The notes under the pieces were generated by a model. The model did no database searches. It had not been told where the DNA came from and saw only the letters and a program-made list of their open reading frames with translations. Positions 1-64,000 of a stretch of DNA of 64,000 nt are shown here, one piece after another. The position numbers were made by a program, and so were the translations under genes. Positions within the stretch are counted from its first letter, which is position 1. Each line of letters starts with the position of its first letter. Origin of the DNA: a virus (taxonomy: Duplodnaviria > Heunggongvirae > Uroviricota > Caudoviricetes); IMG/VR virus record IMGVR_UViG_3300009709_000002, positions 296,228 through 360,227 of that record; one strand, 5' to 3'.

Positions 1-256
1 TCTAAATTGACCATATCAACATTCCACTGATCAGACGTAAATGGACATTTAAATTCTACCGGGGTGCCGCCATGGCCAATTCTTGTAGATGCTACACGAA
101 TGTGACTATCATTCACTCCGTTTGTGATAACACCATCTTTAAATTCAACAGGTGTTTTGTAAGCTACACCAAGACTATGAACGTTATTTTCTTCAACAAA
201 TTTAGCCCATTCTTCTTGTGTGACGTTGGCTTCTTTCAGGTATTGTTTGAATCTCA
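1..256 (-). CDS. Family-A paralog, truncated by window edge (N-term MRFKQYLKEANVTQEEWAKF...)
   Basis: Minus-frame translation from ATG at 254-256 overlaps upstream stop (ATGA); N-terminus resembles other Family-A members. Confidence 0.6.
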
Positions 257-835
257 TAGCTTAGCCCATTCCTCAAATCCAGCGTCGATCAATTCATTTT
301 GGCATTCAAGCGTGTCTCTGTCTTTCAAATGCTTTTGCACAATTTTAAGAGCTTCACGCATTTCTTTTGTTGGTATTGAGATGCCTCGAACTTCTTTCAA
401 TGCTGGCCATTTAAGCAGCCCAAGCAGCCCACATTGGAATGCATTAGGCTCTAGGTGATTGAAAGAAACAAATTCAAGAGCATCGGTGCTTATGTCATTT
501 CTCACACGAAGATTTTTGACAGTGCATCCAGAGGTCACCATCAGGTTTTTACAAGGCGGCACAAAGTTAATGTCAAAATTTCCACTGTGAAAGTGAACAT
601 ACTCAAATTCACGATACTGCCATGCATCAGGAGGGATGTCAAAACCATGAGAGCAGTCGATATTAAGCTCATCAACCCAGGACTTCAATTTGATCTTACC
701 ATCTACAATGTCATCAAGAGCTGATTCACGATAGCGCTTATTATTGAACTTGTCAAGAAATTCAACTTTTCGAAGTTCTTCCCACCACTTGCTATCTTCT
801 GGCCTACGACCGCTAGCAATTTCAGCTATCTTCAT
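254..835 (-). CDS. Family-A paralog (LRR-like; C-term CQNELIDAGFEEWAKL)
   Basis: ORF track; shared motifs CGLLxLLK, LKGIEKL, C-terminal CQxELIDAGFEEWAKL; start overlaps neighbour stop. Confidence 0.8.
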   Translation of the reverse strand: MKIAEIASGRRPEDSKWWEELRKVEFLDKFNNKRYRESALDDIVDGKIKLKSWVDELNIDCSHGFDIPPDAWQYREFEYVHFHSGNFDINFVPPCKNLMVTSGCTVKNLRVRNDISTDALEFVSFNHLEPNAFQCGLLGLLKWPALKEVRGISIPTKEMREALKIVQKHLKDRDTLECQNELIDAGFEEWAKL

Positions 836-1416
836 AACTTTGCGAATTCCTCAAAACCTTCATCTAGCAGCTCACTTTGGCATGCCACAATATCTCTATC
901 ACCACGAAGCGCATCATTTAAAATATGCTGCAATTTCATAGACAGTTTTTCATCTAATCCAAAGCTGCCAGGATGAATTGCTATCATTTCTAAAATTGGC
1001 AGCTTAAATAGTTGAAGCATTGGAATTGGTTCAGTTGTGTTAGTCTGTTCAAATGCGATATATTTGAGCTTTGTCAAGTGACCACCGCCTTTTAGAGACT
1101 TCACTATAGATCTGCTAAAGTGCAAGGTCACTACATTAGGCAGATTTTTGAGGTCATCTACTTCAGCCCAATTGAAAATCACAGATGCAACATCCCATTG
1201 ATTTGGGTCAAATGGAAGCTCTAACTTTTTAGGCTTGTTGCCGATAGTTGAAAATGGTGCTATCTTCAATGATGATACAGCGCTTGCAGGCTTGATTTTT
1301 ATCTTGCCATCAAATTCAACGTCGCCCTTAGTAGCTCGAACGCTATAGGCGGCTCTAAATTCCTCCCAATCTTTTTGCGTTCCCTGACTTTCAGCTAAAT
1401 ATTCTCTAAATTTCAT
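832..1416 (-). CDS. Family-A paralog
   Basis: C-term CQSELLDEGFEEFAKL; ATGA overlap with neighbours. Confidence 0.8.
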   Translation of the reverse strand: MKFREYLAESQGTQKDWEEFRAAYSVRATKGDVEFDGKIKIKPASAVSSLKIAPFSTIGNKPKKLELPFDPNQWDVASVIFNWAEVDDLKNLPNVVTLHFSRSIVKSLKGGGHLTKLKYIAFEQTNTTEPIPMLQLFKLPILEMIAIHPGSFGLDEKLSMKLQHILNDALRGDRDIVACQSELLDEGFEEFAKL

Positions 1417-2024
1417 AACTTTGCGAATTCCTCAAAGCCTTCGTCTATAAGTCTAGATTGTGCTTCAACCATGTCTGATTTTTCTTTAAGCAGCTCATTC
1501 AAAAGCGTGTTAAGCTTTGACCCCCAAGCTTGTTCAACTGAAACATTGCGCAAATCACATTTGAGTAATCGAAGTAGACCTGGCTTCTTGATGTGCTCGC
1601 TTGGTCCGCTAATTCTGAACGTAATCGAATCTAGCATATTCAACTTCTCAATTCCCTTCAGTGACTCAATTTGGCAGGTGTGAAAATCTAGATGATTAAC
1701 ATTTGGCACCGTTGAAAAATCATCAAATGACATTAGTTCCATCTCAACACATCCACCAGCTGGTAAGTTCCAGCTGTCACTTGGAAAATCTACATTCCAT
1801 GGTGAAAAATCAGTATCGCCATGTTTTGGTCCTATACAGATGCCATTCCAATTTTTAGTAAGGCAAATTTTACCAGACTTGAATAGCACACCGCTTTTCT
1901 CATTGAATTCTTGCTTACTGTTGCCACCATTATTAGAGTAGTACGTTACTGTAGAATGTGTGTCTTTGAACTTTTTGAACTGTTCAGCAGTAATGCTTTC
2001 AATCAAGAATTGTTTGAATTTCAT
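1413..2024 (-). CDS. Family-A paralog
   Basis: C-term AQSRLIDEGFEEFAKL; N-term MKFKQFL. Confidence 0.8.
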   Translation of the reverse strand: MKFKQFLIESITAEQFKKFKDTHSTVTYYSNNGGNSKQEFNEKSGVLFKSGKICLTKNWNGICIGPKHGDTDFSPWNVDFPSDSWNLPAGGCVEMELMSFDDFSTVPNVNHLDFHTCQIESLKGIEKLNMLDSITFRISGPSEHIKKPGLLRLLKCDLRNVSVEQAWGSKLNTLLNELLKEKSDMVEAQSRLIDEGFEEFAKL

Positions 2025-2599
2025 TGCTTGGCAAATTCCTCTAGGCCAGCATCAATCAGCGCATTCTGACATTCAATGACATCACGGTTACCATCACGAT
2101 AGCGCATTACGATGTGCAGAGCTTTTTCGAGCTTTTCATCATCAAGCTTATGCGCCCACAGTTCTTTGCCGTGATACTTCAGAAGTTGAAGCACGCCACA
2201 ATCAAACTTCACGGCACCGATGAACTCTAGAAGCTGGATGGAATTTACTTCATTGATGCCTTTGAGCGACTTGACACGTGCACCTTCAAAGTTCAAACGT
2301 TGAACTTTTGGAAAGTGGTCAAATCCGTCTAAGATTACGTCGGGGCGTAGAGTGAGCGTGAACTCACCTAGTGGTTTGGTAGAGTGCAGAGGCCAGTAGA
2401 AATTCTTTGGGCTCTTTGCTTCTAGCTTGAGTGATGCGATCGTGTCTAGCAGCTCGCCATCTTTATCGGCCATCAGGCTCGATTTATCTACATCAACGTC
2501 AGTGTAGTCGTGCTTCATACCAGCAGTCACCGTGAAATCGGAAAGCCACTTCTTGATGTCTTTAGTAATTCCGCCGTCAAACAGTTCATTCAGTCTCAT
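2021..2599 (-). CDS. Family-A paralog
   Basis: C-term CQNALIDAGLEEFAKQ. Confidence 0.8.
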   Translation of the reverse strand: MRLNELFDGGITKDIKKWLSDFTVTAGMKHDYTDVDVDKSSLMADKDGELLDTIASLKLEAKSPKNFYWPLHSTKPLGEFTLTLRPDVILDGFDHFPKVQRLNFEGARVKSLKGINEVNSIQLLEFIGAVKFDCGVLQLLKYHGKELWAHKLDDEKLEKALHIVMRYRDGNRDVIECQNALIDAGLEEFAKQ

Positions 2600-2642
2600 G
2601 GAATACTCCCAGATGATTATGGGAGTATTTATGAGTTAGATT

Positions 2643-3218
2643 TTACAGCTTTGCGTATTCCTCATATCCTTCATCGATCAGCTTAGATTGAAAATCGACA
2701 ACATCTTGCTTGTCTTCCATGGCATTTCGTATGAGCTGTTCTAGCTCATGAAGGCTTGCATTTGTAAAGCGTACCTGCTTAAGCTTCTCACACTTCAACA
2801 GCCTGAGAACTCCGCATCGAAAATCACTACGCGCCATGCTAAATCGTATGTCTTCGAGATCTAGCTTTTCAATGCCTTTCAGTGACGTGACCACAGTGTT
2901 TCGGGTCAAGTGAATTTCCTTGGCATTGATCATCGACTCGAAGGTGCTAACCGTGAGAATGCGAGCAGATGTTCCACCGTTGCCTAGCTCAAGGTTATCT
3001 ATCACGTATGGAATGTGAAACGGCCAGTCAAACGCCTCACTGCTTCTTGGCATAATCCCAAGTTCGTGGTATTCTTTAGATGAAAGAAGACCGTTGATAG
3101 CCTCGACGCTTGATGCTCCGCCGGTTTTCTGATTGAAAGCACTTACGTGATATTTTTCTGCGTACTCTTCTTCAGCAGAAGTTACGATCTCATTTAAGAG
3201 GAAGTCTTTGAATTTCAT
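2643..3218 (-). CDS. Family-A paralog
   Basis: C-term FQSKLIDEGYEEYAKL. Confidence 0.8.
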   Translation of the reverse strand: MKFKDFLLNEIVTSAEEEYAEKYHVSAFNQKTGGASSVEAINGLLSSKEYHELGIMPRSSEAFDWPFHIPYVIDNLELGNGGTSARILTVSTFESMINAKEIHLTRNTVVTSLKGIEKLDLEDIRFSMARSDFRCGVLRLLKCEKLKQVRFTNASLHELEQLIRNAMEDKQDVVDFQSKLIDEGYEEYAKL

Positions 3219-3811
3219 AGCGTAGCGTACTCGTCGAGGTCGGCTTCAATCAGTTCATTCTGGCAATCCAAGGCGTTTGATTCACCAAGGTGGCTTCGTA
3301 CAATTGTCAGAACTTTGTGCAGCTTTGGGTTATCCAACTTGATGATAGGTGCCATCTTAAGGTGGTCTAATGATTGACACTTCAGCAGCCGCAAAACGCC
3401 GCACTTAATGTCAGACGACTTAGCAAAAACGAGTGCATTTAACGTTGAGAGCTTCTCAATTCCCTTGAATGACGTAATAGTGGTGTGAAGAAATCGAATT
3501 TCAATAGCTGTTGGCACTTTCTCAAAACCATCAATGATGTTAGAATTTGCATAGTACGCTGCATTGTGGTCAAAGTTGAAAGTCCTTAATCCCTTACCCC
3601 ACCAGCTAGCATCCATTGGCGGATCGAATGTTTGATTTGTGCGATCACTACCAAGGGTAATTTCTTTGTTGTGAAAGTCAAAAGCACCGATTGTATTGAG
3701 AAATTGAAAATCTTGAGACCTTACACTAGTTCCGCCAGATATTTTGTACTTCTTCATCCAATCTTCAAGCGCATTCTTGTTGACATCTTCTAAAAGATCA
3801 CTCAGCTTCAT
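3215..3811 (-). CDS. Family-A paralog
   Basis: C-term CQNELIEADLDEYATL. Confidence 0.8.
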   Translation of the reverse strand: MKLSDLLEDVNKNALEDWMKKYKISGGTSVRSQDFQFLNTIGAFDFHNKEITLGSDRTNQTFDPPMDASWWGKGLRTFNFDHNAAYYANSNIIDGFEKVPTAIEIRFLHTTITSFKGIEKLSTLNALVFAKSSDIKCGVLRLLKCQSLDHLKMAPIIKLDNPKLHKVLTIVRSHLGESNALDCQNELIEADLDEYATL

Positions 3812-4419
3812 AGCTTAGCCCATTCATCAAATCCAGCATCAATGAGAGCTGATTGGCACTCGATAATGTCTGGTTCAGGTTTGCTTTGTTCTTTTACTAC
3901 GATGCTAAGTGCATCTTGTAGTCTGTCATGATTGCCGCTATCAAATTCAATTTCACCGCGGAACTTAAGAAGGCTAAGCAATCCACATTCTACCTTCAGA
4001 TCATACCCGCCACCGTCCATTAGCTCAAGAATTTTAATCTTATCACGCTTCTCAATTCCCTTGAACGTCTTGATGACGACGCCACCTAGATTGAGCTTTG
4101 GCACATTTGGAATTACTGACCAATCATCAAGAATGAAGCCAGGCTTCGTAATGTCAAGCACGAAGAAATGCTTGAAATTTTGCTTTGCAAACGGCCAGAA
4201 GAATTTGTGCTGAACTGAGATGCTTTCAAGATACAAGATCTTGATGTCTGATCGCAGCGTGCCATCTTCGGCCATCAGCTGTTCTACTCTTTGTGCACTA
4301 ACGGGTGAAATGGTCGTAGCACCAAGCCGTCTAAACTTGACGACATAATCACGCATGAATTTTTCAATTCTAGCTTCCATCTCATCACGGTGGATGATGT
4401 GAATTTCATTTAGCTTCAT
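3808..4419 (-). CDS. Family-A paralog
   Basis: C-term CQSALIDAGFDEWAKL. Confidence 0.8.
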   Translation of the reverse strand: MKLNEIHIIHRDEMEARIEKFMRDYVVKFRRLGATTISPVSAQRVEQLMAEDGTLRSDIKILYLESISVQHKFFWPFAKQNFKHFFVLDITKPGFILDDWSVIPNVPKLNLGGVVIKTFKGIEKRDKIKILELMDGGGYDLKVECGLLSLLKFRGEIEFDSGNHDRLQDALSIVVKEQSKPEPDIIECQSALIDAGFDEWAKL

Positions 4420-5021
4420 AGCTTGGCATACTCCTCAAATCCAGCATCAATTAGGTCATCTTGACACTTGATGAGATCTTTATGTTCAAGATGCTTCATT
4501 ACAATTTTCAGAGCTTTTACCAAATTTTTATCTTGCCCAGAAGATTGTTCATTACCGATTTGGAGTGTCTTAAGGTTTGGTATCTTTAAAAGTCTAAGCA
4601 ATCCACTATCTGTGTGCTTGATATGTACGATCATGCTGGTCATCGAAGTGAGTTTTTCTATTCCTGCAAATGAATCTACAACTCCACCTATCGCATACCT
4701 AGAAGCGCCATTCGGAAAGTCATTGAAATTCTTGAACACAAATTGATCTAACGGTCCCCAGATATCACCAGCCGCAAAAGTTCGAATATCATGCAAGTAG
4801 CCAAATGGCCAATAGAATGTTTGAAATCGCAGCTTTGGCATTATTTGAAAAGTTGCAATATCAGGCATGAACTTCCCATCTGGATCAACGAGCGATGTTC
4901 TGCGAGAAATCGACTTCTTAAGATTGCCACCTAGAGTGCATGATACTTTGAATTTGCCAAAGTAGTCTTTTGACAAAGCTACAGCTTGAGCATCTTCTGT
5001 TAGTAGTTCTTTGAGCTTCAT
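4416..5021 (-). CDS. Family-A paralog
   Basis: C-term CQDDLIDAGFEEYAKL. Confidence 0.8.
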   Translation of the reverse strand: MKLKELLTEDAQAVALSKDYFGKFKVSCTLGGNLKKSISRRTSLVDPDGKFMPDIATFQIMPKLRFQTFYWPFGYLHDIRTFAAGDIWGPLDQFVFKNFNDFPNGASRYAIGGVVDSFAGIEKLTSMTSMIVHIKHTDSGLLRLLKIPNLKTLQIGNEQSSGQDKNLVKALKIVMKHLEHKDLIKCQDDLIDAGFEEYAKL

Positions 5022-5719
5022 AGCTTTGCGTACTCCTCAAATCCAGCATCTATTAACGCAGATTGAAGATCGACGATACTGTGACCAGCTTTGAAGCTGT
5101 CATCGATGACCTGGCACAACTTTTCATACTTTACCGATTCGTCATCGTCAAATGAATCTATACTGACGATGTCTAATTTTGGACATTTAGCGAATCTAAG
5201 AACACCACAACTGAGACTCACTCTATGAGATGCGCCGAGCGAAAATCCGCTTAGCGATTTTAACTTCTCGATTCCAGCTAAAGATTTAACTATCAAGTTG
5301 TTTGCATACTGGATTGTGATCATATTCGCGTCTGGGAATGTTTCTAACCCATCAAGCACGTGATCAGTTTTTAAAGTGATGCCTAGCAGTTTTTGTGGTG
5401 CTGGAAACATAGATGGAAATTCTATTTTCTTTCCAGGTAAGAACGTCACGGCCACATTTTCAGGATGCACGTACATCTGTTTCAGATTGCCGTGTTCATC
5501 TATCAGTGAGTGAATCGTCGGTGTCAGCTCGCCAGTTTCGTTATTCAGCCATCCACTTTCATGGTTTGGCTTAGACAAGAACGTCTCTTTATCTTCCGCG
5601 TGATAGTAGATATTATCGCTTGTTCCAGTGATCTTGAAGATGTAACAGTTGTCTACGATCCAGCTTTCAAGCTCATCAGCTTTACTTGTAGATTCTGTTA
5701 GTAGTTCTTTGAGCTTCAT
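5018..5719 (-). CDS. Family-A paralog
   Basis: C-term LQSALIDAGFEEYAKL. Confidence 0.8.
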   Translation of the reverse strand: MKLKELLTESTSKADELESWIVDNCYIFKITGTSDNIYYHAEDKETFLSKPNHESGWLNNETGELTPTIHSLIDEHGNLKQMYVHPENVAVTFLPGKKIEFPSMFPAPQKLLGITLKTDHVLDGLETFPDANMITIQYANNLIVKSLAGIEKLKSLSGFSLGASHRVSLSCGVLRFAKCPKLDIVSIDSFDDDESVKYEKLCQVIDDSFKAGHSIVDLQSALIDAGFEEYAKL

Positions 5720-6372
5720 AGGTGTGCAAAAGGCTCCATCCAGTCATACGAATCAAGCATTTCATTTTGGCAGGCGAGTACGTCTCTATCACCCTTGAGA
5801 TGCTTGTTGATGATCTTTGCTACTTCGTTATTCCACGGTAGAGTGACTTGCTTCAAGCGTGGACATTTCAGCAGACGAAGAACACCCATGCCTTTACGAG
5901 CCTTACCGTCTGGGCCAGGTCCTGCGTAGTACATGTAGAGCGTCTCAAGCTTATTGAGCTTTTCAATGCCTTTAAATGAATCGAACATGTAGTGATCTAG
6001 GCGAAGATCTTTGACGTTTGGTAGCTTCCCAAAATCATCGATCATATAGCCGCTTAGCACGACGTGCTCAACCTTTGATGAATAGCCTTTGACAGGGCAG
6101 TCATCAAATTTGGCTTTACTTCTGGTGCTCATGCTTAGGGAGTCATAACCCTTCTTTACTAGCAGCACACCGTCATAAACGTAGTAGCCATTTGGGTCAC
6201 TATGAACTTTACCGGTGTGGTTATCTTTCGGGTTCATAAGGCTTTGAGACACTGTTTTCGGTTTAGGCACCTGATGACCGTGCAAGAACGCAACCGTTCT
6301 ATTTTCTTTAAGCCATGCTTCAACAGCTTTATCTTCACTTGCTTCTTCTTTGAGTAACTCAATAACTTTCAT
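5716..6372 (-). CDS. Family-A paralog (start moved to internal Met MKVIELL; ATGA overlap at 6369-6372)
   Basis: ORF 5716..6420 overlaps upstream gene; the internal ATG restores the coupled-start pattern seen across the array. Confidence 0.7.
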   Translation of the reverse strand: MKVIELLKEEASEDKAVEAWLKENRTVAFLHGHQVPKPKTVSQSLMNPKDNHTGKVHSDPNGYYVYDGVLLVKKGYDSLSMSTRSKAKFDDCPVKGYSSKVEHVVLSGYMIDDFGKLPNVKDLRLDHYMFDSFKGIEKLNKLETLYMYYAGPGPDGKARKGMGVLRLLKCPRLKQVTLPWNNEVAKIINKHLKGDRDVLACQNEMLDSYDWMEPFAHL

Positions 6373-6962
6373 AGCTTCGCCCATTCTTCTAAGCCAGCAT
6401 CGATCAAATCTGTTTGACAATCGATGATGTCATGTTTTTCACAAAATTCATTCAGCGCACTAGTTAACTTCTGCCCTACGTCCATGTCATCGACAATGTC
6501 TGTTAGATCGATGTCTTCAATCTTCGACTTTACAAATGGAAGAACTCCAATCGGCTCTTGGTTTACTTTGAAGTCTTTGTTAATGACACAGAATGATGTA
6601 GATGATAAGTTCTCAGCGCCCTTAAAGCTCTTGAACGTGCACCCAAAGAATATTAGAGCGTGCTTCACGTTTGGGACTTGCTTCAAGCTTTCAAATTGCA
6701 AGTTGCTAAAGTCGATGCGATCAAATCCTTCTATCTCGCATGGAAAGCCATCAAAATCTTTCTTGTTATCTACGTTGTATGAGCCGACATCCATTCGCAC
6801 AATATTCGATGCGGCGGGTTTTAGCTTTCCACCTTCATAGATAATGTTTGCTCTGTCTGGAGATGAAGTAGCAGAGCTTATCCCAGTCACATTATACTTC
6901 TCAAGGAAGTCCGAAACGCTTTTCGGCATCTCGTCTTCCTTGAGAATTTCTTTTAGCTTCAT
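6369..6962 (-). CDS. Family-A paralog
   Basis: C-term CQTDLIDAGLEEWAKL. Confidence 0.8.
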   Translation of the reverse strand: MKLKEILKEDEMPKSVSDFLEKYNVTGISSATSSPDRANIIYEGGKLKPAASNIVRMDVGSYNVDNKKDFDGFPCEIEGFDRIDFSNLQFESLKQVPNVKHALIFFGCTFKSFKGAENLSSTSFCVINKDFKVNQEPIGVLPFVKSKIEDIDLTDIVDDMDVGQKLTSALNEFCEKHDIIDCQTDLIDAGLEEWAKL

Positions 6963-6999
6963 TTAGAAACTCCAATGTTTAGATGGAGTATTTATGAGC

Positions 7000-7653
7000 T
7001 TACAACTTCGCGTATTCGTCAAAACCTTTTTCAATCAGCTCATCCTGGCACTCAAGCATATTGTTTTCTTTGCCAATGTACTTCTTCACGATCTTGAAAG
7101 CTTCAATCCCCTTCATGTGCGCGTCGGTACCACGGCTACCGCCAGGTCCAAACTGCATCTCGAATTCACCTAGCTTGAGCAATGATAGCAGACCACAATC
7201 AAACGTGGTGCTATTTGAGAAATAGACGTACTCAGGTTTTATCGCAACTAGCTGCTTCAGAGATTTTACCGTGTACGGATGAAAGTATATGTCTTCATAG
7301 TGCAGCTTAGGAAGAACACTTTCATCCGTGAAGACTCCGCCATTCACGTTAATCGCGATAGGATCTTTCAGTTGAGGAAAATAGAATCGAAATTCATCAG
7401 CAGAGATAGGGCAGGCTGACAACGTAGATGAACCATTCTTTACTACGAAGTCAATACCAAAATATTGATAGTTAAGCTTGATCGGCTTACCAATCTGGAA
7501 TGATTTTTCAAGAACTCGCTTTGGATTAGGCAGATTTTTACCATTGCCAATGCGAATTCGAACGTGATCAAACCACCAGGCAATTTGTTCTTCAGAAAGA
7601 GCCATGGTGGAATCATCTTCCTCAGCTTCAAACAGAATTTCTTGTAACTTCAT
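7000..7653 (-). CDS. Family-A paralog
   Basis: C-term CQDELIEKGFDEYAKL. Confidence 0.8.
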   Translation of the reverse strand: MKLQEILFEAEEDDSTMALSEEQIAWWFDHVRIRIGNGKNLPNPKRVLEKSFQIGKPIKLNYQYFGIDFVVKNGSSTLSACPISADEFRFYFPQLKDPIAINVNGGVFTDESVLPKLHYEDIYFHPYTVKSLKQLVAIKPEYVYFSNSTTFDCGLLSLLKLGEFEMQFGPGGSRGTDAHMKGIEAFKIVKKYIGKENNMLECQDELIEKGFDEYAKL

Positions 7654-7693
7654 TAACTAACTCCAATTAAGATGGAGTATTTATGAGCTTACA

Positions 7694-8416
7694 TTACAAC
7701 TTCGCGAAATCCTCAAATCCAGCGTCGATCAGCTCGGTCTGCAGGTCAACCTTACTACGTTCTAGCACAGGCAGCTTCAAGTGCTTGTTGATGATATCAG
7801 CCATCTCATTATGCCGACCAATTCCATCTTCTTTCGAAAAGCTACTGAAAAACATCACCTCTTCCAGAATTGGTGACTTCAACAATTGAAGCACGCCCGG
7901 CTTATGCTCATTCTGATTGCAGTTATACAATCTCAACCTACGAACGTACGTCTTCTCGATCCCTTCAAAGGAGCGCACGTTGCAGTCCACCAGCGTTATG
8001 CCTTGGATGCGCTGGTTGAGCTGATCTAGAGTGGAGAACTTGTACTGGCACAGCGTCATCCACGGTGCTCCCCAGTTAATGTTTCTTGGAACTTCAAATT
8101 CCGTTCCTAAGTTCTTGGCGGTGATCTTGATCTCACTGCTCATGTGGTCGAACTGACGATTCGCCTGCATTCGCCACCAATCGACGAACTCTTTGGCCGG
8201 ATCGCTTTGGTGATTCCGAACTTCTACAGTATTCTTCATGGCGAACTCTCGCCATTGACGTTGGAACTCTAGCTCTTTTTCTTTCTCGTCCAGGAGCATC
8301 ATATCGTTCTTTCCTATGCTACCGCGAAGCGGCGGAAATTTTTCTAAGCACCTAAGAATGATTCTATCACCTTTCATGGTAGAAGTAAAGGATGCTTCAA
8401 CCTTTTCTCGCTTCAA
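7694..8416 (-). CDS. Family-A paralog
   Basis: C-term LQTELIDAGFEDFAKL. Confidence 0.8.
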   Translation of the reverse strand: MKREKVEASFTSTMKGDRIILRCLEKFPPLRGSIGKNDMMLLDEKEKELEFQRQWREFAMKNTVEVRNHQSDPAKEFVDWWRMQANRQFDHMSSEIKITAKNLGTEFEVPRNINWGAPWMTLCQYKFSTLDQLNQRIQGITLVDCNVRSFEGIEKTYVRRLRLYNCNQNEHKPGVLQLLKSPILEEVMFFSSFSKEDGIGRHNEMADIINKHLKLPVLERSKVDLQTELIDAGFEDFAKL

Positions 8417-8979
8417 AGTTCAGCATACTCATCGAGACCAGCATCGAGCATGGCAGATTGGCACGCGACGATGTCACGATCTTTCAAGTGCTTCCTAACG
8501 ATGCCTAACGCAAGCTCCAACCGCGTAGCATGAACGTTGGCGAAGATGATAGCTTCTAGGCGTGGCAGCTTCAGCAATCTCAGCAGGCCGCAATTGAAAT
8601 GGGCTCCATAGTTCAACCCAACAATATACAGCAGCTCTAGATTCTTTAAGCGATCAACGCCTTTTAGCGTTTCCACCTGCAGCCCATGAAGGCTGAGACT
8701 CTTCACCAAGGTAGGAAAGCCTTCCCAATCATTTAAGACAAGAAGCTTCGCCGGTCTGGCCATGATGTCGAGATGGCGTAGGTAAGCCTCACCGAAGGGC
8801 CAGTAGAAGGGATCTTCATTGTTCAGCTTAGGAGACACGATCAAATTATTGATGTGCATGCGAACGTTGTTCTTACTATCAAAGATCGCATCATACCGCT
8901 CGGGTGTTACCGTCGCTTTACCAGGCTCTTGGAGCTCATATTTGTCCAGCCAGTCTAATCCTTCGAGAGCTGTGGTCAT
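8413..8979 (-). CDS. Family-A paralog (GC-richer)
   Basis: C-term CQSAMLDAGLDEYAEL. Confidence 0.8.
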   Translation of the reverse strand: MTTALEGLDWLDKYELQEPGKATVTPERYDAIFDSKNNVRMHINNLIVSPKLNNEDPFYWPFGEAYLRHLDIMARPAKLLVLNDWEGFPTLVKSLSLHGLQVETLKGVDRLKNLELLYIVGLNYGAHFNCGLLRLLKLPRLEAIIFANVHATRLELALGIVRKHLKDRDIVACQSAMLDAGLDEYAEL

Positions 8980-9590
8980 AGCTTGGCATACTCCTCATAA
9001 CCCTTCTCGATGAGCTCCGACTGGCAGGCGATGATATCCCGCTCAGCACCATCTTCAGTCAGGTACGTTTCCACGATCCACAAGACGTCTTTTAGCCGAC
9101 GCTCTACGTTGACGGATCCACAGTTGATCCGGGTCAATTTCGGACACTTCAAGAGCCGAAGCAGCCCGCACGTTATGATTGTTCCATGCTGGTGCCCTTC
9201 AACGTAGAGCGAATGCATGTTTTCTAGCCTCTCCACGTTCTTGAACGTTTCGACGTGTAGCCCAGACAGATGGACGTAACGTACCGACGTTGGCAGCTCA
9301 TCCCAGCTCTTCAGCGCCAAACGCTGGTTAGTATTCTGCATGATGTTGAGAGACACTATATCCGCTTCACCGAACGGCCAGTAGAATCCACGAGGATTTC
9401 CGTAGAACTTGTTCGCCGTAATGTTCAGTTCACAGAAACCGTCGCGCAGCGTCTTCGTCGCATTGTCGAAGAGCTGATCAGCTCTAACCACAGTAATACC
9501 GGTGTCGATGTTGGTCGCCGCAACACCAAAATCAGACATGTACCGAACGATCGACATGTCAGTATCATTGTAGACTCCCGCCGCGCTCAT
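8976..9590 (-). CDS. Family-A paralog
   Basis: C-term CQSELIEKGYEEYAKL. Confidence 0.8.
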   Translation of the reverse strand: MSAAGVYNDTDMSIVRYMSDFGVAATNIDTGITVVRADQLFDNATKTLRDGFCELNITANKFYGNPRGFYWPFGEADIVSLNIMQNTNQRLALKSWDELPTSVRYVHLSGLHVETFKNVERLENMHSLYVEGHQHGTIITCGLLRLLKCPKLTRINCGSVNVERRLKDVLWIVETYLTEDGAERDIIACQSELIEKGYEEYAKL

Positions 9591-9599
9591 AGTAGCTCC

Positions 9600-10229
9600 T
9601 CACAGTTTCGCATATTCTTCTAAGCCTGAGTCGATCAGCTCCGACTGGCAGGCGACGATGTCCTTCAGCTCTAAATGCTTCTTCACGATAGATAAAGCAT
9701 CATGCTGTCTCTTATGCTCACCATCATAAGAAACTCCGATCATCCTCAGCTTAGGTAGCTTCAGCAACCGCAGCACTCCAAGCTCTTCCAACTGGAAAGG
9801 CCGACGCACCGCTCCGTTCAGAATCAGCTCCTCCAAGTTCTGCAACCGTTCAATTCCTTTGAGAGACGACACGATAGTTCCATGAAAGACCAGGCGGTGC
9901 AGGCTCTCAGGAAAATCACTCCACCCCTCCACACGAAACTGCCTAGGAATCATGCCGGTCTTAATGATAAACGAGATCAAGCCAACCGACATCACCTCCA
10001 GCTTCGCGCCGCCGAACGGCCACTCGAACCTTATAGGTTCATCTCCGTCTAGCTTCTGACAAATGTTCACCTTCACGACGTCATCCAACAGCCGAGCGCT
10101 CTTCACGTCAAAGATGTTCAGCAATGACTTCATCAGCTCGCCATTCTTCAGCACCGCGTTGACTTCATAGTCTCTTAGGTAGTCGGCCAGTACGAAAGGA
10201 TGGTTCATAAGCTCTCTTGTCACTTCCAT
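9600..10229 (-). CDS. Family-A paralog (first gene of the array)
   Basis: C-term CQSELIDSGLEEYAKL; followed upstream by a 700-bp noncoding region. Confidence 0.8.
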   Translation of the reverse strand: MEVTRELMNHPFVLADYLRDYEVNAVLKNGELMKSLLNIFDVKSARLLDDVVKVNICQKLDGDEPIRFEWPFGGAKLEVMSVGLISFIIKTGMIPRQFRVEGWSDFPESLHRLVFHGTIVSSLKGIERLQNLEELILNGAVRRPFQLEELGVLRLLKLPKLRMIGVSYDGEHKRQHDALSIVKKHLELKDIVACQSELIDSGLEEYAKL

Positions 10230-10910
10230 GCCGAGGTAACTCTGGAGTACTCTTATACAAACTCTTTCAAGAATCTTTTACGACACTTTGATCCTGGAAA
10301 TCTAGAGACTCCGGAAAAATTTTTCGGGGTGGCCTCTCCGCACCGTGTAGAATTAGAGAGTTATAAGATTTGCACCGTCAATTTGGTGCCATCCCTTATC
10401 ACCGTATAGAACTATTATAAACTATTTTGCAACACTTTGTCACACTTTTCTTCTGGGCCACAATTTTTCGTTGGTGCTCGCGAGGGCCTGAGAGGGGTAG
10501 GCCACTTGTACACAGGATGGTGCCATCATTCTAGATGGCCATTTCCTGCCACCAAATTCTACCACCAGATTTCTACTCTCAGACTACTCTACAAAACTCT
10601 CTCGCAACAACTCTGGCCTACTCTCAGACCACTCTACTCAAACTCTCTTTCTCTACTTTCTATGCTCACTCTACTCTAGGAAGTGCTTACGATACCCCTC
10701 AGGGGAGGCCCAGATATAGGCCAAGGATGGTGCCTCTCTGGAGGCTCTCGTGCACCATCTTTTCTTGCCAGTTTTCAACGAGGATTTTTCCAGCCAGATT
10801 TTCTACGAAAATCTTTCAAAAATATTTTCGCGAAAAAGTAAACAAGTTTTCAAAAAGATTTTCGAAAACTTTTGCGGTGGAAGATGCGAATGATCTTCCG
10901 GCCCGCGGAA
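10230..10910. promoter_or_regulatory. 700-bp AT-rich noncoding region upstream of the Family-A array with 31-bp direct repeats and GATTTTC/GAAAATC palindromes
   Basis: Repeats at 10566-10596 and 10618-10648; no credible ORF. Confidence 0.45.
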
Positions 10911-10913
10911 CTC

Positions 10914-11231
10914 TTACTTACTCTTCAACCGTACGTCGATGTCTTGCCCGTAGTACCGGTCGCTCTGCCGAGCCAACCCTTCTAGTACACGAACAGCATC
11001 CTTAGCATCCTTAGCCCAGAAGCTGGTCAGTACATCCGTCCGGGTCTGAGACACACGACGGATGACTTCATACTCATGCTTGTCACGACGTTCCATCGCC
11101 TCGCCGAAGCGCTTCATCGTCTCGTTCGTGAGAAAGATCTCCGTGCCGTTGTCAGTCACCACGCAGATTCCGGTGGGTGTAACCTCGGCCTTCATCAGCC
11201 CAGCTTCACGCAGTTGTTCTTTGGTTAGCAT
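10914..11231 (-). CDS. hypothetical protein
   Basis: ORF track; early promoter upstream. Confidence 0.55.
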   Translation of the reverse strand: MLTKEQLREAGLMKAEVTPTGICVVTDNGTEIFLTNETMKRFGEAMERRDKHEYEVIRRVSQTRTDVLTSFWAKDAKDAVRVLEGLARQSDRYYGQDIDVRLKSK

Positions 11232-11234
11232 GAT

Positions 11235-11426
11235 TTAGCTCCCTGCCTGAACTTTACGAGCGGCCTTCAGCATCTCTTCCAGCACTTCGACCGTGAGCGA
11301 CACCGTTTGGTTGTGCACCGAAGTAACAGCAACCTTAACGCCGTTGTAGTTAATCACCTCCACGTTCTTCAGCTCCGAGCCGATCATCTGTTGCTCAGTA
11401 AGCTTCAGCCGTTTAGCGTGCTTCAT
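11235..11426 (-). CDS. hypothetical small protein
   Basis: AAGGAG RBS and early promoter immediately upstream. Confidence 0.6.
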   Translation of the reverse strand: MKHAKRLKLTEQQMIGSELKNVEVINYNGVKVAVTSVHNQTVSLTVEVLEEMLKAARKVQAGS

Positions 11427-11454
11427 GATTTACTCCTTGGTTGACGTTAAGACT

Positions 11455-11484
11455 ATTATAACATCAACGGAGGAAGATGTAAAC
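11455..11484 (-). promoter_or_regulatory. T4-early-type sigma70 promoter (GTTTAC, 17 nt, TGnTATAAT)
   Basis: Minus strand reads GTTTACatcttcctccgttgaTGtTATAATagtc, followed by AAGGAGT RBS. Confidence 0.6.
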
Positions 11485-11486
11485 AC

Positions 11487-11801
11487 TTATGTGTAGGTAG
11501 TGCCAAAGACTTCTCGTCTGATAGCTCCCCACCTCACACCGTACTCCACGGCTGCTTCCCCAGTCATCTTAGGGTGCATCCAGAAGTTAGACAGCCCAGC
11601 GTCACGCCACACGCTTACGACCATGCCGGTGCTGATGTTGAAGTGCTCGGCCGTTTGGTTGATCGTAGCATCGTGATAGAGCCGCCAACGAATGATCTCA
11701 TTACGAAGGGCGAGCTTATCGAACTCTCTTCTCACTCTATCATACGCTTTGAGAGCCGATTGCTTTGAAGTTCTAAGCTGGGTTGGGGTACGAGGTTTCA
11801 T
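11487..11801 (-). CDS. putative HTH DNA-binding protein
   Basis: Helix-turn-helix-like segment ATINQTAEHFNISTGMV. Confidence 0.45.
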   Translation of the reverse strand: MKPRTPTQLRTSKQSALKAYDRVRREFDKLALRNEIIRWRLYHDATINQTAEHFNISTGMVVSVWRDAGLSNFWMHPKMTGEAAVEYGVRWGAIRREVFGTTYT

Positions 11802-11986
11802 TAGTACTCTTTAAAGAGCTCCATCAGCTTTGCGAACTCATCGTGACGAGCTTCATCGCCGTAAGCGATACCCTTCTCGGTGAGCCGGTCCTTGATCAGC
11901 TGCTCGAGGTGCGCTGTCTTCGCGCTCTCGTTAGCCAGCTTCGATTGCCCGTACAGCGTGAGGAGCTGCAGCAGTTTCCAGTCCAT
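11801..11986 (-). CDS. hypothetical small protein
   Basis: ORF, start overlaps downstream stop. Confidence 0.45.
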   Translation of the reverse strand: MDWKLLQLLTLYGQSKLANESAKTAHLEQLIKDRLTEKGIAYGDEARHDEFAKLMELFKEY

Positions 11987-11989
11987 GTC

Positions 11990-12346
11990 TTACCTCTTTG
12001 AGAACTCTTCCCACGTGATGCGGTGGGCGTCAGGGTCAGCGGCGATCGTAGCGAGCACGTAGTCGAAGTACGCCGGCCACTCCTTCATGTCTTTCGCAGG
12101 CTTCAAGTAGACCCTGAAGATCTCCAGGTGATCCTTGAAGTAAGGCAGGTGCTTGTTGCTGTTGTCGTAGGACGTCGCCTTACCGCAGGTGCACTGGTGG
12201 TAGATGATGCTGTTGGACGGGAAGAAGATCTTGAATGCGCCCGGGTGCTGTTTGCAGCGGACCGCGTAGTTGTATTGAGCTGGGAGCCCCATGTCACTTC
12301 TCCTTCTTCTTGAAGAGCCGTTCATACTCGACGGCGAGCTCTTCAT
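11990..12346 (-). CDS. hypothetical protein (Cys-containing)
   Basis: ORF track. Confidence 0.5.
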   Translation of the reverse strand: MKSSPSSMNGSSRRRRSDMGLPAQYNYAVRCKQHPGAFKIFFPSNSIIYHQCTCGKATSYDNSNKHLPYFKDHLEIFRVYLKPAKDMKEWPAYFDYVLATIAADPDAHRITWEEFSKR

Positions 12347-12453
12347 ACGTAGATTCTTGTACCTTAGCGACGCGCTGGTACATCTGAGTTTCCTCGATCC
12401 ACCGGCGCTTCTGTCGTTCTCTCGACGAGAGCTTCTTAGGTTTGTCTTCCACG

Positions 12454-12846
12454 TTAGAACCCTACGAGGTTGTTCGCCTGCTCCAGCGTGACGCTCGGAT
12501 CGAAGGTCACGAACTGGATGTTAGCGAGCCAGAACAAGTTGTAGAGGAGCGGGTGCTTCTTCGACTCTTCCGACTGGAGCACCGCGAGGATAGTTTCAGG
12601 CACGATCCGGTTAGTGATGATCTCGTACGAGCCGTCCTGGTTCTCCTTGCGGTAGACCTTCGGCAGCTCCACGCCCATCAGCACCATGTCCACGATGTCG
12701 TAGTCGAGGCTAGGGTTGAGCGCCATCCGCGAGACCATCCAACCCTTATCACGCACCAGGTCTTGGCCGAGGTAGGATGAGCTACGAGTCGGTACGGACT
12801 TCATCCCGGCTTCAGCAAGTTCAGCAGCGCGAGCGACGAGGTTCAT
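12454..12846 (-). CDS. hypothetical protein
   Basis: ORF; early promoter at 12879-12908. Confidence 0.55.
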   Translation of the reverse strand: MNLVARAAELAEAGMKSVPTRSSSYLGQDLVRDKGWMVSRMALNPSLDYDIVDMVLMGVELPKVYRKENQDGSYEIITNRIVPETILAVLQSEESKKHPLLYNLFWLANIQFVTFDPSVTLEQANNLVGF

Positions 12847-12878
12847 GTTCTACTCCGTTGTGTTGATCCAGTAAGAAT

Positions 12879-12908
12879 ATTGTAATACCAACGGAAGAAG
12901 AAGTAAAC
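12879..12908 (-). promoter_or_regulatory. T4-early-type promoter
   Basis: GTTTAC...TACAAT. Confidence 0.5.
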
Positions 12909-12914
12909 AGGTTC

Positions 12915-13052
12915 TTACCAGAACTTCTTGATGAAGTGAATGATGACGTAGTACTCGGCCGAGACTACTCCGATCACTATAGCGATGAAGGCGAGAGCGA
13001 TGAAAGCGCCGATAACTTCAGGAAGAGTAAAGCCTTTTTGCTTCTTAAGCAT
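12915..13052 (-). CDS. small membrane protein (46 aa)
   Basis: Hand translation MLKKQKGFTLPEVIGAFIALAFIAIVIGVV...; AAGGAG RBS; promoter upstream. Confidence 0.5.
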   Translation of the reverse strand: MLKKQKGFTLPEVIGAFIALAFIAIVIGVVSAEYYVIIHFIKKFW

Positions 13053-13077
13053 GGTAGCTCCTTGGTTGAGATAGAGC

Positions 13078-13108
13078 TATTCTAATACACTTACAGGAAG
13101 TTGTAAAA
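13078..13108 (-). promoter_or_regulatory. early-type promoter (TTTTAC...TAGAAT)
   Basis: Motif match. Confidence 0.4.
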
Positions 13109-13331
13109 CTCTTCTCAACTCTATCATAAGAATTCATGAGAGGTCTTTAGAGGTCCTGCTTAAGATTGATTGTATGGTTATCCAAACTATAACACGAGGA
13201 TCACTCAAGGTTCATGCGTCATAGCCTGCCTATTTACTTTGCCGCAATGATATGTTAGAATATAATTGGAGGATAAGTGAGTAACTCTTGCTTACTCTCA
13301 CAACAAAGGAGACCTTTCGATCTCCCTTTGA

Positions 13332-13763
13332 TTACGCGATTTGAATCGCGGTCTGTGCATCCCACTTCGGGTGAGCAGCTTCCGCGTACGTACGAGCCTG
13401 CGACGGAGTGCGAGCGGTCGTCTCGTGGAACTTGATCTCGTCCTTGTACTCACCACGACCGGTCAGCTTCACCCGGTACTTCGGCAGCTTCGAGCGGACG
13501 GTGACCGGAAGTTCTTTCGGGAGCTGCCAACGATCACAGCCCGGACCAGCGGTCTCGCGAGTCGCGATCCTCGGTTCATCCGGCTTGTCAGCCTTCTTCG
13601 TCCGCGTCTTGGGTTCATCAGCTACTGCAGGCGCCGGAGCTTCGAAGAGCTCGTCCAGCTTATTAGCCTGCTTCGGCGGGGTGTTGAAGATAGGGTCACG
13701 GCTGTCGATCATTGTAGAAGTTCTCGTGAAGGGAGGTAAAAAAGAGGGAGAGGCCAGCTTCAC
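13332..13763 (-). CDS. hypothetical protein
   Basis: ORF in GC-rich block. Confidence 0.5.
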   Translation of the reverse strand: MKLASPSFLPPFTRTSTMIDSRDPIFNTPPKQANKLDELFEAPAPAVADEPKTRTKKADKPDEPRIATRETAGPGCDRWQLPKELPVTVRSKLPKYRVKLTGRGEYKDEIKFHETTARTPSQARTYAEAAHPKWDAQTAIQIA

Positions 13764-13961
13764 CTCTCCCTAAGAGCGTTGTGTTACCCGATGCAGCGCG
13801 GCGTTCCGCTTACCATCCACCCAGGGTTCTGAGTGCGAGCGGAGGACGCGGCTCCTGCTTCGGTGTTCGCCTCAACCGAGACGACGCGAATTTGGCTGGA
13901 CGAAGTACTACGAAGTGAGACGCTGTAGATCTTCATGGTACTTCTCCAGGTTAGGTACTGC

Positions 13962-14501
13962 TTAAGCGGCGCGGACGAAGCGGGGCAGGAAGCGGCCGGC
14001 GTTCGGTTGACCCTTGGGGATGCGAACCAGCTCGCCTTCACCCTTCGGCGGGGAGAACTTCAGCGGATCGTAGCCGAGATCGGTTGCAGCTTCCGTCTTA
14101 GCGGCCGGAACTTCTTCAGCCTTCGGGCCGGCGAGCAGCAGCGGAGCAGCGGGTTCGACGGCGGTTTCGGTCTTCACCGGCACGATGTTCTCGGTAGCAA
14201 TCTTCAGCGGAGCACGAGTGACGTACTTCGCGAGATCGGCGGCCGTGATCTCCTTGCCTTGCAGGTCAGCCGCGACGACGAAGGCACCGGCGCGAACTCC
14301 CTTTTCCTTCTGGCGAACCACAGCACCGGCGCGCTTGAGAGCGTACAGCATGGTGCGCGCGGTGGCCGGCGAGCGGCCCATGTCCTTGACAGCATCCGCG
14401 AGAGCCGAGACGATGTCTTCTTGCTTCTTGCCCGGGTTAGCCGCGACGAAATCGAAAACGTTCTTGGCGACGAGGAATTGTTGGTTTGCAGCGTTTGCCA
14501 T
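13962..14501 (-). CDS. hypothetical protein (start at MANAANQQF)
   Basis: AAGGAGAAACAAC RBS before ATG at 14499-14501; promoter at 14555-14584. Confidence 0.6.
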   Translation of the reverse strand: MANAANQQFLVAKNVFDFVAANPGKKQEDIVSALADAVKDMGRSPATARTMLYALKRAGAVVRQKEKGVRAGAFVVAADLQGKEITAADLAKYVTRAPLKIATENIVPVKTETAVEPAAPLLLAGPKAEEVPAAKTEAATDLGYDPLKFSPPKGEGELVRIPKGQPNAGRFLPRFVRAA

Positions 14502-14554
14502 GTTGTTTCTCCTTGCTTCGGTTTGGTTGGATCGGTTTAGGTTACCGTAAGATA

Positions 14555-14584
14555 ATTCTAACATCATAGTTGAACGTTGTAAAC
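14555..14584 (-). promoter_or_regulatory. T4-early-type promoter
   Basis: GTTTACaacgttcaactatgaTGtTAGAAT. Confidence 0.55.
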
Positions 14585-14590
14585 ACCTTT

Positions 14591-14800
14591 TCAACTACTT
14601 TGTGCAACTTTTTCAACCGTGATGAGGAACACCTCGCCGTTGAGCGCCGTGTACTCGATGTCGATAAAGTGGTAGCCGGCGCAGGTTTTCGCATCGGCCA
14701 TCGCAGCATCCAACGTCGGCCACGGTTCGGAGACGACCTTAACATCACGCTCCTGATTGTGGTCGTACTTACCAGCGATTACTTGGAAGGTTCCGTTCAT
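14591..14800 (-). CDS. hypothetical small protein
   Basis: ORF with upstream promoter-like motif. Confidence 0.5.
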   Translation of the reverse strand: MNGTFQVIAGKYDHNQERDVKVVSEPWPTLDAAMADAKTCAGYHFIDIEYTALNGEVFLITVEKVAQSS

Positions 14801-14828
14801 GACGATCTCCGTCAGTTGATGTTAAGAC

Positions 14829-14860
14829 TATTCTATCCTACCTATAGGAGGAAGTAAAGG
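14829..14860 (-). promoter_or_regulatory. early-type promoter (CTTTAC...TAGAAT)
   Basis: Motif match. Confidence 0.4.
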
Positions 14861-14872
14861 ACTCTTCAACTC

Positions 14873-15130
14873 TCAGACCGACTCGTTCAGCAGGTGAAAC
14901 CAGTGCTTATCTAGCGCGTCTTTGTACCGCGTACCGCACGCCTTCTCGATGCTCGTCTGGTTGAAGTCGGTTGCGAACCGGTTCATGATCGCCGTCTGCA
15001 GCTCATTCAACCACACGCCGAACGTGCTAAACGACTTGAAGTCGCCTAGGTTCGTCTCGTCCAGCCGCTTGCCCATCACCACCATATCACCGTTCAACAT
15101 AGCTGCTCCTACGCGCCGTTTCAAACTCAC
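14873..15130 (-). CDS. hypothetical protein
   Basis: ORF track. Confidence 0.45.
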   Translation of the reverse strand: MSLKRRVGAAMLNGDMVVMGKRLDETNLGDFKSFSTFGVWLNELQTAIMNRFATDFNQTSIEKACGTRYKDALDKHWFHLLNESV

Positions 15131-15278
15131 TGGATAGCCAAGCTATCACCGTCACCAATATAGCGGCTGGAGCTTCCCACCCAAAGAACTTCGTGAGGAT
15201 GGTGCCTAATATTATAGCCACCGTCCAAGGCAGCACTACCACCAGAAATACTCCAACTATCACGTCCAAAGTCTTCAT
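15087..15278 (-). CDS. small membrane protein
   Basis: Hydrophobic helices. Confidence 0.45.
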   Translation of the reverse strand: MKTLDVIVGVFLVVVLPWTVAIILGTILTKFFGWEAPAAILVTVIAWLSSEFETARRSSYVER

Positions 15279-15391
15279 GTGCTCTCCAAGATGATCCTTT
15301 CTATTCTATCACAGCTATAGGAGAATGTAAACAGGAAAATATACTTAAGCTCTATAGCTAGATACAATAGGCTTATAACCCGAGGATCACC

Positions 15392-15577
15392 ATGTTTTTC
15401 TTTCGCACTCGCTATAGGATCGTCCTAGACACTTACTCCGGCTTTGAGGCACAGTACCGGCCCTGGTGGTCACCATTCTACCTGCAGATCGGTGGAACTA
15501 ACACCAGCTCATCCTTAGCCGAAGCTCGTAAGATAGTTGACAATCATAAGCACCACGTGGTCTGGCAAGGCTACTAA
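15392..15577 (+). CDS. hypothetical small protein (plus-strand mini-operon)
   Basis: ORF preceded by a CTATAGG-type motif. Confidence 0.4.
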   Translation: MFFFRTRYRIVLDTYSGFEAQYRPWWSPFYLQIGGTNTSSSLAEARKIVDNHKHHVVWQGY

Positions 15578-15642
15578 CTCTTGTTTACTCTCTCCTATAG
15601 CTATGATAGAATGAATCCATCGTAGCTATAGGGACAAAGTGA

Positions 15643-15831
15643 ATGGTAAACTTGGAACAAGGCAGGATCGAGCTGCTCTCGCTAATTACCGAGACCTCCA
15701 ACGACATCGTCTTCTTGGAGCGCGGCTTCGCTTACCTGCACACGCCGAACGCCATCCACCTGGCCCGCGAGCACATCAAGGAGAAGCAATCGCTCCTGAA
15801 GAAGCTCCAATCTGTTTACAACCAGCTATAG
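15643..15831 (+). CDS. hypothetical small protein
   Basis: AGCTATAGGGAcaaagtgaATG context. Confidence 0.45.
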   Translation: MVNLEQGRIELLSLITETSNDIVFLERGFAYLHTPNAIHLAREHIKEKQSLLKKLQSVYNQL

Positions 15832-15837
15832 GGATAG

Positions 15838-15948
15838 TATGGAACCGGACCGCTACTGCGAATCCTGCAAGAAGATGTGCTCTCAGTGGGGCGGAGGCTG
15901 GCTCTACGGTCGTTGGTGCTGCGCCTGGTGCCTTAAGTGAAAGCTCCG
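15838..15948 (+). CDS. Cys-rich mini-protein (MEPDRYCESCKKMCSQWGGGWLYGRWCCAWCLK)
   Basis: Hand translation; CTATAGGGA motif upstream. Confidence 0.35.
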
Positions 15949-16114
15949 GTCTTCGAGTTCACCGTCACCTACTCCTATAGGTTCAACCCTATGTATGAGA
16001 ACACGATCAAGGTGAGGGTAACTCAGGCCGACTTTGAGCGCTATGAGCGACCCTACTACCAGAAGTACTTCATCCTGAAGAAAGTTGTTCAACGCAAGCT
16101 ATAGGGAGTATTGA

Positions 16115-16324
16115 ATGTTCCTCGAAGTTACCCTCGCCGAAACAGGCACTCGCGGTCGTAAGAAGACGCTCAACCTCATGCAGATCGCCAGCATCGAGCA
16201 AGACACGCACTCGACCAAGATCGTGATGCACCACGGTGGCGGCCAGATCTACTACGTGAACGAGACCTACGACTCGCTCATCAACCTGATCGCCGAAGAA
16301 GGGCTGCTCATCCGATTGGCTTAA
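16115..16324 (+). CDS. hypothetical small protein
   Basis: CTATAGGGAgtattgaATG context. Confidence 0.45.
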   Translation: MFLEVTLAETGTRGRKKTLNLMQIASIEQDTHSTKIVMHHGGGQIYYVNETYDSLINLIAEEGLLIRLA

Positions 16325-16394
16325 GCACCCTATAGGGATAGACACAACAAATAGCCGAGGATCACTCACTCGGCTAGACCTCCCTACGACCGAC

Positions 16395-16622
16395 TTATCT
16401 TGCCGATCTATCGCCCATGCTCTGCGCGCATAACTTCATGTAGTTATTCGCCGACCTCTGCTTGCTCAGCTTCAGCTCACGCTGCCCATCGGTCAACCCG
16501 CCAAACGGCTTACCCTCCGCAGACAACCTAGCCTGCAGCTCAACGATCTCCATCTCGGTCCAAGGTGCCGAGTGATCTACCGCCATCAGCTCTGCCATGC
16601 TTTTCCCTCCAAAGATGTTCAT
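16395..16622 (-). CDS. hypothetical small protein
   Basis: ORF track. Confidence 0.4.
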   Translation of the reverse strand: MNIFGGKSMAELMAVDHSAPWTEMEIVELQARLSAEGKPFGGLTDGQRELKLSKQRSANNYMKLCAQSMGDRSAR

Positions 16623-16710
16623 AAGACTTCGCCCGCTTCCCGGTCCACACAGCTAGAACTCAATCCAGCTATAGGATGTATTTCAACCTTGACTATTGTT
16701 CAACCATCAA

Positions 16711-16926
16711 CTAACGACCGATGATCGCCTTGCAGAGGTCTAGGTAGCTCTGCTGACTCCTCATCTCCTTCAGCACTCGATTCTTCTCTCGAGTCGTCAT
16801 GCTGTCCCACAGCTTCCCGCTCGTTTCACTCAGCTCAGCCAGCATCTTGTTCTTCGCGGCCTCGATCTCTTCATCCGTATAGGGAACAAAGACATCCTTA
16901 GGCACGGTCTTCGGCTCAGCGTCCAT
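16711..16926 (-). CDS. hypothetical small protein
   Basis: Promoter and TATAGGGGAAGAG RBS upstream. Confidence 0.5.
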   Translation of the reverse strand: MDAEPKTVPKDVFVPYTDEEIEAAKNKMLAELSETSGKLWDSMTTREKNRVLKEMRSQQSYLDLCKAIIGR

Positions 16927-16960
16927 TCAACTCTTCCCCTATAGCTTATACACTAAGAAT

Positions 16961-16990
16961 ATTGTAACATATAGCTTAGAAGAAGTAAAC
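16961..16990 (-). promoter_or_regulatory. T4-early-type promoter
   Basis: GTTTACttcttctaagctataTGtTACAAT. Confidence 0.55.
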
Positions 16991-16999
16991 ACGTTCGCC

Positions 17000-17760
17000 G
17001 TGACACTTTGACCCAGGCTTGAGTGAGCGCTAGAGTTCGTTTGATGCCTTAGATCTGCGAGAGAGTTCTTCCGTGACGGTGAAAGTTCTTCCGAAAATAA
17101 AGTGTAACAGCGGTTTACTTTCTTTGAATAGTGTTATATGCTTTGCTTTGACCTCGGCCAACGTTGACTCGCTCTTGAGACACCGCTAGAGTTCGTTTGA
17201 TGCCTTAGTAGAATGAATATAGACGAGAGCTCTCTCATGTGCTATAGATGTATGAGAGGCTTATAGGTAGTAGAATGAGAATGTGAACCTGCTCTCTCGT
17301 GTATGATAGATGTATGAGAGGCTAATAGGTAGTAGAATGAGAATGGAGGAGAGCTCTCTCATGTGCTATAGATGTATGGGAGGCTATAAGGCGAGAATGC
17401 TTGTGTGCTATAGAAGCAGAGACCTATAGTGAGGTAGCATACCATGTAGGAGTAGTATGTAAGTGAGATTTTTCTCGCTCTCAGTCTATAGGGAGATGAG
17501 TAGCTGAGTGTATAGCTCTATCTGTATTAGATGAATGTATAAGTGAGTGAGCTATAGGGAGATAGTGATAAAATTTTCTTGAGGATACTATAGGAGTATG
17601 ACTTATAGCTGATTAGGATATTTCGGGTATTAAATGTCTCGCTTTTTGATGGTTTTGGGTGAGATTGTTTACTAGAATGGGAGGTGAGGGGTTTAGAATG
17701 TTGAATATGTCGTTCAACTAAGGCACTTTTGGGGTCTTTTGAGATGGGTGCTTGAGATAG
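17000..17760. repeat. noncoding repeat region: three tandem ~60-bp repeats plus a duplicated 23-bp GCTAGAGTTCGTTTGATGCCTTAG element
   Basis: Direct repeats at 17226-17285, 17290-17345 and 17350-17400; duplicates at 17031 and 17186. Confidence 0.6.
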
Positions 17761-17761
17761 G

Positions 17762-18325
17762 TCAGGAGGCCTTCTGCTTAGTAGCCTCTATCGTGGAGGT
17801 GTGAGCGGGTATAGAAACGTCAAGAATGTTGGTTGTAGAGTCATCTTGCTCTATAGGTCTAGTCTTCCTATAGCTAGATGGGAGTACTTCTTGCGCGGGG
17901 AGTGAGTCATAGAGCTCGTTCAGCTCGGCCTTTAGCTTCTTCGCTCTATTGTCATGTCGCTCGGCGTACATCAGCGCCGTTTGAGCGGTGAGCTTACGGC
18001 CGTCTAGCGGAGCGATGAGCAGCCCGTCTACAGGTGGGGAGAAGTAAACTTGGAGCCAGTAGTCACGGTGGCTCAGGGAGATCTTCAGGCGGGATTGTAG
18101 CTCGGCGAGCTTCTCTTGTCTCATAAGGTCGTTTAGCCTCTCGGTGAATCGGATCGCCTGCTGCTCATAGGTCTCGATGTAGTGGGTGTATCTCTCGATC
18201 GCATGCGGATCGGTAGAGTCTTTAAGCCGCTTCGTAAAGATCCTAACACAAGCTTGAGCGCGGGAGATCACTCTCTCGAGTTTCTCTTTTTTGGTGGGTG
18301 GATCGATGAAAGGTCTGGGGCTCAT
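17762..18325 (-). CDS. Family-B protein (C-term LPSSYRKTRPIEQ)
   Basis: Conserved C-terminal motif; variable N-terminal body. Confidence 0.7.
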   Translation of the reverse strand: MSPRPFIDPPTKKEKLERVISRAQACVRIFTKRLKDSTDPHAIERYTHYIETYEQQAIRFTERLNDLMRQEKLAELQSRLKISLSHRDYWLQVYFSPPVDGLLIAPLDGRKLTAQTALMYAERHDNRAKKLKAELNELYDSLPAQEVLPSSYRKTRPIEQDDSTTNILDVSIPAHTSTIEATKQKAS

Positions 18326-18608
18326 CTTGCTCTATAGGTCTGGTCTTGTTGAAGCTGGTAGGGAGTACTTCAGCTGGGTCTTGGTCGGCTTGAAATTTGG
18401 CGAGCAGCCAGCGCAGCTGACGTTGAAAGTACTCGAGATCTTGCCTGTACTGAGCGATAGTTCTATTATCTGACTCGATAACGTGAGGTCGATCTTCACT
18501 ATCACGCAGCTCCGTCATTCTCCGAATGAGCATTTCGGTAGTTCGAATGCGGCGCTCGAGGCGCTCTTGCTCTGACTTCTGTGTGTGCAGGTAGCTCATC
18601 TGAGGCAT
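18243..18608 (-). CDS. Family-B protein (EVLPTSFNKTRPIEQ)
   Basis: Motif; tail overlaps next gene. Confidence 0.7.
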   Translation of the reverse strand: MPQMSYLHTQKSEQERLERRIRTTEMLIRRMTELRDSEDRPHVIESDNRTIAQYRQDLEYFQRQLRWLLAKFQADQDPAEVLPTSFNKTRPIEQDEPQTFHRSTHQKRETRESDLPRSSLC

Positions 18609-18855
18609 CTTCTATAGGTCTAGCTCGGAAGCTGGTGGGTAGTACTTCAATCTCTTCCTTCTGCAGGTACTCTTTGACCTTGACTAGACGGTCGCGCACC
18701 GCGGTGTAGCCGTCGACTCCACCCTGCCAATAGTCTCTAGTTACTTGGTGAACAGCTCTATCACGGGCTCGAGCGCAGTAATCGATGCTGAAGTCCTGGT
18801 GGCCGATGCACTCGTCAATGTTCTCTAAGCTTAGGGTGATTGTTCGGTTTGACAT
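18502..18855 (-). CDS. Family-B protein (EVLPTSFRARPIED)
   Basis: Motif. Confidence 0.7.
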   Translation of the reverse strand: MSNRTITLSLENIDECIGHQDFSIDYCARARDRAVHQVTRDYWQGGVDGYTAVRDRLVKVKEYLQKEEIEVLPTSFRARPIEDASDELPAHTEVRARAPRAPHSNYRNAHSENDGAA

Positions 18856-19174
18856 GAATGATCTTCTGCTGGTAAAGAGCTTCCTGCTCTTCGGTAGGTC
18901 TGGGGCGGCCGAAGCTGGTCGGGAAGAGCTCTTTGAAGGGCTTGTTGACCTCGAGGTAGCGCGCTTTTTCCTTTCGCCAGTAGGTAATCTTAGCCTGATA
19001 TATCTCTACATACTTGAGCACGTTCTCGACGGTGTGCTTGCGGCCAGCGGTGTCGTAAAGGAGACCGTCTTCCGGCTTAGTGTCGGAGAAGTAGACGTCA
19101 TACCAGTAGCGTAAGCTAACGGATTCATACTCGATTATAGAGTCATAGCGTTCGATTACTTTCGGATCGATCAT
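18815..19174 (-). CDS. Family-B protein (ELFPTSFGRPRPTEEQ)
   Basis: Motif. Confidence 0.7.
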   Translation of the reverse strand: MIDPKVIERYDSIIEYESVSLRYWYDVYFSDTKPEDGLLYDTAGRKHTVENVLKYVEIYQAKITYWRKEKARYLEVNKPFKELFPTSFGRPRPTEEQEALYQQKIIHVKPNNHPKLREH

Positions 19175-19487
19175 GCGGAGCTCGCGGTAAGGTTAGTTGG
19201 ATAGTAGCTTCTTCCTGCTCGATCGGTCGTGAGCGCTTAAAGCTGGTCGGGAGTACTTCAGCCACGTGCTGTCGTTCAGCTTCAAGCAGGAGCTCTAAGG
19301 TGTCTTTGCGCTCGGCGATAACTCCCTCGAGGTAGGATTCCATCGACTTGAAGTTCATGACCAGCCAACCTACCGACTCAAGCTCCTTCTCTTCATAACT
19401 CAGCCGAGTCTCGATAGTGCCGTTTAGCATCTTCTCGTACTCTTTGATCGACGTTTCGAGGTAAGCTATTTCTTCCGGGTAGTTCAT
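19143..19487 (-). CDS. Family-B protein (EVLPTSFKRSRPIEQ)
   Basis: Motif. Confidence 0.7.
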   Translation of the reverse strand: MNYPEEIAYLETSIKEYEKMLNGTIETRLSYEEKELESVGWLVMNFKSMESYLEGVIAERKDTLELLLEAERQHVAEVLPTSFKRSRPIEQEEATIQLTLPRAPHDRSESNRTL

Positions 19488-19830
19488 GGGCTTGGTCCTC
19501 TAAGAGACTGGTAGCTTCTAGCGGTCTGGTCTTCTGGAAGCTTGTTGGTAGCACTTCAATCGGTTCTGCTTTGAGAGCTTCTATCTTTCTCTGGTGATTT
19601 TCATTCAGCTCGTCGATGTAGCGGCTGTAGTACTCAATACACGAGATCGCATGGTTGAGGTAACCGTCATCAAAGTCATTCATCTCTCGCTGCAGCTCCA
19701 GCTGAAGGTCTCTTGTTTTTATCCAAGCTCTACGGCACCGGTTCAGCTCATCATATCGTTTGCTGTAATCCAGGTGCGCCCGCTCGTTGATGGTTTCCCA
19801 CATCGCTTGCATCAGATTGTTCATGGTCAT
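19393..19830 (-). CDS. Family-B protein (EVLPTSFQKTRPLE)
   Basis: Motif. Confidence 0.7.
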   Translation of the reverse strand: MTMNNLMQAMWETINERAHLDYSKRYDELNRCRRAWIKTRDLQLELQREMNDFDDGYLNHAISCIEYYSRYIDELNENHQRKIEALKAEPIEVLPTSFQKTRPLEATSLLEDQAHELPGRNSLPRNVDQRVREDAKRHYRDSAEL

Positions 19831-20278
19831 AGGCGTTAAGCTGTCTGCTTTTATTTAGCGAGTTGGGTAACACTTCAACGGTCGCTTCACCTCGTTTTTC
19901 TGCGCAGTTTTTGATGTAGATCTCTGCATCATGCAGAACAGCGAGGTAATGCTTGATCTTCGCCTGGCACAGGTCGATGTGCGCCTGGTCATTAGACATC
20001 TCAGCTTCACCAAGGTGAGCATACCAGCTGGCCAACCAATACGTAGCGGCATTGACCTTCGCTTTATACATACGTTGTTCACGTCGAGCGACTTGGCCGT
20101 GTTCACACTCGACTAGAGCATCAAGAAAGGCTTTCCGTTCCGGTGACTCGCCGAACTCCAGCGCTTCGGCAGTCGGCTTCCGTCCACGTATACTCTGAAG
20201 AATCTCTTCCGATCTGTTCAGCATGATTCGCCTTGTGAGTAAATTTGTTGGGTAGCAGCTCGACATGCCCTCGTTCAC
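19751..20278 (-). CDS. Family-B protein (EVLPNSLNKSRQLN)
   Basis: Motif, divergent. Confidence 0.65.
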   Translation of the reverse strand: MNEGMSSCYPTNLLTRRIMLNRSEEILQSIRGRKPTAEALEFGESPERKAFLDALVECEHGQVARREQRMYKAKVNAATYWLASWYAHLGEAEMSNDQAHIDLCQAKIKHYLAVLHDAEIYIKNCAEKRGEATVEVLPNSLNKSRQLNAYDHEQSDASDVGNHQRAGAPGLQQTI

Positions 20279-20498
20279 ACATCTCTATCATCGAAACGAA
20301 CTTAGCCATGCGCTGCTCGTACTCTATTACAGACGCTAAGATGTTACTCTGTTGCTCAAACGTCAGTTTGACGTTGTGATCCCAGTGATCATCAAGCTGG
20401 CAGAGTAGCCTTTCTCTCGCTCGGCATAAAGATTCGTGGCATCGACGCAAGAAGGTTAGCGTGTCTTCCTGGCTGCTCTGTTCTATCGTCAGCATCAA
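20121..20498 (-). CDS. Family-B protein (ELLPNKFTHKANHAEQ)
   Basis: Motif, divergent. Confidence 0.6.
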   Translation of the reverse strand: MMLTIEQSSQEDTLTFLRRCHESLCRARERLLCQLDDHWDHNVKLTFEQQSNILASVIEYEQRMAKFVSMIEMCERGHVELLPNKFTHKANHAEQIGRDSSEYTWTEADCRSAGVRRVTGTESLS

Positions 20499-20850
20499 TC
20501 ACCCGCTTAGGTTTGTTGGGTAACACTTCTACTACTTGATTCTCGATCGCTGCAAGCTCTTCTATTCTCGCTTTTAGCCAATCGACATTATGCTGCATCA
20601 TCTTCTTAACGATCTTTATTCGTCTAACCAACACAGCTTCCTTAGCAGCATTGTACTCAGGATTATCGCCGGTGCGAGCGAGTCGAATTTGCTCATCGAT
20701 CATTTTATCAAGCTTGCGCCAATCTTGAAACAAAGCGTCGCTCGTCACCACGTACACTTCATAGTGCTCAGCTTTAACTCGTCCGCATGCAGTGATCACG
20801 ATCGACTGATCGTATGGGTCGTAGTTGGTGTACGTGCGTAGTGTTTTCAT
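20392..20850 (-). CDS. Family-B protein (EVLPNKPKRVIDAD)
   Basis: Motif. Confidence 0.65.
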   Translation of the reverse strand: MKTLRTYTNYDPYDQSIVITACGRVKAEHYEVYVVTSDALFQDWRKLDKMIDEQIRLARTGDNPEYNAAKEAVLVRRIKIVKKMMQHNVDWLKARIEELAAIENQVVEVLPNKPKRVIDADDRTEQPGRHANLLASMPRIFMPSERKATLPA

Positions 20851-21190
20851 CTAATTGCCTCTGCTTCTTGAATGAGGTAGGAAGCACTTCAACTGGTGGG
20901 GTAGTGAATGCAGCGATCTGCTCTTTCAATACATCAAGAGCTCTTTCCATCGCAGCATCATGCTCGGTGATTTTCTCTATCGCCTCAGTGTGAAGCTCTT
21001 CATTGTACTTGTCACGCTCTTCATACCACAATCGAACCTGCTCTTCTTCAATTCTTTCCCACTTACGACGTGCCGACCAGAGCTCACCGTGACTTCTTAT
21101 GTACACCATGTATGACGGAACATCCACCTGGCCCCAGACCGTGTTGCACCATGCGACCGGCGTGTTGGTATGAAGGTTCGGTTGATTCAT
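20774..21190 (-). CDS. Family-B protein (EVLPTSFKKQRQLDE)
   Basis: Motif. Confidence 0.7.
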   Translation of the reverse strand: MNQPNLHTNTPVAWCNTVWGQVDVPSYMVYIRSHGELWSARRKWERIEEEQVRLWYEERDKYNEELHTEAIEKITEHDAAMERALDVLKEQIAAFTTPPVEVLPTSFKKQRQLDENTTHVHQLRPIRSVDRDHCMRTS

Positions 21191-21470
21191 GGCTATCCTC
21201 GTGTGGTCTTAGTTTAAATGAAGTAGGAAGCACTTCCGCTACATCTTCGGCATCTTGAAGTTTACTCATGAGCTCGCGCTCTACTTCTCTATTCTTCTCT
21301 ATGAGCTCACTGTAATACTCGATGCCGATCTCGTGCGTCTCGTAAGACAGTTCTTGCTCCAACGCGTTGATGATAGCTCTCGTTATCGTCAATTGATTCT
21401 TCAATTCCGGCGCTGTCATCTTTGTTCTTCTTAAAGCTCGTTGGAAGCACTTCAGGGTGTTGATGTTCAT
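21084..21470 (-). CDS. Family-B protein (EVLPTSFKLRPHED)
   Basis: Motif. Confidence 0.7.
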   Translation of the reverse strand: MNINTLKCFQRALRRTKMTAPELKNQLTITRAIINALEQELSYETHEIGIEYYSELIEKNREVERELMSKLQDAEDVAEVLPTSFKLRPHEDSHESTEPSYQHAGRMVQHGLGPGGCSVIHGVHKKSR

Positions 21471-21774
21471 GGAGTTCTATGACCTTCTTAGCAGCTTGAA
21501 TCGACATCGCTTGGTCTGTCAAAAACTCTGGCTTATAGTGCACAAACAGCCGAATGTAGTCCTTGGCATCTTCGATCGACACCATCAGGTGAGCGTCATC
21601 ATCTCGACCATAAAGTGACAGCATCGTGTACATCAGGTCTCTGAAGTGAACGAACTCGTCCGTCGTCTCATCAGCTGGATTGTTCATGAAAATCCTTGTT
21701 TGCTGCTGACAAGTTGCCAAGATAAACTTCTCGTGCGGTGTTAGTGAGTGAGCACTGCATGAAGATGTCTTCAT
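21307..21774 (-). CDS. Family-B protein (EVLPTSFKKNKDD)
   Basis: Motif. Confidence 0.7.
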   Translation of the reverse strand: MKTSSCSAHSLTPHEKFILATCQQQTRIFMNNPADETTDEFVHFRDLMYTMLSLYGRDDDAHLMVSIEDAKDYIRLFVHYKPEFLTDQAMSIQAAKKVIELHEHQHPEVLPTSFKKNKDDSAGIEESIDDNESYHQRVGARTVLRDARDRHRVLQ

Positions 21775-22111
21775 TCGTTCTTTTCAACTCTCTTTGTTTC
21801 TTCACGAAAGAGCTTGGTAGCATCTCCGTGAATTCTTCATCTCGCTTAGCAAGCTCTATTCTACGTTTCGCTACTTGAAACGTAGTTGAGTTAACGCTTG
21901 CCTCTAACGCTTCGTGCCGATTCTTGAAGAACAAATCGATGTAGAGCTCCGCCTGCTCAGGAGTTATCTCCATGAAGTGCTCATACGTCATGTAACCTTG
22001 CATCATCACGTGGAACAGCTGTTGATAGCGAGGATCTTTTTCTCCAAACGTTTTCGTCTGGAGAATGTCTTTGTCACTCGATAGATGCAGCTGCGGCCAT
22101 GATTGTGTCAT
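21671..22111 (-). CDS. Family-B protein (EMLPSSFVKKQRELK)
   Basis: Motif. Confidence 0.7.
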   Translation of the reverse strand: MTQSWPQLHLSSDKDILQTKTFGEKDPRYQQLFHVMMQGYMTYEHFMEITPEQAELYIDLFFKNRHEALEASVNSTTFQVAKRRIELAKRDEEFTEMLPSSFVKKQRELKRTNEDIFMQCSLTNTAREVYLGNLSAANKDFHEQSS

Positions 22112-22571
22112 GATAAGTCACGATTTCCTGATAAAGATCACCAATATTGCTGTGGATCTTCAAGTTAGGGTCCACCAGGTGAGCTTGAACTTGCACGTCT
22201 AACAGTCGCTCATAACCTGGGTCACATCCAACAAAAATCTTCTTTCCCGAGAGCTGCGATTGAGCGAGCCAATAACCAAACTCAAACAATGTGATCGGAC
22301 AAAGCGTCTCTTTCGGAAACCAGAACGAAATGCAGGTAGCTGCTTTCAGGTACTGGTGCTCCCAGATGATCTGCTGAATCGAGATTTCATGCCGCGAAGT
22401 ATCAAAGTCATTCCGACGTGGATTGATGACCAGGAAGTTCGTCGCCTTCATCAGCAGTTCAGCAAATATCTTTTGCCAGTCGGGGCAGTTTGAGATGCCA
22501 CCGGCTAAAAAGATCGAGAGTAGGTTATGTTCTGGCGTGCGCTCATTAGGCGCTTCGAGATAGTTGTTCAT
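22074..22571 (-). CDS. nucleoside 2-deoxyribosyltransferase-like protein
   Basis: SIFLAGGISNCPDWQ and FLVINP segments resemble the Rossmann-like deoxyribosyltransferase fold; embedded in the Family-B array. Confidence 0.45.
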   Translation of the reverse strand: MNNYLEAPNERTPEHNLLSIFLAGGISNCPDWQKIFAELLMKATNFLVINPRRNDFDTSRHEISIQQIIWEHQYLKAATCISFWFPKETLCPITLFEFGYWLAQSQLSGKKIFVGCDPGYERLLDVQVQAHLVDPNLKIHSNIGDLYQEIVTYHDTIMAAAASIE

Positions 22572-23079
22572 TAGTTAGAAGGGTTGGAGAATTATGCTTA
22601 TGTTGTGCTGTTACATCGACTGCATCATCAATCATCCGCTTCTTATTTAGGAAGGACGAAGGAAGGCATTCTTGCTCTGGAGGCGGCGGCTCAGACATCT
22701 CAACTCCGAGGATCATGTCAGCCATCAGCTTAGGCATCATGCGCTTGATAATCGGTAGCACAACTGGCCCACCAGGAAGCGTTCCCACTAAAGAGCCCTT
22801 GCCACGCGGATTCGGGAAGATGAAATTTTCTGTAGACGACGTTGGATCATACGGAATGAACGCTTCAACTTCATCCTCTGAAAAGCCACCAACATTCGTC
22901 TGATAGACTCGTCCATTTTTGTTCGGCTGACCATCATTTCGCAAGATCATGACATAGCCATCGCGGTTTTCAATCCGGCTTGAGTAGCCTTCATCGCTCA
23001 TTCGTTGCTCCATTGTCTTGTCGATTGAAGATCGTAAATCTACCAGCATTTTCCTGAAGCGTTCCAGAAACTTCTCCAT
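22546..23079 (-). CDS. Family-B protein (ECLPSSFLNKKRMIDD)
   Basis: Motif; start may be an internal Met because of the overlap. Confidence 0.65.
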   Translation of the reverse strand: MEKFLERFRKMLVDLRSSIDKTMEQRMSDEGYSSRIENRDGYVMILRNDGQPNKNGRVYQTNVGGFSEDEVEAFIPYDPTSSTENFIFPNPRGKGSLVGTLPGGPVVLPIIKRMMPKLMADMILGVEMSEPPPPEQECLPSSFLNKKRMIDDAVDVTAQHKHNSPTLLTNEQLSRSA

Positions 23080-23890
23080 CTTCTATCACTCGTTTCTTGC
23101 TAAAAGTTGTTGGAAGCACTTCAACAGGTTCTTCTATCTCAATACCAAAATCTTCACGAAGTTCTTCTAGCTCTTCGACAAGATTAAACGGCGTGTTCAA
23201 AATCTCATTCAGCTCAGCTTCAAGGTTGATGCCGTATTGCAGCTGTAGCTGAATTTGATCTTCATCTGAAATTTCTTTCATACGCCAGAAGTCCATGCCT
23301 GGATTGATGATGCGATTCGGAACTGGCAGTGGTTTGACGGTGATGTCGACATTCAGCTTGCCGTTGTCAATATCTTCCTGCGAGTTGTTCGATTCGTCAC
23401 AAGTGACTTTGTAATCTGTTAGCATAAGCGGAATGTAAGGTGCGTAATAGCAACCAATGTCGGCGGTCGTTGTGCCTCTCAGTTTCACTGGTGGAATTTC
23501 ATCGGCTGGTTTATCCAATGACGAGTGAACGATCATCTCACCAGGTTTGAAACCACCAGTCTTTCCGTATTCAGAGTTCAGATCAATCTTGCGAGTTAGA
23601 ATTTCTCGCTTAATGTCTTCAATATACTTCGCAGTTTCTTCTGTAGTAAAATTGCGCTCGACATCTACGTAGAACACTCGTCTATCAGGTTCGCGAGCTG
23701 TCTTATAGGTGATGACGTTCGATTCAGCGTGCATCGTCTTTGGATAGGGTTTGTTGTGAGTGACTTTTATGGATTGAGTGTCGCCGTCGAAGTCCATAAT
23801 CGGACTTAGATTCCGCCAGTACATCGAATTGATGTCATAGTCAGGGACAAACGCTTTTCTACTTTCGTCACTCACAACTGCACCCCGCAA
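22991..23890 (-). CDS. Family-B protein, long member (EVLPTTFSKKRVIEDGE); first gene of the array
   Basis: Motif; 299 aa. Confidence 0.7.
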   Translation of the reverse strand: MRGAVVSDESRKAFVPDYDINSMYWRNLSPIMDFDGDTQSIKVTHNKPYPKTMHAESNVITYKTAREPDRRVFYVDVERNFTTEETAKYIEDIKREILTRKIDLNSEYGKTGGFKPGEMIVHSSLDKPADEIPPVKLRGTTTADIGCYYAPYIPLMLTDYKVTCDESNNSQEDIDNGKLNVDITVKPLPVPNRIINPGMDFWRMKEISDEDQIQLQLQYGINLEAELNEILNTPFNLVEELEELREDFGIEIEEPVEVLPTTFSKKRVIEDGEVSGTLQENAGRFTIFNRQDNGATNER

Positions 23891-23902
23891 ATAATGTTGG
23901 AC

Positions 23903-24628
23903 TTACTCTTTTACGTAAGCGGTGCCGAACACCGTGTCTTTCAGCTCGACGTTGGTGAGCATGTCGACCGCCGGAATCACACAGAAATCAGGCTGCTCTA
24001 CCACCGGAAACGCCGTTGGAATGATGATCGTAGGACGCTCTCGGATAACCGACTGATTGCAAAACAGCATAGCCAGCTGTTGGTGCGCATAAGAGTACGA
24101 GTACACGATGCGGTGGTGATAGATACCACCGTCGAGTAACTGCGCCTCGAGCGTCTCACCAACACCGCCAAACTGTTGCGCTAACTTTTCAATCGCAGCG
24201 CCATGTGTCTTCCTGACTTCAAACTCATACAGGTAGACATAACGAGTTTCCCACGTGACCATGTCATGCGTGGCACCATAAAAGACGGCACGACCAGGAA
24301 CGATGTTCTTCCGCCAGTGAGTCAAGCTGCTCTTCAGCAGCTCAGCTACACCAGCTAACCAGCTTTCTTCAATTTCGGTGTATGGCGCACGTTCTCGTTC
24401 TTCCAGAGGCAATGCGTAATATGTCTTTACTGCATCGAAATTGTTGTCTGCGTGAGCAGTTGCAAGCTGATACTCAATCAGGTCAGTCGTCAAGTATTTG
24501 AAGTTTCCGCTTGTCGACTGAATTCGTTCCAATAGATAGGCCAGTGCTTCTGTGAAGGTTGTAGGTTTGTCCATCTTCTTCCTTAATAGATTCGTATGCT
24601 CGAACTGGTTTTCCAGGAATGACTTCAC
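23903..24628 (-). CDS. hypothetical protein (downstream part; possible frameshift partner)
   Basis: Long ORF with no separate plausible start clear of the overlap. Confidence 0.5.
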   Translation of the reverse strand: MKSFLENQFEHTNLLRKKMDKPTTFTEALAYLLERIQSTSGNFKYLTTDLIEYQLATAHADNNFDAVKTYYALPLEERERAPYTEIEESWLAGVAELLKSSLTHWRKNIVPGRAVFYGATHDMVTWETRYVYLYEFEVRKTHGAAIEKLAQQFGGVGETLEAQLLDGGIYHHRIVYSYSYAHQQLAMLFCNQSVIRERPTIIIPTAFPVVEQPDFCVIPAVDMLTNVELKDTVFGTAYVKE

Positions 24629-25064
24629 ATTTCTCGGGTCCGGAAACCAGACTATCTACTATAGGTGCAGCCCCTTCTAGCGCTGGAATTGAGCCAATGA
24701 TGGACTCAAGTTCAGCCACAATGTTTGCTTTTTGCCGTTCACTTTCATGCAGCACTAAATGCATGAGATCAGGCGTCATGGTCAGCAACTCAGCCATATT
24801 GTCAGCTTGGCCGGCGATCGCCATCATCTTTTGATAATTTGGTCCACTTTTAAACGAATGAGCCAAATCATTTCGATCAATTTCGACGCCTTGCGCCCAC
24901 AGCACAGATTGAACAGACTCAACACACATGGAGAGCGTATTGATGTAGAATGGAGTCATCTTGGAATTCGGCATGAAAAAGTAGTCGCTGAAAACATCGA
25001 GTACAATATCGCTTCCGTTGGCCATCAGTTGATCTCTCGCCATAAATGCACTGGGCCAACGCAT
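24483..25064 (-). CDS. hypothetical protein (upstream part of a possibly frameshifted gene)
   Basis: Overlaps the next ORF by 146 nt in a different frame. Confidence 0.5.
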   Translation of the reverse strand: MRWPSAFMARDQLMANGSDIVLDVFSDYFFMPNSKMTPFYINTLSMCVESVQSVLWAQGVEIDRNDLAHSFKSGPNYQKMMAIAGQADNMAELLTMTPDLMHLVLHESERQKANIVAELESIIGSIPALEGAAPIVDSLVSGPEKCEVIPGKPVRAYESIKEEDGQTYNLHRSTGLSIGTNSVDKRKLQILDD

Positions 25065-25330
25065 CTCGTACTCAAGATGGTTAGCCCATATTCGTGGAGT
25101 TAAAGGGCAGTCTGTTACAAATTGACACTATAAAACCGTTAAGATCATTATAATACAAGACTGTTACGATGTAAATCAATTTGTATTACTTATCATCGTT
25201 GGTCTGATCTTTATTTTTCTCATCGAAGATTTTGATCATCACGTAAGACATACGCCAAATCTTATCAATTGCTCGCTGCTCTAACGCTGCCTTGCCTGCA
25301 AACTTACCAGGCAGATATTCGCGAAACTCT

Positions 25331-25525
25331 TCAGGTTCTTTTTGCTTCTCTGTCATGGCTGTATCCTTTCATCGCGCTGATCACAGCGTCTCGAAATGAC
25401 TTGCCTTTGAAGGTGAGGTCCATTGAGTGATTGACGTGTACAAAGTGCTCACCACGGCTGTTGATACCATGAAAGCAGTTGTGCACCTCATAAAAATCAA
25501 GAAGATCAGTGTCACTGTATTTCAC
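25331..25525 (-). CDS. hypothetical small protein
   Basis: ORF track. Confidence 0.4.
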   Translation of the reverse strand: MKYSDTDLLDFYEVHNCFHGINSRGEHFVHVNHSMDLTFKGKSFRDAVISAMKGYSHDREAKRT

Positions 25526-25531
25526 AATGCA

Positions 25532-26116
25532 TCACCTAATCAAAGTGTGCCTCATTGCGATGAGGCGTCTAAGTTGTACTGTGTCCTCGTCATCATAGTA
25601 CTTCTTCATGACGATCCGCTTATTGTCTTCCTCGGACGTCTGTGGCACAAAGTCAGCCGTCAGAATGTCATGTGGATAGTTGCCGTGCGTGTAGTCAATG
25701 AACTCATCCCATGGCACAGGCTTGACGTACACTGATGGACGGTCAGGTCGTGTGAACGTCCACCAAAAGTAGAGCTGCAGTTGCTGTTCAGCGATGTCAG
25801 CTTCTGCCGTGGGATACGCATCATCGTCAAGTCGAGTTTGTCGTGACGCTAAAGTCAACGCTACAGTTCCTGCGTTCGCATCCCTGAAGGGAGCATACCA
25901 CTTGTGAACTGGCCTTTTGAACGTGTCGGCATTCATGTATTCGGTCATGCGGTGTTCATAAGCAACTTCAACTTCCACATGGTCTACTAGCATGTTAAAC
26001 ATCGCATGAAGCATCACCTCTGAACTATCGAAGTGATTGCTCTTTGGCAGCTTGCTATCAACCACATGAGTCCGTTGAAGGAACTTTCGATAGGCATTAG
26101 CAAGGAGTTGTTTCAT
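25532..26116 (-). CDS. hypothetical protein; tandem paralog of 26118..26798
   Basis: Shared WW..RPDRP and C-terminal L(R/K)xLIxxRxxL motifs. Confidence 0.6.
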   Translation of the reverse strand: MKQLLANAYRKFLQRTHVVDSKLPKSNHFDSSEVMLHAMFNMLVDHVEVEVAYEHRMTEYMNADTFKRPVHKWYAPFRDANAGTVALTLASRQTRLDDDAYPTAEADIAEQQLQLYFWWTFTRPDRPSVYVKPVPWDEFIDYTHGNYPHDILTADFVPQTSEEDNKRIVMKKYYDDEDTVQLRRLIAMRHTLIR

Positions 26117-26117
26117 G

Positions 26118-26798
26118 TCACGTCCAAAGGTGAGTTCGAATGTCGATAAGCTCTTTCAGCTTCTCAGAGTCTTCTCGCGTGTAATATGCATCGATGACCA
26201 AGATGGTCAACCGCTTAGGGCTTCCTCTTCCACTCACTGTGTACTCCTTCACGAGATCTTCAGGTATTGGTGTGTCACCAAGATACTCAAGGAACAGCTC
26301 CCACGCTTTTGCATCACCTTCAGCATGATATGAGTCTGGCCTGCTTGGACGTTTGTCACGCCACCAGTGGTAGAGCTCACGCTGTTTTCGCGCAGAGATA
26401 GCTTGCAACGTGAGCTGCCCGACACATGGATCATCTGGCGCAAAGCCTTCATCAACCGACCAACGCAGATTGCACTCCCAGTCAAAGCGCTTCTCAGCGT
26501 ACTCTCTGCTTCTAAATCTTTTGAACCACGGGCTCTTGAAGTTGTCATCACCCCAAGTTCCCATCCAAGCGCACTGCACCTCTACGTAGTCGCAAAATGC
26601 AGCAAACGCACCGTAGAGGATTTGATCTTCAGTCTCATGCCACTGACCAGGCTTAAGCTCAGTTCGAATGATGTGAGACCGCGTGATCAGCCTATTTCGC
26701 ACGTATGATCTTACATCTCGTGCGGCACGAATGGATTTGTAACTAATCCACTCAGCTTTGTCTTTAAGAGTCTTTTGATCTTTAAAGTGATATGGCAT
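26118..26798 (-). CDS. hypothetical protein; tandem paralog of 25532..26116
   Basis: Same motifs. Confidence 0.6.
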   Translation of the reverse strand: MPYHFKDQKTLKDKAEWISYKSIRAARDVRSYVRNRLITRSHIIRTELKPGQWHETEDQILYGAFAAFCDYVEVQCAWMGTWGDDNFKSPWFKRFRSREYAEKRFDWECNLRWSVDEGFAPDDPCVGQLTLQAISARKQRELYHWWRDKRPSRPDSYHAEGDAKAWELFLEYLGDTPIPEDLVKEYTVSGRGSPKRLTILVIDAYYTREDSEKLKELIDIRTHLWT

Positions 26799-27103
26799 TA
26801 CACTCTGTCAAGTTCCAACTGCTCGGCCAATTTTGATACTAGACCTCGCGCTCGTTCCAGCTGGCGCAGAATGTCCTTCGATGAGTCATACTCGGCATAC
26901 AAACAATCACGCAGCTCTTCCACGTTGCCTGAAAAACGCTTGATGTGGTTGTTCATTTCTTCTAAACCTTTACGAGCATCTTTTAGAGCGGCCGCAGTCT
27001 TGCATGTTGTTTCTGCTGGTTTACACGTGGTGTAATACTCTTTGAGAGCTTCAGCAGATTCTGGGGTTTGTGGATTATGGGACATCGTCTTCCTCAATGA
27101 CAA
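26798..27103 (-). CDS. hypothetical protein (coiled-coil-like)
   Basis: ORF track. Confidence 0.45.
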   Translation of the reverse strand: MSLRKTMSHNPQTPESAEALKEYYTTCKPAETTCKTAAALKDARKGLEEMNNHIKRFSGNVEELRDCLYAEYDSSKDILRQLERARGLVSKLAEQLELDRV

Positions 27104-27278
27104 TGACTCCCGCCGCAGCTTCGATGGAGTCAGAGTCAGAAATTGATTTCAACAGCAATGCTATGGCTGCAATCCCGAACAGAAATGCGGCTGCCAGTAG
27201 CACGTAAAAGACGGTAGTGAAAGCTTCAATACCATCGAAAACCGTCATTGACATGTGATTCTGTGATGATGTAAAACG

Positions 27279-27500
27279 TTAGGCTTTTTGCTGATGTTCA
27301 AGCAGATCTGCGAGGGCTCGAAGCTCCGAAGGGCTAAATCTGAACATCATCGTCGGAGTGATGAACGTCCACGGTGAGATGATACCAAAGAGGTTTGGTT
27401 TCATGATCTCTGGCGTCATCGTTACCATTCGAAATCTAGTTTCCTCGCCATCACTATCTATTCCAACAAATTCCGATTGCTTCTTAATCTTTGCGATCAT
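27279..27500 (-). CDS. hypothetical small protein
   Basis: ORF track. Confidence 0.4.
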   Translation of the reverse strand: MIAKIKKQSEFVGIDSDGEETRFRMVTMTPEIMKPNLFGIISPWTFITPTMMFRFSPSELRALADLLEHQQKA

Positions 27501-27600
27501 TCTACCACCACTACAACTTACTTGTTATTTGCACTGCTTATGGTTCATTATATAACCAGCATCACCAGATGTACATTCTTAGATGATGCTGGTTACACTT

Positions 27601-28419
27601 TTAGAACTCCATGGCGTTAATGGCGCCGACATATTTGTTCATGTCGCATGCATAAAAACCAGACGAGTTGATCGCGTTGATTTCGATCACCTTCGGTCCT
27701 TCGTCTGTGTCGGCAATGTCTAACACAAAAGCACGATTCGGCTGCCACTTGTCGACCATCTTCTGAGCAAACTCTTTGATGAAAGGCATGACATCTGACG
27801 TGTAGTAGACATTGTGGCCAGCTTTGTACTGCGAGCCTGTCACTACTTCGCCATCAACCACGTAGAAACGAGTCTCGGTGTAAAGCTTGCTCAACGGAGC
27901 CACGATGATCTTATCCTCAGGCATCAACGTCGAAAATGAATTCGGCTGGTCGCATAGCGCTACTACTTTCGTACGCCATGCGTCAAAATCTTCCCAATCC
28001 ATCACTTGGCCTGAGAAAGACTTCAAATCGAGCGTCGGCCTAGTGAAGAACTTTGCGTCAGGATCGACAAGCATGTCTCTTGTGACTTCACGAAGAGTCG
28101 TGACCTTGCCACGCCAATTCAAACAGTCTTCACCGTAGTGCTTCATGGTGAGCTCATAATCCAGGTTGTCATCGAAGTAACCTGGCACCCAGCCCTTCTG
28201 ACGAGCGATCTTCCCGATCGCCGTTGAACCACAGACGTAGACGTGACCTTCTGGGTTGAGATCAGGTTCCATGTCATGTGCAAAATGGCGCACGCTGACG
28301 ATCTCGTGCGGAGTTTCTTGTCGTTCGAGTGCCGTCACTAAACCTTCAAAGGCAGCCTCTGCAAACAGATTCTTTTGTAGCACCCAAAACATCACATTCT
28401 CCTTATGTAGAGCACACAC
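27601..28419 (-). CDS. ATP-grasp-like enzyme
   Basis: C-terminal VLDIADTDEGPKVIEINA resembles the ATP-grasp Mg/ATP-binding segment. Confidence 0.45.
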   Translation of the reverse strand: MCALHKENVMFWVLQKNLFAEAAFEGLVTALERQETPHEIVSVRHFAHDMEPDLNPEGHVYVCGSTAIGKIARQKGWVPGYFDDNLDYELTMKHYGEDCLNWRGKVTTLREVTRDMLVDPDAKFFTRPTLDLKSFSGQVMDWEDFDAWRTKVVALCDQPNSFSTLMPEDKIIVAPLSKLYTETRFYVVDGEVVTGSQYKAGHNVYYTSDVMPFIKEFAQKMVDKWQPNRAFVLDIADTDEGPKVIEINAINSSGFYACDMNKYVGAINAMEF

Positions 28420-28469
28420 AAATGCTCCGTAAATGAATATTCTATCACTTAACGGAGCATTTGTAAACT

Positions 28470-28823
28470 TTAAGCTGATTCAGCCCATTCCCACTTGTAC
28501 ATCAAATCATTGAGCTCAACGATTTCAGGCACGCTTTTTGCGTCAGCAGCATTGCGGTGGATGTACTTGTGAAGATACTTCAAACGCTCTTCAGCTTGCT
28601 TGTACTCTTTCTCGTTTGAAACTGTGCTCACCCGCGGTGGTGGAAACGGCTTCCACCCTTTATTGTGCTTCCAGAACTCATCCATCGATTCTTTGTGAAG
28701 CTTCGCTGCGAGCTCAAAATTCCCATCAGCTAAAGCGTAGGCACATTGGGTATTTGGAGCGAGCCTTACGCCGTTGTAGTACTCTGGTACCGGGAGCTTC
28801 TTCTTTTCTTCAGCCATGACCAT
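28470..28823 (-). CDS. hypothetical protein
   Basis: ORF track. Confidence 0.45.
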   Translation of the reverse strand: MVMAEEKKKLPVPEYYNGVRLAPNTQCAYALADGNFELAAKLHKESMDEFWKHNKGWKPFPPPRVSTVSNEKEYKQAEERLKYLHKYIHRNAADAKSVPEIVELNDLMYKWEWAESA

Positions 28824-28826
28824 TCC

Positions 28827-29330
28827 TTAGAGCTCGGTCACAGTCTCCAAATCAACTCCAGCTTTGATCAATCTACGAAGGGCTGTCAAACGTCTACAGA
28901 ATTCTCGTTGCGTCAGCACTGTGTCGGCTTCTGAGTTGCGACCGATTGTATGTATAAGCACGGCATCGCCTGAGGCGATCAGTGCGTTTCTAAACTTTTC
29001 ATTCTGCTTCGTGATCTCGATGTAAATTCGATCGAGGAGCCGCTGGTATTCATCACTCTTACGCGGATATGCTACGCCTTTCCACCAGAGGGTTTGCTTT
29101 TGCTTCCAAGCGGAGTTGCGGTCTTGCCCACGCTTCTTAGCTGCCCGACCAACAAGCTTGCACACCTCAACTTGGATGTGTTCTTTGTCGAACTTTAAAG
29201 CTTGCAAAATACCTTCACGAGAAGCAACTTCGACCTCATCAAAGACGAATCCTTGTGGGCCGAAGTTACTTAGAGCAGCGGAAGGGTATCCCTTCCCTGA
29301 TCCTATGTCCATTGCTGGGTGTATCTCCAT
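28827..29330 (-). CDS. hypothetical protein (Gly-rich DIGSGKGYPS motif; possible nucleotide or SAM binder)
   Basis: Motif only. Confidence 0.35.
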   Translation of the reverse strand: MEIHPAMDIGSGKGYPSAALSNFGPQGFVFDEVEVASREGILQALKFDKEHIQVEVCKLVGRAAKKRGQDRNSAWKQKQTLWWKGVAYPRKSDEYQRLLDRIYIEITKQNEKFRNALIASGDAVLIHTIGRNSEADTVLTQREFCRRLTALRRLIKAGVDLETVTEL

Positions 29331-29336
29331 TGTGTC

Positions 29337-29561
29337 CTAACTTTCTACCATCAACTCCTCGAGGCGAGACTGAATGCGATCGGAGTAAATCCAATCCGAG
29401 GCGCAGCGACCATCGTTATCCGAAGTGCAACCCATCGAGCAGTTGTCAGCTACGTCGATAGCCTTGCTGAAGATCATGTTAGCCAAACAAACTGCAGCTT
29501 CCATGTTGTCGGTCGGAATGCCGATAGCTTCCATTTCCTTCTTCAATTCATCGCGAGTCAT
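29337..29561 (-). CDS. hypothetical small protein
   Basis: ORF track. Confidence 0.4.
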   Translation of the reverse strand: MTRDELKKEMEAIGIPTDNMEAAVCLANMIFSKAIDVADNCSMGCTSDNDGRCASDWIYSDRIQSRLEELMVES

Positions 29562-29591
29562 GATTTCCTCTGTTGCTAGTAGATAAGTCCT

Positions 29592-29909
29592 TTAATTGAG
29601 GGTGATCTCTTTGAACCCAAGCGAGTCGCAGAGGTAATACTTGGTGTCGATCTGCACGATATCGCCGACCGACATCGAACGCCAGTTGCGCGGTTTGTCG
29701 GAATTTTGGTCGTGAAACACTTTCTCACAGATGTCGAGATGATCATGCTCATCACGAGCAGTAGTATCAGCGATTGCGTTATAAAGCTTGGCCGTCCATG
29801 CACGTTGAACTGCGTCGATCTTCGGCATGAACGTGATGTTGAAATGATCAGCATCATTCTGCTTGCGACCTTCTACACAGTTGTAGTGGTGGAGAGTAAC
29901 CTTAGCCAT
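29592..29909 (-). CDS. hypothetical protein
   Basis: ORF track. Confidence 0.45.
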   Translation of the reverse strand: MAKVTLHHYNCVEGRKQNDADHFNITFMPKIDAVQRAWTAKLYNAIADTTARDEHDHLDICEKVFHDQNSDKPRNWRSMSVGDIVQIDTKYYLCDSLGFKEITLN

Positions 29910-29981
29910 TTTGCAACTCCGTGTTGTTTGACGATAGATTCATTATATCCCAAACAACACGGTTTGTAAACCGTTCTTCAA

Positions 29982-30758
29982 CTACGCGTTGCTAGTATCA
30001 GCAACGTTAATGACGAAACCATCTTCAAGCAAGACGCTTTTGTGGTGAGAAAGCAAGATAGAATTGCCGCCAAATGGAGCGCTACAAATTACCGACAAAA
30101 TGCGTGTGTGGTCATAGCCAGCCATTGAAACAATATACTCATACGTAGCTATCCTTGGAATAGTCACTGACCTGCCGTTTAACCAGACTGTCACATGTTT
30201 TACTTCTTCATCCTGTTTCGGCATCATCGACAGCTCTTCATCGCCTGGAATCAGTGACTTCAATGACGCTACTAGCTGTGGCCAATTGCGAACTACTAGC
30301 ATGCCATGTTCTGTGTATGGACCAACATAGCCATTATCAGTCACGGTGTCAAACTTAACTAGCTTGCCAGGAAACTTGTTTGCATTCGCCCACTGTGGAT
30401 GATCGTCAACTAGCACGTCATTCTTGCCACCAACAGCTCCCTTGTCAGGGACGATAAAGACCTTGCCCATCAACTTCGGCAAGTATGCATGAATCCAATA
30501 GAGCTTCTCAGATGCAGCGTTTGGAGCTTTGTCAGGAATCTTCGTGCAAACAAAGATTCGACCACGAGCATAGTTGATCAGCTCATTTACACCCTCAATC
30601 GCACCTGGCATCGGCTTCAAATGCTGATAGACGCCTGGGATCAGCTTAATTACCTTTGCTGGTTGGTCATACTCACGCATCGCTCGATCAAAGTCAGCGA
30701 TCACGCCATCCATGTCAAGATAGATGCGTGGTCCATCTTCAAAGATTTTCACACCCAT
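29982..30758 (-). CDS. HAD-superfamily 5'(3')-deoxyribonucleotidase-like protein with extra C-terminal domain
   Basis: N-terminal YLDMDGVIADF (HAD motif I, DMDGV); deoxyribonucleotidase-like spacing. Confidence 0.6.
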   Translation of the reverse strand: MGVKIFEDGPRIYLDMDGVIADFDRAMREYDQPAKVIKLIPGVYQHLKPMPGAIEGVNELINYARGRIFVCTKIPDKAPNAASEKLYWIHAYLPKLMGKVFIVPDKGAVGGKNDVLVDDHPQWANANKFPGKLVKFDTVTDNGYVGPYTEHGMLVVRNWPQLVASLKSLIPGDEELSMMPKQDEEVKHVTVWLNGRSVTIPRIATYEYIVSMAGYDHTRILSVICSAPFGGNSILLSHHKSVLLEDGFVINVADTSNA

Positions 30759-30760
30759 AA

Positions 30761-31399
30761 TCAGACTCCAGCAAACAAAGTTTCTTTGTCTTCAAAGCTG
30801 ATCGAGAGCACGTGATTCAACGCGTTGTTAGCGCGTGAAAGCTTCAGATTGACAGTCGCCGGCAGAACAACCTTGTCCAAGGTCTTTTGGTCAATCACGT
30901 AGAAATCATCACGCTTGATCGTACCATTGAGGTTCTGTGAATTCGACGGCCCGTAACGCAGCTCACCATAAGTCATAGCTATGAACTTCGCGTGCTTATA
31001 GATTGTACGCTCGAGAATGCCGTCACAACCGTCCAAGATTTCTACGACGATATCAAGCGCATAGTCTTCATTGAGCTTTTGGCGCTTCACTTGCTCTATC
31101 ACAGCTTGGCGCGCCTGCGACTTGAGATCGTCTTGGAATTCAATTCCGATGTAGTTAGCTTCAATGAAATCATCAAAGTTATCTACGCCTTGATCAACAG
31201 CAAGAATTTGATACACAAGTGGGATGAGGTGATCCGCTGCGACACGAGGCTCAGTAATACCGGCGTCAATGTCTACTGCTGTTTGAGGCTCGAGAAACCC
31301 TACTCGAAAGCGGTGTTCAATCTTCGGAGCTAAAATGGAAATCTTGTTTGGATTGAGCGGCTCAGCAGCCGCTTGAATTGTAAGAGGAGAAAGTGACAT
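30761..31399 (-). CDS. hypothetical protein
   Basis: ORF track. Confidence 0.45.
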   Translation of the reverse strand: MSLSPLTIQAAAEPLNPNKISILAPKIEHRFRVGFLEPQTAVDIDAGITEPRVAADHLIPLVYQILAVDQGVDNFDDFIEANYIGIEFQDDLKSQARQAVIEQVKRQKLNEDYALDIVVEILDGCDGILERTIYKHAKFIAMTYGELRYGPSNSQNLNGTIKRDDFYVIDQKTLDKVVLPATVNLKLSRANNALNHVLSISFEDKETLFAGV

Positions 31400-31416
31400 G
31401 CTTCATGATTCTTGTA

Positions 31417-32004
31417 CTACGTGGGTACTTCCTCGTGGAAATTCTCGGCCATCAGCACGAGTTCATCCAACGGTGCATTTTTGAACTTTTTGTAAACTTT
31501 CGCACGCAAACCATCATACGTGTGAGGGTGAGTCAGTGAAAGCAGCAGCTCTTTGATCGGAGCTGCATTACCACGCTTCACGTTGCATTTTTCACACATG
31601 CAACGCAGATTGTCGAGGCTATCTGTTCCACCAAGAGACACTGGGACGATGTGATCTTGAGTGAGCATCCGTATGATGCGATCTCTGTCCAGATTTGACC
31701 GCATCATGTAGGTGTTATCTTGCTCTTTACCCACTAAGTTCATCACCCAACCGAAAAGCTGGTCATTCTTGTGCCGCTCGATGCTGAAATGAGTTGCCTT
31801 CCAACCGCACTGAAAGCAGGTGATCTTACCCTTTTTCTCATACACTGATTTGAAGAGAGCAGCTCCACCAGGCTCTGCGATGTGCTTACCTTGAAAGATT
31901 CGCTGCTTCTTAGGCAGCTCCAACATCTTGAAACCTCTCACCATGTCAACTTCACCGAGTACGATGAAGCCGCCTTTACGACCTTTACGAGTTTGTTCAG
32001 CCAT
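31417..32004 (-). CDS. HNH endonuclease
   Basis: DHIVPVSLGGTDSLDNLRCMCEKCNVKRGN HNH motif. Confidence 0.7.
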   Translation of the reverse strand: MAEQTRKGRKGGFIVLGEVDMVRGFKMLELPKKQRIFQGKHIAEPGGAALFKSVYEKKGKITCFQCGWKATHFSIERHKNDQLFGWVMNLVGKEQDNTYMMRSNLDRDRIIRMLTQDHIVPVSLGGTDSLDNLRCMCEKCNVKRGNAAPIKELLLSLTHPHTYDGLRAKVYKKFKNAPLDELVLMAENFHEEVPT

Positions 32005-32040
32005 GGTGATGAAAGTGTAAGTTTACTTACTTACATTATA

Positions 32041-32688
32041 TCATACATAGTTCGGGTCGTGTAATTTTCTTAGCTGTTGCAACTCGGTGATAGTGCTGAT
32101 GAGAAATCCAGGAGTGATGATGGTGAGAAGCTCTGCATATTCAGCATCATCAAAGACCTGGCAAACGTGATCTTCGACAGAACCACCTTCAGGTTTGATG
32201 CCATATACAGGCAAGCCTGAGAACTCATCATTGAACTCATCAACTTCAAGATGATTGTCTACGAGTGTAATTTTGGCTAGATACAATGCTCGTTCAAGCG
32301 GTCCAGTTTCAGTCGAATGGCTGATTGGTGGATCGCTGAAGAACTTTGTGTTTATGAGATGTTTCTTGATGACGTAACGACACACAGCTTCAGCGCGTGT
32401 ATTGCCATAAGCTTCGGTGCACGTGACGTTGCCGTATTCCATCACCGGAACCATCCAGTCATCAATGCTTCCATGAATGAGAGGAATCTTGTACTTCTCG
32501 ATCATCTCATCGATGAAAGCAAGGTCAGCAGATGGTGCAAACTTCAACTTCTGATCAGCGTCTTCATTGCTGTTCTTCTGATAGCAGCTAACGACACTAT
32601 CGTGGCTGATAAGAATGACATCATAACCAAGTGCTATGCCGACCCAGTAGTCAAGCAGATGACCAGTGAGCTCGTGGAGCTGTTTCAT
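32041..32688 (-). CDS. DUF2591/NinX-like phage protein
   Basis: N-terminal LTGHLLDYWVGIALGY resembles the NinX family. Confidence 0.35.
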   Translation of the reverse strand: MKQLHELTGHLLDYWVGIALGYDVILISHDSVVSCYQKNSNEDADQKLKFAPSADLAFIDEMIEKYKIPLIHGSIDDWMVPVMEYGNVTCTEAYGNTRAEAVCRYVIKKHLINTKFFSDPPISHSTETGPLERALYLAKITLVDNHLEVDEFNDEFSGLPVYGIKPEGGSVEDHVCQVFDDAEYAELLTIITPGFLISTITELQQLRKLHDPNYV

Positions 32689-32702
32689 TTGATTGTATGG
32701 TC

Positions 32703-33146
32703 CTATTTAACCAGGAGCACAGGGTCATGCTGGACCATCTGGTACATTCTGGTGATATTGGCTGACTTACCACTTTCATAGATCATTAGGTCTACGTCCA
32801 GAACTTCAAATCCATACCGCTTGTAGAACTCTACAAGATCATGGTTGGAGAAGCTTGGATTAGTGGAAGAAACTTGATTGAGGATGTTGTACTTGTAGCC
32901 TTCAGCGAAGCGTAGCACTTCACCGAGCAAACGTCGAGCAACACCTTGCTGGCGATACTTTGCAGGAACATTGAGCCGATTGAAGAACAACATTGGCTCT
33001 TTGATACGATCACGTGGATCGAAAGACATCGCTTTCCAGAGATTAAGCGCGCCTTGATCCATTCGTGTGAGATGAGCGGTAGCGAGACCTACAGCTCCGA
33101 GACGGAGATTGATGTTGATTTCTTTACCAACGCTAGATACTTTTAG
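32703..33146 (-). CDS. GNAT-family N-acetyltransferase (start at MLKVSS)
   Basis: QQGVARRLLGEVLRFA acetyl-CoA-binding motif; GAGAGGTG RBS before ATG 33144-33146. Confidence 0.55.
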   Translation of the reverse strand, partial: LKVSSVGKEININLRLGAVGLATAHLTRMDQGALNLWKAMSFDPRDRIKEPMLFFNRLNVPAKYRQQGVARRLLGEVLRFAEGYKYNILNQVSSTNPSFSNHDLVEFYKRYGFEVLDVDLMIYESGKSANITRMYQMVQHDPVLLVK

Positions 33147-33164
33147 CATAATCACCTCTCGTTT

Positions 33165-33255
33165 GTTCTGGCGGGGCAGCGGGATTCGAACCCTGCTTGT
33201 GTGCTTTGGCATCACTGCGAATGAGCCGCTAATAGTTACCCTATCCCGAATGTCC
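33165..33255 (-). ncRNA. tRNA-like remnant (T-arm gggttcgaatccc plus gccccgCCA 3' end, no matching 5' acceptor)
   Basis: Upstream of the GNAT gene; no canonical cloverleaf found. Confidence 0.3.
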
Positions 33256-33431
33256 AGAGTAACGGATGCCCGCGTCGATGTCGGTCCACCTAGCACAACT
33301 TACGCCAGTAGCAGCTCATGGTGCTCATCCACCATTTTCCCAAACCCGGAACGCCGGCCCGAGCTGCTTCATTACTACCGGAATTTCACCGGTTCTATCG
33401 ACCTTTCCCACAGGTCAGCTGCCCCAAAACT

Positions 33432-33716
33432 TTAGTGGCGCGTGTAGTATGCTTCTCGTTCAGCTACTTCGCGATGCTCTTCGGAGGCTGCGCTAAAATC
33501 AACGCCGCCATTAGTCATCACAAACTGGCGAAAATCACCATACGCATCTTCAATTCGCCAAGCTCGCAAGTGAACTTGCTGTATCAGCAAATCATTTCGT
33601 GAGATAACGTTGATGTAGTACTCACCATAGTTATTCACCATCAAAAACGCCATCGGCGCTACTTCTTCATCATAAGACCCGGTGCGATTTATTCTCGCAT
33701 ACATCAAAGCACGCAT
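33432..33716 (-). CDS. hypothetical protein
   Basis: ORF track. Confidence 0.4.
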   Translation of the reverse strand: MRALMYARINRTGSYDEEVAPMAFLMVNNYGEYYINVISRNDLLIQQVHLRAWRIEDAYGDFRQFVMTNGGVDFSAASEEHREVAEREAYYTRH

Positions 33717-33725
33717 AGAGATTCT

Positions 33726-33929
33726 TCAACATTTCTGAGCCGCGTCCTTGTAGATCATCACCATCGTGTAATTCCAACCAATGATGAGCAATCCGATGAA
33801 AGCAACCCACTTGCTGAAACTGCCTCCAAGCAGTACTCCAACAGTAAGTAGAATGAACCCTACCACCAAGAGAAGCAGTGCTTGGGATGTCTTAACTTGT
33901 ATTTGATCGGCTGTCAATTTAGCCATCAC
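33726..33929 (-). CDS. small membrane protein
   Basis: Two hydrophobic helices. Confidence 0.45.
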   Translation of the reverse strand: MMAKLTADQIQVKTSQALLLLVVGFILLTVGVLLGGSFSKWVAFIGLLIIGWNYTMVMIYKDAAQKC

Positions 33930-33981
33930 TGCTATTCAATATGATTATTGTAACATAAGTGAGGCCAAATGTAAATTAGCC

Positions 33982-34203
33982 TTACCAGATCCTGCTTGCC
34001 GATTTAACGAGGTTGAACGGCGCACAGATGATCGACTTCAACACGAAAAATGTGACGGTCCACGCAAAGCTGATGTAGTTACCAAGCAGCAAGAATGGAA
34101 AAGAGATGACGATGATCAGACGACGAAGTAAATCATTTTCGATGGTGCTTAGCGTGAGCTTGATCGAATCATCGTCTTTTTGTTCCTGAGCTACTTCACT
34201 CAT
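33982..34203 (-). CDS. small membrane protein
   Basis: Hydrophobic helices. Confidence 0.45.
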   Translation of the reverse strand: MSEVAQEQKDDDSIKLTLSTIENDLLRRLIIVISFPFLLLGNYISFAWTVTFFVLKSIICAPFNLVKSASRIW

Positions 34204-34205
34204 GG

Positions 34206-34448
34206 TCAGTCCCTCTTAAGTCTGTACACCCTCGGTGAAAGGTATACTAGCTGGGCAAGAATCTCACCGGATTCACCGTCTTGCAATCCTAAGTACTTCG
34301 AGCCTTCGATGAGAACATCGTGGCTAGCTAAAACACTTACGCTAATGCTGGAGTCGAGGTCAGCTAAGATCTCTTGTCCTAACACACTAGCTGCATCAAC
34401 AACCTCACTCGGCTTGTTGAAAAATGAAGCAATCAAGTTAGCCAGCAT
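34206..34448 (-). CDS. hypothetical small protein
   Basis: ORF track. Confidence 0.4.
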   Translation of the reverse strand: MLANLIASFFNKPSEVVDAASVLGQEILADLDSSISVSVLASHDVLIEGSKYLGLQDGESGEILAQLVYLSPRVYRLKRD

Positions 34449-34929
34449 GCTGTGCTTTGATTATCTCTCTGGCCTTCATCAGCGCGATGCCAAGCCAGTT
34501 TGTTCCTTGCCACTGGGATTGATCTAGCGCTCTAGGATCATCTTCAGCTAATCCAATGCCCCAGATCTTGTCGTAAGGACTTGCCTCAACGATCAGATCA
34601 TCTCCAGACGACAGAATTTCTGCCAACAGTGCTTTGCTTTGGGTAAACTTCTCCACTAAAGCTGGCACCATCAGGTCGACTGCTACTTCAGCCCACGCTG
34701 CAGGATCAAAGCCTTTTACTTCCCGACCCAACCGCTTTTGTTCGCGAGGATCGTGTGACTTCATGATCTGCGCGGCCTTGACTTCGTCTCCGAACATCAA
34801 AGCCTTAACGTGCATCATGTACTGCTCGGAGCAATTGTATCGAATTCCGTTGAAAACGAAACTAGCTCCAGTGTACCAATTCGAGTACGGTCCGCCCCAA
34901 AACAGGACCATACCATTTGACTTCACCAT
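34438..34929 (-). CDS. NADAR (YbiA-like, DUF1768) domain protein
   Basis: FWGGPYSNWY...EQYMMHVKA...LVEASPYDKIWGIGL matches the NADAR signature. Confidence 0.65.
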   Translation of the reverse strand: MVKSNGMVLFWGGPYSNWYTGASFVFNGIRYNCSEQYMMHVKALMFGDEVKAAQIMKSHDPREQKRLGREVKGFDPAAWAEVAVDLMVPALVEKFTQSKALLAEILSSGDDLIVEASPYDKIWGIGLAEDDPRALDQSQWQGTNWLGIALMKAREIIKAQHAG

Positions 34930-34999
34930 GCAACCAACTATGTTCTTATTGTTATGCTTACTGCAAGGGAGAAGCCTAAACTTCTCCCCTTCCGACTCT

Positions 35000-35223
35000 T
35001 TACGCCTTCAGTGACTCGCCGTCCTTCAACTTCTGAAGGTACGTCTTGTCGTTGCGCTTCAGCACCGCCATGCGGGCCTTCTTCGTCTCATCGCTGTTCC
35101 AGCGAGTCTTCTTCTTCCCATGCTTCGGGATAGTCGACGCCGGACCCTTGCCGCCGTTCTTGTGGACCTTCGCCATTTCACGTGCTGCTGCCAGGCGTTT
35201 GGCATTCTTGCTTTGACGGGACA
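35000..35223 (-). CDS. highly basic small protein (possible DNA- or RNA-binding)
   Basis: K/R-rich; start chosen at MSRQSKNAKR. Confidence 0.4.
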
Positions 35224-35235
35224 TGCGTTTCCTCT

Positions 35236-35490
35236 TTATGATGCTGTTGAAAATTGCTCGGTCTGAGCGGTTTTGATAACTTCTACATGCTTGCGCATCC
35301 AACGCATTAGGTGTATAGCCTTCTCTTGCGCTTGGAAATTCGCATCACCTACGTCAGATGTTGGGACAGGGAATTCAAAACCGCACTCGGTTTTGTACCA
35401 CAATTCACCTTGACCGTCACGCAGACGAAAGTGAGAAAAATGGGCCAGCTTACCGTCCTTGACGGCATCCTTGATGCTAAACATACTCAA
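35236..35490 (-). CDS. hypothetical small protein
   Basis: ORF track. Confidence 0.4.
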   Translation of the reverse strand: MSMFSIKDAVKDGKLAHFSHFRLRDGQGELWYKTECGFEFPVPTSDVGDANFQAQEKAIHLMRWMRKHVEVIKTAQTEQFSTAS

Positions 35491-35499
35491 CTCTTACTA

Positions 35500-35576
35500 T
35501 GGTACTCGGTACAGGGATCGAACCTGTGCATTCTACCATGTCAAGGTAGCGATTTACCGCTCATCTTCAACCGAGT
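35500..35576 (-). tRNA. tRNA-Val (anticodon GAC), solitary
   Basis: 7-bp acceptor actcggt/accgagt plus CCA; T-arm acagg-ttcgatc-cctgt; anticodon stem ctacc/ggtag, loop ttGACat. Confidence 0.65.
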
Positions 35577-35729
35577 GTTAGGGTACTACTTTACAACTGG
35601 TTATCTTTGTTGCCGAGAAACTCTCGGTGTGTTTCACCGATCTTATTGAATTCCCATGACATGGCTGCTAGAAATGATCCTGCAACAGCGGCACAGAACA
35701 AAATAAGAACGGTGACCTTTGCATAATCT

Positions 35730-35927
35730 TCAATCGTCATAGTCACGTTCGACGATCACTACACCATCATCTTCGTACACCACTTCTTCGGTGACGTACA
35801 CTTCCACAGGCTGGTCATCTTCATAGATAACCTCGGTGCTGGAGAAACCGATCTCATCCCAGAACAACCAGGTGAGAAACGCAATGGCAAGCACTACAAT
35901 TACGAGAACTACTACGGCTGTTGTCAT
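35730..35927 (-). CDS. small membrane protein with acidic tail
   Basis: TM helix plus D/E-rich C-terminus. Confidence 0.4.
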   Translation of the reverse strand: MTTAVVVLVIVVLAIAFLTWLFWDEIGFSSTEVIYEDDQPVEVYVTEEVVYEDDGVVIVERDYDD

Positions 35928-35933
35928 GATGTG

Positions 35934-36191
35934 TTATGAGTTATCAGAGCCAGCCTTCAGCAATGTGCTGATATTCGAGCAAGTGACGTGAGACACGTTC
36001 TTACCGCGATACAGACCATCAGTTGCTTCCAGCTCTCTCAGCTTTTTGATCAACTTAATCGCGCCCTTCTCATCAGTGAAGGACAGCGATGACGCTTTTA
36101 CTTCATCCGTACCAGCATACAGCTTGTGTAGGCTGCGAGCAGTCCAATACACAAAAATTGCATCTGGGTCAAACGACTCATGTCGTGCCAT
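35934..36191 (-). CDS. hypothetical small protein
   Basis: ORF track. Confidence 0.4.
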   Translation of the reverse strand: MARHESFDPDAIFVYWTARSLHKLYAGTDEVKASSLSFTDEKGAIKLIKKLRELEATDGLYRGKNVSHVTCSNISTLLKAGSDNS

Positions 36192-36213
36192 GATGGTCTT
36201 ACAGAGTTAATCT

Positions 36214-36300
36214 TGGAGTCCCCGGCCGGAATCGAACCGTAAGCTTTCGCTGCGTTTTCGGCTTTGCAGGCCGCTGTGTGAACCACTCTACCACGGGGAC
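36214..36300 (-). tRNA. tRNA-Cys-like (anticodon GCA) with unusually long variable region
   Basis: Acceptor gtccccg/cggggac plus CCA; loop ctGCAaa; T-loop ttcgatt. Confidence 0.45.
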
Positions 36301-36650
36301 TTTGGGTTACTACTCGGTTATTTATACCATCAACGGAATCGTATCATGGCTGACGTGATAGTAAATCTCTTCATGCTTCTCACGTTCAGTCAATCGAGCA
36401 TTCAATGAAACCGCTTTGTCATTAAGCGTTGCCTTATGCTCAGACGCAGCTTGCGGAATGTCCTTCGATACGTCGAAATCAACGTAAGTGCGGCGGTACA
36501 GAACGTAAACTTGTTTCATTTGCGAATCCGTTTGTTTAACCGATAGATAGATTATATCTCACTCTTGAGTGTTTGTATAATTGTTTGCTTTGGATGCAAC
36601 AAGGCGGCCTTTCGACCGCCTCATTCACAGCTTAGACGTTAAACGTCTTG

Positions 36651-36974
36651 TCAGGTTTTGTCCTGATTGCGATGCAGCGTATTGTTGTCCGCCGGATGCT
36701 GCAGCTGCGGAAACTGCTTAAGCACAGTTTCCCGAGTCATCTCCGGGCCACCACATTGTGAGTGGTACTCGGGGCTCGTAAAGAAGCGAATGATGTCTTC
36801 CGCATGGCCTTCGATGTCGAACAGGTTGGAACTATTGCCTGCCGTCTTGGCCGTTCGGATGTCGATGCGGTACTTATGATGAAGCATTCCAATCTGCTCT
36901 TCATCCAACGCTGTGTTGAACTTTTGAGCATCAAGAGAGACGATACCACGATTTCTAGACGATTCGCCAGACAT
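36651..36974 (-). CDS. hypothetical protein (start MSGESS)
   Basis: GGAGATTGTG RBS; promoter at 37036-37064. Confidence 0.5.
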   Translation of the reverse strand: MSGESSRNRGIVSLDAQKFNTALDEEQIGMLHHKYRIDIRTAKTAGNSSNLFDIEGHAEDIIRFFTSPEYHSQCGGPEMTRETVLKQFPQLQHPADNNTLHRNQDKT

Positions 36975-37035
36975 ATCACAATCTCCACATAGTTGATGGA
37001 ACTTCAATCTACCGCAAAAATTAACGGTAGATGTT

Positions 37036-37064
37036 CATTATAACATCGTGATCTGGAAAGTAAA
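37036..37064 (-). promoter_or_regulatory. T4-early-type promoter
   Basis: GTTTAC...TGtTATAAT. Confidence 0.55.
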
Positions 37065-37124
37065 CAGGAATTCCTCGCCGGCCAACAAGTAGCATGCGAG
37101 GAATGAGGTGATTTCTGGTGGATT

Positions 37125-37448
37125 TTAGATGAGCTTGTGGATGCGATATTGCACATCGATAAGCCACGCGAGACGAGCTTCTGTCTTTGTCACGCCAACT
37201 GCAACGTTTGGCGCACCCTGGATAATCTTGATGTAGCCACCCTCGATGCTGATCATCGGAATTTCAAGCTCCCAAACCTCAACGGCGATCTGAGCACGCT
37301 TCAGCGCATTTTCCTGCGCGGTGCGCCCTGTGGGATGAAACACAGGCTTCGTGAATTCCTTCCCATCTGTCCAAGCAACGGTGTAGCCGTGACACTTGTA
37401 GACAAAGGGAATCTCCTGATCCGCAAGCCTAACGATAGGTCTAAGCAC
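37125..37448 (-). CDS. hypothetical protein
   Basis: ORF track. Confidence 0.45.
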   Translation of the reverse strand: MLRPIVRLADQEIPFVYKCHGYTVAWTDGKEFTKPVFHPTGRTAQENALKRAQIAVEVWELEIPMISIEGGYIKIIQGAPNVAVGVTKTEARLAWLIDVQYRIHKLI

Positions 37449-37457
37449 GGTAGCTCC

Positions 37458-37853
37458 TTACATGAGATTAAGACGAGCAGCTTCAGCGAACAGACGGGCT
37501 TGGTCACGAGTGCGGCCTTCAGCCATCAGCCTGGTGCAACCTTCAGCCATCAGCTCCTCAATTACGTCTTCGCGAAACTGAGGAGTGTTGAAGTATTCTT
37601 GAGCCTCTTCCTTGGCACTTTCAAACTCTGCTTGCGCTTTTCGCTCGGCGGCCACGGCGCGTTCGGCTTGTTCTGCAACTTCTTCATCATGCTCATGAAG
37701 CAGCTGATTGACGAAGCACTTATCAACGTTTGAGAGCTTGTCAAACATCGGACGATTTCCTGATGCACGCTCACGAAGATACAAGTCTTTGTTAATGATC
37801 AGGTGCATCTGGTGGATGCCGCGTTCAAAAAGAGCCAGATCGAAGTTTTTCAT
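37458..37853 (-). CDS. hypothetical protein
   Basis: Promoter upstream. Confidence 0.5.
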   Translation of the reverse strand: MKNFDLALFERGIHQMHLIINKDLYLRERASGNRPMFDKLSNVDKCFVNQLLHEHDEEVAEQAERAVAAERKAQAEFESAKEEAQEYFNTPQFREDVIEELMAEGCTRLMAEGRTRDQARLFAEAARLNLM

Positions 37854-37874
37854 CTTGAAGAACTGTTTTGTTGA

Positions 37875-37904
37875 CGTTAGAGTAATTATAACATCAACGG
37901 TTGA
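37875..37904 (-). promoter_or_regulatory. early-type promoter (ATTTAC...TATAAT)
   Basis: Motif match. Confidence 0.45.
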
Positions 37905-37921
37905 AGAAGTAAATGGCTTTC

Positions 37922-38218
37922 TTACTTCTTCAACACGACGTCGGTCGGATCCATGCCAGCAGCCATCGCCTTGGCGTACGCGTCGCCGTAGGAAGTTGCT
38001 TGAACTACACCAGCCTTGCGCTCAGAGCCGTCGGTGTCAGTCATGTAAACTTGCCAGTCTTTCTCCACCAGCTCAGTTTTGGCTTCTTCAACCAGGAGAG
38101 CGAGCATTTCATGAGTGAGAAAAACTTCGTTGCCAACAGCCGATTGAAGCAAAATACCAGCGTCGGTGATTTCGGCTTTGCGAAGGCCAGACTGTGCAAG
38201 CTGAAATTTCGTAATCAT
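37922..38218 (-). CDS. hypothetical protein
   Basis: AAGGAGTAAAGC RBS plus early promoter. Confidence 0.6.
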   Translation of the reverse strand: MITKFQLAQSGLRKAEITDAGILLQSAVGNEVFLTHEMLALLVEEAKTELVEKDWQVYMTDTDGSERKAGVVQATSYGDAYAKAMAAGMDPTDVVLKK

Positions 38219-38245
38219 GCTTTACTCCTTGGTTGACGTTAGAGT

Positions 38246-38276
38246 CATTATAACATCAACCGATGAAGAAGTAAAC
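38246..38276 (-). promoter_or_regulatory. T4-early-type promoter
   Basis: GTTTACttcttcatcggttgaTGtTATAATgactc then AAGGAGTAAAGC ATG. Confidence 0.65.
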
Positions 38277-38277
38277 A

Positions 38278-38640
38278 CTATTGAGGAGGCTTCACGATAA
38301 ACCAGCGCTCGAATGGTTTTTCTTCTAGCTCGCATGGTTCATAGTGCGGATCATGCACGATCTCATCTTTGATACAGACAACTGCATGATGAACTGGCGA
38401 ACCTATGAACCTCTTGCCGATCGCGATGTGTGGGAAACAACAGTAGAAAGAGTTGACAGCTTTGTAGGGAACGCAGATGAGAGTGTAACCACGAGCTTCC
38501 AGGAATTCTACAAACTTCTGTTTGTAGTCTTTTCCATATTGATGAGTGAAGCTGGGTACATCTTCAAGAGGTAGATCTAAAATCGTACAAACGCATGCAC
38601 GAAGACAGTCATAGGGATTGGGTTGAGTGACGGGTGTCAT
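38278..38640 (-). CDS. hypothetical protein (Cys/His-rich; possible cysteine-peptidase-like)
   Basis: Conserved C...H spacing only. Confidence 0.3.
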   Translation of the reverse strand: MTPVTQPNPYDCLRACVCTILDLPLEDVPSFTHQYGKDYKQKFVEFLEARGYTLICVPYKAVNSFYCCFPHIAIGKRFIGSPVHHAVVCIKDEIVHDPHYEPCELEEKPFERWFIVKPPQ

Positions 38641-38651
38641 ATCAGATATGA

Positions 38652-38741
38652 TGGCGCTGTGAGGTGGACTCGAACCACCTAACTCCCTCGGAACGCCTGC
38701 CCAGATTCCATTGAGGAGCTTTACCGCCTAAGCTACACAGC
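38652..38741 (-). tRNA. type-II tRNA (Ser or Leu; anticodon unresolved)
   Basis: 90 nt; T-arm ggtgg-ttcgagt-ccacc, CCA, long variable arm. Confidence 0.55.
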
Positions 38742-38746
38742 ATTGA

Positions 38747-38822
38747 TGGTCCCACCGAGAGGAATCGAACCCCTATTCCAGGTTTAGAAGACCCGTGTCT
38801 TAATCCGTTAGACGACGGTGAG
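38747..38822 (-). tRNA. tRNA-Arg (UCU)
   Basis: D-arm gtct-aacggatta-agac; loop ctTCTaa; CCA. Confidence 0.7.
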
Positions 38823-38834
38823 ATGATGTATTTA

Positions 38835-39221
38835 TCAGGATGATTTTTCGTACGCTTTGCACCGATCGATGCGTTCTTGCGTCCATCCTAGCAGCTTAAA
38901 AGCTTCATCGGCTAGCAAGTTGCAGTATTCATCGCTTGGCCAGTAAAAGCCTTGCGTCAGATGATTCTCAACCATGTGGCCGTGATGATGCATCAAGTCA
39001 CAGGTGTTGCAGAGAATATCATAGTCGATCGCGGCGTCTAGCTCATCTGCAATGAATTGTGCTATGGCGTAGAGCCTTGATCTCTTTGGGTTCATAACAA
39101 ATGGTCTTGTATGATTTCCCTTCGATTCATTGTTCTTCAGCCAAGCATACCGCTCGGCGTAGTCAGCTTTTTGCTGATCGGTGGCTTCATACGTGCCAGG
39201 GACTTTGAAATCCAGGATCAT
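38835..39221 (-). CDS. hypothetical protein
   Basis: ORF track. Confidence 0.45.
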   Translation of the reverse strand: MILDFKVPGTYEATDQQKADYAERYAWLKNNESKGNHTRPFVMNPKRSRLYAIAQFIADELDAAIDYDILCNTCDLMHHHGHMVENHLTQGFYWPSDEYCNLLADEAFKLLGWTQERIDRCKAYEKSS

Positions 39222-39481
39222 GATTGTTCAACTGGAAACAAAATAGCCGATTGTACGCTCACCTTCTCCGCAGTAGCGTGGTTCCACTCGATCGGGTCGC
39301 CGTACAAGAAATTACGGCGACGGATGACACGAAGCGTGATCCCCTTTGCTGTTTCTTTGATCGCTTCGCCTACAACAGTAGTTGCAAAGCCGCTCTTTTG
39401 ATTCGAATAGCCGTAGTGCTTATTCAAGAGCACTGGATTACCAAGAGCATCGAATTTTGAAGTAGTTACAAGATCACTCAT
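39218..39481 (-). CDS. hypothetical small protein
   Basis: ORF overlapping neighbour stop. Confidence 0.45.
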   Translation of the reverse strand: MSDLVTTSKFDALGNPVLLNKHYGYSNQKSGFATTVVGEAIKETAKGITLRVIRRRNFLYGDPIEWNHATAEKVSVQSAILFPVEQS

Positions 39482-39538
39482 ATCATTTACTCCAGTAGGC
39501 GATATGAAGATTGTATCCTATCGAGGCCTCAAAGTAAA

Positions 39539-40171
39539 TTAAAGCTTGGCCCAGTCCTCAAACCCAGCTTCTATCAATTCAGTTTGACAATCCACCAAAC
39601 TTCTATCAGCTTTGAGGTGCTTCTGGATTATCATAAGCACCTTTTCAAATGCTCTGTCTACGTCACTGAGCGGTTGTGATTGGTACCTAACTTTCTCTAA
39701 ACGCGGAACTTTTAATAGCTCAAGCACACCGATCGGCTTCTTCATCGATATGCCATCACCACGCATAAAGAAGGATTTCATAGTCTTGAATTCCTTGATA
39801 CCTTTGAGCGTGCTTACGTGGCTAGCTCTACCATCAACAAAGTAGCTTGAGAAGATTGAGGGAATCTTAGACCAGTCAGTGATGTCAAAATTCATGTACA
39901 AGTAGCTAGGATCTTCAACTACATTCTTGCTAGACCACACGTCATTTGAGAACTTAGGCTGTTCTTTCATCTTCATGGCCATCAGCTTCTCACCGCGGCT
40001 ATCATGGAACGTTATCTTATTGTCGCTGAATGAAAACTCAGTGCTAACGTATTCGTCTACGTATCTTGTGCCACCATTATGTGAGTCACCCATAATTTCT
40101 GTCACGTTCGCATCAATCCATTTTTCAAGAGGATTTTCGATTCTTGCTTCAATCAGGTCTTTTAGTTTCAT
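39539..40171 (-). CDS. Family-A paralog (dispersed copy)
   Basis: C-term CQTELIEAGFEDWAKL. Confidence 0.8.
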   Translation of the reverse strand: MKLKDLIEARIENPLEKWIDANVTEIMGDSHNGGTRYVDEYVSTEFSFSDNKITFHDSRGEKLMAMKMKEQPKFSNDVWSSKNVVEDPSYLYMNFDITDWSKIPSIFSSYFVDGRASHVSTLKGIKEFKTMKSFFMRGDGISMKKPIGVLELLKVPRLEKVRYQSQPLSDVDRAFEKVLMIIQKHLKADRSLVDCQTELIEAGFEDWAKL

Positions 40172-40180
40172 GTTTATCCT

Positions 40181-40256
40181 TGGGTCCGTCCATCCAGAAT
40201 CGAACTGGAGTCTAATCGCTCGGAACGACTTGTACTTTCCACTGTACTATGGACGA
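40181..40256 (-). tRNA. tRNA-Arg (CCG)
   Basis: D-arm gtac-agtggaaa-gtac; loop ttCCGag; T-arm tccag-ttcgatt-ctgga. Confidence 0.65.
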
Positions 40257-40618
40257 TTTACTGCTGGTAGTTGACAGAAGTCTGTTGGAATTTGTGCGAC
40301 AGAGCCTTGAACAGCAAGCGTTAGAGCAGTTTGGTAAGCTAACTGTTCTTCCTTTGAAGGATCCATCTTGTACGGATTGAATGCATTGAAGTTAGAGATC
40401 TTCTCAGGCATCTGATCCCACATATCTGCGGCCGCTTTGTAGATAGTAGCGGTGACTCTACGATCAACCTCAGCTGCATAGCGCTCGGCATCCAATTGTG
40501 GATCGTCGAACGGAATGGTTGAGACAACCTCACGTCTTGAAACGCTGCCCGCTGGAAACTTCTTCAGCATATTGGTCAGCTTATTTTGGATGTACGCAGC
40601 AGCGTCGATAGTATTCAT
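40247..40618 (-). CDS. hypothetical protein
   Basis: ORF track. Confidence 0.45.
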   Translation of the reverse strand: MNTIDAAAYIQNKLTNMLKKFPAGSVSRREVVSTIPFDDPQLDAERYAAEVDRRVTATIYKAAADMWDQMPEKISNFNAFNPYKMDPSKEEQLAYQTALTLAVQGSVAQIPTDFCQLPAVNRP

Positions 40619-40687
40619 GTCGGTATTTATTTCATCTCCAAAAACAACAAAAGGAGCCGAAGCTCCTTTTGTTTCATTTCAAACTAC

Positions 40688-41950
40688 TTAAGCTTGTGGA
40701 GCCCAAGTGATCGTGCCGGTGAAGCCTGTACCAGCACCGCTCGTTGCCGTTTGAGCAACTGGGTTAGCTGGAGTAGCGCCTGGAACTGCGTTACCTTGAC
40801 CAGTGATCGACAGACCTGTTACAATGCCGTTCGTACCGATTGTCGTTACCTTAACGATGACGCCATCAGCTAGGGTGATGGTGTTACCAACTGCGTAGCC
40901 TGTACCAGCCGCCGTTACTGCAACTGCTGAAGCGTACAGATTCGATTGCCATGCTAGTTGGAACTGAGCACCAAGACCAGCGTGGTTCGTCGAAACTTGA
41001 GGAACTGGGTTAGCTGGGAGAACTGTTTCCGAACCTGGGGTCGTTACAGTTACTGTAGCTGGGCCATAAGTCCACGACAGAGTGAACGTTGCACCGTGAC
41101 CTACGCCGCTCGATGTAACTTGAGCTTCTGGGTTGGTGAACGAAGTTGCAGAAGTGATGATACCTGGTTCGAACACAGTAACAGCAGCAACGCCGAGTGT
41201 CCATTCGAGGTAAACCGTTGCACCTGTACCAGCACCGCTTGTTGCAGTTGGGGTGATTGGTTCTGGTGGGAAGTTACCAGCAGCAGCGTCAGCCGAATCA
41301 ACAGCGCCTGCAGCAGTAATCGTCAGCGTTTCAATCACGCCGTTCGTACCGATCGTTGCAACCTTAGCTACAACGCCGTCTGGCAGAGTGAGTGTATCGT
41401 TAACTGCATAGCCCGTACCAGCTGCGCCGATCGTAGCACCAGTTGCGTAACCAGTTACGCCAGTGACCTTTAGTACGAGACCATCAAACAAGCTGATGTT
41501 TTCGCCAAGAACGTAACCTGCACCAGGTGCAGCAACGACAGCGTGAACATGACCAGCATTCAGAGTAGCGACAGTAACCACTGCACCACCTGGTAGAGTG
41601 ACTGTATCACCAACAGCATAACCAGAGCCTAGAAGTATAGGAGTAGCTGATTGAAGTGAATACGTTGGTGTACCAACATAACCACCAACACCAACAACCA
41701 GACCTGAACCAGGAATAGCAGCAACTGCTGCTGTAATTGCAGCGGTGATAGCCGTTACATCAGCACCTGGAATCAGAGCCAGGCCAATGCTTACACCGTT
41801 GAGAGCGAATTCATCCAGGATGAATTCGATATTGCTTGTTCCGAGCGGCAGTGTAGGATCTGTAAGACCACGGCCGTTCAATTGAAATGTATATTGTGAA
41901 AAGGTAGCAGACATTGTCTTATCTCCAAAAGGGCTTGCAATGATTGTCAA
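40688..41950 (-). CDS. Gly/Thr/Ala/Val-rich repeat protein (beta-rich ~40-aa repeats; structural or adhesin-like)
   Basis: Internal repeats AGTGYAV(G/N)(D/N)T(L/I)TL(P/A)DGV(V/I)xKV(A/T)TIGTNG(V/I). Confidence 0.55.
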   Translation of the reverse strand: MTIIASPFGDKTMSATFSQYTFQLNGRGLTDPTLPLGTSNIEFILDEFALNGVSIGLALIPGADVTAITAAITAAVAAIPGSGLVVGVGGYVGTPTYSLQSATPILLGSGYAVGDTVTLPGGAVVTVATLNAGHVHAVVAAPGAGYVLGENISLFDGLVLKVTGVTGYATGATIGAAGTGYAVNDTLTLPDGVVAKVATIGTNGVIETLTITAAGAVDSADAAAGNFPPEPITPTATSGAGTGATVYLEWTLGVAAVTVFEPGIITSATSFTNPEAQVTSSGVGHGATFTLSWTYGPATVTVTTPGSETVLPANPVPQVSTNHAGLGAQFQLAWQSNLYASAVAVTAAGTGYAVGNTITLADGVIVKVTTIGTNGIVTGLSITGQGNAVPGATPANPVAQTATSGAGTGFTGTITWAPQA

Positions 41951-42062
41951 AGCTATGCAAGCTGTACACCGCTAAACGAATATTTATTGGTGTTGACTTA
42001 TTGGAGATATTTATTCTACGTAGACTTAAGGCTCACCAGTTTCACCACATATTGCATACAGA

Positions 42063-42401
42063 TTAGGCTACTTTGGCCCGGCGAGCGGCTTTTGCCTCAG
42101 CAACCAACCGCTGAGCGGTAGCACGATCATTTGACTTGATAATTTTGATTACGCTTTCCATATCCGTTTCGGTGAAGCGACCATCATGAAACTCATCAGC
42201 ATCACGAAACCACAGCTTTTGTTCAAAAGGCCAGACATGCATGTAAGCGGTTGTCTCGGTCAGATCCTTCGCGTGCTGCCCTTGACCAAAGAGCACATAG
42301 ATACCACCATCTTGGTGCTTGAAGTACTTTGGTGTTTCTCCTAGTAAATTGACAAGCGGATCAAGATCAACGTCAAACGTCGAGTTTTCATTTGTAGACA
42401 T
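42063..42401 (-). CDS. hypothetical protein
   Basis: ORF track. Confidence 0.45.
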   Translation of the reverse strand: MSTNENSTFDVDLDPLVNLLGETPKYFKHQDGGIYVLFGQGQHAKDLTETTAYMHVWPFEQKLWFRDADEFHDGRFTETDMESVIKIIKSNDRATAQRLVAEAKAARRAKVA

Positions 42402-42774
42402 GTGGAGATTGAAAAGAAATTGGGTAGAATGAATCTACCCAGTTGTGAACTACATGAGGGTGTAACTTACATCAGCGTGTATTCATCTTCATCATCTGGA
42501 ATCAACCAGCCGAAGAGGCAAAGAAGGATGACGGCCCAGATTGTAACCAACCAAGTGATCAATTTTTGCATGTTTACTCGTAGGGTGTCAGTTGTATATG
42601 TTCATCGGAAACCGGTTGAAAGAGTTTCAATCCGGTCAAGCTCAGCAGCCACAATCCAGCGTGAAGGACAGCACCAAAAATCTGCAAGACACCGATCAGG
42701 ATGAAGACAATTGCAGCGAGCACCTTAAGGAAGAGCCATTCAGCAACTTTCATCTTTCACCCCAACTTGGTTGT

Positions 42775-42815
42775 TTTACTATAGAGTCATTATATCACCA
42801 GCGAGTGGCGAAGTA
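42775..42815 (-). promoter_or_regulatory. early-type promoter (ATTTAC...TATAAT)
   Basis: Motif upstream of the small membrane ORFs at 42473-42752. Confidence 0.4.
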
Positions 42816-42824
42816 AATAACTTT

Positions 42825-43054
42825 TCAAACTGCCTCGCGCTTCTTGTTTTCACGGTACATTTGGCGCTTACGAGCAGCATAGGCGCGGCCGCGATTGTTG
42901 ACGACTTCCTCAAACTGCTTCGTATCTTCATTGAAACGAACACAGGGAATGTCGCCGTGATCAAGAACGAAGGCGTTGTACAGACGGCCTCCGATCTTCT
43001 TGACATGTTGGCACTTGTGACGAATCTTAACACGAATGTCTTTCCAAATTACCA
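42825..43054 (-). CDS. hypothetical small basic protein (start MVIWKD)
   Basis: AGAGGAAAAC RBS. Confidence 0.45.
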
Positions 43055-43077
43055 TGTTTTCCTCTATGGGAGATGTT

Positions 43078-43201
43078 TGGTGGCGCTGGAAGGAATCGAA
43101 CCAACCATGTTTCGCGATAGGCCCACCTATCTGCACGGAATCAAACCGTACCTCGCTACTTCCTCTGGCGAGAGGGTGCTTCCCCAGCTAGCAACAGCGC
43201 C
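43078..43201 (-). tRNA. 124-nt tRNA-like gene with perfect 7-bp acceptor stem (ggcgctg/cagcgcc) plus ACCA and two T-arm-like hairpins; possibly intron- or insertion-containing
   Basis: ggttcgattcc and acggtttgattccgt motifs; cloverleaf could not be resolved by eye. Confidence 0.4.
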
Positions 43202-43209
43202 ATTACAAC

Positions 43210-43479
43210 TTAAGACAGACCACCAATTTCGTTGAGCTTCGGATTCGTCAGCTGAGCCCAGGCATAAAACGCAGTAGGAGCTCGGCTACGAACTTCACGA
43301 AGAACAACCTTGTCTTCTTCCGTCAACGTCTCATTCACCGCACGAGTGGCGATCATCAAGCCTGCGCAGGTCATGATTTCATCACCTGCAACCTTTGCAG
43401 CCTCGCGAAGTGCATTCGTCTTCAACGTTTGCTCAGCGCGTTCAAGTTCTTTCAGACGTACGATCGAAATGTTCGGCAT
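43210..43479 (-). CDS. hypothetical small protein
   Basis: ORF track. Confidence 0.4.
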   Translation of the reverse strand: MPNISIVRLKELERAEQTLKTNALREAAKVAGDEIMTCAGLMIATRAVNETLTEEDKVVLREVRSRAPTAFYAWAQLTNPKLNEIGGLS

Positions 43480-43488
43480 TACAGCTCC

Positions 43489-43929
43489 TTACATCGGCTT
43501 CGAGTTAGCGATTGCTTCGAGGAACGAACGAGCACCAACAGAGTAATCATTCATCTTGATGCGCCAGATACGGACCGGTGAGTTAGGTTGACCAAACTCC
43601 TTGAACAAAATCTTTGCAGCACGACGGCCGACAATCACGAAGTCCTTGCCTTGGTAAGTTGCTTTGTGAAGCAGCTTGCCGCGAGTATCAGCGTGCTTGT
43701 TAAGCTCGACGACGACATCAGCCGGAATGTCCTTCATGTACGGCGATTCTTCTTTGATGACGACCGTCAGATCTTTCATCGTGAAGTTCGTGCCGGTCGA
43801 ATCATACATTGCCTTACGCGACGTAGAAATCGTTACACCGAATTCTGCTTCAACCTTAGCGAGAGCCTCGCGAATTGCATCACGAACGATGTCGATGTTT
43901 TGGCCGTTTTCGAAAGAGGAAATTTTCAT
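43489..43929 (-). CDS. hypothetical protein (start MKISSF)
   Basis: GAAAGGTG RBS; early promoter at 43964-43994. Confidence 0.55.
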   Translation of the reverse strand: MKISSFENGQNIDIVRDAIREALAKVEAEFGVTISTSRKAMYDSTGTNFTMKDLTVVIKEESPYMKDIPADVVVELNKHADTRGKLLHKATYQGKDFVIVGRRAAKILFKEFGQPNSPVRIWRIKMNDYSVGARSFLEAIANSKPM

Positions 43930-43963
43930 TTGGTGCACCTTTCGGTTTGGTTGACGTTAGAAT

Positions 43964-43994
43964 AATTATATCAATCTTCTTCAACCTTGTAAAC
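43964..43994 (-). promoter_or_regulatory. T4-early-type promoter
   Basis: GTTTACaaggttgaagaagattgaTATAAT. Confidence 0.55.
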
Positions 43995-44271
43995 ACCTTT
44001 GTGAAAATTTCACACTTTTTCAATCAAATCTGAGCTGATTCGATAGTTGCACGATACTTTGCTCGGTCTTGACGATGAATTTTTCCACCGTTTTGTCTGG
44101 CTGAACTTGGAAGATGGCAACTCCACCTTCAACCTTCTGAATGCGGTGAATTGACTGCGCATCAAAAATGCAGCCTTCAAAGAACAAGAACTGCTTGCGG
44201 GTGTAGCGTGTGGCTTCTGACATATGAGTCTCCTATGGGATATGAACCCATATTTATGGAGGCTCTAAGTC

Positions 44272-44526
44272 TTACATCGTCGCGACGGCACACACCATGG
44301 CGATGAACAGCAGATAGATCAGTGACGAGAGCAGCTTTTCGCTAGCGTTCACCGCTTCAGGATACCCGTAGAGTACGCTTCCGCCGCCCCAAACGAAGAT
44401 GGCGAGGAAAACAAACGTGCAGCTGAACCGTGCGATCCAAGGAACCATTTCAAGATGATGCATGATGTACTCCATTGCTTCACAGTATGGTTCATTATAA
44501 ATCAAACCGCACTCAAAGTACATCAC
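44272..44526 (-). CDS. small membrane protein
   Basis: Hydrophobic. Confidence 0.4.
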   Translation of the reverse strand: MMYFECGLIYNEPYCEAMEYIMHHLEMVPWIARFSCTFVFLAIFVWGGGSVLYGYPEAVNASEKLLSSLIYLLFIAMVCAVATM

Positions 44527-44963
44527 AAATCATCATCCGTGATGATGCGACCTGGTTGGAATTGTTTTGCGTATGAGAAGGGAGCTGCAGGCGGTTTGAA
44601 TTGCGGTGGCGGAGTCATGATGACTTGCACCGGCTTTGGCGCTCGCTTCACCGCTTTTCTTGGTGCGCGAGGTTTTGGTGGAGCGAGAGGTTTTGGTGGA
44701 ACTGGAGTTCCGATCTTGCCCTCTTGAGAAGGATGTCCCTTCTGCCGAACATAAGGTGCTATCTTCGGATTGCTCAACCGCTGCAAGAGCCATTCTTCAA
44801 CTTGACTCTTCCAGAAGACAGGCCCAGACCGAAGGTTTGCGACTGGTTTAGGGAAGTCCACGTGGGTTTTCTTCCAGTTCGACACGCTATTTTTACTAGC
44901 GCCAGCCATGTCGGCAATCTCTGCTACACCAACGAGATCAAGAGTTTCTGGTAGAACGTTCAT
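44523..44963 (-). CDS. HTH DNA-binding protein with Pro/Lys-rich tail
   Basis: N-terminal LVGVAEIADMAGASKNSVSNW helix-turn-helix. Confidence 0.5.
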   Translation of the reverse strand: MNVLPETLDLVGVAEIADMAGASKNSVSNWKKTHVDFPKPVANLRSGPVFWKSQVEEWLLQRLSNPKIAPYVRQKGHPSQEGKIGTPVPPKPLAPPKPRAPRKAVKRAPKPVQVIMTPPPQFKPPAAPFSYAKQFQPGRIITDDDL

Positions 44964-45084
44964 TGCTAGCCTTCAAAGTATTTAGACATTATATACCATG
45001 AAGATGAAAAAGTATTACTTTGTCCAACTCCAGATAGGAATTCCGAACAGAAACCACACGGTTCTAACCGGATATCCCCAAAAT

Positions 45085-45399
45085 TCAGGGTTGCGACCCT
45101 TGTACCACTTCCTCGGATTGTGCTGTACCATCTGCTGCGTTTCGCTCGTCAGAATGTGCATGACATGCCTTTATCAAATCTTCTTTTCGCATTTCGAGGT
45201 ACACTTCAGGTGAGCTTATGAGCGCTATGTCAGGAACACGTGAGCACAGGCCAGTAAACTCGAAGTATAGCCGTTTGAACTTCTGGAGCTGATCAGGATC
45301 TTCGATCATAGCTCCACAATACAGCCTGTCAAGCAGCTGAATGGAAGCGATAGCCTGGTCAATAGCGTCATTGCGCTTATACGTCATTTGATTAGACAC
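45085..45399 (-). CDS. hypothetical protein
   Basis: ORF track. Confidence 0.4.
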   Translation of the reverse strand: MSNQMTYKRNDAIDQAIASIQLLDRLYCGAMIEDPDQLQKFKRLYFEFTGLCSRVPDIALISSPEVYLEMRKEDLIKACHAHSDERNAADGTAQSEEVVQGSQP

Positions 45400-45643
45400 G
45401 TCGTTTCTTCCAGTTGTAGCCAGGTTCTACATCAGCCGCGCCAGGATTTCCAACCGAGTTGGGATTCTCTGAGCAGAAGGTCACGAAGCCGATCGGGCCA
45501 CCTTCGCGTTGTTCTTTTCGAAGTTCTTCAACCAGCTTCAGCGCTTCCATCATCCCGTCACCGTCAAACATCTTCGCCTGCGCGTAGCCTACCGTGCAGT
45601 TATTGTCGGTTTGATATCTTGTCCAGTATACTGCGTAAGTCAT
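45392..45643 (-). CDS. hypothetical small protein
   Basis: ORF track. Confidence 0.4.
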   Translation of the reverse strand: MTYAVYWTRYQTDNNCTVGYAQAKMFDGDGMMEALKLVEELRKEQREGGPIGFVTFCSENPNSVGNPGAADVEPGYNWKKRRV

Positions 45644-45876
45644 ATTCCTCTTTTTCGTGTTCTAGCTCTCTTTGCGTCTTTCGCAAAGAAGTTTACATGG
45701 TTCTTGATCATCCAGATCGGATTGAAGTCATACGGCATCATGTCAGTGCCTATGCTCCTGAGATTTGCGTAAGCTCCCATTCGTCGACGAAACGTACGCC
45801 AGTCTTCGAAGTGCCTACAGCCGGACTTGTAAATCTGGCGGCGATTTCGCCTGTTATTGTGGCTTAGATCATTCAT
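45640..45876 (-). CDS. hypothetical small protein
   Basis: ORF track. Confidence 0.4.
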   Translation of the reverse strand: MNDLSHNNRRNRRQIYKSGCRHFEDWRTFRRRMGAYANLRSIGTDMMPYDFNPIWMIKNHVNFFAKDAKRARTRKRGI

Positions 45877-45961
45877 TGTTCTATTCTATAATAAATCTAA
45901 TGCATTGTATACTACAAAGCCGAGGAGAATTCTCCTCGGCTTTTACTACTGAGCCGACAGC

Positions 45962-46372
45962 TTACACCGGCTTGTTCAGCAGAGCGAGCAGCTCTTCGTC
46001 GGACGCGCTGTCCAGCTTGGCGTCCTTGCGCTTTTCGAGGATCGCCATGATGCGCTGATCGCGTTCGCGAGTTGCTTGAGCTTTCGCTTCGGCATCACGC
46101 TTCTCGATCTTCACCTCGATGATGTGCTTCACGATGTCCAGCTTGACCTGGATGGTGCCGTCAGCCTTCACCGTCGAATCGACGAACGATTTGCGATTGC
46201 CTTCAGCGCTCAGTTGGCGATCGAGAGTCAGCGCGATGTCGTCGAGGTTCGGACCACCAGTCGACTTCAGCGGCAGTTCCCACAGTTGTTCGACGGTCAG
46301 TTCGCCCTTTGCAGTCGGGAAACGAAATTTTTGACGAGCTGCTTGTTCGAAAATGTTCATGTCTTTCTCCAT
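45962..46372 (-). CDS. hypothetical protein
   Basis: ORF track. Confidence 0.5.
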   Translation of the reverse strand: MEKDMNIFEQAARQKFRFPTAKGELTVEQLWELPLKSTGGPNLDDIALTLDRQLSAEGNRKSFVDSTVKADGTIQVKLDIVKHIIEVKIEKRDAEAKAQATRERDQRIMAILEKRKDAKLDSASDEELLALLNKPV

Positions 46373-46398
46373 TTGAGAGTTGATCAGTTGTACTACGT

Positions 46399-48486
46399 TT
46401 AAATCTTGAGCTTCAACACTTGGCCGAAGCTGCCAGTCGTTCGGACGATCACATCATCACGCTTCGTCGACGAGAAGCCTAGTCCGCTGAGCTGGTTGTC
46501 GGAGTCCGCGACCTTCATCTTGCCACCAACGATCTCCAACACCTTGCGGTGCGGCGTAAGCTGATCCTTCAGGAATTCATTGAAGAATCCGCGCGACGTG
46601 CCGTCGTTCTTGCACCCGTCGATCATGAAGAAGTAGTGCAAGTTGCCGATGCCGGTGAGACCATGTCCACCAGGAATGTTTACCACGCCATCCCAGTAGT
46701 TCGGCGACAGCATCACCGCATTGACCTGATGGAAGGACTGCGTCGGCAGGTTCCAGATGGTGCGCGACGATTGCTTGCCCTTCAGCGACTCGACGATCTC
46801 GAATCCATGAGCTTTCGAGTACTTGATCTTCGCGACTTCGACGCTTTCCTTGGGCCGCAGCGCGCGGTCATAGCCGAAGCTGTAAGTCGTGCCACCGAAC
46901 TCGATCTCCACTTCAAAACCTGCGCCGTCGCTACGACGCGTGAAGTTGTGAACCACGAGACGATACACGCCTTCACGCATCTTGTCTCGATTCGGGTAGA
47001 AGATGTTTTCCACCGGATGGTCCATCATTCCGTTGCCGCCGTTTGCGTCTACGTCGAGCTGGCCATTCGCCGAGGAGCGACGTTCGGCAAAGTAGATGTG
47101 ACCGCCGCCAGGTTCATACATGTGGAAGTCCAGATCATCTTTGTACTCCCAGGCGAGACGGCAGCACAGATCGCCAGTTACGCTACCGCCAGCGGCCTTG
47201 ACACGCTCCTTGATCGAGTCGGCAAATTCGCCGGAGTACGACCATGAGAAGCCGTTGTTCCACTTGAACAGCTGGCCAGCAGTTGGATCAACGGGAGCGA
47301 TCAAGCTCGCGAAGTTTCCGGAGTGGCGATTTTCGAGCAGCACTTCGACGGTCTTGGCACGAGGCAGCACGTTAGCGATGAAGTCGGAGATTGCCATCTC
47401 CTTCACGTCGTCCAGCTTCTTGACCTTCGCCGACGTAGCAGCGGCCATCTCATCGAACACATCGCCGGTCAGCACCTGTTTCGTCGATGAGTTGGCGAAC
47501 AGCAGGTTGTTGATGGAAATGTCCGACAGAGTCGCATAGCGACGCTGCAAGGCCGACGTCAGGCCGAGTTCTTCGATCGTCTTCTTGGCCTTCTCGATCA
47601 TGGCCTTCGACACCAGCGCCGACGGACGCTTGAAGCTTGCAGCGCCGACGATGGATGATTCGAACTTCTTGACCGCATCTTCCAGATCCTTGCCTTCGGC
47701 AAGATCGTACAGCAGCACGCCGATGCCGGAGTTGCCGACCCAGGCGATGGCCGCATTTTCGAGAGACTTAGTCCAGGCGAAGAGTTCACGCTCTTCGGCC
47801 GTCTTCAGCTTGACGAATTGACGCTTCAGCGCGAGGAAGCCGTCGACGACGAACTTGTAATCTTGACCGCGATAGAGCGAGTTCTGGCGAATGATGTCCG
47901 AGACAGTTTCAACCGACTCGAGGTCGACTTCCGTGAGCGCGCGGAGCAGCACCTGCTTAGCATCGCGCAGCTTTGCGATCGACGATGCGATGTCCTTGTT
48001 CGCCATGACGAACTTGGAATCGATGTTGACGAAGAAGTGTTCCCAGGCCTTCTGGCCGTTGACCAGTTGCTCGAAGTTCCGGTTCGTCCCGGCCGAACGT
48101 TCATAGTGCAGGAACGTGTTTGCGATCGGGTGCGACTTGGCGAGCGCCGACAGCGCATCAGCCACGACTTGATAGCCAGGTTCCGACGGAACCTTCACAT
48201 CCCAGATCGAGACGAGTTTGCCGTCGATGATCGCAACGCAATCACCGATCGCGCGAATGAACTGCTTGCAGCAGGAACAATCATGCTCGGTGCGTTCGCG
48301 ATAGTGCGGGTTCGTATCTGGCGGGAAACTGCCGAGGTAGGTGTTCCACAGCAGTTCCTTCATCGACAGCTGCTTCGCACGCTCTTCTTCAGTTTCCGCA
48401 GGCACCACATCAACGCGGAATAGCTGATGTTTCTGCATGCGTTCGAACTGCTTAGCGACCGCCGTCTTTAAGACGATGAAATCCAT
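46399..48486 (-). CDS. large hypothetical protein (695 aa)
   Basis: Long ORF; AAGGAGG RBS. Confidence 0.7.
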   Translation of the reverse strand: MDFIVLKTAVAKQFERMQKHQLFRVDVVPAETEEERAKQLSMKELLWNTYLGSFPPDTNPHYRERTEHDCSCCKQFIRAIGDCVAIIDGKLVSIWDVKVPSEPGYQVVADALSALAKSHPIANTFLHYERSAGTNRNFEQLVNGQKAWEHFFVNIDSKFVMANKDIASSIAKLRDAKQVLLRALTEVDLESVETVSDIIRQNSLYRGQDYKFVVDGFLALKRQFVKLKTAEERELFAWTKSLENAAIAWVGNSGIGVLLYDLAEGKDLEDAVKKFESSIVGAASFKRPSALVSKAMIEKAKKTIEELGLTSALQRRYATLSDISINNLLFANSSTKQVLTGDVFDEMAAATSAKVKKLDDVKEMAISDFIANVLPRAKTVEVLLENRHSGNFASLIAPVDPTAGQLFKWNNGFSWSYSGEFADSIKERVKAAGGSVTGDLCCRLAWEYKDDLDFHMYEPGGGHIYFAERRSSANGQLDVDANGGNGMMDHPVENIFYPNRDKMREGVYRLVVHNFTRRSDGAGFEVEIEFGGTTYSFGYDRALRPKESVEVAKIKYSKAHGFEIVESLKGKQSSRTIWNLPTQSFHQVNAVMLSPNYWDGVVNIPGGHGLTGIGNLHYFFMIDGCKNDGTSRGFFNEFLKDQLTPHRKVLEIVGGKMKVADSDNQLSGLGFSSTKRDDVIVRTTGSFGQVLKLKI

Positions 48487-48555
48487 CCGGAACCTCCTTA
48501 TGATCAGTTGTAGATAAGTAATTCTAATACAACTTTCATAAGAAGTATATCGCTT

Positions 48556-49227
48556 TTAGTGAAAAAGATCAAATTTACCGCTTTTGAGGATCAAGTCAGC
48601 AGAGACCTGCATGTCTGACCGATGATCTTTTACCACACCATGCTGTAACGCATAAGTGCGGATCTTTTCACCACGATTGCCGTTGCCGATTTGCGCCGCA
48701 CGAACATCAGCTGCCTTGCCGCTCACTTTCGAGTGCTCTAAAGCTGTGATCCTAGCTTCGAGCTGTTTCCAAGCTTCATCATAGCTATTCTCACGTGACC
48801 GCTGCTGCGAGGTCGCAATGATGCCTGTCGCTTTGTGTGTCAGCCTGCATGAGTTTTGATGCTTGTTGCGGTGCTGTCCACCTGCGCCAGTCCCGGAGTA
48901 CCACTCAACTTTGACATCTGCCTCATTGAGCTTGAACTCTAGCTTTACTTCGGTAGTGATTGCAACTGTGACGAGCGAGGTATGAACTCTGCCCTTCCGT
49001 TCAGTAGGCGGCACTCGTTGGAACTGGTGGCCGCCTGCTTCACTGTCTAGGAAGGTAAGGTCGGTTCCTTTAACTTCAAGGACCGTTTCGCCTACTCGAT
49101 TGACGGTGCTGACGAGGAGTCAGCCCTTGCGGAGGATCAGCTTGGTGTAAGCCTTGGCCAAATCTGCTACGAGTAGCTTGGAATCATCACCACCTTCAGC
49201 GGCGCGAATTTCGATGTAACGTTTCAT
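48556..49227 (-). CDS. prfA-like: class-I peptide chain release factor, RF1-type, lacking domain 1; in-frame TGA at 49120-49122
   Basis: GGQ motif (SGTGAGGQHRNK), RF1-type PxT tripeptide (RVPPTE) and RF C-terminal IRTY..DHR; frame verified continuous across TGA; the TGA aligns with the conserved Trp of RF1 (..EARRWRVEIM). Confidence 0.65.
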
Positions 49228-49424
49228 TCTATCTTCTCCGTGTTAAAAACCTTGTGAAGCTCGATCCGTAGCGGTCGGTGTGACGAGTTCAATTTCTGCC
49301 ACGTGCCGGTGATCTCGCTTAAGTACTCAAAATTACCTGTTCGTGAGTTCTTTCTGTAGTAAGTTCCATTTGTATGTTTGTAAGCATCTTGTGAATTTGC
49401 GTCAAAGAGCTTCTGCACACTCAT
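49224..49424 (-). CDS. hypothetical small protein
   Basis: ORF track. Confidence 0.4.
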   Translation of the reverse strand: MSVQKLFDANSQDAYKHTNGTYYRKNSRTGNFEYLSEITGTWQKLNSSHRPLRIELHKVFNTEKIE

Positions 49425-49443
49425 CGTGAACTACTCCTATATG

Positions 49444-50076
49444 TCAGTGCTTTCTGGTATAGACAAGCAGTACGAACTTCTTCAGCTTGTCCTCTTCAGC
49501 CCAGATCTCATCATCTGGGAGATTCTTGCCATCATAGTAGAACGGCTCATCACCGTCCATCTTCAGGTGGCCATGATCCAAGATCATGACTACCTCGTTA
49601 CTCGCGTGGCTACGAGCAATCTTCTTCCATAGCTCAGCACCGCCCTTGAACTGCTTGGTGTCTGAGATGATGGTGTATCCTTTGCTCACCAGTGAATGGT
49701 AGAGGAACGTTCCAAGACCTGCAAACTTGGTCTGCTTAGCGACCTGCACGAGATCAACTTGAAGAACGTTCGGCGAAAACTCACGACGTTCTTCGGTACC
49801 AAGCTGTAAGCTCAGCTTAAACAGCAGCTGGCCAATAACCTGCACACCATCTTCGCCATCATGGCGCTGACCACGAGTGCCGATAATAGCGGTGTCGTGA
49901 TCATCATCTAGGTAAACTTCAACGTTATCTTGCTTGCCCATCAACCTGTACTTGCGTTCTTCAAGCGCCTTGTTGGTCATGAAGTAGACGCTGAACGGCT
50001 CCGCATCTGGATCATCATCCATCTCACGGTTAGAGAGCATCGGCATTTCTGTAAGTAGTAGTTCATCTAGTCTCAT
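49444..50076 (-). CDS. hypothetical protein
   Basis: ORF track. Confidence 0.5.
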   Translation of the reverse strand: MRLDELLLTEMPMLSNREMDDDPDAEPFSVYFMTNKALEERKYRLMGKQDNVEVYLDDDHDTAIIGTRGQRHDGEDGVQVIGQLLFKLSLQLGTEERREFSPNVLQVDLVQVAKQTKFAGLGTFLYHSLVSKGYTIISDTKQFKGGAELWKKIARSHASNEVVMILDHGHLKMDGDEPFYYDGKNLPDDEIWAEEDKLKKFVLLVYTRKH

Positions 50077-50159
50077 CGGTACCTCCTAATGAGAACTATT
50101 TATTGGTTGGCAAAAGACCATCTTACTGTCATTGTATACCAACTCTACTACGTTGTACA

Positions 50160-50792
50160 TCAAAGAATTGCAAACTCATCAAGGTTTGCGTCAATCAGTT
50201 CATTCTGGCATTCAAGAATATCTCTGTCATCTTCATACACATACTTCTTTACTATTCTAAGCGCAACAAATTGATCTTCTTTTGAACCATTATCACATAC
50301 AATGAATTTCAGTTTTGGCGCTTTTAGTAAACTCAACAATCCACATTCTATCTTTATGTCATTAGAAAAATTTAATTGCTGAATTTTAGAAGATGGCTCC
50401 AATTTTAGTGATTTAATTTTGGCTCTCTTAAATTCTATTTGCAAGAAATCAATATTTAAATTACAAAGTAATTTAGCATCATCTATGATACAATTTTCAT
50501 ATCTAATGCCATTACCATGCTCTTCTAAAATATTAAGCCATACGTCATCTGGTACTGGACATTTTGTGATTGCTTTATCTTTGAAATTGAAAAATATTTT
50601 CCAGTATGAAAATTTATCATTATTTTTAGAATTATATGCTTTTACCAGCAAATCATATACTTCATCACCATCAAACTTTTTAAAGTTCATATGTGACTGA
50701 TCAACTGACAATATAACGTGATCTTTAAACCATTGTTTAGTCGATGGAGAATTCCACGCTATTTTTGATTTTGAAATTTCATGTAGTTTCAT
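50160..50792 (-). CDS. Family-A paralog (AT-rich copy)
   Basis: C-term CQNELIDANLDEFAIL. Confidence 0.75.
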   Translation of the reverse strand: MKLHEISKSKIAWNSPSTKQWFKDHVILSVDQSHMNFKKFDGDEVYDLLVKAYNSKNNDKFSYWKIFFNFKDKAITKCPVPDDVWLNILEEHGNGIRYENCIIDDAKLLCNLNIDFLQIEFKRAKIKSLKLEPSSKIQQLNFSNDIKIECGLLSLLKAPKLKFIVCDNGSKEDQFVALRIVKKYVYEDDRDILECQNELIDANLDEFAIL

Positions 50793-51400
50793 AGCTTTGC
50801 GTACTCATCAAGATTTGCATCAATCAGTTCATTCTGGCATTCAAGAATATCTCGGTCGTCTTTCAACAAGTGCTTGTTGATGATTTGAAGCGCTAATTGC
50901 AAGTCTTTCGGGCATGAAGCTGTGCCACCTACTCGGCCAATCGTTTTGCACTTCAAAATACCAAGCAATCCACACTTAACTTTCGGAAAATCTAGTGTTA
51001 GATTATCAATGCCTCCATCTAGCGAACCAAGCTTAAATGTATGAAACTCGCATCGATCCAAGATAAGCAGCTGAGCTATCGGCATTTTATCCCACGTGTC
51101 AATAACTGCACCGATTATGCGCAAACTTTCAAGCCGATTGTTACCTTGCGGCCAAGCTTTAGAATCAAATGGAATTGAGCTGATAGTTTCTTGGTGCATT
51201 ACCAGACAAGCTTTATTGATGTTCTCAATCTCTACCTTGCCATTTTCATATTTGAAAGTTACTCCACGCTCTTTCTCATACGAGATGTCATTACCATCTA
51301 CTTTCTCAGCGGTGCGTGAATCAAGGCCCCAATGCAAGGCGTGCTTTACCCACTCATCACCTACGTTATCTGATTCTTGCAGATATTGTTTGAATTTCAT
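50789..51400 (-). CDS. Family-A paralog
   Basis: C-term CQNELIDANLDEYAKL. Confidence 0.8.
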   Translation of the reverse strand: MKFKQYLQESDNVGDEWVKHALHWGLDSRTAEKVDGNDISYEKERGVTFKYENGKVEIENINKACLVMHQETISSIPFDSKAWPQGNNRLESLRIIGAVIDTWDKMPIAQLLILDRCEFHTFKLGSLDGGIDNLTLDFPKVKCGLLGILKCKTIGRVGGTASCPKDLQLALQIINKHLLKDDRDILECQNELIDANLDEYAKL

Positions 51401-52023
51401 ACCTTAGCCCACTTTTCAAACCCAGCGTCAATTAAATCTGATTGACATTCAATAATGTCTTTGCCTTCTTTGAGGTGTTTATTGACAATCTCAAATGCTT
51501 TCTCTACGTCATTATCAGCTTCATTAAAGCCATGAACGGTCTTGATGTTTTCTGTCTTCATTAGATTAAGAAGACCACACTTGATCTTTACATCTTCAAA
51601 ATTTAGAGAGTTCGTATTGACTGACGGTGGAAACTTAACAGACTCAACCACAGCACCGTTCAAATAAAGCCTAAGAAGTTTTGCTGGTGTGAAAAGCTTC
51701 TTAGGATCTTTCAAAATCCCATTGAAAACTGTTTGATGCTTGACTTGATCGCCAAACACAGCTGTCCAAAGATCTACTGAGAAATCCGGTGGCATTGAAT
51801 ATTCTTCATCCGTTTCATGATAGAATTCCAGAAAGAGCTTACACGGTCCAGAGTTTTCAGGCACGCCTTTATTTAGCGCAGTGCAAATAGCTTCACCAGT
51901 ATAAAGCGGCGTTGATCCATCATTAAATGAGCCAACGTTCACGATAATTGCATGCTTCATGAACCAATCTTCGGCTTTTGGTGATAATGCCCGTTTTGGT
52001 TTTGTTATCTCTGTTAGTTTCAT
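51397..52023 (-). CDS. Family-A paralog
   Basis: C-term CQSDLIDAGFEKWAKV. Confidence 0.8.
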   Translation of the reverse strand: MKLTEITKPKRALSPKAEDWFMKHAIIVNVGSFNDGSTPLYTGEAICTALNKGVPENSGPCKLFLEFYHETDEEYSMPPDFSVDLWTAVFGDQVKHQTVFNGILKDPKKLFTPAKLLRLYLNGAVVESVKFPPSVNTNSLNFEDVKIKCGLLNLMKTENIKTVHGFNEADNDVEKAFEIVNKHLKEGKDIIECQSDLIDAGFEKWAKV

Positions 52024-52126
52024 GCCGTCTCCTCATAAGCTTGTATTTATGTGTGAGACAAATACAACAACGGAGAGTCATTGACTCTCCTTTCTATTGT
52101 ATACTCAAGATGAAGCTTTGTAAACC

Positions 52127-52468
52127 TCAGGTCCAGAGAATGTGTCGATACTTCCAGAGCGTGTCGATATGCCTCAAAAGAGCTGTGTTTGCGATAGAAT
52201 CATATCCGTCACGCTGCTTTTCGACGATTTGATCAATCGCAAAGATTGCTTTCTTGATCTTCTTGTACGTTCGTATGCACCCTTTAGTGTGCTCATAGTC
52301 TACGGCGTCTTTGTTAGTTCTACTCAGGTAGAACTTGAATTGATCATCACCAGCTCGCTCCATGAACTCCTTCGCCATGAGGTAAACGACGTACTCCATG
52401 GAGTTATCTGCTGAATAGAAGAACGCTGGTTTGAGCTCTAGGTTGAAGTACTCGTTGGATACTTTCAT
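52127..52468 (-). CDS. hypothetical protein
   Basis: ORF track. Confidence 0.45.
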   Translation of the reverse strand: MKVSNEYFNLELKPAFFYSADNSMEYVVYLMAKEFMERAGDDQFKFYLSRTNKDAVDYEHTKGCIRTYKKIKKAIFAIDQIVEKQRDGYDSIANTALLRHIDTLWKYRHILWT

Positions 52469-52479
52469 GAGGTAGAAAT

Positions 52480-52506
52480 GACAAACCCAGCGAATATGCT
52501 GGGTTT
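52480..52506. terminator. bidirectional hairpin (aaacccagc-gaatat-gctgggttt flanked by A/T runs) at the 3' end of the tRNA cluster
   Basis: 9-bp stem with T-tract on both strands. Confidence 0.45.
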
Positions 52507-52583
52507 TGGTACACGGTGTCAGACTCGAACTGACATACTCAATCTTGTAAGGATTGTGGACTAACCTCTCTCACCAACCGTGC
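52507..52583 (-). tRNA. tRNA, anticodon loop ctTACaa (Val-UAC-like), atypical D-arm
   Basis: Acceptor gcacggt/accgtgt plus CCA; T-arm gtcag-ttcgagt-ctgac. Confidence 0.5.
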
Positions 52584-52585
52584 GG

Positions 52586-52658
52586 TACCTGGTGACGGGA
52601 TCGAACCGCCGACAATCGCCTTGTAAGGGCGGTGCTCTACCAGCTGAGCTAACCAGGC
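52586..52658 (-). tRNA. tRNA-Val (UAC); no encoded CCA; 2 nt from previous tRNA
   Basis: Canonical D-arm tagctcagctggtagagc; loop ctTACaa. Confidence 0.7.
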
Positions 52659-52664
52659 ATCATA

Positions 52665-52889
52665 TCATTCAACTTCACTGTCACTCGGAAACTCAGGCGT
52701 CTGAGGAGTCGGTGACGTGTAGATGAACTCGACTAAATTCGTCGAAGTTTCACTATAGAACAAAGTCAAGCTGGGATCGAGTGTTGGTGGTTCTGTCACC
52801 GTCGGATCATACCCAACATAATAAACTTGCACTCCGGTAGCAGTGAGATTATCAAGCTGCTGCTTTTGTGCCAGTGTGAAATTGTTCAT
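52665..52889 (-). CDS. hypothetical small protein inside the tRNA cluster
   Basis: GGAGTAAGTT RBS inside a conserved hairpin. Confidence 0.45.
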   Translation of the reverse strand: MNNFTLAQKQQLDNLTATGVQVYYVGYDPTVTEPPTLDPSLTLFYSETSTNLVEFIYTSPTPQTPEFPSDSEVE

Positions 52890-52921
52890 AACTTACTCCA
52901 TTTGATGGAGTATTTATTACT

Positions 52922-52997
52922 TGGCCCCTTGGAGTGGATTTGAACCACCGACAGGAGATGTTCAGTCTCCTACTCTACCAGGCTGAGTTACCGCGGG
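52922..52997 (-). tRNA. tRNA-Phe (GAA)-like
   Basis: Loop ctGAAca; T-loop ttcaaat; CCA; acceptor has 2 mismatches. Confidence 0.5.
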
Positions 52998-53052
52998 ATT
53001 GTAGCACCTGACATAGATTATAGAGGATATCAGGTGACAACGTCTCCTCTTT

Positions 53053-53128
53053 TGGCTCCCCAGGCTGGGCTCGAACCAACGACCATTGCATTAACAGTGC
53101 AACGCTCTACCAACTGAGCTACTGGGGA
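53053..53128 (-). tRNA. tRNA-Asn (GUU)
   Basis: Perfect acceptor tccccag/ctgggga plus gCCA; loop ctGTTaa. Confidence 0.8.
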
Positions 53129-53255
53129 ATTGACTGGTTTCTACGCATTTAAAAGTATCGTAAGGGCTTATCCAGACAGCCTCAACATTAATAGTGAATT
53201 GCAACCAATAAAGCCTACCCCGCAAGGCAGACTACCGTCATCGTCTTATCATCAC

Positions 53256-53331
53256 TGGTGCCCCTTGTCTGATTCGAACAGACCACCTACGCATTACAAG
53301 TGCGTTGCTCTACCAAATGAGCTAAAGGGGC
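53256..53331 (-). tRNA. tRNA-Thr (UGU)
   Basis: Acceptor gcccctt/aaggggc plus aCCA; loop ctTGTaa. Confidence 0.8.
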
Positions 53332-53405
53332 AATGACGTTAGAGTTAAAAGCAATCTGAGTGATTTTTCTATGCGCGAAGTAACTCAGATCTACGCAACT
53401 AACGA

Positions 53406-53480
53406 TGGAGCCCTGCCACGGAATCGAACCGTGTTCGCTGGATTACAAAACCAGTATAATAACCAATATACGAGAAGGGC
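53406..53480 (-). tRNA. tRNA, Thr(UGU)-like loop ttTGTaa, noncanonical D-arm
   Basis: T-arm acgg-ttcgatt-ccgt; CCA. Confidence 0.5.
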
Positions 53481-53523
53481 ATTAAAGGCAGAGATAAAGT
53501 CGAAAAGTGTTTAAGCCTCTTGC

Positions 53524-53600
53524 GAGGTTCGATGGACTTGAACCATCCTTATCGCCAAGATTATTAGTCCCGCGAATTTACCCGATGTAACACTTCACTA
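53524..53600 (-). tRNA. tRNA-like element (perfect T-arm gatgg-ttcaagt-ccatc, no clear acceptor)
   Basis: Partial structure only. Confidence 0.25.
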
Positions 53601-53610
53601 CGCAACTACC

Positions 53611-53685
53611 TGGTGCCCTAGTACGGAATCGAACCGCATTTTCTTGATTACGAAACAAGTGTAATAGCCAGTATACTACAAGGGC
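53611..53685 (-). tRNA. tRNA, loop ttCGTaa (Thr-CGU-like), noncanonical D-arm
   Basis: Acceptor gcccttg/ctagggc plus aCCA. Confidence 0.5.
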
Positions 53686-53689
53686 AATC

Positions 53690-53896
53690 TTAATCTTCAC
53701 CGGGCTTCTTCAATGTGAAGCCCTTATCAATCGCGATACTTTCCAACAGTGCGCAGATAACTTTCATTGCACCAAGCGGACCAGATCCTTTCGGATAGTA
53801 AGCGAGATAATACTCTTGCAACTGTTCTTCTGTGTCGAACTGGCCTACAAAATCAGGCAGAAAACGAGGAAAAGAACGTTCAATTTTCTTTTTCAT
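53690..53896 (-). CDS. hypothetical small protein inside the tRNA cluster
   Basis: ORF track. Confidence 0.4.
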   Translation of the reverse strand: MKKKIERSFPRFLPDFVGQFDTEEQLQEYYLAYYPKGSGPLGAMKVICALLESIAIDKGFTLKKPGED

Positions 53897-53956
53897 GATT
53901 TACTCCAAGTTGTAGATGGTACTATTCTATCATCATTTCATCTCAAAGTAAATTAG

Positions 53957-54030
53957 TGGTCAAGGATAACGGAATCGAACCGTTGACTCTTCGCTCCAAA
54001 GGAAGTATGTTACCATTACATCAATCCAAG
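53957..54030 (-). tRNA. tRNA-Pro (UGG)-like
   Basis: D-arm atgt-aatggtaa-acat; loop ttTGGag; CCA. Confidence 0.5.
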
Positions 54031-54112
54031 ATAGACACAGAGTTAAAGTCGACGTGAGCTGTTGTAAGCAAATGGAAGATTAGCGATGAAACTCACTTCT
54101 ACGCAACTGTGT

Positions 54113-54186
54113 TGGTCACCGTGGCTGGAATCGGACCAGCGATTCGACCATCCGAGGGTCGTATGTTACCACTACATTACACGGGG
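54113..54186 (-). tRNA. tRNA-Pro (CGG)
   Basis: D-arm atgt-agtggtaa-acat; stem cgacc/ggtcg; loop ctCGGat; CCA. Confidence 0.65.
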
Positions 54187-54579
54187 ATTGCTGAATCTAC
54201 GGATAGGTTCCCTCTGTTCCGGGAGTCGTATTTATCGTAGCCTTCAACTTACAAACTTGAGAATGGTTTGTTCAACCAAGCTTGGTATTCACCAGGCTTC
54301 CATTCTTTGGCTTTACACTCTTCATCAAATTTCTTCAGACGTTCATTCAATCTTTTGAAATCTTCTTCAGTAGGTTCAAACTTCTTTGCTGCTTCAATCA
54401 ATTCACAAACTGTCATAGATCTAAGTCCGAGATTGGATCTTCAGCTTTACCGCTACCCCAACATCTACTACATGCTCTTGGATCGCAGTTAACTAATTCT
54501 TCATAAGTTGGCTCATACTGATCGCCAGGCTCATAACCAGAACCTTCACATCGTTCACACTTATCAACTTTATTCATGA

Positions 54580-54653
54580 TGGCAGGCCACCAGGGAATCG
54601 AACCCCGGTCCGCAGTTTTGGAGACTGTTATGTTACCACTACACTAGTGACCC
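54580..54653 (-). tRNA. tRNA-Trp (CCA)
   Basis: Loop ctCCAaa; T-arm cgggg-ttcgatt-ccctg; gCCA. Confidence 0.75.
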
Positions 54654-54788
54654 GTTGTACTTCAATGATAGCAGCTAGATCCACTTTAACAGTGTTGCCC
54701 GGGACGTGCTGATCTGACCCAACTACTATTATTGAAGTTGCTGGTTACAAGTTCCAGCGATGCCTCTATCTTTGGCCCTGATTTTCTA

Positions 54789-55016
54789 CTACGCGTTAAC
54801 GGCTGGGAAGTCGCCGCCAACGTTATCTGCTTCATCCTGTCCGTCATAGCCGCATGTTGCACATGAAACATCATCGGACGGATTTACATCTGTCGGCATC
54901 GGAGCACCACAGTTAGCACAGATTTCATCACCGTCATTATTGAACGAATCTCTGTTCAACATGCGCCGCTGATCTTTTGCCGACTGAAGAGGAGTCATTA
55001 ACTCTTTAAGCTTCAT
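54789..55016 (-). CDS. small zinc-ribbon protein (CxxC..CxxC), paralog of 55026..55226
   Basis: MKLKELMTPLQSAKD...CANCG...CATCGYDG. Confidence 0.5.
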   Translation of the reverse strand: MKLKELMTPLQSAKDQRRMLNRDSFNNDGDEICANCGAPMPTDVNPSDDVSCATCGYDGQDEADNVGGDFPAVNA

Positions 55017-55025
55017 GATTCATCC

Positions 55026-55226
55026 TCAAGGATTCGGTGCGGCATAATCGCCTGCCACATCTTCCGAACCCGGTTCTCCATCATATCCACACTCAGTACA
55101 TGCACCTTCATCATCCATCGTATCTTGACCACATTGTGGACAAGGTCCGGTTTGTTCATCTCGAGAAAGCATGCGATAACGATCTTTCGTCGATTGAAGC
55201 GGAATATTCAGCTCATGTAACTTCAT
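55026..55226 (-). CDS. small zinc-ribbon protein, paralog of 54789..55016
   Basis: MKLHELNIPLQSTKD...CPQCG...CTECGYDG. Confidence 0.5.
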   Translation of the reverse strand: MKLHELNIPLQSTKDRYRMLSRDEQTGPCPQCGQDTMDDEGACTECGYDGEPGSEDVAGDYAAPNP

Positions 55227-55240
55227 GTTTCATCCTTAGT

Positions 55241-55315
55241 TGGCGGTCCGTAAGGGGATCGAACCCTCATGTCCGGATAGACAGTCCAGCATAATGACCA
55301 TTATATGAACGAACC
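55241..55315 (-). tRNA. tRNA-Asp (GUC)-like
   Basis: Loop ctGTCta; acceptor ggttcgt/acggacc; CCA. Confidence 0.5.
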
Positions 55316-55346
55316 AGCGATGAAACTATTTATACAACTCAAAACT

Positions 55347-55420
55347 TGGTGGGTCTGCCTGGAATTGAACCAGGAATCTCCGGCGGCAATCGCGCAGTGT
55401 GTTGCTTACACTACAGACCC
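55347..55420 (-). tRNA. tRNA, anticodon unresolved (atypical loop cgATTgc)
   Basis: Perfect acceptor gggtctg/cagaccc plus aCCA; T-arm cctgg-ttcaatt-ccagg. Confidence 0.5.
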
Positions 55421-55583
55421 AAGGAATGATTGACGAGTCACTCGGATTTGCACCCAGGTTTCACGCTTTGCTCGCGTGCGTCCTTCTACTAGACGATAAC
55501 CCTCACTACTTTTCGCTGGTTGGCGCCAACTTTGCGTAGTGCAATCATAATTTTACATCCGTGCGCCAACACTTCAGTAAAAT

Positions 55584-55656
55584 TGGTGGAGCTGCCTGGA
55601 ATTGAACCAGGAATCTTCAGCCTAAGCGGCCGATGTGTTGCTTACACCACAACTCC
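55584..55656 (-). tRNA. tRNA, anticodon unresolved (loop cgCTTag); paralog of 55347..55420
   Basis: Same D and T arms as its neighbour; CCA. Confidence 0.5.
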
Positions 55657-55663
55657 AAAATAT

Positions 55664-55882
55664 TTAGTGAACTAACATCACCTGAACGACTGGTGTTTCT
55701 GAACCATCATTCTCTGTCCAGAAACGAATAGCGAAGCAATCTACTGCGTAAGCTTCACCACCGTCGATCGCTTCAACGAGTAGCTCTTTCTTCTGATCAA
55801 ACTGTTGAAGATGTTTGATAGCTTCTTCAACCGTCATTTTCTTCACCTTGTTGCTCACGAAGAATATCCATTGCGAAATCAT
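55664..55882 (-). CDS. hypothetical small protein
   Basis: ORF track. Confidence 0.4.
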   Translation of the reverse strand: MISQWIFFVSNKVKKMTVEEAIKHLQQFDQKKELLVEAIDGGEAYAVDCFAIRFWTENDGSETPVVQVMLVH

Positions 55883-56066
55883 AACCTGACCAGTTATCTA
55901 CACCAGCACATTCAAGCGCAGTGAGCTTTGCTGAATCTTCACAAAGACTGTTATACTCTTTCTTTGTGATAGTTACCATCTCTTCAGTTGGTGCAACCAT
56001 GTTGTTGTCCTCAGTTTGAATCAGTAAGAGGATTCTAAATCATTTCAACAACATCGTAAATTTATT

Positions 56067-56140
56067 TGGTAGTCCGTTACGGAATCGAACCGTCTTCATT
56101 CGCTAATCGGGCGAAGACCTTACCAATAGATGACCGGACC
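56067..56140 (-). tRNA. tRNA-Ile (GAU)-like
   Basis: Stem ttcgc/gcgaa; loop ccGATta; CCA. Confidence 0.5.
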
Positions 56141-56225
56141 ATTGTAGTACTAGAGTTAAAGTCGAAAAGAGAAATTTTACGTGCTCGGCCATTGAGCTAC
56201 AGCGCCATTAAATCAACTACAAGTT

Positions 56226-56300
56226 TGGCGACGCTGGCTGGGATTCGAACCCTGCATCCACGCGATTCGGAGTCGGAGTAACTCTTCTCTACGCAACTAA
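56226..56300 (-). ncRNA. tRNA 3'-half-like fragment (T-arm plus acceptor plus CCA, no 5' half found)
   Basis: cagggttcgaatccc...gtcgCCA with no complementary 5' acceptor. Confidence 0.3.
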
Positions 56301-56303
56301 TAC

Positions 56304-56378
56304 TGGCGCCGCGGAGGGGGAATGATCCCCTACTTCATCCGTGACAGGGATGCATGCAGACCACTACATCACCGCGGC
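56304..56378 (-). tRNA. tRNA-Asp (GUC)
   Basis: Perfect acceptor gccgcgg/ccgcggc plus gCCA; stem catcc/ggatg; loop ctGTCac. Confidence 0.75.
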
Positions 56379-56388
56379 AAAATAATTC

Positions 56389-56465
56389 TGGTCCCTGCGC
56401 TTGGACTCGAACCAAGGACCTATGCGTTATCAACACATTGCTCTAACCAGCTGAGCTACGCAGGG
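56389..56465 (-). tRNA. tRNA-Ile (GAU)
   Basis: Canonical D-arm tagctcagctggttagagc; loop ttGATaa; aCCA. Confidence 0.8.
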
Positions 56466-56744
56466 ATTTTATGAAGCACTCATACAATTCCGTCGTGTCA
56501 TCAGGGTGCGCTTCAAGTTACACCAATATGAATGAGATGATGAGTCCCTAACTGTTAACCAAGTCGACGTTGCATAATACTCATCGGAAATATGCAGGCC
56601 CATAGGCTCTGTTACAGCCCAGCCGAAGCCGGTAAAACTAGTAAGTTTCTGCTCCACGACCTGGGAACGATCCAGGCTAATCGTGATTAACAGTCACGCG
56701 GTTGCCACCAAGGCGCCTCTCGTGGAGCAGAAACTTCTAATCTT

Positions 56745-56819
56745 TGGTACCCGCAGTTGGTATCGAGCCAACCTCTGAGCCTTATCAAGACTCTGCTAAT
56801 CCGTCTCAGCTATACGGGC
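56745..56819 (-). tRNA. tRNA, loop ttGATaa (Ile-GAU-like), atypical D-arm
   Basis: T-arm gttgg-ctcgata-ccaac; aCCA. Confidence 0.5.
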
Positions 56820-56830
56820 ATTGTACTAAT

Positions 56831-56908
56831 TGGCTCCGGTTCAGGGAATCGAACCCCGCTCTATGCGCATTAACAGTGCGCCGCTTACACCTTGCTTGCT
56901 CAACCGGA
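56831..56908 (-). tRNA. tRNA-Asn (GUU)-like, atypical D-arm
   Basis: Perfect acceptor tccggtt/aaccgga plus gCCA; stem gcgca/tgcgc; loop ctGTTaa. Confidence 0.55.
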
Positions 56909-56975
56909 ATCGGTCGCCGAGAATTTTATACTTGATAGCTCGGCAGTCAAGTCGTGGCAGCTTCTACCACTGTTT

Positions 56976-57047
56976 TGGACCCACCGGACAGAGTCGAACT
57001 GTCTACATCTCGTTCGTAGCGAGTTGGCCTAATCCCTAGGCGGTGAG
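56976..57047 (-). tRNA. tRNA-Arg (ACG)
   Basis: Loop ctACGaa; T-arm gacag-ttcgact-ctgtc; tCCA. Confidence 0.6.
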
Positions 57048-57052
57048 ATACT

Positions 57053-57130
57053 TGGTGGGTGCGCTGGGATTCGAACCCAGGTCAGCCGGATTAAGAGTCC
57101 GGTATAATAAAGCCGCTATACGACACACCC
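57053..57130 (-). tRNA. tRNA-Lys (CUU)
   Basis: Stem ccgga/tccgg; loop ctCTTaa; aCCA. Confidence 0.6.
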
Positions 57131-57141
57131 AAAATAAAACT

Positions 57142-57215
57142 TGGTGGGACTGGAGGGTACTGGCCCCTCTTCTACGAGGTAAAAGCTCGTTGCTTCACTT
57201 TAAAGCTTCAATCCC
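57142..57215 (-). tRNA. tRNA-Lys (UUU), unusual T-loop
   Basis: D-arm gctt-taaagtg-aagc; stem acgag/ctcgt; loop ctTTTac; aCCA. Confidence 0.6.
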
Positions 57216-57226
57216 ATTCTACATCT

Positions 57227-57302
57227 TGGCGGGGGTGCTAGGTTTCGAACCTAATCCTAGTGAGTCAGAGTCACTCATGCAAACCAATTACACCTCACCC
57301 CT
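57227..57302 (-). tRNA. tRNA-Gln (CUG)
   Basis: Stem agtga/tcact; loop ctCTGac; gCCA. Confidence 0.55.
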
Positions 57303-57313
57303 ACTGTACTTCT

Positions 57314-57388
57314 TGGTAGTCCTCCAGGGAATCGAACCCTGTCACCTGCGGTCAAAGCGCAGTATCTGCTCCAATCGATTTGAGGACA
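57314..57388 (-). tRNA. tRNA-Gln (UUG)
   Basis: Stem ctgcg/cgcag; loop ctTTGac; T-arm caggg-ttcgatt-ccctg. Confidence 0.6.
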
Positions 57389-57390
57389 GG

Positions 57391-57462
57391 TGCCGCCGAT
57401 TGGTAACGATCCAACCTCTTGGGTGTTTCAAACCCACGCTAATCCATCTCAGCTACCGCGGC
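57391..57462 (-). tRNA. tRNA-Phe (GAA)-like; no encoded CCA; unusual T-loop
   Basis: Acceptor gccgcgg/cggcggc; stem tgggt/accca; loop ttGAAac. Confidence 0.5.
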
Positions 57463-57474
57463 ATCTATAAATCT

Positions 57475-57551
57475 TGGGGTGAATGAGGGGAATCGAACCC
57501 CCACCGAGATGTTCACAGCATCCCATGCAGAACCACTACACTACATCCACC
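57475..57551 (-). tRNA. tRNA-His (GUG) with encoded G-1
   Basis: Loop ctGTGaa; extra 5' G before acceptor gtggatg/cattcac; cCCA. Confidence 0.65.
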
Positions 57552-57586
57552 ATTGAAGTAGAGCCCGAAGACTCTACCTTGAAACT

Positions 57587-57901
57587 TTACACCTTGTCTG
57601 GATACTTTTCATCCAGCCAGTCGATATAAGCTAGAGGGCTCATACCTGGCTCACAGTTGTGAATCTTTGTGAAGCCATTTTCCTTTGTGATCAACGATTC
57701 AGTTCCTGGAACTGCACCGCGATATTTCTGTCCGTACTGGCCTTCAATTTGACCAGTTGCTGGATTTAAATCTCCCCAGAAAGCCTTCTTACCTGCGAGA
57801 GGTTCTACGAAATAAGTCTTACCAGTGCGCTGCGATACAACGATAAAGCGGCCGGTTTCATCTGTATTTGTGAGAAACCTTGCCCGTAGGTCGGGGTCCA
57901 T
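57587..57901 (-). CDS. hypothetical protein
   Basis: ORF track. Confidence 0.45.
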   Translation of the reverse strand: MDPDLRARFLTNTDETGRFIVVSQRTGKTYFVEPLAGKKAFWGDLNPATGQIEGQYGQKYRGAVPGTESLITKENGFTKIHNCEPGMSPLAYIDWLDEKYPDKV

Positions 57902-57929
57902 ATCAAGTCCTATTCAAGTTAAGTACAGC

Positions 57930-58005
57930 TGGTGCAGCCTCCCGGTTTCGATCCGGGCTTTCTACCTTTTCAGAGTAGCACTTTCACCAGATTAGTTTAG
58001 GCTGC
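57930..58005 (-). tRNA. tRNA-Phe (GAA)-like
   Basis: Perfect acceptor gcagcct/aggctgc plus aCCA; T-arm cccgg-atcgaaa-ccggg; loop ctGAAaa. Confidence 0.55.
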
Positions 58006-58024
58006 ATTCATTACATCTACTACT

Positions 58025-58099
58025 TGGCATCGATGAGGGGAGTCGAACCCCCGTTTCCAGATTGAAAGTCTAGCGTCCTAACCATTAGACGACATCGAT
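58025..58099 (-). tRNA. tRNA-Glu (UUC)
   Basis: Perfect acceptor atcgatg/catcgat plus gCCA; loop ctTTCaa. Confidence 0.7.
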
Positions 58100-58113
58100 A
58101 TTGTTAGACAATA

Positions 58114-58189
58114 TGGAGTCTCCAGCCGGGCTCGAACCGTGCATTCCAACCTTGAAAGGGTTGTGTCCTGACCTTTAGACGATGGAGAC
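58114..58189 (-). tRNA. tRNA-Glu (UUC), tandem duplicate
   Basis: Perfect acceptor gtctcca/tggagac; stem caacc/ggttg; loop ctTTCaa. Confidence 0.7.
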
Positions 58190-58221
58190 GTTGTAACTAA
58201 ATCCGGCCCCGGAAATCAATC

Positions 58222-58249
58222 AGGGGAACCATTTTAGTGGTTCCCCTGC
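58222..58249. terminator. 11-bp hairpin caggggaacca-ttttag-tggttcccctg at the upstream edge of the tRNA cluster
   Basis: Perfect inverted repeat. Confidence 0.35.
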
Positions 58250-58273
58250 TTTACGATTCACGAAGATTAGAAC

Positions 58274-58507
58274 TTAGTTCTTAACCTCTCGTTCGCCGAA
58301 AGCAAGGGACATATCATCACGAATCTCAACCTCATTATTCTTTCGAATAAAGGTCTGTGTTGGCTGTTGATGCCATTTCACAGAGGGTTGAGGGAAATTC
58401 GTAAACATGATAGTCAATGTCCTTTCGGTTAATTTGATGAATCTATTTATAAAGCAGGTGGAAAACACCACCAAAATCATGGACGGATCGGTAAGGAATT
58501 GAACCAA
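58274..58507 (-). CDS. hypothetical small protein
   Basis: ORF track. Confidence 0.35.
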   Translation of the reverse strand: MVQFLTDPSMILVVFSTCFINRFIKLTERTLTIMFTNFPQPSVKWHQQPTQTFIRKNNEVEIRDDMSLAFGEREVKN

Positions 58508-58907
58508 ATCTTCCTAAGAGGTTCCGTCAAAACGACTATGTCTTAGGCGTGCACCGTACACTAACAATCCGTTGTAGCAACTGCTATATTGCTTAGCAGT
58601 TACTGTAGGATGATTATAAACTAACTATCCGAGAGTGTAAATTTTATTTTGCAACTTTTTACTTCAGACCTGGCAGCTGGTTGGTCAACACCCAGGCGTG
58701 AATTTTAGAAGAATGAACGTTCACCAACCTTTCATCCAGCGATATGGGTCTATGAGATAGAAGACCAATCACCAATAACTTCTCAACTTTCGCTGAGTAT
58801 CCCATCCCGAAGTACTCGGTTCTTATCGAACCGTTCGGTGTATCCAGAAATGATATAGTAACACCAGTTGCTCAAGATGTAAAATACTTTTTGCAACTTT
58901 TCCAGCA

Positions 58908-59172
58908 TCAATCTGAGACGATTTCGAAGCCTTCAGGCAGCTCTTCTTCATGATCTTCGATCAACTGCCAACCAACGTTCTTTTTACCAAGAACTTTCAG
59001 CTCATGCGTTTTGATCGGTGGCCGACCGAACCTGGTTTGCTCAACTTCTTCAATCGACCTAGCTAGGATGTTGTCACCAAAGTAGAACTTGTAGAGCTGG
59101 CCAAAACGATCAATGCCGTACAAGCCGTCTCCAGCGGAGACCATCTGCACTACTTCTGAGACCATGCTCATT
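58908..59172 (-). CDS. hypothetical protein (start MSMVSEV)
   Basis: CAGGGAGCAAGAA RBS. Confidence 0.45.
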
Positions 59173-59428
59173 TCTTGCTCCCTGGTGGAGTAAGATTGGT
59201 GAACACCGTGATCGAACCATCTTGGTTGATCTGGCACTTTTGTGCCGGTGGTGTCAGCTGGTATTGTGACTCTAATGGTTCAACCCGACCATCATTGTAG
59301 ATTGTGACAGTAGTTAGAGTGCCGAGCTGATTGCAGGTGACTCCGTTGCCGTAGTCATAGCGCCCGTCGCCATTGCGTGAATTACAGGCTGCTAGAAAGA
59401 TCACAGCCAAAATGAGAAACTTCTTCAT
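59168..59428 (-). CDS. putative lipoprotein
   Basis: Signal peptide MKKFLILAVIFLAAC with lipobox. Confidence 0.55.
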   Translation of the reverse strand: MKKFLILAVIFLAACNSRNGDGRYDYGNGVTCNQLGTLTTVTIYNDGRVEPLESQYQLTPPAQKCQINQDGSITVFTNLTPPGSKK

Positions 59429-59919
59429 TCTTATCCTTAGAAGATGGTGTAGTCTGGCGTCGCGTCTTGCAGCTTGTATGAGCTATGACCCGTAGACCTT
59501 GGACCATAGTCACACTCATATGCGATCCACAGCAAGAATGTAGAAAACACGATGAACACTGCGATTAACGCCTTCATCAGAAATCTCTAGGACCAGGAAG
59601 CTGCATCATGGCGTCAGCATTCAATGCACCGATCAAGAACATGATCACCGACGGCAGAATGTATTGTGGTAGGGAAATAGCCGTGAGCAACGCAAAGCTA
59701 TCGCCAAGAGCGAGCATGCAAGCTAGTCGTATCATATCCAGCTGAAGATCCACTTGAGAGTTTTCTTCAAGATGCTCGGCATGTATGGCAGCTCATAGTC
59801 AGTGATGTCTCGCTGAACGTGATATTTCTCTGTCACAGGCAAGAATGTCATGCTAGTAACTTCTCTAGCTGATCTTCCAGTTGCGATAGGCTGTGCAACC
59901 ATCCGAGCATCTTTCATGA

Positions 59920-60294
59920 TTAGCCCTTGTAGCTAGCAGCGATCATTTCGAATTGCTTCTTCCACGGCCAATCATTCTTGAAGAAGGCCTTGAAGCTTTG
60001 GTGATCGAGGTTGATCTTTTCATCGACAGACATCTCGAACATCTCGATCATTTCCGTGAATTCCGTCTCGTGATTTTGCGGCGGATTGATGCCGAGCGAG
60101 GTGATCTGCACGAGCTGTGCGTCAGTCGCAGCATTGACTTCCTTGGTCTTTGCCTTCAGATCACGAAGCACCTTGGCGCGAAAGTCTTGAACAGCCTCGG
60201 CGTACTCAGCTTGGTGAATGGCGAGGTTTTCCTTGAGCGCGGTGATGAGATCAAGGCGAAGGACGTTGACAGAACGTTGATTGTGATTTAGCAT
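59920..60294 (-). CDS. hypothetical protein
   Basis: ORF track. Confidence 0.45.
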   Translation of the reverse strand: MLNHNQRSVNVLRLDLITALKENLAIHQAEYAEAVQDFRAKVLRDLKAKTKEVNAATDAQLVQITSLGINPPQNHETEFTEMIEMFEMSVDEKINLDHQSFKAFFKNDWPWKKQFEMIAASYKG

Positions 60295-61109
60295 TATTTC
60301 GATGCGGAAAGTTGGTTAAAATTGAGGAACGGCATTTGTTCACCGCTGTACTGCGACGGCAGAACACCATTCCACTTCTTGATCGCTTCAAGCGCGATGA
60401 ACTTGTCACCACCTTGATTTTCAACGGCTTGTGCCTGGATCGCGATCGCCTTAGCGTTACCTTCAGCTTCAACGACCTTCTGCTCGGTGGAGATCTTTGC
60501 AGTTTCGAGAGCTTGTTCAGCTGTCAAGCGGTTCTGACCAGCCACGACCTTGCGACGAACTGCGTCAGCAAATTGCGGATCGAAGTGGAAGTTTTGGACG
60601 TTAATGTCCGACACGATGATGTGGTACTTCGACAGCTTTGTCTGCAGCGTTGAAACGATGTCGGCCGAAACTGCTGCACGCTTCGTGACGAGCTCTTCAG
60701 CCGTGTACTTCGCCGTCACACCCTTGAATGATTCATACAGCGCCGGGACGATGAACTTCGTCTCGATATCTGCGTCATCACCGAAGTTGTTGTAGATGTA
60801 CGGAGCTTGAGTAGGATCATACTCATAGTTCACCGAGATATCTTCAAACACTTCTTGAAGGTCAGACGTACCGCCTTCTGCTCGTGGAGCTTGAGCACTT
60901 TGGAAACGGACGTTGAAATCCTTGACGACGGCCAGCGGATTCAGGAAGTGCAGACCTTCAGATAGAGGGACACTTTGTACATCACCGAACAGCTTAACAA
61001 CACCGCGGTGACCTGCAGGAACGACGTGAACAGCGGTGAAAATGCCGAACAAGAGAGCAGCGCTTGCTACTGCACCAGCGATGATATTTTTGTTAAACGG
61101 AGACGCCAT
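60294..61109 (-). CDS. SPFH (band-7/prohibitin/HflKC-like) domain membrane protein
   Basis: N-terminal TM helix then VPAGHRGVVKLFG SPFH signature. Confidence 0.65.
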   Translation of the reverse strand: MASPFNKNIIAGAVASAALLFGIFTAVHVVPAGHRGVVKLFGDVQSVPLSEGLHFLNPLAVVKDFNVRFQSAQAPRAEGGTSDLQEVFEDISVNYEYDPTQAPYIYNNFGDDADIETKFIVPALYESFKGVTAKYTAEELVTKRAAVSADIVSTLQTKLSKYHIIVSDINVQNFHFDPQFADAVRRKVVAGQNRLTAEQALETAKISTEQKVVEAEGNAKAIAIQAQAVENQGGDKFIALEAIKKWNGVLPSQYSGEQMPFLNFNQLSASK

Positions 61110-61262
61110 GTGGATGTACCTATTGGTTGTTTTGGTATGGACATATTATCATGACGTTTTGTTTGAGTATATTTTAATTGTAGGATTACTCATCACACAT
61201 GCAACAAGGCCACTAGCGTCAACTAGTGGCCTTGAGAACTACTTTGAAGCTAGGTGATCGTG

Positions 61263-62444
61263 TTAACCGTCGTCACGAAGCAAGAATGCTTCCATCGCAC
61301 GTTGGCACGCCGAAATTCTTGCAGCTTGCAAGAGAATACCAACATGAGGTCCTTGCTCACCAGGAGCTACTACATCAGCTGTTATCAGAGCCGCGATTTT
61401 TGCCGAATACAACACCAAATCTGATGTCATTTCAGGAACTTCGCCAAGCAATTCATACAGCAAGAGCGGATTCAGGTTAGTGAACCAGACCGGAGTGCGC
61501 CAGACGCCGATGAACTTCAACGTCTTGTGAAGACCGACAGCAGTCATGCCGTTCGCCAGCTCGTCACCGATGCTGATGAGCATGTTCGCATCATTGATCG
61601 CGCTGCTCTGCATCTTGATGTCGGCGAAATCAGCATTGCGATTGAACGCCGAGATCACCGCAAGCATACACGAAACAAACTCGGACTCCGACAGCTCATC
61701 TTCATGATCTTCGATAAGCTGAATCGAGTCGAAGATCATAGCAATCCGCGAGTATTTCATGTCACCAAGCCACTTCTTGAAGAAGCTCACGGTCCGCACG
61801 GCGTCGACCAAGAACAGCGTGTGGAAGAAATTCATCGGGTGCGGTTCAATGAACGCACGGGTGATTTCTTTCCAGTAGCGCTCGTGAGAAACTTCATCGA
61901 GCTCACCAGATTTGATGACTTCCTTGCAAAGCTCGATCGTGTCTGGTGCGATCGTGAAGTCGAATCTGGCAGCGAAACGTGCAAGCCGCAAGACACGCAG
62001 CGGATCTTCCGAGAAAGCTTCCGATGTGTGTCGCAAAATGCCGCTATGGAGATCATCTTCACCACCGAACGGGTCGATCAGTGTGGTCAAACCTTTGTTG
62101 GGAGCTGGGATGATCGTTCCATCTTGCTTCACGACGGAAACTTCATACGCCATCGCGTTGATAGTCAAGTCGCGGCGGCGCAGATCATCTTCAATCGTCA
62201 CGCTCGAGTCAAAAGCCGTCTCGAAGCCGTGATAGCCGACGCCGACCTTGCGTTCAACACGAGCCAACGCCCATTCATCGCCAGTTGTAGGGTGAAGGAA
62301 CACTGGGAAATCTGCACCAACCTGCTTGAAGCCGAAGCTCACCATTTCTTCAGGTGTCGAGCCGACAACGACATAGTCGACGTCTTTCGGCTTGCGGGAC
62401 AACAGCATGTCCCGCACAGCTCCACCAACAACATATACTTTCAT
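61263..62444 (-). CDS. cca: tRNA nucleotidyltransferase (CCA-adding enzyme), class II
   Basis: GGAVRDMLL...DVDYVV head motif and RRRDLTINA motif B. Confidence 0.8.
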   Translation of the reverse strand: MKVYVVGGAVRDMLLSRKPKDVDYVVVGSTPEEMVSFGFKQVGADFPVFLHPTTGDEWALARVERKVGVGYHGFETAFDSSVTIEDDLRRRDLTINAMAYEVSVVKQDGTIIPAPNKGLTTLIDPFGGEDDLHSGILRHTSEAFSEDPLRVLRLARFAARFDFTIAPDTIELCKEVIKSGELDEVSHERYWKEITRAFIEPHPMNFFHTLFLVDAVRTVSFFKKWLGDMKYSRIAMIFDSIQLIEDHEDELSESEFVSCMLAVISAFNRNADFADIKMQSSAINDANMLISIGDELANGMTAVGLHKTLKFIGVWRTPVWFTNLNPLLLYELLGEVPEMTSDLVLYSAKIAALITADVVAPGEQGPHVGILLQAARISACQRAMEAFLLRDDG

Positions 62445-63049
62445 TGCGAAACTCCTTGGATGGGGTCGAGTTCTTTCGGTTCCCAGTCTTTGATGCGGAT
62501 TTCTTGCCAGGTGATGTGATTCTTGATCTTGCGGATTGTTTCTTCAAAGGCTTCGGCCCGCTTGTTGTTCATGTGCTTGATCACCATCTTCTTGCGCAGA
62601 GCATCACGTTCTTCACCCTCAGGTGCAGCGTAAAGCTCCCGGTGTTCTTTTTCATTGAAGTAGTAATCACCACGCTCTTTCTTGCCGAGACCGTTGGTGT
62701 ACTGGATGTGCCAGTTGATCTCGACATCCTCGACTTTATGCGAGCACCAGATGTGGTAGCCGCGACCATGCCGACCTGCAGGCCGCCATTCATTGAGGTA
62801 GATGTGTGTTTCATCACCGCGAACCATGACGCACATAGCCGTGAGCTCTTGAATTTTTTCATGACACCGTTTGATGTCATGGTCGATCAGGTCTTTCGAC
62901 TGCTCGAAGGGCAGGTGGTCTGCACCGTAGCAAACACCATTGAAGAAGCCGTGCTCTACATCATAACCGTGCTTTGAGAGCTTGCCGTTCGGCAGCTTTT
63001 GGCGCGATCCGCAGACCTGGCAGATTCCGTAGTGAGTAGCTTTAGCCAT
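62441..63049 (-). CDS. hypothetical protein (Cys/His-rich)
   Basis: Early promoter at 63083-63112. Confidence 0.5.
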   Translation of the reverse strand: MAKATHYGICQVCGSRQKLPNGKLSKHGYDVEHGFFNGVCYGADHLPFEQSKDLIDHDIKRCHEKIQELTAMCVMVRGDETHIYLNEWRPAGRHGRGYHIWCSHKVEDVEINWHIQYTNGLGKKERGDYYFNEKEHRELYAAPEGEERDALRKKMVIKHMNNKRAEAFEETIRKIKNHITWQEIRIKDWEPKELDPIQGVSQ

Positions 63050-63082
63050 GGTTTTGTTTTACTTGGTGGTTGACGTTAGATT

Positions 63083-63112
63083 ATTATAACATCAACAACC
63101 ACTAAAGTAAAC
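63083..63112 (-). promoter_or_regulatory. T4-early-type promoter
   Basis: GTTTAC...TGtTATAAT. Confidence 0.55.
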
Positions 63113-63164
63113 ACTTTGCGTGGCTAGAGTGGTAAAAGATGGTAGTTTTGAGCTAGAATTGAAG

Positions 63165-63395
63165 CTATCTGAGAAAACGCTTCATCTTTTTGATCTCGCT
63201 TGCAACTTTGAGAGCTCCGGTTCGAGCGACCGGTGCACATTCATCAGCAACTCTCACAGCTAGCTCTTCACACTCATCATAAGCGGTCACCCGCATCAGC
63301 TTGAGGTGAAACTTCATCATGTTTTCTTTCTCCTCATCGGACGCTGCTCTAAATTCATCCGAGAGCACGAGCTTGACCAAGTCATCGTAGTACAT
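63165..63395 (-). CDS. hypothetical small protein
   Basis: Early promoter at 63437-63467. Confidence 0.45.
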   Translation of the reverse strand: MYYDDLVKLVLSDEFRAASDEEKENMMKFHLKLMRVTAYDECEELAVRVADECAPVARTGALKVASEIKKMKRFLR

Positions 63396-63436
63396 GATGG
63401 TAGTCTCTATTAGAAGTATGTTGAGGCCATAGTTCT

Positions 63437-63467
63437 AATTATATCACAAAAGCCACTAAAGGTAAAC
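63437..63467 (-). promoter_or_regulatory. T4-early-type promoter
   Basis: GTTTACC...TATAAT. Confidence 0.5.
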
Positions 63468-63509
63468 CCTTAGTGGCTTTCACTGCCAGACCATGCCGGC
63501 GAGTGGATG

Positions 63510-63905
63510 TTACTTGGTTTGTGCCGTGGCGTACACCAGCTGGCCTTGTGCGTTCTTTTCAGCACCGGCGACCACCGGGCCTTGGGACACTTGAATTTGG
63601 GCATCGGTCTCTCCCTTCTTGCGCGGACGAACTTCGCACTTCATGCCCGCGGCAACCATCGCGGCGTAGACATCCTCATCTACCATGCACTTCACGTTGA
63701 CAGCGGCCTGGACGACCTGAGCGCGTTCGACCGGATCGGTGATGACGGTCGTTTGCTTCATCAGCTCGTTCGACATCGACATCAGCACGCAGGAGTGGAG
63801 TTCCACACCGCCGCCGAGGCCAGCCGAAAAGCCAGGACCAGCGACGTAACCCTGCATCGTGTTGCCGCAGTTGTACGAGCTGAAACCGGAGCCGTAGGCG
63901 CCCAT
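63510..63905 (-). CDS. hypothetical Gly-rich protein (GC-rich block; may extend past window end)
   Basis: ORF track. Confidence 0.35.
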   Translation of the reverse strand: MGAYGSGFSSYNCGNTMQGYVAGPGFSAGLGGGVELHSCVLMSMSNELMKQTTVITDPVERAQVVQAAVNVKCMVDEDVYAAMVAAGMKCEVRPRKKGETDAQIQVSQGPVVAGAEKNAQGQLVYATAQTK

Positions 63906-64000
63906 GCCAGGAGCCGAAACGTTTGCTACGGTTTGGTGCGTGTCCGACGGTGATGCGGCGCTGTTGAACGTGATGTTCTGAGCGTTGCCGGCGTTTTGCG

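Follow-up and report, generated by a model that had tools for sequence, protein, structure and literature searches.

A late-type promoter box as the probable masking strand of Shine-Dalgarno hairpins in the accessory region of a large uncultivated phage

In the accessory region of a large uncultivated phage, one inverted repeat recurs upstream of four start codons. Why a ribosome-binding site should be built into a hairpin at several loci, and in which transcripts the hairpin would form, is the question addressed here. The DNA analysed, referred to as the window, is a stretch of 64,000 nucleotides (positions 296,228 to 360,227 of the IMG/VR record IMGVR_UViG_3300009709_000002) in which the open reading frames (ORFs) lie almost all on the minus strand. 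It contains a cluster of 30 tRNA genes, with more than one copy of several tRNA species, and the ARAGORN call for a tRNA-Asn at 55347–55420 (minus strand) has the unusual anticodon ATT. Among the encoded proteins are a CCA-adding enzyme, an SPFH protein and an ATP-grasp protein. The window sequence is also present in the Logan assemblies of run SRR5829574, where the contigs break at paralog arrays and hold accessory genes only. No DNA-level relative was found in the phage collection with megablast (window positions 1–8000), and tblastn with the DUF8224 protein (695 aa) and the CCA-adding enzyme gave distant matches only, which were taxonomically scattered. When 52 further ORFs of the window were compared with PHROG, the matches were HNH endonucleases, an RF-1 domain protein, a deoxyribonucleotidase and otherwise unnamed families only; gp55-, gp33- or gp45-like genes were absent from the scanned window ORFs, and the flanking Logan contigs add just ~2 kb. 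At the gathering threshold of Rfam 15 the matches in the window are all tRNAs.

Three of the four sites lie in a tandem array on the minus strand (254–10229) of 16 ORFs of ~190–240 aa, 14 of which align as one paralog family; the alignment left out the array ORFs 5716–6420 and 9600–10229. Three more members are found at 50160–52023 (minus strand), giving 17 aligned genes in all. Pairwise identity in the family is ~24%, with a maximum of 37%, and the proteins share an N-terminus (MKLxEL) and a C-terminus (...CQxxLIDAGFEEYAKL). Neighbouring genes of the array are mostly joined by an ATGA stop/start overlap, and the gene starts at 2599, 6962 and 7653 are the only junctions at which a spacer of ~40 nt replaces this overlap. 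The paralog has no tblastn match in the phage collection, and neither the family nor the 74-aa ORF downstream of the fourth site matches Pfam or PHROG. The AlphaFold model of the paralog behind the first site is confident (pLDDT 91.6); a comparison with the PDB gave no significant neighbour, only weak internalin/LRR-like matches (E ≥ 0.39). In related contigs, ATAAATA often stands immediately before members of the family. Overlapping ORFs of ~115–190 aa form a second tandem series (17762–23079, minus strand) that looks like another paralog array, with a conserved coding sequence (...GAAGTGCTTCCNACNNCNTTC..., approximately EVLPTSF) just 5′ of each next start. The ORFs 22991–23890 and 40688–41950 (minus strand) show short sub-threshold matches to the profiles of the T4 portal, the tail-sheath C-terminal domain and Gp18 domain I, and these T4-structural-like fragments may be gene remnants or chance matches.

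A preliminary description of the window, made from the sequence alone, had reported the same inverted repeat 5′ of four minus-strand starts, with the SD of the next gene in its 3′ arm, and had regarded it as a reused module. The repeat is present at all four positions, its 3′ arm does hold the GGAG Shine-Dalgarno (SD) of the next gene, and the module is reused. Its conserved element, ATAAATACTCC, lies 21–26 nt 5′ of the start codons at 2599, 6962, 7653 and 52889 (minus strand), referred to as S1 to S4. On the plus strand there are exact copies of the word GGAGTATTTATG at 2622, 6985 and 7674 and a one-mismatch copy at 52907; from shuffles, 0.14 matches of this type are expected. A further one-mismatch match at 15243 was judged to be due to chance, as 15130–15330 has no adjacent module or start codon. 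On the coding strand the order is the same at every site: an upstream stop codon (at S4, a tRNA-Phe), (CTC)ATAAATACTCC, a loop of 3–9 nt, GGAGU, a spacer of 6–7 nt and ATG. Only ATAAATACTCC is invariant across the four sites; the loops and 3′ flanks differ. The ACUCC of ATAAATACTCC pairs with the GGAGU of the SD, and at S1–S3 a CUCAU pairs with the start codon too.

All features of the four sites are on the minus strand. S1 (CTCATAAATACTCCCA-TAATCATC-TGGGAGTATTCC-ATG, 2635→2597) has its ATAAATA at 2626–2632, equivalent to positions −12 to −6 of a T4 late promoter, with a predicted +1 at 2620. Its hairpin (2595–2635) is composed of two helices, the outer formed by CUCAU (2635–2631) and AUGAG (2599–2595) and the inner by AAUACUCCCA (2629–2620) and UGGGAGUAUU (2611–2602), around a loop at 2619–2612. 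The SD (GGGAG), the spacer and the ATG occupy 2597–2609 and belong to the paralog gene 2021–2599, whose N-terminus MRLNEL fits the family start. At S2 (CTCATAAATACTCCA-TCTAAACAT-TGGAGTTTCTAA-ATG, 6998→6960) the box is at 6989–6995 and the predicted +1 at ~6983; the hairpin (6957–6999) pairs ACUCCA (6989–6984) with UGGAGU (6974–6969) across a loop at 6983–6975, the outer helix joins (G)CUCAU to the AUG region, and the ATG (6962–6960) opens the gene 6369–6962. S3 (CTCATAAATACTCCA-TCTTAAT-TGGAGTTAGTTA-ATG, 7688→7651) has its box at 7678–7684, a predicted +1 at ~7672 and a hairpin (7648–7688) with the inner helix ACUCCA (7678–7673)/UGGAGU (7665–7660), the loop 7672–7666 and the outer helix UCAU/AUGA; its ATG (7653–7651) opens the gene 7000–7653. 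S4 (AATAAATACTCCAT-CAA-ATGGAGTAAGTT-ATG, 52918→52887) lies within the tRNA cluster, its (A)ATAAATA (52911–52917) directly 3′ of the tRNA-Phe gene 52922–52997 and its predicted +1 at ~52905. Here the hairpin (52885–52919) has the inner helix UACUCCAU (52912–52905)/AUGGAGUA (52901–52894) with the loop CAA and the outer helix GUAAU/GUUAU(G), and the ATG (52889–52887) opens the 74-aa ORF 52665–52889.

The preliminary description overlooked the promoter-like nature of the conserved part. The minus strand of the window has 15 copies of ATAAATA and the plus strand has none; the shuffle expectation is 5.3 for both strands together and 15 was reached in none of 100 shuffles. All but one of the 15 copies fall outside ORFs and tRNAs, which together make up 73% of the window, and 13 are 5–57 nt 5′ of a gene or tRNA. 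A conserved −35 element was not found at the ATAAATA sites, and the preceding base is variable. ATAAATA matches seven of the eight positions of the T4 late box TATAAATA, the first base being the one missing, and ATAAATACTCC is identical to the T4 promoter P23. The P23 promoter of gene 23 reads TATAAATACTCC, and gp55 contacts the box at A−12, A−9 and A−8 (PMC7892883). ATAAATA or NATAAATA has been predicted as the late motif of the jumbo phages CBB/GAP32 and of T4-like cyanophages; these motifs have the same 7-nt core, with the first position variable or absent, and are reported upstream of structural genes, with an SD-masking hairpin not described. The conserved core is thus a probable T4-late-type promoter box that forms or abuts the 5′ arm of the hairpin, and from this likeness we infer promoter activity and late timing. 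A second promoter class, TTTAC(A/T)-17-TA(T/G/C)AAT, is found upstream of other genes of the window.

Some copies of the box stand in other settings (all minus strand). At 40618–40630, right after a clear intrinsic terminator, ATAAATA is only 5 nt 5′ of the ATG of the ORF 40247–40618; with T4 spacing the +1 would be the A of this ATG, so the mRNA would be leaderless. Boxes also lie directly 5′ of the tRNAs for Cys (36319–36325), Arg-tct (38829–38835), Pro-cgg (54229–54235) and Asp (55327–55333), and transcription from the box at 38829 would start 1 nt ahead of the 5′ end of the mature tRNA.

The predicted folds are of uneven strength: S1 is strong, S3 and S4 are moderate and S2 is weak. The inner stems have 10 bp (S1), 6 bp (S2), 6 bp (S3) and 8 bp (S4), and over −50 to +12 the minimum free energies (MFE) are −18.8, −12.3, −15.4 and −11.3 kcal/mol for S1 to S4, respectively. 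Against dinucleotide shuffles the z-scores are −5.45 (S1), −2.2 (S3), −1.7 (S4) and −1.4 (S2), obtained with MFEs of −18.6 for S1, −8.5 for S2 (−45 to +6), −10.0 for S3 and −10.6 for S4, such that S1 alone is individually exceptional. At all four sites, on the other hand, the SD is paired to its upstream partner with an ensemble probability of ~1.0, a value that ranks them within the top 5 of 60 SD-bearing genes, and the pairing survives in the longer context of −110 to +40. In the short context the start AUG is paired at 0.58–0.96 in the predicted folds; for pairing of the whole −15 to +3 region S2 ranks 40th of 90 genes. SD pairing of 0.6 or more is seen in ~30% of the other genes too. A crude split of all gene starts by full-minus-truncated ddG put 23% of controls at −8 or below and did not separate the modules from ordinary genes, and was replaced by SD-specific pairing probabilities and a permutation test.

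We consider it probable that the promoter-derived strand masks the SD on read-through RNA, and that RNA from the site's own promoter escapes the hairpin and is translated. The cassette would consist of an (N)ATAAATA box, an anti-SD CUCC at −5 to −2, a short loop, the SD and the start codon. In RNA reading through from upstream, which at S1–S3 would come from the coupled paralog array as a long polycistron and at S4 from the tRNA cluster, the promoter-derived sequence would pair with the SD and, with the extra CUCAU/AUGAG pairing at S1–S3, binding of the 30S subunit would be blocked. RNA from the site's own promoter would start ~6 nt past the box, would lack CUCC, would form no hairpin and would be translated. 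The +1 was placed by T4 numbering, with an A at −12 and the +1 as the sixth base after the box; on this geometry alone it coincides with the final base of the 5′ arm in S1 and S4 and lies just past the arm in S2 and S3, and it is a pyrimidine at S2–S4. Transcripts truncated at the predicted +1 have folds of 0 to −5.5 kcal/mol in which the SD is free, compared with −11 to −19 kcal/mol for the full form. As the box forms or abuts the 5′ arm, the hairpin is expected in read-through transcripts only, and is thus expected to be a transcript-specific (temporal) switch and not a constitutive block. The gene would be translated only while its own promoter class is active, regardless of upstream transcription. 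Read-through into S1–S4 is plausible, since sigma70-like promoters are predicted upstream and none of the S1–S3 hairpins is called terminator-like; the candidate promoters, all of them consensus matches only, are GTGACA-18-TATAAT at 10443–10414 upstream of the array and those at 53952–53924 and 58641–58613 upstream of S4 in the tRNA cluster.

Masking of an SD by sequence of its own promoter is documented for T4 e, soc, 49, I-TevI-III and segB and for Aeh1 mobE (PMC3014915, PMC2988022). In this class the late box TATAAATA or AATAAATA gives or abuts the 5′ strand and the 3′ strand is the SD and/or AUG, as here. Late transcripts of the class start inside the structure and escape the hairpin, the same geometry being predicted here, and the regulated genes belong to units whose promoters lie upstream. 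The T4 e leader TATAAATACCTTCTATAAATACTTAGGAGGTATTATG (arms AAUACCUUCUA/UAGGAGGUAUU) folds at −14.9 kcal/mol into the same two-helix shape as S1. I-TevI (arms AAUAAAUACUUC/GAGGUAUUUAU) has a fold like that of S4, and its box, like the S4 box, is AATAAATA. When 100–150 kb of T4 was scanned, I-TevI was recovered (AATAAATACTTCT...GAGGTATTTATG, ddG −11.6). Scores were 0 to −4 for the structural late genes 19, 20, 22, 24 and 51, and P23 had no SD hairpin. S1–S4 are therefore additional members of the known T4 class, in a novel phage, and the mechanism is not new. They differ from the T4 members in several respects: the phage is uncultivated and large, the box lacks the conserved first T, the start site is a predicted one, the controlled genes are tandem paralogs and a 74-aa ORF instead of lysozyme and homing endonucleases, and three of the cassettes interrupt an otherwise ATGA-coupled array.

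The last of these differences bears on another way in which the hairpins might act. Ribosomes terminating at the upstream stop could melt the hairpin, making translation of the downstream paralog dependent on that of the upstream gene and standing in for the ATGA overlap of the other junctions. Such a coupling gate would suit an array in which most other junctions are overlaps, and the upstream stops at S1–S3 are 1–8 nt before CUCAU, within reach of a terminating ribosome. S4, however, follows a tRNA and not an ORF, and the T4 e gene is likewise stop-adjacent, with the stop of nudE 2 nt before the 5′ arm, yet is reported to be repressed ~100-fold in early RNA (PMC3014915). A coupling gate would also not account for a 5′ arm that consists of a strand-biased promoter box, and we regard it as unlikely.

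A further possibility is that the cassettes serve mainly as crossover points for gene shuffling or insertion, the hairpin being secondary. Although the flanking genes have only 17–23% identity, the cassette is identical over 14–21 nt from one junction to another; this core is shared by junctions of diverged genes and by the unrelated tRNA/ORF junction, and the region is of the hyperplastic accessory type. There is also precedent in the PeSLs, cassettes of stop, promoter, stem-loop and SD which have been shown to recombine (PMC2839356; PMC4122927). The likeness to PeSLs (Arbiol et al. 2010; Comeau et al. 2014) lies in the short repeated intergenic cassettes with the order stop, promoter, stem-loop, SD and start codon, in their location in accessory regions and in the conserved copies between unrelated or diverged genes. 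PeSLs, however, have sigma70-like early promoters, G/C-rich terminator stem-loops and an unmasked SD, whereas S1–S4 have a late-type box without a −35 and an AU-rich, non-terminator stem that contains the SD. Against a role in recombination as the principal one, the inner arms co-vary so as to keep their pairing (ACUCCCA/UGGGAGU, ACUCCA/UGGAGU and ACUCCAU/AUGGAGU in the window, and ACUCCUA/UAGGAGU in the metagenomic viral contig L133), which recombination homology alone does not need. As the chief explanation a recombinogenic cassette, the late-promoter analogue of a PeSL, appears rather unlikely; it is compatible with the transcript-specific switch and the two are not exclusive.

The pairing could also be a by-product without function, ATAAATACTCC being a strong late promoter whose CUCC would pair with any GGAG SD downstream. 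That P23 in T4 makes no SD hairpin, and that the inner stems of S2 and S3 have only 6 bp, would agree with a CUCC/GGAG complementarity that is partly incidental. Yet CTCC is carried by just 4 of the 15 ATAAATA boxes of the window, and all four are hairpin sites; the helices reach past CUCC/GGAG by means of differing, compensating bases; and arms of unrelated sequence mask the SD at 52023, 44223 and 28419. Chance pairing is further opposed by two comparisons. In the permutation test, 12 of 42 modules, which are not all independent (S2 resembles S3, and three copies on contig L132 are near-duplicates), had a ddG of −8 or below with their cognate 5′ and 3′ halves; the mean for permuted halves was 3.7 and 12 was reached in none of 20000 permutations. 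In unrelated viral contigs, 47 of 99 distinct ATAAATACTCC...GGAGT...ATG modules have an ATT after GGAGT, compared with 8 of 123 control GGAGT-ATG starts that have no box, and an ATT at this position extends the helix into the AAT of the promoter. Co-variation, the permutation test, the enrichment of ATT and the recurrence with other arms argue, together with the identity of the cassette between diverged genes, that the pairing of the SD is under selection, and a functionless by-product is improbable.

An intrinsic terminator or attenuator between genes, the other half of the suggestion in the preliminary description that the repeat is a translational-control or terminator-RBS module, is highly improbable: the hairpins are intergenic and the plus-strand reading of S4 was flagged as terminator-like, but the coding strand has no U-tract, the stems are AU-rich with 3–4 G-C pairs, S1–S3 were not flagged and the 3′ arm serves as the next gene's SD. 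Translational control remains the plausible half, the SD being masked. Equally far from likely is a DNA operator bound by a dimeric regulator that occludes the promoter, for although the inverted repeat overlaps the promoter and I-TevI is autorepressed through an operator that overlaps its late promoter (PMC2988022), the half-sites are spaced by 3, 7, 8 or 9 nt and the arms are of unequal length, which suits an RNA hairpin and not a dimer site, and the genes that follow, members of the paralog family in one case and the 74-aa ORF in the other, are unrelated.

The transcript-specific switch would not be confined to the shared arms of S1–S4. On the minus strand at 52021–52060 an ATAAATA hairpin with other arms (box 52050–52044; UGUCUC/GAGGAGAC) masks the SD of the paralog gene 51397–52023, the SD region being paired at 0.86 with a z-score of −3.7 in the long context. 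At 44221–44267 (minus strand) a CCUCC just 5′ of the box (44257–44251) pairs with AGGAG; the masked small ORF starts at ~44223, and the full fold of −15.5 compares with −4.2 for the late form. A hairpin at 28417–28470 (minus strand) is built instead on a sigma70-like promoter, TTTACA-17-TAGAAT, with the 5′ arm ACAAAUGCUCCGU in the −35/spacer region and the 3′ arm ACGGAGCAUUUGU covering the SD and GTG start of the ATP-grasp gene 27601–28419; with 14 bp at 28417–28464, an MFE of −25.9 kcal/mol and a z-score of −8.8 it is the strongest of the sigma70-like hairpins. A promoter-like sequence is built into the masking 5′ arm at six ATAAATA sites and at least five TTTAC-17-TATAAT sites.

The sigma70-like sequences TTTAC(A/T)-17-TAnAAT are placed ~70 nt 5′ of the starts 12846, 16926, 28419, 29909 and 48486 (minus strand). 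At all five the −35/spacer region is the 5′ arm and the 3′ arm covers or abuts the next SD, an arrangement that is PeSL-like; these hairpins are nearer to PeSLs than S1–S4 are, yet they mask the SD. It is conceivable, though doubtful, that masking by promoter sequence is an insulation rule of the whole genome, with portable cassettes (a late-type PeSL) that reset timing in arrays and tRNA clusters. If it were, each cassette would be translated from its own promoter only and would be silent on read-through RNA.

The design is also found in other phages. It is repeated in viral contigs that code for members of the window's paralog family, at L133:3213 (ATAAATACTCCTA...TAGGAGTAT), L132:1433, 2602 and 4335, L131:502 and L122:7732. 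The L133 module precedes a DUF559/Vsr-like protein, and the three L132 modules precede three paralogous SegE-like GIY-YIG proteins that fall below the Pfam cut-off. A metagenome scan identified CTCATAAATACTCC-ATAGA-GGAGTACACA-ATGAG, with both helices and −14.8 kcal/mol, on a 305-kb contig (L263/L264/L266), where the following gene is a staphylococcal-nuclease homologue (SNase PF00565, E 3.7e-15). Searched as an exact 14-mer across viral contigs, CTCATAAATACTCC gave single chance-level matches only. The nuclease genes behind these metagenomic-phage modules parallel the regulation of the T4 homing endonucleases. This recurrence in unrelated metagenomic phages, often before nucleases, suggests that the device of T4 lysozyme and I-TevI is used well beyond the T-even phages.

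For an otherwise opaque accessory region the analysis provides a concrete annotation, comprising a probable late-promoter motif, two promoter classes and a set of genes predicted to be silent on read-through RNA. Within the array the cassettes are predicted to split 16 translationally coupled paralogs into separately controlled blocks. That the cassettes are inserted into a coupled array, and that sigma70-like promoters follow the same logic in parallel, adds modest interest, and the geometry of ATAAATA plus anti-SD could serve annotation pipelines as a signature of transcript-specific translation.

Two minor features of the window may be added. On the plus strand at 52894–52912 the S4 hairpin followed by TTTATT fits a simple terminator pattern, with no converging plus-strand gene evident. 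The sequence CTATAG(C/G) recurs in non-coding stretches, at 15300–15640 and upstream of the starts 16622, 16926, 18325 and 18608.

Follow-up and report, generated by a model that had tools for sequence, protein, structure and literature searches.

What might a phage gain from a repeat-dense stretch of DNA that carries no gene? This question was approached in silico for the window, i.e. the whole stretch of 64,000 nucleotides of phage DNA analysed here. The locus extends from 16927 to 17761 (835 nt). No other stretch of the window that lacks ORFs of at least 50 aa in every frame is as long; the next-longest has 430 nt. A preliminary description had placed it at 17000-17760, which is approximately right, the true borders being slightly wider. 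With a probability of roughly 40% we read it, from its sequence, as a control region that lies where two leftward transcription units meet, within the early portion of a large, hitherto undescribed phage. It looks like the boundary or control region of a lineage-specific early module of tiny genes marked by a "CTATAG box". The features of the region and of the adjoining module are as follows.

14842 to 16335, both strands: rest of the box module, with spacer boxes, pre-ATG boxes and a palindrome
16328 to 16337: the palindrome, CCCTATAGGG, in the box module
16926, minus strand: ATG of a 71-aa gene, the left neighbour of the region
16936 to 16944, minus strand: box CTATAGGGG, at about +11 of the promoter at 16989(-) and 18 nt before the ATG of the 71-aa gene
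16961 to 16989, minus strand: predicted leftward early promoter for the 71-aa gene, TTTACT-17-TACAAT, with TG upstream of the -10 element
17005 to 17052, plus strand: copy 1 of a 48-nt repeat, with the promoter-like site P1 (TTGACC-17-TAGAGT, 17008-17036)
17061 to 17093: 13-nt direct repeats GAGAGTTCTTCCG and GAAAGTTCTTCCG, 20 nt apart (repeat search), identical in the close relative L002
17114 to 17142, plus strand: third rightward promoter candidate, TTTACT-17-TATGCT, between P1 and P2
17161 to 17208, plus strand: copy 2 of the 48-nt repeat, with the promoter-like site P2 (TTGACT-17-TAGAGT, 17164-17192)
17206 to 17391, plus strand: three 62-nt tandem units, each made up of a conserved core (about 42 nt, TGTGCTATAGATGTATGAGAGGCTWWTAGGTAGTAGAATGA) and a variable linker (about 20 nt)
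17392 to 17620, plus strand: decayed units together with unique sequence; boxes are located at 17408, 17424, 17486, 17552 and 17588
17621 to 17761: G/T-rich tail; on the minus strand this is an unstructured 3' untranslated RNA, rich in C and poor in G, that belongs to a 187-aa gene
17762 to 17764, minus strand: stop codon of the 187-aa gene, the right neighbour of the region

Gene content and relatives of the region

The absence of ORFs reported in the preliminary description is borne out. The longest ORF inside the region has 43 aa, the codon-usage score is below zero in each of the six frames, and gene calls on two independent public assemblies leave the region without genes as well. ORF length, codon bias, conserved frame and similarity to neighbouring paralogues gave neither a protein-coding gene nor a pseudogene. 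A pseudogene of the adjacent paralogue family in particular was rejected, as a tblastn search with ten adjacent paralogues (17762-21190) was negative.

Homologue searches led to a single close genome, L002, to the 3.8-kb fragment L009 and to two distant fragments, L010 and L011, neither of which extends to the region; the region itself was compared with the single relative L002. None of its small ORFs is retained between the window and L002. A 38-aa candidate was discarded as a peptide gene since the differences between both genomes are mostly non-synonymous, and so was a 39-aa ORF (17310-17429) which is destroyed by the deletion of a repeat unit in L002. Neither the region nor the 187-aa and the 420-aa protein had a match in DNA and protein searches of the phage database, and a 695-aa protein had only distant matches there with about 52% identity. 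No further relatives came from four scans of viral and metagenome contigs for DNA patterns or from locus searches with the 187-aa and the 179-aa protein, and the loci obtained with the Nuc_deoxyri_tr2 protein were all unrelated and had no box clusters. No T4 core gene was recognised within the 64-kb window.

According to the preliminary description, absence of the repeats from relatives would have spoken against its reading; L002 keeps both the region and the repeats. It has two 62-nt units instead of three, with a net gap of 61 nt, and of all parts of the region the array varies most between the two genomes. As a whole the region differs from L002 more than the rest does (16.8% compared to 7.0%). 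Extra conservation was not accepted as a sign of function: the region does not rise above the genome background in this comparison, and the similarity of 17508-17761 to L002 is matched by 16% of all windows of 254 nt.

Promoters and repeat units

The window contains a promoter class of its own. The pattern TTTACW-17-TAnAAT has 31 regex matches compared to 3.0 in shuffled sequences, nearly all of them upstream of minus-strand genes, and a scan of 10-20 kb with the promoter consensus found 20 sites compared to 7.3. The consensus of the class consists of an A-rich upstream part, GTTTACW, a 17-nt spacer with TG, TAnAAT and a conserved downstream stretch. The predicted leftward promoter at 16989-16961 has the hexamers and spacing of a sigma-70-type promoter and also belongs to this class: with a position weight matrix (PWM) built from 22 other promoters of the phage it reaches 35.9 bits, which is in the top 0.01% of positions. 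In L002 both of its hexamers are retained while spacer and flanks have diverged. The best reading is that the phage, as predicted from these sites, transcribes with the host sigma-70 RNA polymerase from T4-early-style promoters. This is in agreement with the T4 early promoters ('UP/-35/TGn/-10'), where extended-style host sigma-70 promoters are likewise repeated before many small genes (PMC2988021).

The rightward sites are of a different kind. The preliminary description had reported a duplicated 23-mer; the duplication is real, and actually belongs to a 48-nt direct repeat with 83% identity between the copies, whose core of 25 nt (CGCTAGAGTTCGTTTGATGCCTTAG) is exact. P1 and P2 are this duplicated element itself. 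Both match the sigma-70 consensus at 9 of 12 positions, with the hexamers 17 bp apart, and the differences between the copies are concentrated in the spacer (6 of 17 positions, compared to 2 of 31 elsewhere; Fisher p = 0.017). Copy 1 is identical in L002. The hexamers taken alone place P1 and P2 only in the top 0.03-0.06% of positions, corresponding to about 40-70 sites per window. Scored with the full PWM (-16.5 and -15.4 bits) neither belongs to the extended early-promoter class of the phage, and the likeness of that class to the T4 early promoters does not include these predicted promoters. The site at 17114-17142 is the weakest of the three rightward candidates. All of its differences to L002 (17124, 17125, 17128 and 17129) are located in the spacer, and both hexamers are retained. 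Among the functions suggested in the preliminary description, a promoter cluster finds support in the predicted leftward class promoter together with two or three rightward sigma-70-like sites.

Downstream of P2 the TRF program reports one array (17206-17386, period 62, 2.9 copies, 79% matches, score 234), and a repeat search places in-register copies with 75-91% identity at 17206, 17268 and 17330. Alignment identifies 17424-17485 and 17486-17551 as further, decayed copies of the unit. The three tandem repeats of about 60 bp mentioned in the preliminary description were thereby confirmed as three copies with a period of 62 nt, to which at least two decayed ones have to be added. The boxes of the right-hand part (CTATAGGGAGAT at 17486 and 17552, CTATAGGAG at 17588) extend the array period with spacings of 62 and 66 nt, and are retained in L002 even amid diverged flanks, e.g. 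at 17486. In its composition 17206-17761 stands out with 10% C, 30% G and a GC skew of +0.49, and it includes the most C-poor 500 nt of the window. A CRISPR array was rejected, as about 42 nt of the unit are conserved and only about 20 nt vary, that part still being partly similar between units.

The CTATAG box and its possible role

CTATAGG occurs 24 times in the window compared to 2.87 +/- 1.88 times in shuffled sequences, and 22 of the 24 sites are located within 14841-18618. CTATAG is found seven times inside 17242-17588. The "many TATAGG boxes" of the preliminary description are correct insofar as the region is rich in boxes, but with only four plus-strand TATAGG within 17000-17760, "many TATAG/CTATAG" is the better wording. 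The box has the asymmetric form (A)GCTATAGG(G)A and marks a 3-kb module that extends beyond 17000-17760. Its spread over this module of tiny genes had been missed in the preliminary description. Not all occurrences are candidates for regulatory sites: those at 17851, 17868, 18332 and 18612 belong to the codons of a conserved protein motif (residues RPIE and SYR), and the one at 15412 is also coding.

Two arrangements of the box recur. In the promoters at 14858(-), 15331(-) and 15584(+) CTATAG occupies spacer positions 6-11. Exactly 3 of the 22 class promoters share this register, and they are adjacent to one another. The boxes are antisense to their promoters, and the three spacers are alike beyond the box, too. 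In the distant relative L011 the three orthologous promoters keep their hexamers, with three different spacers, all of them box-free. The second arrangement concerns start codons. The plus-strand genes at 15643, 15839, 15992 and 16115 have a box 13-17 nt before the ATG, and in five genes the distance between box and ATG is 13-18 nt. All six exact copies of CTATAGGGA (15626-17552) are on the plus strand, an orientation that follows the plus-strand gene island and the direction of P1 and P2, and the single box preceding a minus-strand gene is on the minus strand. The 3' half of the latter, CTATAGGGG at 16936-16944, also constitutes the Shine-Dalgarno sequence of the 71-aa gene. The CTATAG sites are retained in L002 in 21 of 22 cases; the boxes around 16939 and 17486 form islands of identity there, the former amid diverged flanks.

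The layout of the region can be described in these terms. At its left edge the predicted leftward class promoter is followed by the CTATAGGGG box, then by a ribosome-binding site and finally by the 71-aa gene. P1 and P2, and perhaps the third site, oppose this promoter and face an array of at least five units of 62-66 nt with one CTATAG box each. A box at -24 to -19 in the 17-bp spacer, or at +7 to +20, has a position where a bound protein blocks RNA polymerase, from which we infer an operator-like role. The box might thus be the cis-site of a lineage-specific factor controlling the module. The array, as the densest cluster of sites on an untranslated rightward transcript, would then serve as a roadblock or sink. 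One should keep in mind that gene conversion or the spread of a cassette, without selection for the box, could explain the three similar spacers.

No box-binding protein was identified among the 71-aa and 179-aa candidates examined. The structure model of the 71-aa protein is a plain two-helix hairpin (pLDDT 86.6), and the 179-aa protein has winged-helix matches below threshold and is also present in the box-free L011; both were rejected as regulators. Activator sites resembling MotA boxes were rejected as well, as a manual check gave no consistent -10 element 12 +/- 1 bp downstream of the boxes (PMC2988021).

On the more specific proposal that the box represents a new lineage-specific control of early genes we remain sceptical and rate it as unlikely. 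According to it an 11-nt asymmetric site would have been introduced into the spacers of three host-type promoters and before five tiny genes, and later multiplied into the tandem array on an untranslated transcript. The site would be recognised by a phage factor that switches the module off, with the array acting as a DNA or RNA decoy or timer. A factor in the form of a small-promoter RNA polymerase with a promoter core equal to that of T7 is less likely. We know of no T4 counterpart of the CTATAG box. The immunity repressor sites of temperate phages, i.e. the stoperators of mycobacteriophage L5 and the C1 operators of phage P1, are spread over the genome. They resemble the box as short asymmetric sites that are repeated in intergenic positions near gene starts or stops, oriented with transcription and overlapping promoters, but the sites reported here are confined to 3 kb, include a dense tandem array and come with no known repressor. 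If the box is truly regulatory, this would be a compact case of a lytic phage that superimposes a control layer of its own on early promoters of the host type. The box-free distant relative, which has these promoters too, provides a natural comparison, and the copy number of the array varies from strain to strain.

A further hint towards a boundary function arises from the leftward RNA. Rho sites are unstructured, often C-rich parts of untranslated RNA, and separate immediate-early from delayed-early genes in T4 (PMC2988021). The minus-strand RNA of the region contains 30% C and 10% G over 556 nt, and its first part (17765 to 17640, 126 nt) has a minimum free energy of only -6.5 kcal/mol. It shows what is expected of a rut region, being untranslated, richer in C than in G and weakly structured for at least 80 nt after a stop codon. 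In the control-region reading this C-rich RNA would be a likely loading zone for Rho, where the 13-gene operon upstream would end ahead of the next promoter. The likeness to Rho-dependent terminators (T4 immediate-early/delayed-early, lambda tR1) consists of a long untranslated, C-rich, G-poor and unstructured RNA, here directly after the stop codon and before the next promoter (PMC2988021). The tract of 560 nt differs from them in far exceeding the need of a rut site, and its skewed composition may simply mirror that of the repeat units.

Competing explanations

The alternative that survives best, possible though doubtful, regards the region as a relic of recombination. Function would be limited to the leftward promoter, perhaps with a terminator, and the rest would be decayed, repeatedly duplicated "gene-start cassettes" of promoter and 5'-UTR, with the box as a mere part of the cassette sequence. 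Mobile promoter-terminator cassettes of this kind (PeSLs) shuffle small early genes in T4-type phages (PMC2839356, PMC4122927). The cassette-wise replacement seen between relatives there (PMC4122927) has its parallel here, as the window and L002 differ by whole-cassette replacements, and promoter-RBS cassettes are repeated elsewhere in the window. Within the region a box followed by a Shine-Dalgarno-like sequence, an ATG and an immediate stop recurs at 17486 (3 codons), 17588 (4 codons) and 17443 (ATG-TAG), and 17510-17566 weakly resembles the promoter-UTR cassette of 16989 in inverted orientation. The variable unit number and the background-level conservation reported above also fit a relic. 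However, 835 nt without use would be unusual where the next-longest ORF-free stretch is about half as long, and the boxes are intact amid diverged flanks. The common spacer register in three promoters whose orthologues have unrelated spacers is a further argument against debris. The segments that diverge between the window and L002 have no boxes at their bounds, and the boxes were therefore rejected as joints of cassette recombination. If the region is recombination debris after all, it documents cassette shuffling outside the T4 group.

Clearly less probable is a functional noncoding RNA, i.e. a rightward transcript in which the motif known from the translation starts of the module's mRNAs is repeated about seven times. 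It could be a decoy for an RNA-binding repressor or nuclease, an antisense RNA into the 13-gene operon, or a mimic of a ToxI-like antitoxin. The boxes of the array share their sense with those preceding start codons, and the predicted tandem promoters face a region without ORFs. In the 7-bp stem CTCTCAT/ATGAGAG two changes between units keep G-U pairs, on the plus strand only, and the variable number of units resembles arrays of repeat RNAs. The search for structure gave a different picture. In the window only tRNAs pass the Rfam gathering threshold, and for 16600-18000, searched to E = 10, nothing is better than E = 0.77, with two weak and implausible matches. Folding z-scores range from -0.2 to -1.8 for the units and amount to -0.63 for the whole plus strand; the -3.84 of the whole minus strand arises because its C/A-rich shuffles fold poorly. 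In the hairpin of the repeat none of 11 pairs has changed on both sides, shuffles equal the observed values, and the stem is broken in one unit of L002. With unremarkable z-scores and without compensatory changes a structured RNA was rejected, and the small RNAs considered in the preliminary description find no positive support. An unstructured rightward transcript is still predicted from the putative promoters. The boxes that are antisense in non-transcribed promoter spacers are left unexplained by a motif acting in RNA, and a convincing terminator was not found. ToxI-type antitoxin RNAs consist of short tandem units of variable copy number in an ORF-free stretch downstream of a sigma-70 promoter. 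The 62-nt units described here differ from them in being 75-91% and not nearly identical, in lacking an Rfam match and in having no toxin gene; as no plus-strand ORF follows, a type III antitoxin array was rejected.

To the same low degree we consider a replication origin primed by transcription, which was also among the early suggestions. A G-rich untranslated rightward RNA would remain annealed as an R-loop in the AT-richer part at 17530-17650 and prime DNA synthesis, with the boxes as iterons for an initiator. The layout is reminiscent of an origin: transcription is predicted to diverge, a predicted tandem promoter pair is present, and direct repeats are evenly spaced (62 nt in three units, then 62 and 66 nt). 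The composition shifts locally, A+T rising to 65-70% over 17530-17650 compared to about 53% in the window. T4 origins are found near transcriptional divergence and compositional shifts, and oriE combines an early promoter with evenly spaced 12-nt repeats (PMC3016281). In oriF and oriG a promoter is combined with an unwinding element. In these respects, and in the early promoter with an untranslated transcript, predicted here, the region is comparable to oriE, oriF and oriG (PMC3016281). The differences to oriE are a period of 62-66 nt in place of closely spaced 12-mers, the lack of genes like repEA or repEB, and boxes that spread over neighbouring gene starts across 3 kb, which is unusual for iterons. 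Moreover, the role of the oriE repeats is unproven even in T4 (PMC3016281). Within 16.9-17.8 kb no DnaA box (TTATCCACA-like) was found. Proteins neighbouring the region gave no match to replication families, with no adjacent initiator, helicase or primase gene. Cumulative GC skew bumps only locally without a switch, the genes being on the same strand on both sides. The rise in A+T is modest and does not mark the A+T-richest stretch of the window, and with 30% G the RNA is well below typical R-loop-forming tracts, the G runs being far from the promoters. As an origin the region would offer a handle on replication in a lineage known only from few metagenomic contigs. Neither this outcome nor recombination debris or a private control layer would overturn current ideas.

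It is very improbable that the boxes are promoters of a phage-encoded RNA polymerase, with transcripts that start at GGGA and carry the Shine-Dalgarno sequence at their extreme 5' end. The T7 class III promoter consensus is TAATACGACTCACTATAGGGAGA. The 11-mer CTATAGGGAGA, which occurs twice in exact form (17486 and 17552), is identical to positions -5 to +6 of that promoter, and the six copies of CTATAGGGA are all in sense direction 10-17 nt before start codons. Yet conservation over about 23 bp (-17 to +6) as in T7 was not found; only about -7 to +6 (nAGCTATAGGGAg) is common to 13 copies, with nothing conserved upstream of -7, whereas single-subunit polymerases read about -17 to -5. The part from -17 to -6 of the T7 promoter thus has no conserved equivalent here. 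The motif is limited to 3 kb, the other 60 kb being motif-free and full of sigma-70-type promoters, and three copies are antisense inside host-type promoters. The window has no polymerase gene or ORF of that size, its largest protein (695 aa) being a DUF8224 protein.

A genome end or packaging signal, i.e. a terminal-repeat boundary, pac or cos site next to early genes as in T7 or T5, is scarcely credible: the general resemblance of a repeat-rich noncoding stretch beside tandem strong early promoters is set against contigs of two independent samples that read through the region unbroken and end elsewhere, in paralogue arrays or genes, no terminase gene being nearby, so that nothing favours the packaging option of the preliminary description. 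The left end of T7 carries the tandem early promoters A1-A2-A3. The region shares with it tandem host-type promoters, predicted here, at the head of a noncoding repeat-bearing stretch, and differs from it in that they face converging genes and not an early operon.

Repeats of the gene-free region

The region (16927–17761) is bordered on the left by the start codon (16926) of a 71-aa gene and on the right by the stop codon (17762) of a 187-aa gene. As the preliminary description had it, the region holds no ORF: nothing longer than 43 aa occurs between the borders, codon-usage scores are negative in all frames, and gene callers left the region empty both in the assembly of the window's genome and in that of L002 (Logan SRR23815405), a mosaic contig of ~91–93% identity that is the single close relative. 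It is the longest stretch of the window without an ORF of at least 50 aa (835 nt compared to 430 nt). The 187-aa ORF at its right border is truly coding on the − strand, with 18/13/43 differences from L002 at codon positions 1/2/3.

The three tandem repeats of about 60 bp described at first sight were recovered by the tandem repeats finder (TRF) suggested along with them, which reported one array only (17206–17386, period 62, 2.9 copies, 79% matches, score 234), and by a repeat search with three copies of the 62-nt unit in register. The duplicated 23-mer corresponds to the identical final 25 nt of a 48-nt direct repeat found by the same search (17005–17052 and 17161–17208). In an alignment of segments centred on a short CTATAG motif (the “box”), 17424–17485 and 17486–17551 appear as decayed copies of the 62-nt unit; the array therefore comprises at least five units and reaches ~17620. 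Neither the repeat unit nor the promoter look-alikes P1 and P2 (listed below) have a further copy elsewhere in the window.

Absence of the repeats in relatives had been named as an argument against the observation. L002 retains the whole region, with two units compared to three in the window and a net gap of 61 nt. The two sequences differ at 7 of 212 positions in 17005–17216 and at 5 of 254 in 17508–17761; 21 of 22 CTATAG sites are kept, and the boxes at 16939 and 17486 form islands of identity amid diverged flanks. This similarity is not exceptional, being reached by 16% of the 254-nt windows in the alignment, and the region overall differs from L002 more than the remainder does; conservation alone therefore does not demonstrate a function. 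The region-derived patterns had no match in viral or metagenome collections, nor had the region itself or the 187-aa and 420-aa proteins in the phage database. No Rfam family, folding signal beyond shuffles, covariation in the repeat hairpin or conserved small ORF was found in the region; a pseudogene of the neighbouring paralogue family was considered and not found.

Promoters and the CTATAG box

An origin, a promoter cluster, small RNAs and a packaging or processing signal had been proposed for the region. The sequence supports the promoter cluster, with one predicted leftward promoter of the phage's own early class and two or three rightward promoter-like sites:

16989–16961, − strand: leftward class promoter, 35.9 bits (PWM from 22 class promoters)
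17008–17036, + strand (rightward): P1, TTGACC-17-TAGAGT, promoter look-alike in one copy of the 48-nt repeat
17114–17142, + strand (rightward): third promoter candidate, TTTACT-17-TATGCT, with four L002 differences, all within the spacer
17164–17192, + strand (rightward): P2, TTGACT-17-TAGAGT, promoter look-alike in the other copy of the 48-nt repeat

The class, TTTAC(A/T)-17-TA(T/G/C)AAT, has 31 sites in the window by loose regular expression compared to 3.0 in shuffles, nearly all immediately upstream of − strand genes. Its extended UP/-35/TGn/-10 style is that described for T4 early promoters (PMC2988021). Due to its score the leftward site is the predicted promoter of the 71-aa gene. P1 and P2 do not fit the extended profile of the phage and are therefore plausible, not certain, promoters. 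Between the 48-nt copies, 6 of 17 positions differ in the spacer compared to 2 of 31 elsewhere (p = 0.017), the pattern one would predict if function depends on the hexamers and on the first 18 transcribed bases.

The full class consensus reads AA.A...GTTTACWTC.TC......TGATGATAnAATAATCCTA.CGT, with further − strand examples at 11455–11483, 37885–37913, 38247–38275 and 63083–63111, and several copies are near-identical promoter and RBS cassettes ahead of unrelated small genes. A minority-strand member (13233–13261, +, TTTACT-17-TAGAAT) lies in a 280-nt gap. Two hairpins come after it, a stable one and one that resembles a terminator and has a T-rich tail (13308–13335); no ORF follows, and 13233–13335 may be a small RNA gene.

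Of the 29 CTATAG sites in the window, 24 lie within 12977–18612; CTATAGG is present 24 times compared to 2.87 ± 1.88 expected. The sites at 17851, 17868, 18332 and 18612 were rejected as regulatory, being codons of the C-terminal motif EVLPTSFxKxRPIE in − strand reading. The remaining sites (14842–17588) occur in three settings. In three adjacent class promoters, 14858(−), 15331(−) and 15584(+), CTATAG occupies positions 6–11 of the 17-nt spacer, and it is missing from the spacers of the other 19. At gene starts, (A)GCTATAGGGA lies 13–18 nt ahead of the initiation codons of four + strand genes (15643, 15839, 15992, 16115) and of the 71-aa gene on the − strand, in sense orientation without exception; its GGGA is the predicted ribosome-binding site, and its TAG doubles in two cases as the stop codon of the preceding gene. 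The array, finally, holds seven sites, all oriented with P1 and P2, including two exact CTATAGGGAGAT copies 66 nt apart.

A phmmer search with a neighbouring 179-aa protein retrieved two more distant fragments, L010 and L011, in both of which the promoter class is present. L011 (JGI 3300056824) is syntenic with ~12.0 to 15.6 kb at 44–64% protein identity and stops short of the region, so that the comparison covers the promoters and not the array. L011 has the orthologues of all three promoters, in which the hexamers are conserved and the three spacers are unrelated in sequence and lack CTATAG. This confines the box layer to the lineage of the window and L002, where it arose through either selection or conversion between the three promoters.

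Potential role of the box array

Free of genes, the region separates a long leftward operon from the leftward unit that comes next: a predicted strong early promoter stands at one end, followed by two or three opposite-facing promoter-like sites and the box-centred repeat array. Tiny early genes over 3 kb make up the module marked by the box. The preliminary observation is real, and the region belongs to a familiar sort, the intergenic control regions of early phage genes in which promoter and operator-like elements are repeated. It is of interest mainly because the box layer is peculiar to this lineage and lends itself to testing.

Our tentative reading, to which we give a probability of about 40%, has three parts. 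The box could be the cis-site of a factor controlling the module; a location midway in a spacer of the optimal 17 bp, or at +7 to +20, is classic for repression, and like dispersed phage operators the box is asymmetric and follows the direction of transcription. The array would then gather many such sites closely together on a rightward transcript that is not translated. The region's leftward RNA, in turn, may terminate the upstream operon via Rho. No other 500 nt of the window are as poor in C as the + strand of 17206–17761 (10% C, 30% G), and RNA running leftward from the 187-aa gene would therefore be C-rich and G-poor; it is predicted to be almost unstructured (−6.5 kcal/mol over 126 nt), and corresponds to what textbooks give as a Rho loading site in RNA that is not translated (PMC2988021). 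In this phage the GC skew does not follow the direction of transcription, being negative in the + strand gene island, and the skew of 17206–17761 may simply stem from the composition of the repeat unit.

A less probable explanation, still a serious one, is that the region is left over from the duplication of cassettes, as known from T4-type PeSLs (PMC2839356, PMC4122927), of which the repeated promoter and RBS cassettes of this phage are reminiscent. We regard as unlikely a transcription-primed origin like T4 oriE (PMC3016281); the region contains no DnaA boxes. A decoy or antisense RNA appears equally improbable. Promoters of a phage polymerase are very improbable: CTATAGGGAGA resembles the T7 promoter core, but the likeness stops there, the copies having no upstream sequence in common; the motif is absent from the other 60 kb of the window, and the window contains no polymerase-sized gene. 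A genome end is the least credible of all.

Neighbouring genes and the phage genome

Immediately left of the region (16395–16926, −) are the genes of two paralogous proteins of 71 and 75 aa (28% identity, E = 1e-6), and the former is modelled with high confidence as a two-helix hairpin. To the right, a tandem family of 13 paralogues (17762–22111, −, ~115–190 aa) shares the C-terminal motif EVLPTSFxKxRP(I)E and little else. Each ORF tail overlaps the start of the following gene by ~80–110 nt in a different frame, the next ATG lying 10–12 nt past the RP codons. No Pfam or PHROG entry matches the family, which was found only in four Logan metagenome assemblies, among them the window's own genome (L003), L002 and a 3.8-kb fragment (L009).

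An island of five tiny genes (15392–16324, +; 61, 62, 33, 37 and 69 aa), confirmed by independent gene calls, interrupts the otherwise − strand genome. The 33-aa peptide has seven cysteines (MEPDRYCESCKKMCSQWGGGWLYGRWCCAWCLK). In L002 the 62-aa gene shows 100% identity, and the 69-aa gene is strongly diverged in its middle part. Where + and − strand genes converge, a perfect 10-bp palindrome (CCCTATAGGG) 3 nt past the last + strand stop is followed by a hairpin with a 7-bp stem (16353–16375); together (16328–16375) they are possibly a two-way terminator. In place of the 63-aa membrane-like gene at 15100–15281, L002 has a sequence that is unrelated or very diverged, between identical flanking promoter and RBS, an example of cassette-wise replacement. 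The 179-aa protein (13962–14501, −) is the only one of the neighbourhood with more distant homologues (70–74% identity to P0007 on L011 and P0008 on L010); its N-terminal segment has sub-threshold matches to PHROG 1324 “transcriptional activator” and to winged-helix DNA-binding families (Fe_dep_repress, HTH_IclR).

The window comes from a large, undescribed phage whose lineage is known only from a few metagenomic contigs, and nearly all its genes are on the − strand. The 695-aa protein belongs to PHROG 1735/DUF8224 (~52% identity to proteins of phiCbK-like phages and RSL1); most other window proteins found no match in our searches. The stretch from 35.5 to 58.2 kb (35500–58189) contains 30 tRNA genes, of which several are duplicated. 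In or near this zone (35500–63049, −) are genes for a CCA-adding tRNA nucleotidyltransferase (61263–62444), an RF-1-domain protein (48556–49014), an SPFH/Band-7 protein (60294–61109) and an R2K ATP-grasp protein (27601–28419). The same genome is found in public assemblies as a Logan SRR5829574 contig of 49,988 nt, 100% identical to window 233–50220. This contig breaks inside both of two long head-to-tail arrays of ~190–240-aa genes (254–10229 and 49444–52023, −), two tested members of which had no Pfam or PHROG match, and in which stops and starts are back-to-back or overlap by 4 nt.

Follow-up and report, generated by a model that had tools for sequence, protein, structure and literature searches.

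The question that this locus raises is why 15 small proteins with different-looking bodies should end in nearly the same peptide. The minus strand between positions 17762 and 23890 of the window (the whole 64-kb stretch of DNA analysed) is filled by 16 consecutive open reading frames, g01 to g16. All except g03 carry, near the C-terminus, the 14-residue motif E-V-L-P-(T/S/N)-S-F-x-K-x-R-P-(I/L)-(E/D). Counting two seemingly degenerate members upstream (u2 and u1), this giant phage, known from uncultivated material, has an apparently early operon of ~17 small, mostly unrelated-looking proteins. Its best explanation, to which a probability of about one half can be given, is a clade-private, tandemly expanded and probably early operon of small, mostly acidic proteins that form a "handle plus exchangeable body" system.

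Gene Content of the Array

The first gene, g01 (22991–23890), encodes 299 aa from a TTG codon or 277 aa from the ATG at 23824; its motif (23081–23122) scores 29.6 bits against the motif profile and is followed by a tail of 29 aa. Next are g02 (22546–23079; 177 aa; motif ECLPSSFLNKKRMI at 22630–22671, 29.3 bits; tail 27 aa) and the motif-less g03 (22074–22571), which is nucleoside 2-deoxyribosyltransferase-like (PF15891, E = 2e-19), as the initial annotation had correctly noted. The motif returns in g04 (21671–22111; 146 aa; motif EMLPSSFVKKQREL at 21785–21826, 26.3 bits; tail 37 aa), g05 (21307–21774; 155 aa; motif 21412–21453, 29.0 bits; tail 34 aa) and g06 (21084–21470), whose likely start is the ATG at 21419, giving 111 aa (motif 21195–21236, 27.6 bits; tail 36 aa). 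They are followed by g07 (20774–21190; 138 aa; motif 20849–20890, 34.6 bits; tail 24 aa) and by two genes with variant motifs, g08 (20392–20850; 152 aa; EVLPNKPKRVID at 20488–20529, 24.2 bits) and g09 (20121–20498; 124 aa from the ATG at 20495; ELLPNKFTHKANHAEQ at 20220–20261, 25.6 bits; tail 32 aa). Further downstream lie g10 (19751–20278; 157 aa from the ATG at 20224; motif EVLPNSLNKSRQLN at 19835–19876, 25.8 bits), g11 (19393–19830; 145 aa; motif 19516–19557, 32.8 bits; tail 40 aa), g12 (19143–19487; 114 aa; motif 19218–19259, 35.3 bits; tail 24 aa) and g13 (18815–19174; 119 aa; motif ELFPTSFGRPRPTE at 18890–18931, 27.3 bits). The array is closed by g14 (18502–18855; 117 aa; motif 18607–18648, 28.6 bits; tail 34 aa), g15 (18243–18608; 121 aa; motif 18330–18371, 36.9 bits) and the last member, g16 (17762–18325; 187 aa; motif 17849–17890, 29.9 bits; tail 28 aa).

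The genes are under purifying selection, with a pN/pS of at most 0.26 in 15 of the 16 (0.26 in g01, 0.08 in g04, 0.04 in g09) and a pooled value of 0.20; the value of 1.15 for g14 comes from just 10 changes.

Upstream of the array, an early-type sigma70-like promoter (TTTACA-17-TATAAT, 11/12; minus strand, 25147–25175), assigned by consensus match only, precedes the first family member, u2. The array is therefore probably expressed early. The window holds 26 consensus sites of this type on the minus strand and five on the plus strand. Within the array, no promoter of at least 10/12 was found (weaker 9/12 sites do occur there) and no minus-strand terminator is present; no late-type box TATAAATA lies near it.

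Two upstream genes, also on the minus strand, had not been mentioned in the initial annotation. The first past the promoter, u2 (24483–25064; 193 aa; overlap 92 nt; tail 33 aa), is a probable degenerate family member: it fell below the threshold of the motif profile, but its EVIPGKPVRAYESIKEED resembles the g08 variant, and the next ATG comes in the +1 frame through GAAGATGGA, like the g01/g02 junction. The second, u1 (23903–24574; 223 aa), carries IIIPTAFPVVEQPD and, behind it, a tail of 27 aa, and does not overlap g01; the resemblance is weak, and u1 is possibly a decayed member. In the relative L001, the homologous upstream genes match the NT5C, T4 30.3 and R2K families, an indication that the setting is one of nucleotide metabolism.

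A Motif Conserved as a Peptide

The motif is highly specific. A profile built from the 15 copies scores 24.2–36.9 bits on each, and the runner-up in the six-frame translation of all 64 kb reaches 7.9 bits, which upholds the 15 near-identical C-terminal peptides first reported. Its distance from the C-terminus is 38–54 residues, its end reads (P/Q/V)-(I/L)-(E/D), and 12 of 15 copies have Glu or Asp in the last aligned column. Comparison with docking peptides known from solved structures gave no match.

Conservation at the peptide level, also claimed initially, was confirmed: the motif is kept by purifying selection as a peptide. Serine codons switch between AGC and TCN and leucine codons between CTN and TTA, the information of EVLPTSF per codon position is 1.43, 1.49 and 0.56 bits, and 22 synonymous but seven non-synonymous changes separate the motifs from those of L001. 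The last motif residues, I/L-E-x-D, share nucleotides with the start region of the next gene, and this end is therefore under dual constraint.

Junctions in a +1 Staircase

At all 15 junctions, the downstream gene is in the +1 frame of its predecessor, so that the start coordinates modulo 3 cycle throughout the array, a regularity about which the initial annotation was silent. The next gene usually begins 34–52 nt past the motif start; it sets in where the preceding motif ends or shortly behind it. The overlaps measure 26–113 nt (89 nt, +1, for g01/g02; 104 nt for g04/g05), every one equal to 2 mod 3, and 16 of the 22 long overlaps of the window fall in the array. Despite its absent motif, g03 is part of the staircase and overlaps its neighbours by 26 and 38 nt. 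The junctions of g14, g15 and g16 are nucleotide-identical among themselves.

Because the next gene starts at the motif end, shifted by one base, each tail is an out-of-frame translation of the N-terminal coding region of its neighbour. The initial description of a variable acidic tail of 15–40 aa overlapping the next start was right about overlap and variability; the tails are, however, 24–40 aa long (SD 5.0) and acidic in the first ~10 residues only, the remainder being rich in Arg and His. No recognisable protease tags were found at the tail ends. The tail frame is almost neutral (18 S : 46 N), and downstream genes have a synonymous rate of 0.024 per nt within the overlaps, against 0.039 outside them. 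In L001 and L002, almost all tail stop positions are kept and all indels are multiples of three. Furthermore, g16 retains a 28-aa tail although just a vestigial 18-codon ORF comes after its motif. With the downstream amino-acid sequences fixed as the null, the probability that all tails reach at least 24 aa is 1e-8, and 99.95% of null arrays have a wider spread. A stricter per-gene codon-shuffle test gives a combined P of only ~0.02; these are mainly statistics on paralogues, which are not fully independent, because the comparison covers three genomes in all, at 91–93% identity. By these figures, a minimum tail length is maintained by selection while the tail sequence drifts nearly freely.

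Bodies and Their Exchange

The bodies, mostly acidic and 8–17 kDa in size, had been described as unrelated. Among the 105 body pairs, nine exceed a shuffle z of 3, and these links join g13-g15-g16 and g04-g05-g06-g11-g07-g08; the body of g07 is related to those of g08 (E = 5.6e-5, z = 7.9) and g11, and that of g13 to g16 (E = 6e-5, z = 9.4). The description does stand for g01, g02, g09, g10, g12 and g14, none of which is tied in this way to the hairpin members described below, apart from a marginal 3.3 between g01 and g13. Since several members are divergent paralogues, both "unrelated bodies" and "effector" were overstated. No toxin or immunity signatures were found in the array. In the same window, a tandem family of 19 members of ~200 aa, used as a control, is similar along its whole length (mean z 8.9, 22–68% identity). 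As this family stays recognisable over its full length, the motif array is more than one further expansion of the ordinary kind.

For g15, the AlphaFold2 model predicts a confident helical hairpin (helices 2–37 and 41–76, pLDDT above 90), followed by a flexible motif and tail (pLDDT 55–65). The matches to this fold are weak and non-significant, ferritin-like hairpin cargo proteins among them. Most bodies may likewise be target-binding helical hairpins, an extrapolation from g15, the only member modelled, by composition and weak coiled-coil matches. Residues 48–100 of g01 align with a conserved segment of the T4 gp20 portal, and residues ~100–195 resemble the C-terminal region of a tail sheath; g01 and g02 share the motif and nothing else. 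The motif is carried by three or more body types that show no detectable homology to one another: the helical hairpins, g02, and g01 with its portal- and sheath-like segments.

Exchange of units is visible among the relatives. L002 has one extra gene cassette with breakpoints inside the motif core GTTGAAGTNTTACCCAAC; the end of the g08 motif lies upstream, and g10 is the recombination partner, with the crossover within GTTGAAGTNTTACCCAAC. Cassettes are gained or lost via crossover within the coding core of the motif, and such crossovers leave all reading frames intact because the unit period is 1 mod 3. In addition, the body of g02 bears an 85-aa in-frame insertion in the relatives. When ~15 billion proteins were searched, following the initial proposal to look for the motif in phage proteomes, the matches (5 and 12 database hits) were confined to this phage clade; the motif occurs in no other database protein, including the structural proteins of the 360-kb contig that are present in databases.

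A Proposed Handle with Exchangeable Bodies and Its Alternatives

From this anatomy, the motif may be a short linear docking or processing site through which a host hub or a phage machine, as the common partner, would recognise many different bodies. This interaction would need the tail, whatever its sequence, as a spacer or unstructured extension of 24 residues or more. One example would be a two-part degradation or adaptor signal for an AAA+ protease, with the tail as its engagement region, by analogy with SspB. The bodies would mostly be target-binding helical hairpins. The idea of a common peptide signal on diverse domains, already present in the initial annotation, is supported by the peptide-level conservation, the flexible position in g15, the three or more body types and the contrast with the 19-member family.

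An ordinary fast-evolving paralogue family is a doubtful alternative. It would have arisen by tandem copying of one small gene that already overlapped its neighbour; the motif would be the part best conserved for structure or oligomerisation, and staircase and tails would have been inherited along with it, without a signalling role. The common junction architecture points to shared descent of the units, weak similarities connect nine members, g14–g16 have identical junctions, and tandem paralogue arrays are common in jumbo phages; but the similarity is confined to the motif where the 19-member family is similar throughout, the g01 body is unlike the hairpins, the motif is predicted to be flexible rather than packed, and the minimum tail length is kept beyond chance. 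A translational device is very unlikely. The nascent peptide and the long overlaps would control the next gene (by pausing, coupling or occlusion of a weak ribosome-binding site), or programmed +1 frameshifting would lead to fusion or to termination at a +1-frame stop. About half of the array genes do lack a usable Shine-Dalgarno sequence, their anti-SD duplexes being weaker than the mean of the other genes (-5.3 kcal/mol), and 31–47 residues separate the EVLPTSF core from the stop, close to the length of the ribosomal exit tunnel. A good Shine-Dalgarno for g07, GAGGA, sits in the post-motif region of g06. A +1-frame stop lies 0–2 codons ahead of the next ATG at six or seven junctions, but elsewhere it is absent or 4–10 codons off. 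Neither the motif nor the tail stops have a conserved slippery sequence, no suppressor tRNAs were found, the structure of the junction RNAs is not unusual (z -2.0 to +1.45), and each gene has its own ATG and is under separate purifying selection. A DNA or RNA signal (recombination site, promoter, RNA structure) with incidental peptide conservation, the case that the initial annotation had set against its own claim, is hardly tenable. The crossover inside the coding core and the overlap of the final motif codons with the next start region are compatible with it, yet it is largely refuted by the strong three-base periodicity, the serine switching and the 22 S : 7 N ratio; the repeat has no promoter or terminator consensus, no excess of RNA structure and no match in Rfam.

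A capsid-loading tag is unlikely as well. Here the motif would target the proteins to the prohead, (I/L)-(E/D) would be the site of the maturation protease, the tail a propeptide, and the bodies would be injected with the DNA as anti-defence proteins. Diverse bodies with one conserved short peptide are the pattern of the T-even internal proteins (PMC3012670), the proteases of T4, phiKZ and SPN3US cleave after Glu at defined X-E motifs (PMC5694885), in keeping with the Glu/Asp in 12 of 15 motif ends, and encapsulins have C-terminal targeting peptides for HK97-fold shells (PMC10960027); body size and the portal- and sheath-like segments of g01 would also suit packaged proteins. However, T4 targeting sequences are N-terminal propeptides of 10–20 residues (PMC5694885), whereas the array tag is C-terminal and internal, and mostly carries Pro, Gln or Val, instead of L/I or A/S/G, three positions ahead of the putative cut. 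The encapsulin consensus GSLxIGSLK is unmatched, the promoter is early-type and no late-type box lies close by, most of the bodies are acidic, and the motif is missing from the phage structural proteins in the databases. The targeting in the manner of T4 internal proteins that had been proposed initially is therefore alike in logic, but the array departs from its defining features (tag position, cleavage consensus, promoter type, acidity of the bodies). A role in packaging or injection is at most possible.

Comparison with Known Systems

The array shares with ordinary jumbo-phage tandem arrays a lineage-specific expansion of small genes in one orientation. The 19-member array, in contrast, combines full-length similarity with 4-nt ATGA junctions, against similarity in the motif only and +1 overlaps of 26–113 nt. 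In polymorphic toxin loci (VENN in CdiA, orphan cassettes), a short conserved peptide bounds variable modules exchanged by recombination, and the module after the motif, a toxin paired with a cognate immunity gene, is read on from it without a change of frame. A short conserved peptide demarcates exchangeable modules in both systems, but the next module of the array has its own ATG in another frame and lacks toxin or immunity signatures. The extra cassette of L002, with breakpoints inside the repeat, also recalls the modular shuffling of PeSLs in T4-type hyperplastic regions. PeSLs, however, are non-coding cassettes of promoter and stem-loop, while the array repeat is a translated motif without promoter, terminator or RNA structure, and its exchanges preserve the frame through the +1 staircase.

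Like the T-even internal proteins IPI, IPII, IPIII and Alt, the array proteins are small and highly diverse, encoded at a variable locus and marked by one short conserved peptide (PMC3012670). The T-even tag is removed after Glu by the prohead protease, whereas the array peptide is followed by an obligatory tail of 24–40 residues; there is no sequence homology, and the array adds the staircase to its early-type promoter and acidic bodies. Cargo proteins of Family 1 encapsulins likewise carry a short peptide on a flexible C-terminal-side segment, with diverse cargo that includes two-helix ferritin-like hairpins, and it is by these peptides that the cargo attaches to the inside of an HK97-fold shell (PMC10960027). 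They are, however, at the extreme C-terminus, and the array has no adjacent shell gene. The predicted anatomy of g15 is matched by SspB with its ClpX-binding XB tail, where a folded target-binding body is joined by a flexible C-terminal tether to a common machine (PMC8138137). The two show no similarity in sequence, and in the array the binding is putative, with one peptide common to ~17 bodies in one operon.

Motif Membership and Level of Conservation

Sixteen back-to-back minus-strand ORFs cover positions 17762-23890, from g01 (22991-23890) to g16 (17762-18325). All but one carry the peptide E-V-L-P-(T/S/N)-S-F-x-K-x-R-P-(I/L)-(E/D), located 38-54 residues from the C-terminus in 15/15 proteins. 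The initial annotation had described fifteen genes with a common motif on the C-terminal side, and a profile made from the 15 copies confirms it: in the six-frame translation of all 64 kb, each copy scores 24.2-36.9 bits, versus 7.9 for the next best site. The motif end reads (P/Q/V/M)-(I/L/H/T)-(E/D), with Pro at -3 in 7/15 copies. The ORF without motif, g03, is indeed the nucleoside 2-deoxyribosyltransferase-like gene that had been noticed within the array (PF15891, E 2e-19).

The motif is conserved as a peptide, as had been proposed. Across the copies, serine codons switch between AGC and TCN and leucine codons between CTN and TTA; the three codon positions of EVLPTSF hold 1.43, 1.49 and 0.56 bits of information, respectively; and 22 synonymous against 7 non-synonymous changes separate the motifs from those of a 93%-identical relative. 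The frame-independent nucleotide conservation that would have contradicted the proposal was thus not found, with one qualification: the final motif residues (I/L-E-x-D) overlap the start region of the next gene, so nucleotides are shared at the motif end. A purely nucleotide-level element behind the motif, to which this sharing would lend some colour, is essentially excluded by the codon switching.

Protein Bodies

The bodies, i.e., the parts preceding the motif, are mostly acidic. A leave-one-out profile without the motif fails for most members, and only 9 of the 105 body pairs exceed z = 3 in shuffle-calibrated Smith-Waterman comparisons. These pairs link g13-g15-g16 and g04-g05-g06-g11-g07-g08. 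The N-terminal bodies, initially described as unrelated, therefore include two related subgroups; g01, g02, g09, g10, g12 and g14 are unlinked save for a marginal g01-g13 pair (z 3.3). Between g01 and g02, the motif alone aligns. As a control, a 19-member tandem family of the same window gave a mean z of 8.9, with 22-68% identity and ordinary ATGA junctions. The nineteen paralogues of this family (~200 aa; 254-10229 and 50160-52023; 4-nt ATGA junctions) have no PHROGs match, and their C-terminus, ...(F/L)EE(F/Y/W)AKL, is conserved, its coding sequence also supplying the ribosome-binding site of the next gene (TTTGAGGAGTATGCCAAGCTATGA).

No family match was obtained for the small members in Pfam, PHROGs, NCBIfam or PADLOC. 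The sole usable structure model is that of g15, a two-helix hairpin with pLDDT above 90, followed by motif and tail at 55-65; the single-sequence model of g01 reached a pLDDT of 32. A fold search with the g15 hairpin returned generic helical hairpins only (E > 0.1). The g01 body (gene at 22991-23890) resembles pieces of structural proteins fused into a chimera: residues 48-100 align with a conserved segment of the T4 gp20 portal (...Y.-.R.PDRRV.YVD...) and residues ~100-195 with the C-terminal region of tail sheath proteins. Yet, the gene has a pN/pS of 0.26 and lies in an early-type operon, and no homologues of g01 were found outside the clade. Such a portal/sheath-like fragment bearing the motif might act as a decoy or regulate assembly. 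Elsewhere in the window, a 420-aa ORF (40688-41950) with a weak sheath-domain patch proved uninformative.

Gene Overlaps and Tails

The start coordinates of the array genes cycle modulo 3 (1,0,2,1,0,2...) over 15/15 junctions; hence, each gene is in the +1 frame relative to the one before it. The motif-to-motif spacings are all 1 mod 3, and the overlaps measure 26-113 nt. Among the 22 minus-strand ORF overlaps of the window longer than 10 nt, 21 are in the +1 frame, and 16 of the 22 lie within the array. The next ATG is found 34-52 nt past the motif start, i.e., at the motif end, at 10/14 junctions. A single phase common to all 15 junctions is as expected of a junction inherited by duplication, as in tandem paralogues.

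The residues following the motif, the tail, are an out-of-frame read of the N-terminal coding region of the neighbour, which accounts for an acidic proximal part and an Arg/His/Ser-rich distal part. The variable acidic tail overlapping the next gene, as first described, is thus right as to the overlap, but only the proximal part is acidic. Tails are 24-40 residues long (SD 5.0). For tail length, the combined P from shuffling synonymous codons per gene was about 0.02. In the appropriate test, where null arrays were drawn with the downstream protein sequences held fixed, the probability that all tails reach at least 24 residues was 1e-8 and that of the 24-40 range 4e-10, the spread being tighter than in 99.95% of the null arrays. 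Even g16 has a tail of 28 residues, though only a vestigial 18-codon ORF follows. Vestigial starts are present after the motifs of g02 (22630-22570) and g16 (17848-17790), where the +1-frame ATG is kept and opens an ORF of 6 or 18 codons; they suggest that the downstream cassette was lost or was replaced by the deoxyribosyltransferase gene.

Within the overlaps, the tail frame is nearly neutral (18 synonymous and 46 non-synonymous changes), whereas the downstream frame is under more constraint, its synonymous rate dropping from 0.039 to 0.024 per nt. This argues that the tail is selected for its length and openness, not for its sequence.

Several other explanations of the tails and junctions were considered and rejected. 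For stop-codon reassignment as the cause of the long tails, there is no suppressor among the 30 tRNAs of the window. For programmed +1 frameshifting or fusions, no conserved slippery site occurs at motifs or tail stops, and a +1-frame stop precedes the next ATG at only 6-7 junctions. RNA structure at the junctions is not apparent either, with folding z from -2.0 to +1.45 and no Rfam match. The thirty tRNA genes lie on the minus strand at 35500-58189, many of them duplicated (e.g., 3 Thr, 3 Val, 4 Asn and 3 Phe), without a suppressor; a tRNA nucleotidyltransferase gene is located at 61263-62444.

Relatives and Cassette Exchange

The phage is known from metagenomic contigs alone, and the family was found only in this phage (a 360,227-bp JGI contig) and in two Logan contigs, L001 and L002. 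Profile searches with the full-length and the motif alignments covered 5.8 billion proteins, and 1.84 billion cluster representatives were searched exhaustively. No match came from megablast against phages or from scanning viral contigs with a degenerate DNA pattern, nor from the motif profile against PDB sequences, encapsulin cargo included. The initial annotation had named phage proteomes as the place to search for the motif; the protein databases searched hold no carrier outside this phage clade and no other protein with it.

The evolutionary comparison covers three closely related genomes, namely those of the window phage, L001 and L002. The two contigs are collinear with the window and 91-93% identical to it. 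Indels in the array are all multiples of three, and tail stops are almost all conserved. The pooled pN/pS is 0.20, with values of at most 0.26 in 15/16 genes and 1.15 in g14 on only 10 changes; these low ratios indicate that the array genes are working genes.

The gene content of the array differs between these close relatives. L002 has one extra member, an 83-residue body with its own motif. The upstream breakpoint falls inside the motif core GTTGAAGTNTTACCCAAC, where the g10 body is joined to a g08-type motif end, and the extra gene carries the g10-type end. As the units extend from core to core and their period is 1 mod 3, such crossovers cannot break the reading frame: the array is a frame-safe cassette array. 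Both relatives (L001 ~7770-8020, L002 ~330-580) also have an in-frame insertion of 255 nt (85 aa) in the g02 body, absent at window position 22768; whole segments can therefore enter or leave a body without loss of the motif.

Extent and Expression of the Putative Operon

Two genes directly upstream of g01 are candidate degenerate members. The first, u2 (25064-24483, minus strand), carries EVIPGKPVRAYESIKEED; the ATG of the next gene comes after it in the +1 frame, the overlap is 92 nt, and the junction has the same GAAGATGGA as that of g01/g02. The second, u1 (24574-23903, minus strand), has a decayed IIIPTAF version of the motif. Neither gave a significant match in the Pfam, PHROGs, NCBIfam or PADLOC libraries.

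A near-consensus promoter, TTTACA-17-TATAAT, precedes u2 on the minus strand (25175-25147). No promoter of at least 10/12 matches and no minus-strand terminator-like site is present inside the array, where weaker 9/12 promoter-like sites occur, and no TATAAATA box is found nearby. Upstream genes in L001 match the NT5C, T4 30.3-like and R2K families, suggesting a nucleotide-metabolism context. For these reasons, we read the locus as one putative early operon of about 18 genes, its promoter being called by consensus match only. A usable Shine-Dalgarno sequence is missing in about half of the array genes.

Sites of the TTTACA-17-TATAAT type are distributed over the window as 26 on the minus strand versus 5 on the plus strand (minus-strand examples at 63111, 58641, 43993, 29970, 25175 and 11483). 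Several copies lie inside a conserved repeat of ~44 nt (11440-11483, 12864-12907, 14540-14583, 14815-14858 and 16946-16989), an arrangement resembling the mobile early-promoter cassettes of T4-type phages. Just upstream of the array promoter, a 56-aa ORF (25186-25356) contains EYLPGKFAGKAALEQ close to the N-terminal end, with about 29 residues after it. This peptide resembles the g09 variant ELLPNKFTHKANHAEQ, at a statistically non-significant 3.7 bits, and the ORF may be a family remnant or a mini-member ending the preceding transcription unit.

Directly downstream of g16, an ORF-poor stretch of ~830 nt contains three tandem 62-nt repeats (17206-17385), each with a GAGAGCTCTC palindrome, and a 48-nt repeat pair (17005-17052 and 17161-17208). 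The repeats have no match in Rfam; they could mark where the operon ends, or represent a regulatory or origin-like element. Beyond them, two adjacent small genes (16395-16622 and 16711-16926; 75 and 71 aa) are apparent paralogues with a common C-terminal region, ...(Y)(L/M)(D/K)LC(K/A).... Further away, the gene at 46399-48486, in a local high-GC block (56%) adjoining a 37% GC block at 50-52 kb, encodes a 695-aa protein to which no function is assigned (phrog_1735, E 3.5e-253). It is about 52% identical to proteins of phiCbK-like Caulobacter phages and of Ralstonia phage phiRSL1, and 544 phage records match in total.

Interpretation of Motif and Tail

The array combines several kinds of bodies with a peptide-level motif, located in a flexible region in the g15 model, and a length-constrained extension of free sequence. 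The motif would serve all its carriers as one docking or processing site, with the tail as a spacer or an unstructured engagement region. We favour an early-acting handle, for example an adaptor-like or two-part degradation signal in the manner of SspB; what speaks for this reading is the promoter context, the acidity of the bodies and the lack of any other protein with the motif, and we put it at about even odds.

Plain paralogy, with the motif kept for structural reasons, would agree with the inherited phase of the junctions and the two related subgroups; as the control family has stayed recognisable over its full length and the motif is predicted to be flexible in g15, it is unlikely. Capsid loading is a live rival, suggested by the sharing of one tag among diverse proteins, though unlikely given the early-type context of the operon. 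The motif could instead act co-translationally, capturing a partner or the nascent N-terminal helix of the neighbour. Between the EVLPTSF core and the stop there are 31-47 residues, approximately the length of the ribosomal exit tunnel; therefore, the motif would come out of the tunnel only while its ribosome, not yet released from the mRNA, covers the first ~30 codons of the next gene, and the ribosome may be the reason for the run-on tail. The weak ribosome-binding sites and the length-dependent, sequence-independent tail are compatible with this alternative, which we nevertheless consider very improbable. If true, the +1 staircase operon would assemble its roughly 17 proteins in line during translation, or couple the expression of each to that of its neighbour. 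A translational device has in its favour the missing Shine-Dalgarno sequences of about half of the array genes and, against it, the lack of a conserved slippery site and of unusual RNA structure at the junctions; it is also very improbable.

Should the motif be the common handle that we favour, the array would be a library made by nature, its roughly 17 small binders or effectors all connected to a single partner; identifying that partner would assign a function at once to a whole block of giant-phage 'dark matter' genes. The locus is a testable example of how phages can diversify small early proteins while the interface is kept constant, and a portable peptide-plus-spacer module could serve for tagging, whether as a degradation, a docking or a capsid-loading signal. 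The architecture is in itself unusual, with a run of at least 15 long overlaps that share one phase, a tail selected for length but not for sequence, and frame-proof cassette exchange; to our knowledge, no array with 15 or more such consecutive overlaps, each at a conserved peptide, has been described. Homologues of the family are confined to its clade.

Comparison with Known Tag and Cassette Systems

The T4 protease cleaves at the consensus L/I-X-E. In giant phages, the protease consensus is A/S/G-X-E, with the cut C-terminal to the Glu (PMC5694885). Neither is consistently fitted by the end of the array motif. Encapsulin targeting peptides are C-terminal tags for HK97-fold shells, and those of Family 1, with a GSLxIGSLK-like consensus, are at the extreme C-terminus (PMC10960027). 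The array motif differs in its sequence and is followed by 24-40 residues; moreover, no capsid or shell family match, such as an adjacent encapsulin shell, was found among the scanned window ORFs in or near the array. PeSL repeats pair a strong sigma70-like promoter with a stem-loop terminator, and such repeats were rejected for the array, whose junctions have neither: no promoter of at least 10/12, no minus-strand terminator and no excess junction folding. The array does share with PeSL systems the change of gene content between relatives by repeat recombination, as in the extra L002 gene and the breakpoints within motif cores.

SspB possesses a flexible ClpX-binding tail (PMC8138137), and g15, the one member modelled, has a similar predicted anatomy, a folded body followed by a flexible segment with the motif. 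The parallel drawn initially was with the T4 internal proteins, which are diverse and have only their targeting sequence in common (PMC3012670). Their tag is an N-terminal propeptide of 10-20 residues (PMC5694885), whereas the array motif stands near the C-terminus in all 15 proteins. The analogy hence fails for the propeptide and the X-E cleavage, and holds for the logic of diverse proteins on one tag, the array bodies being likewise diverse with the motif conserved. Functionally, the array is best filed under this theme of small phage proteins of diverse kinds that have one short tag in common.
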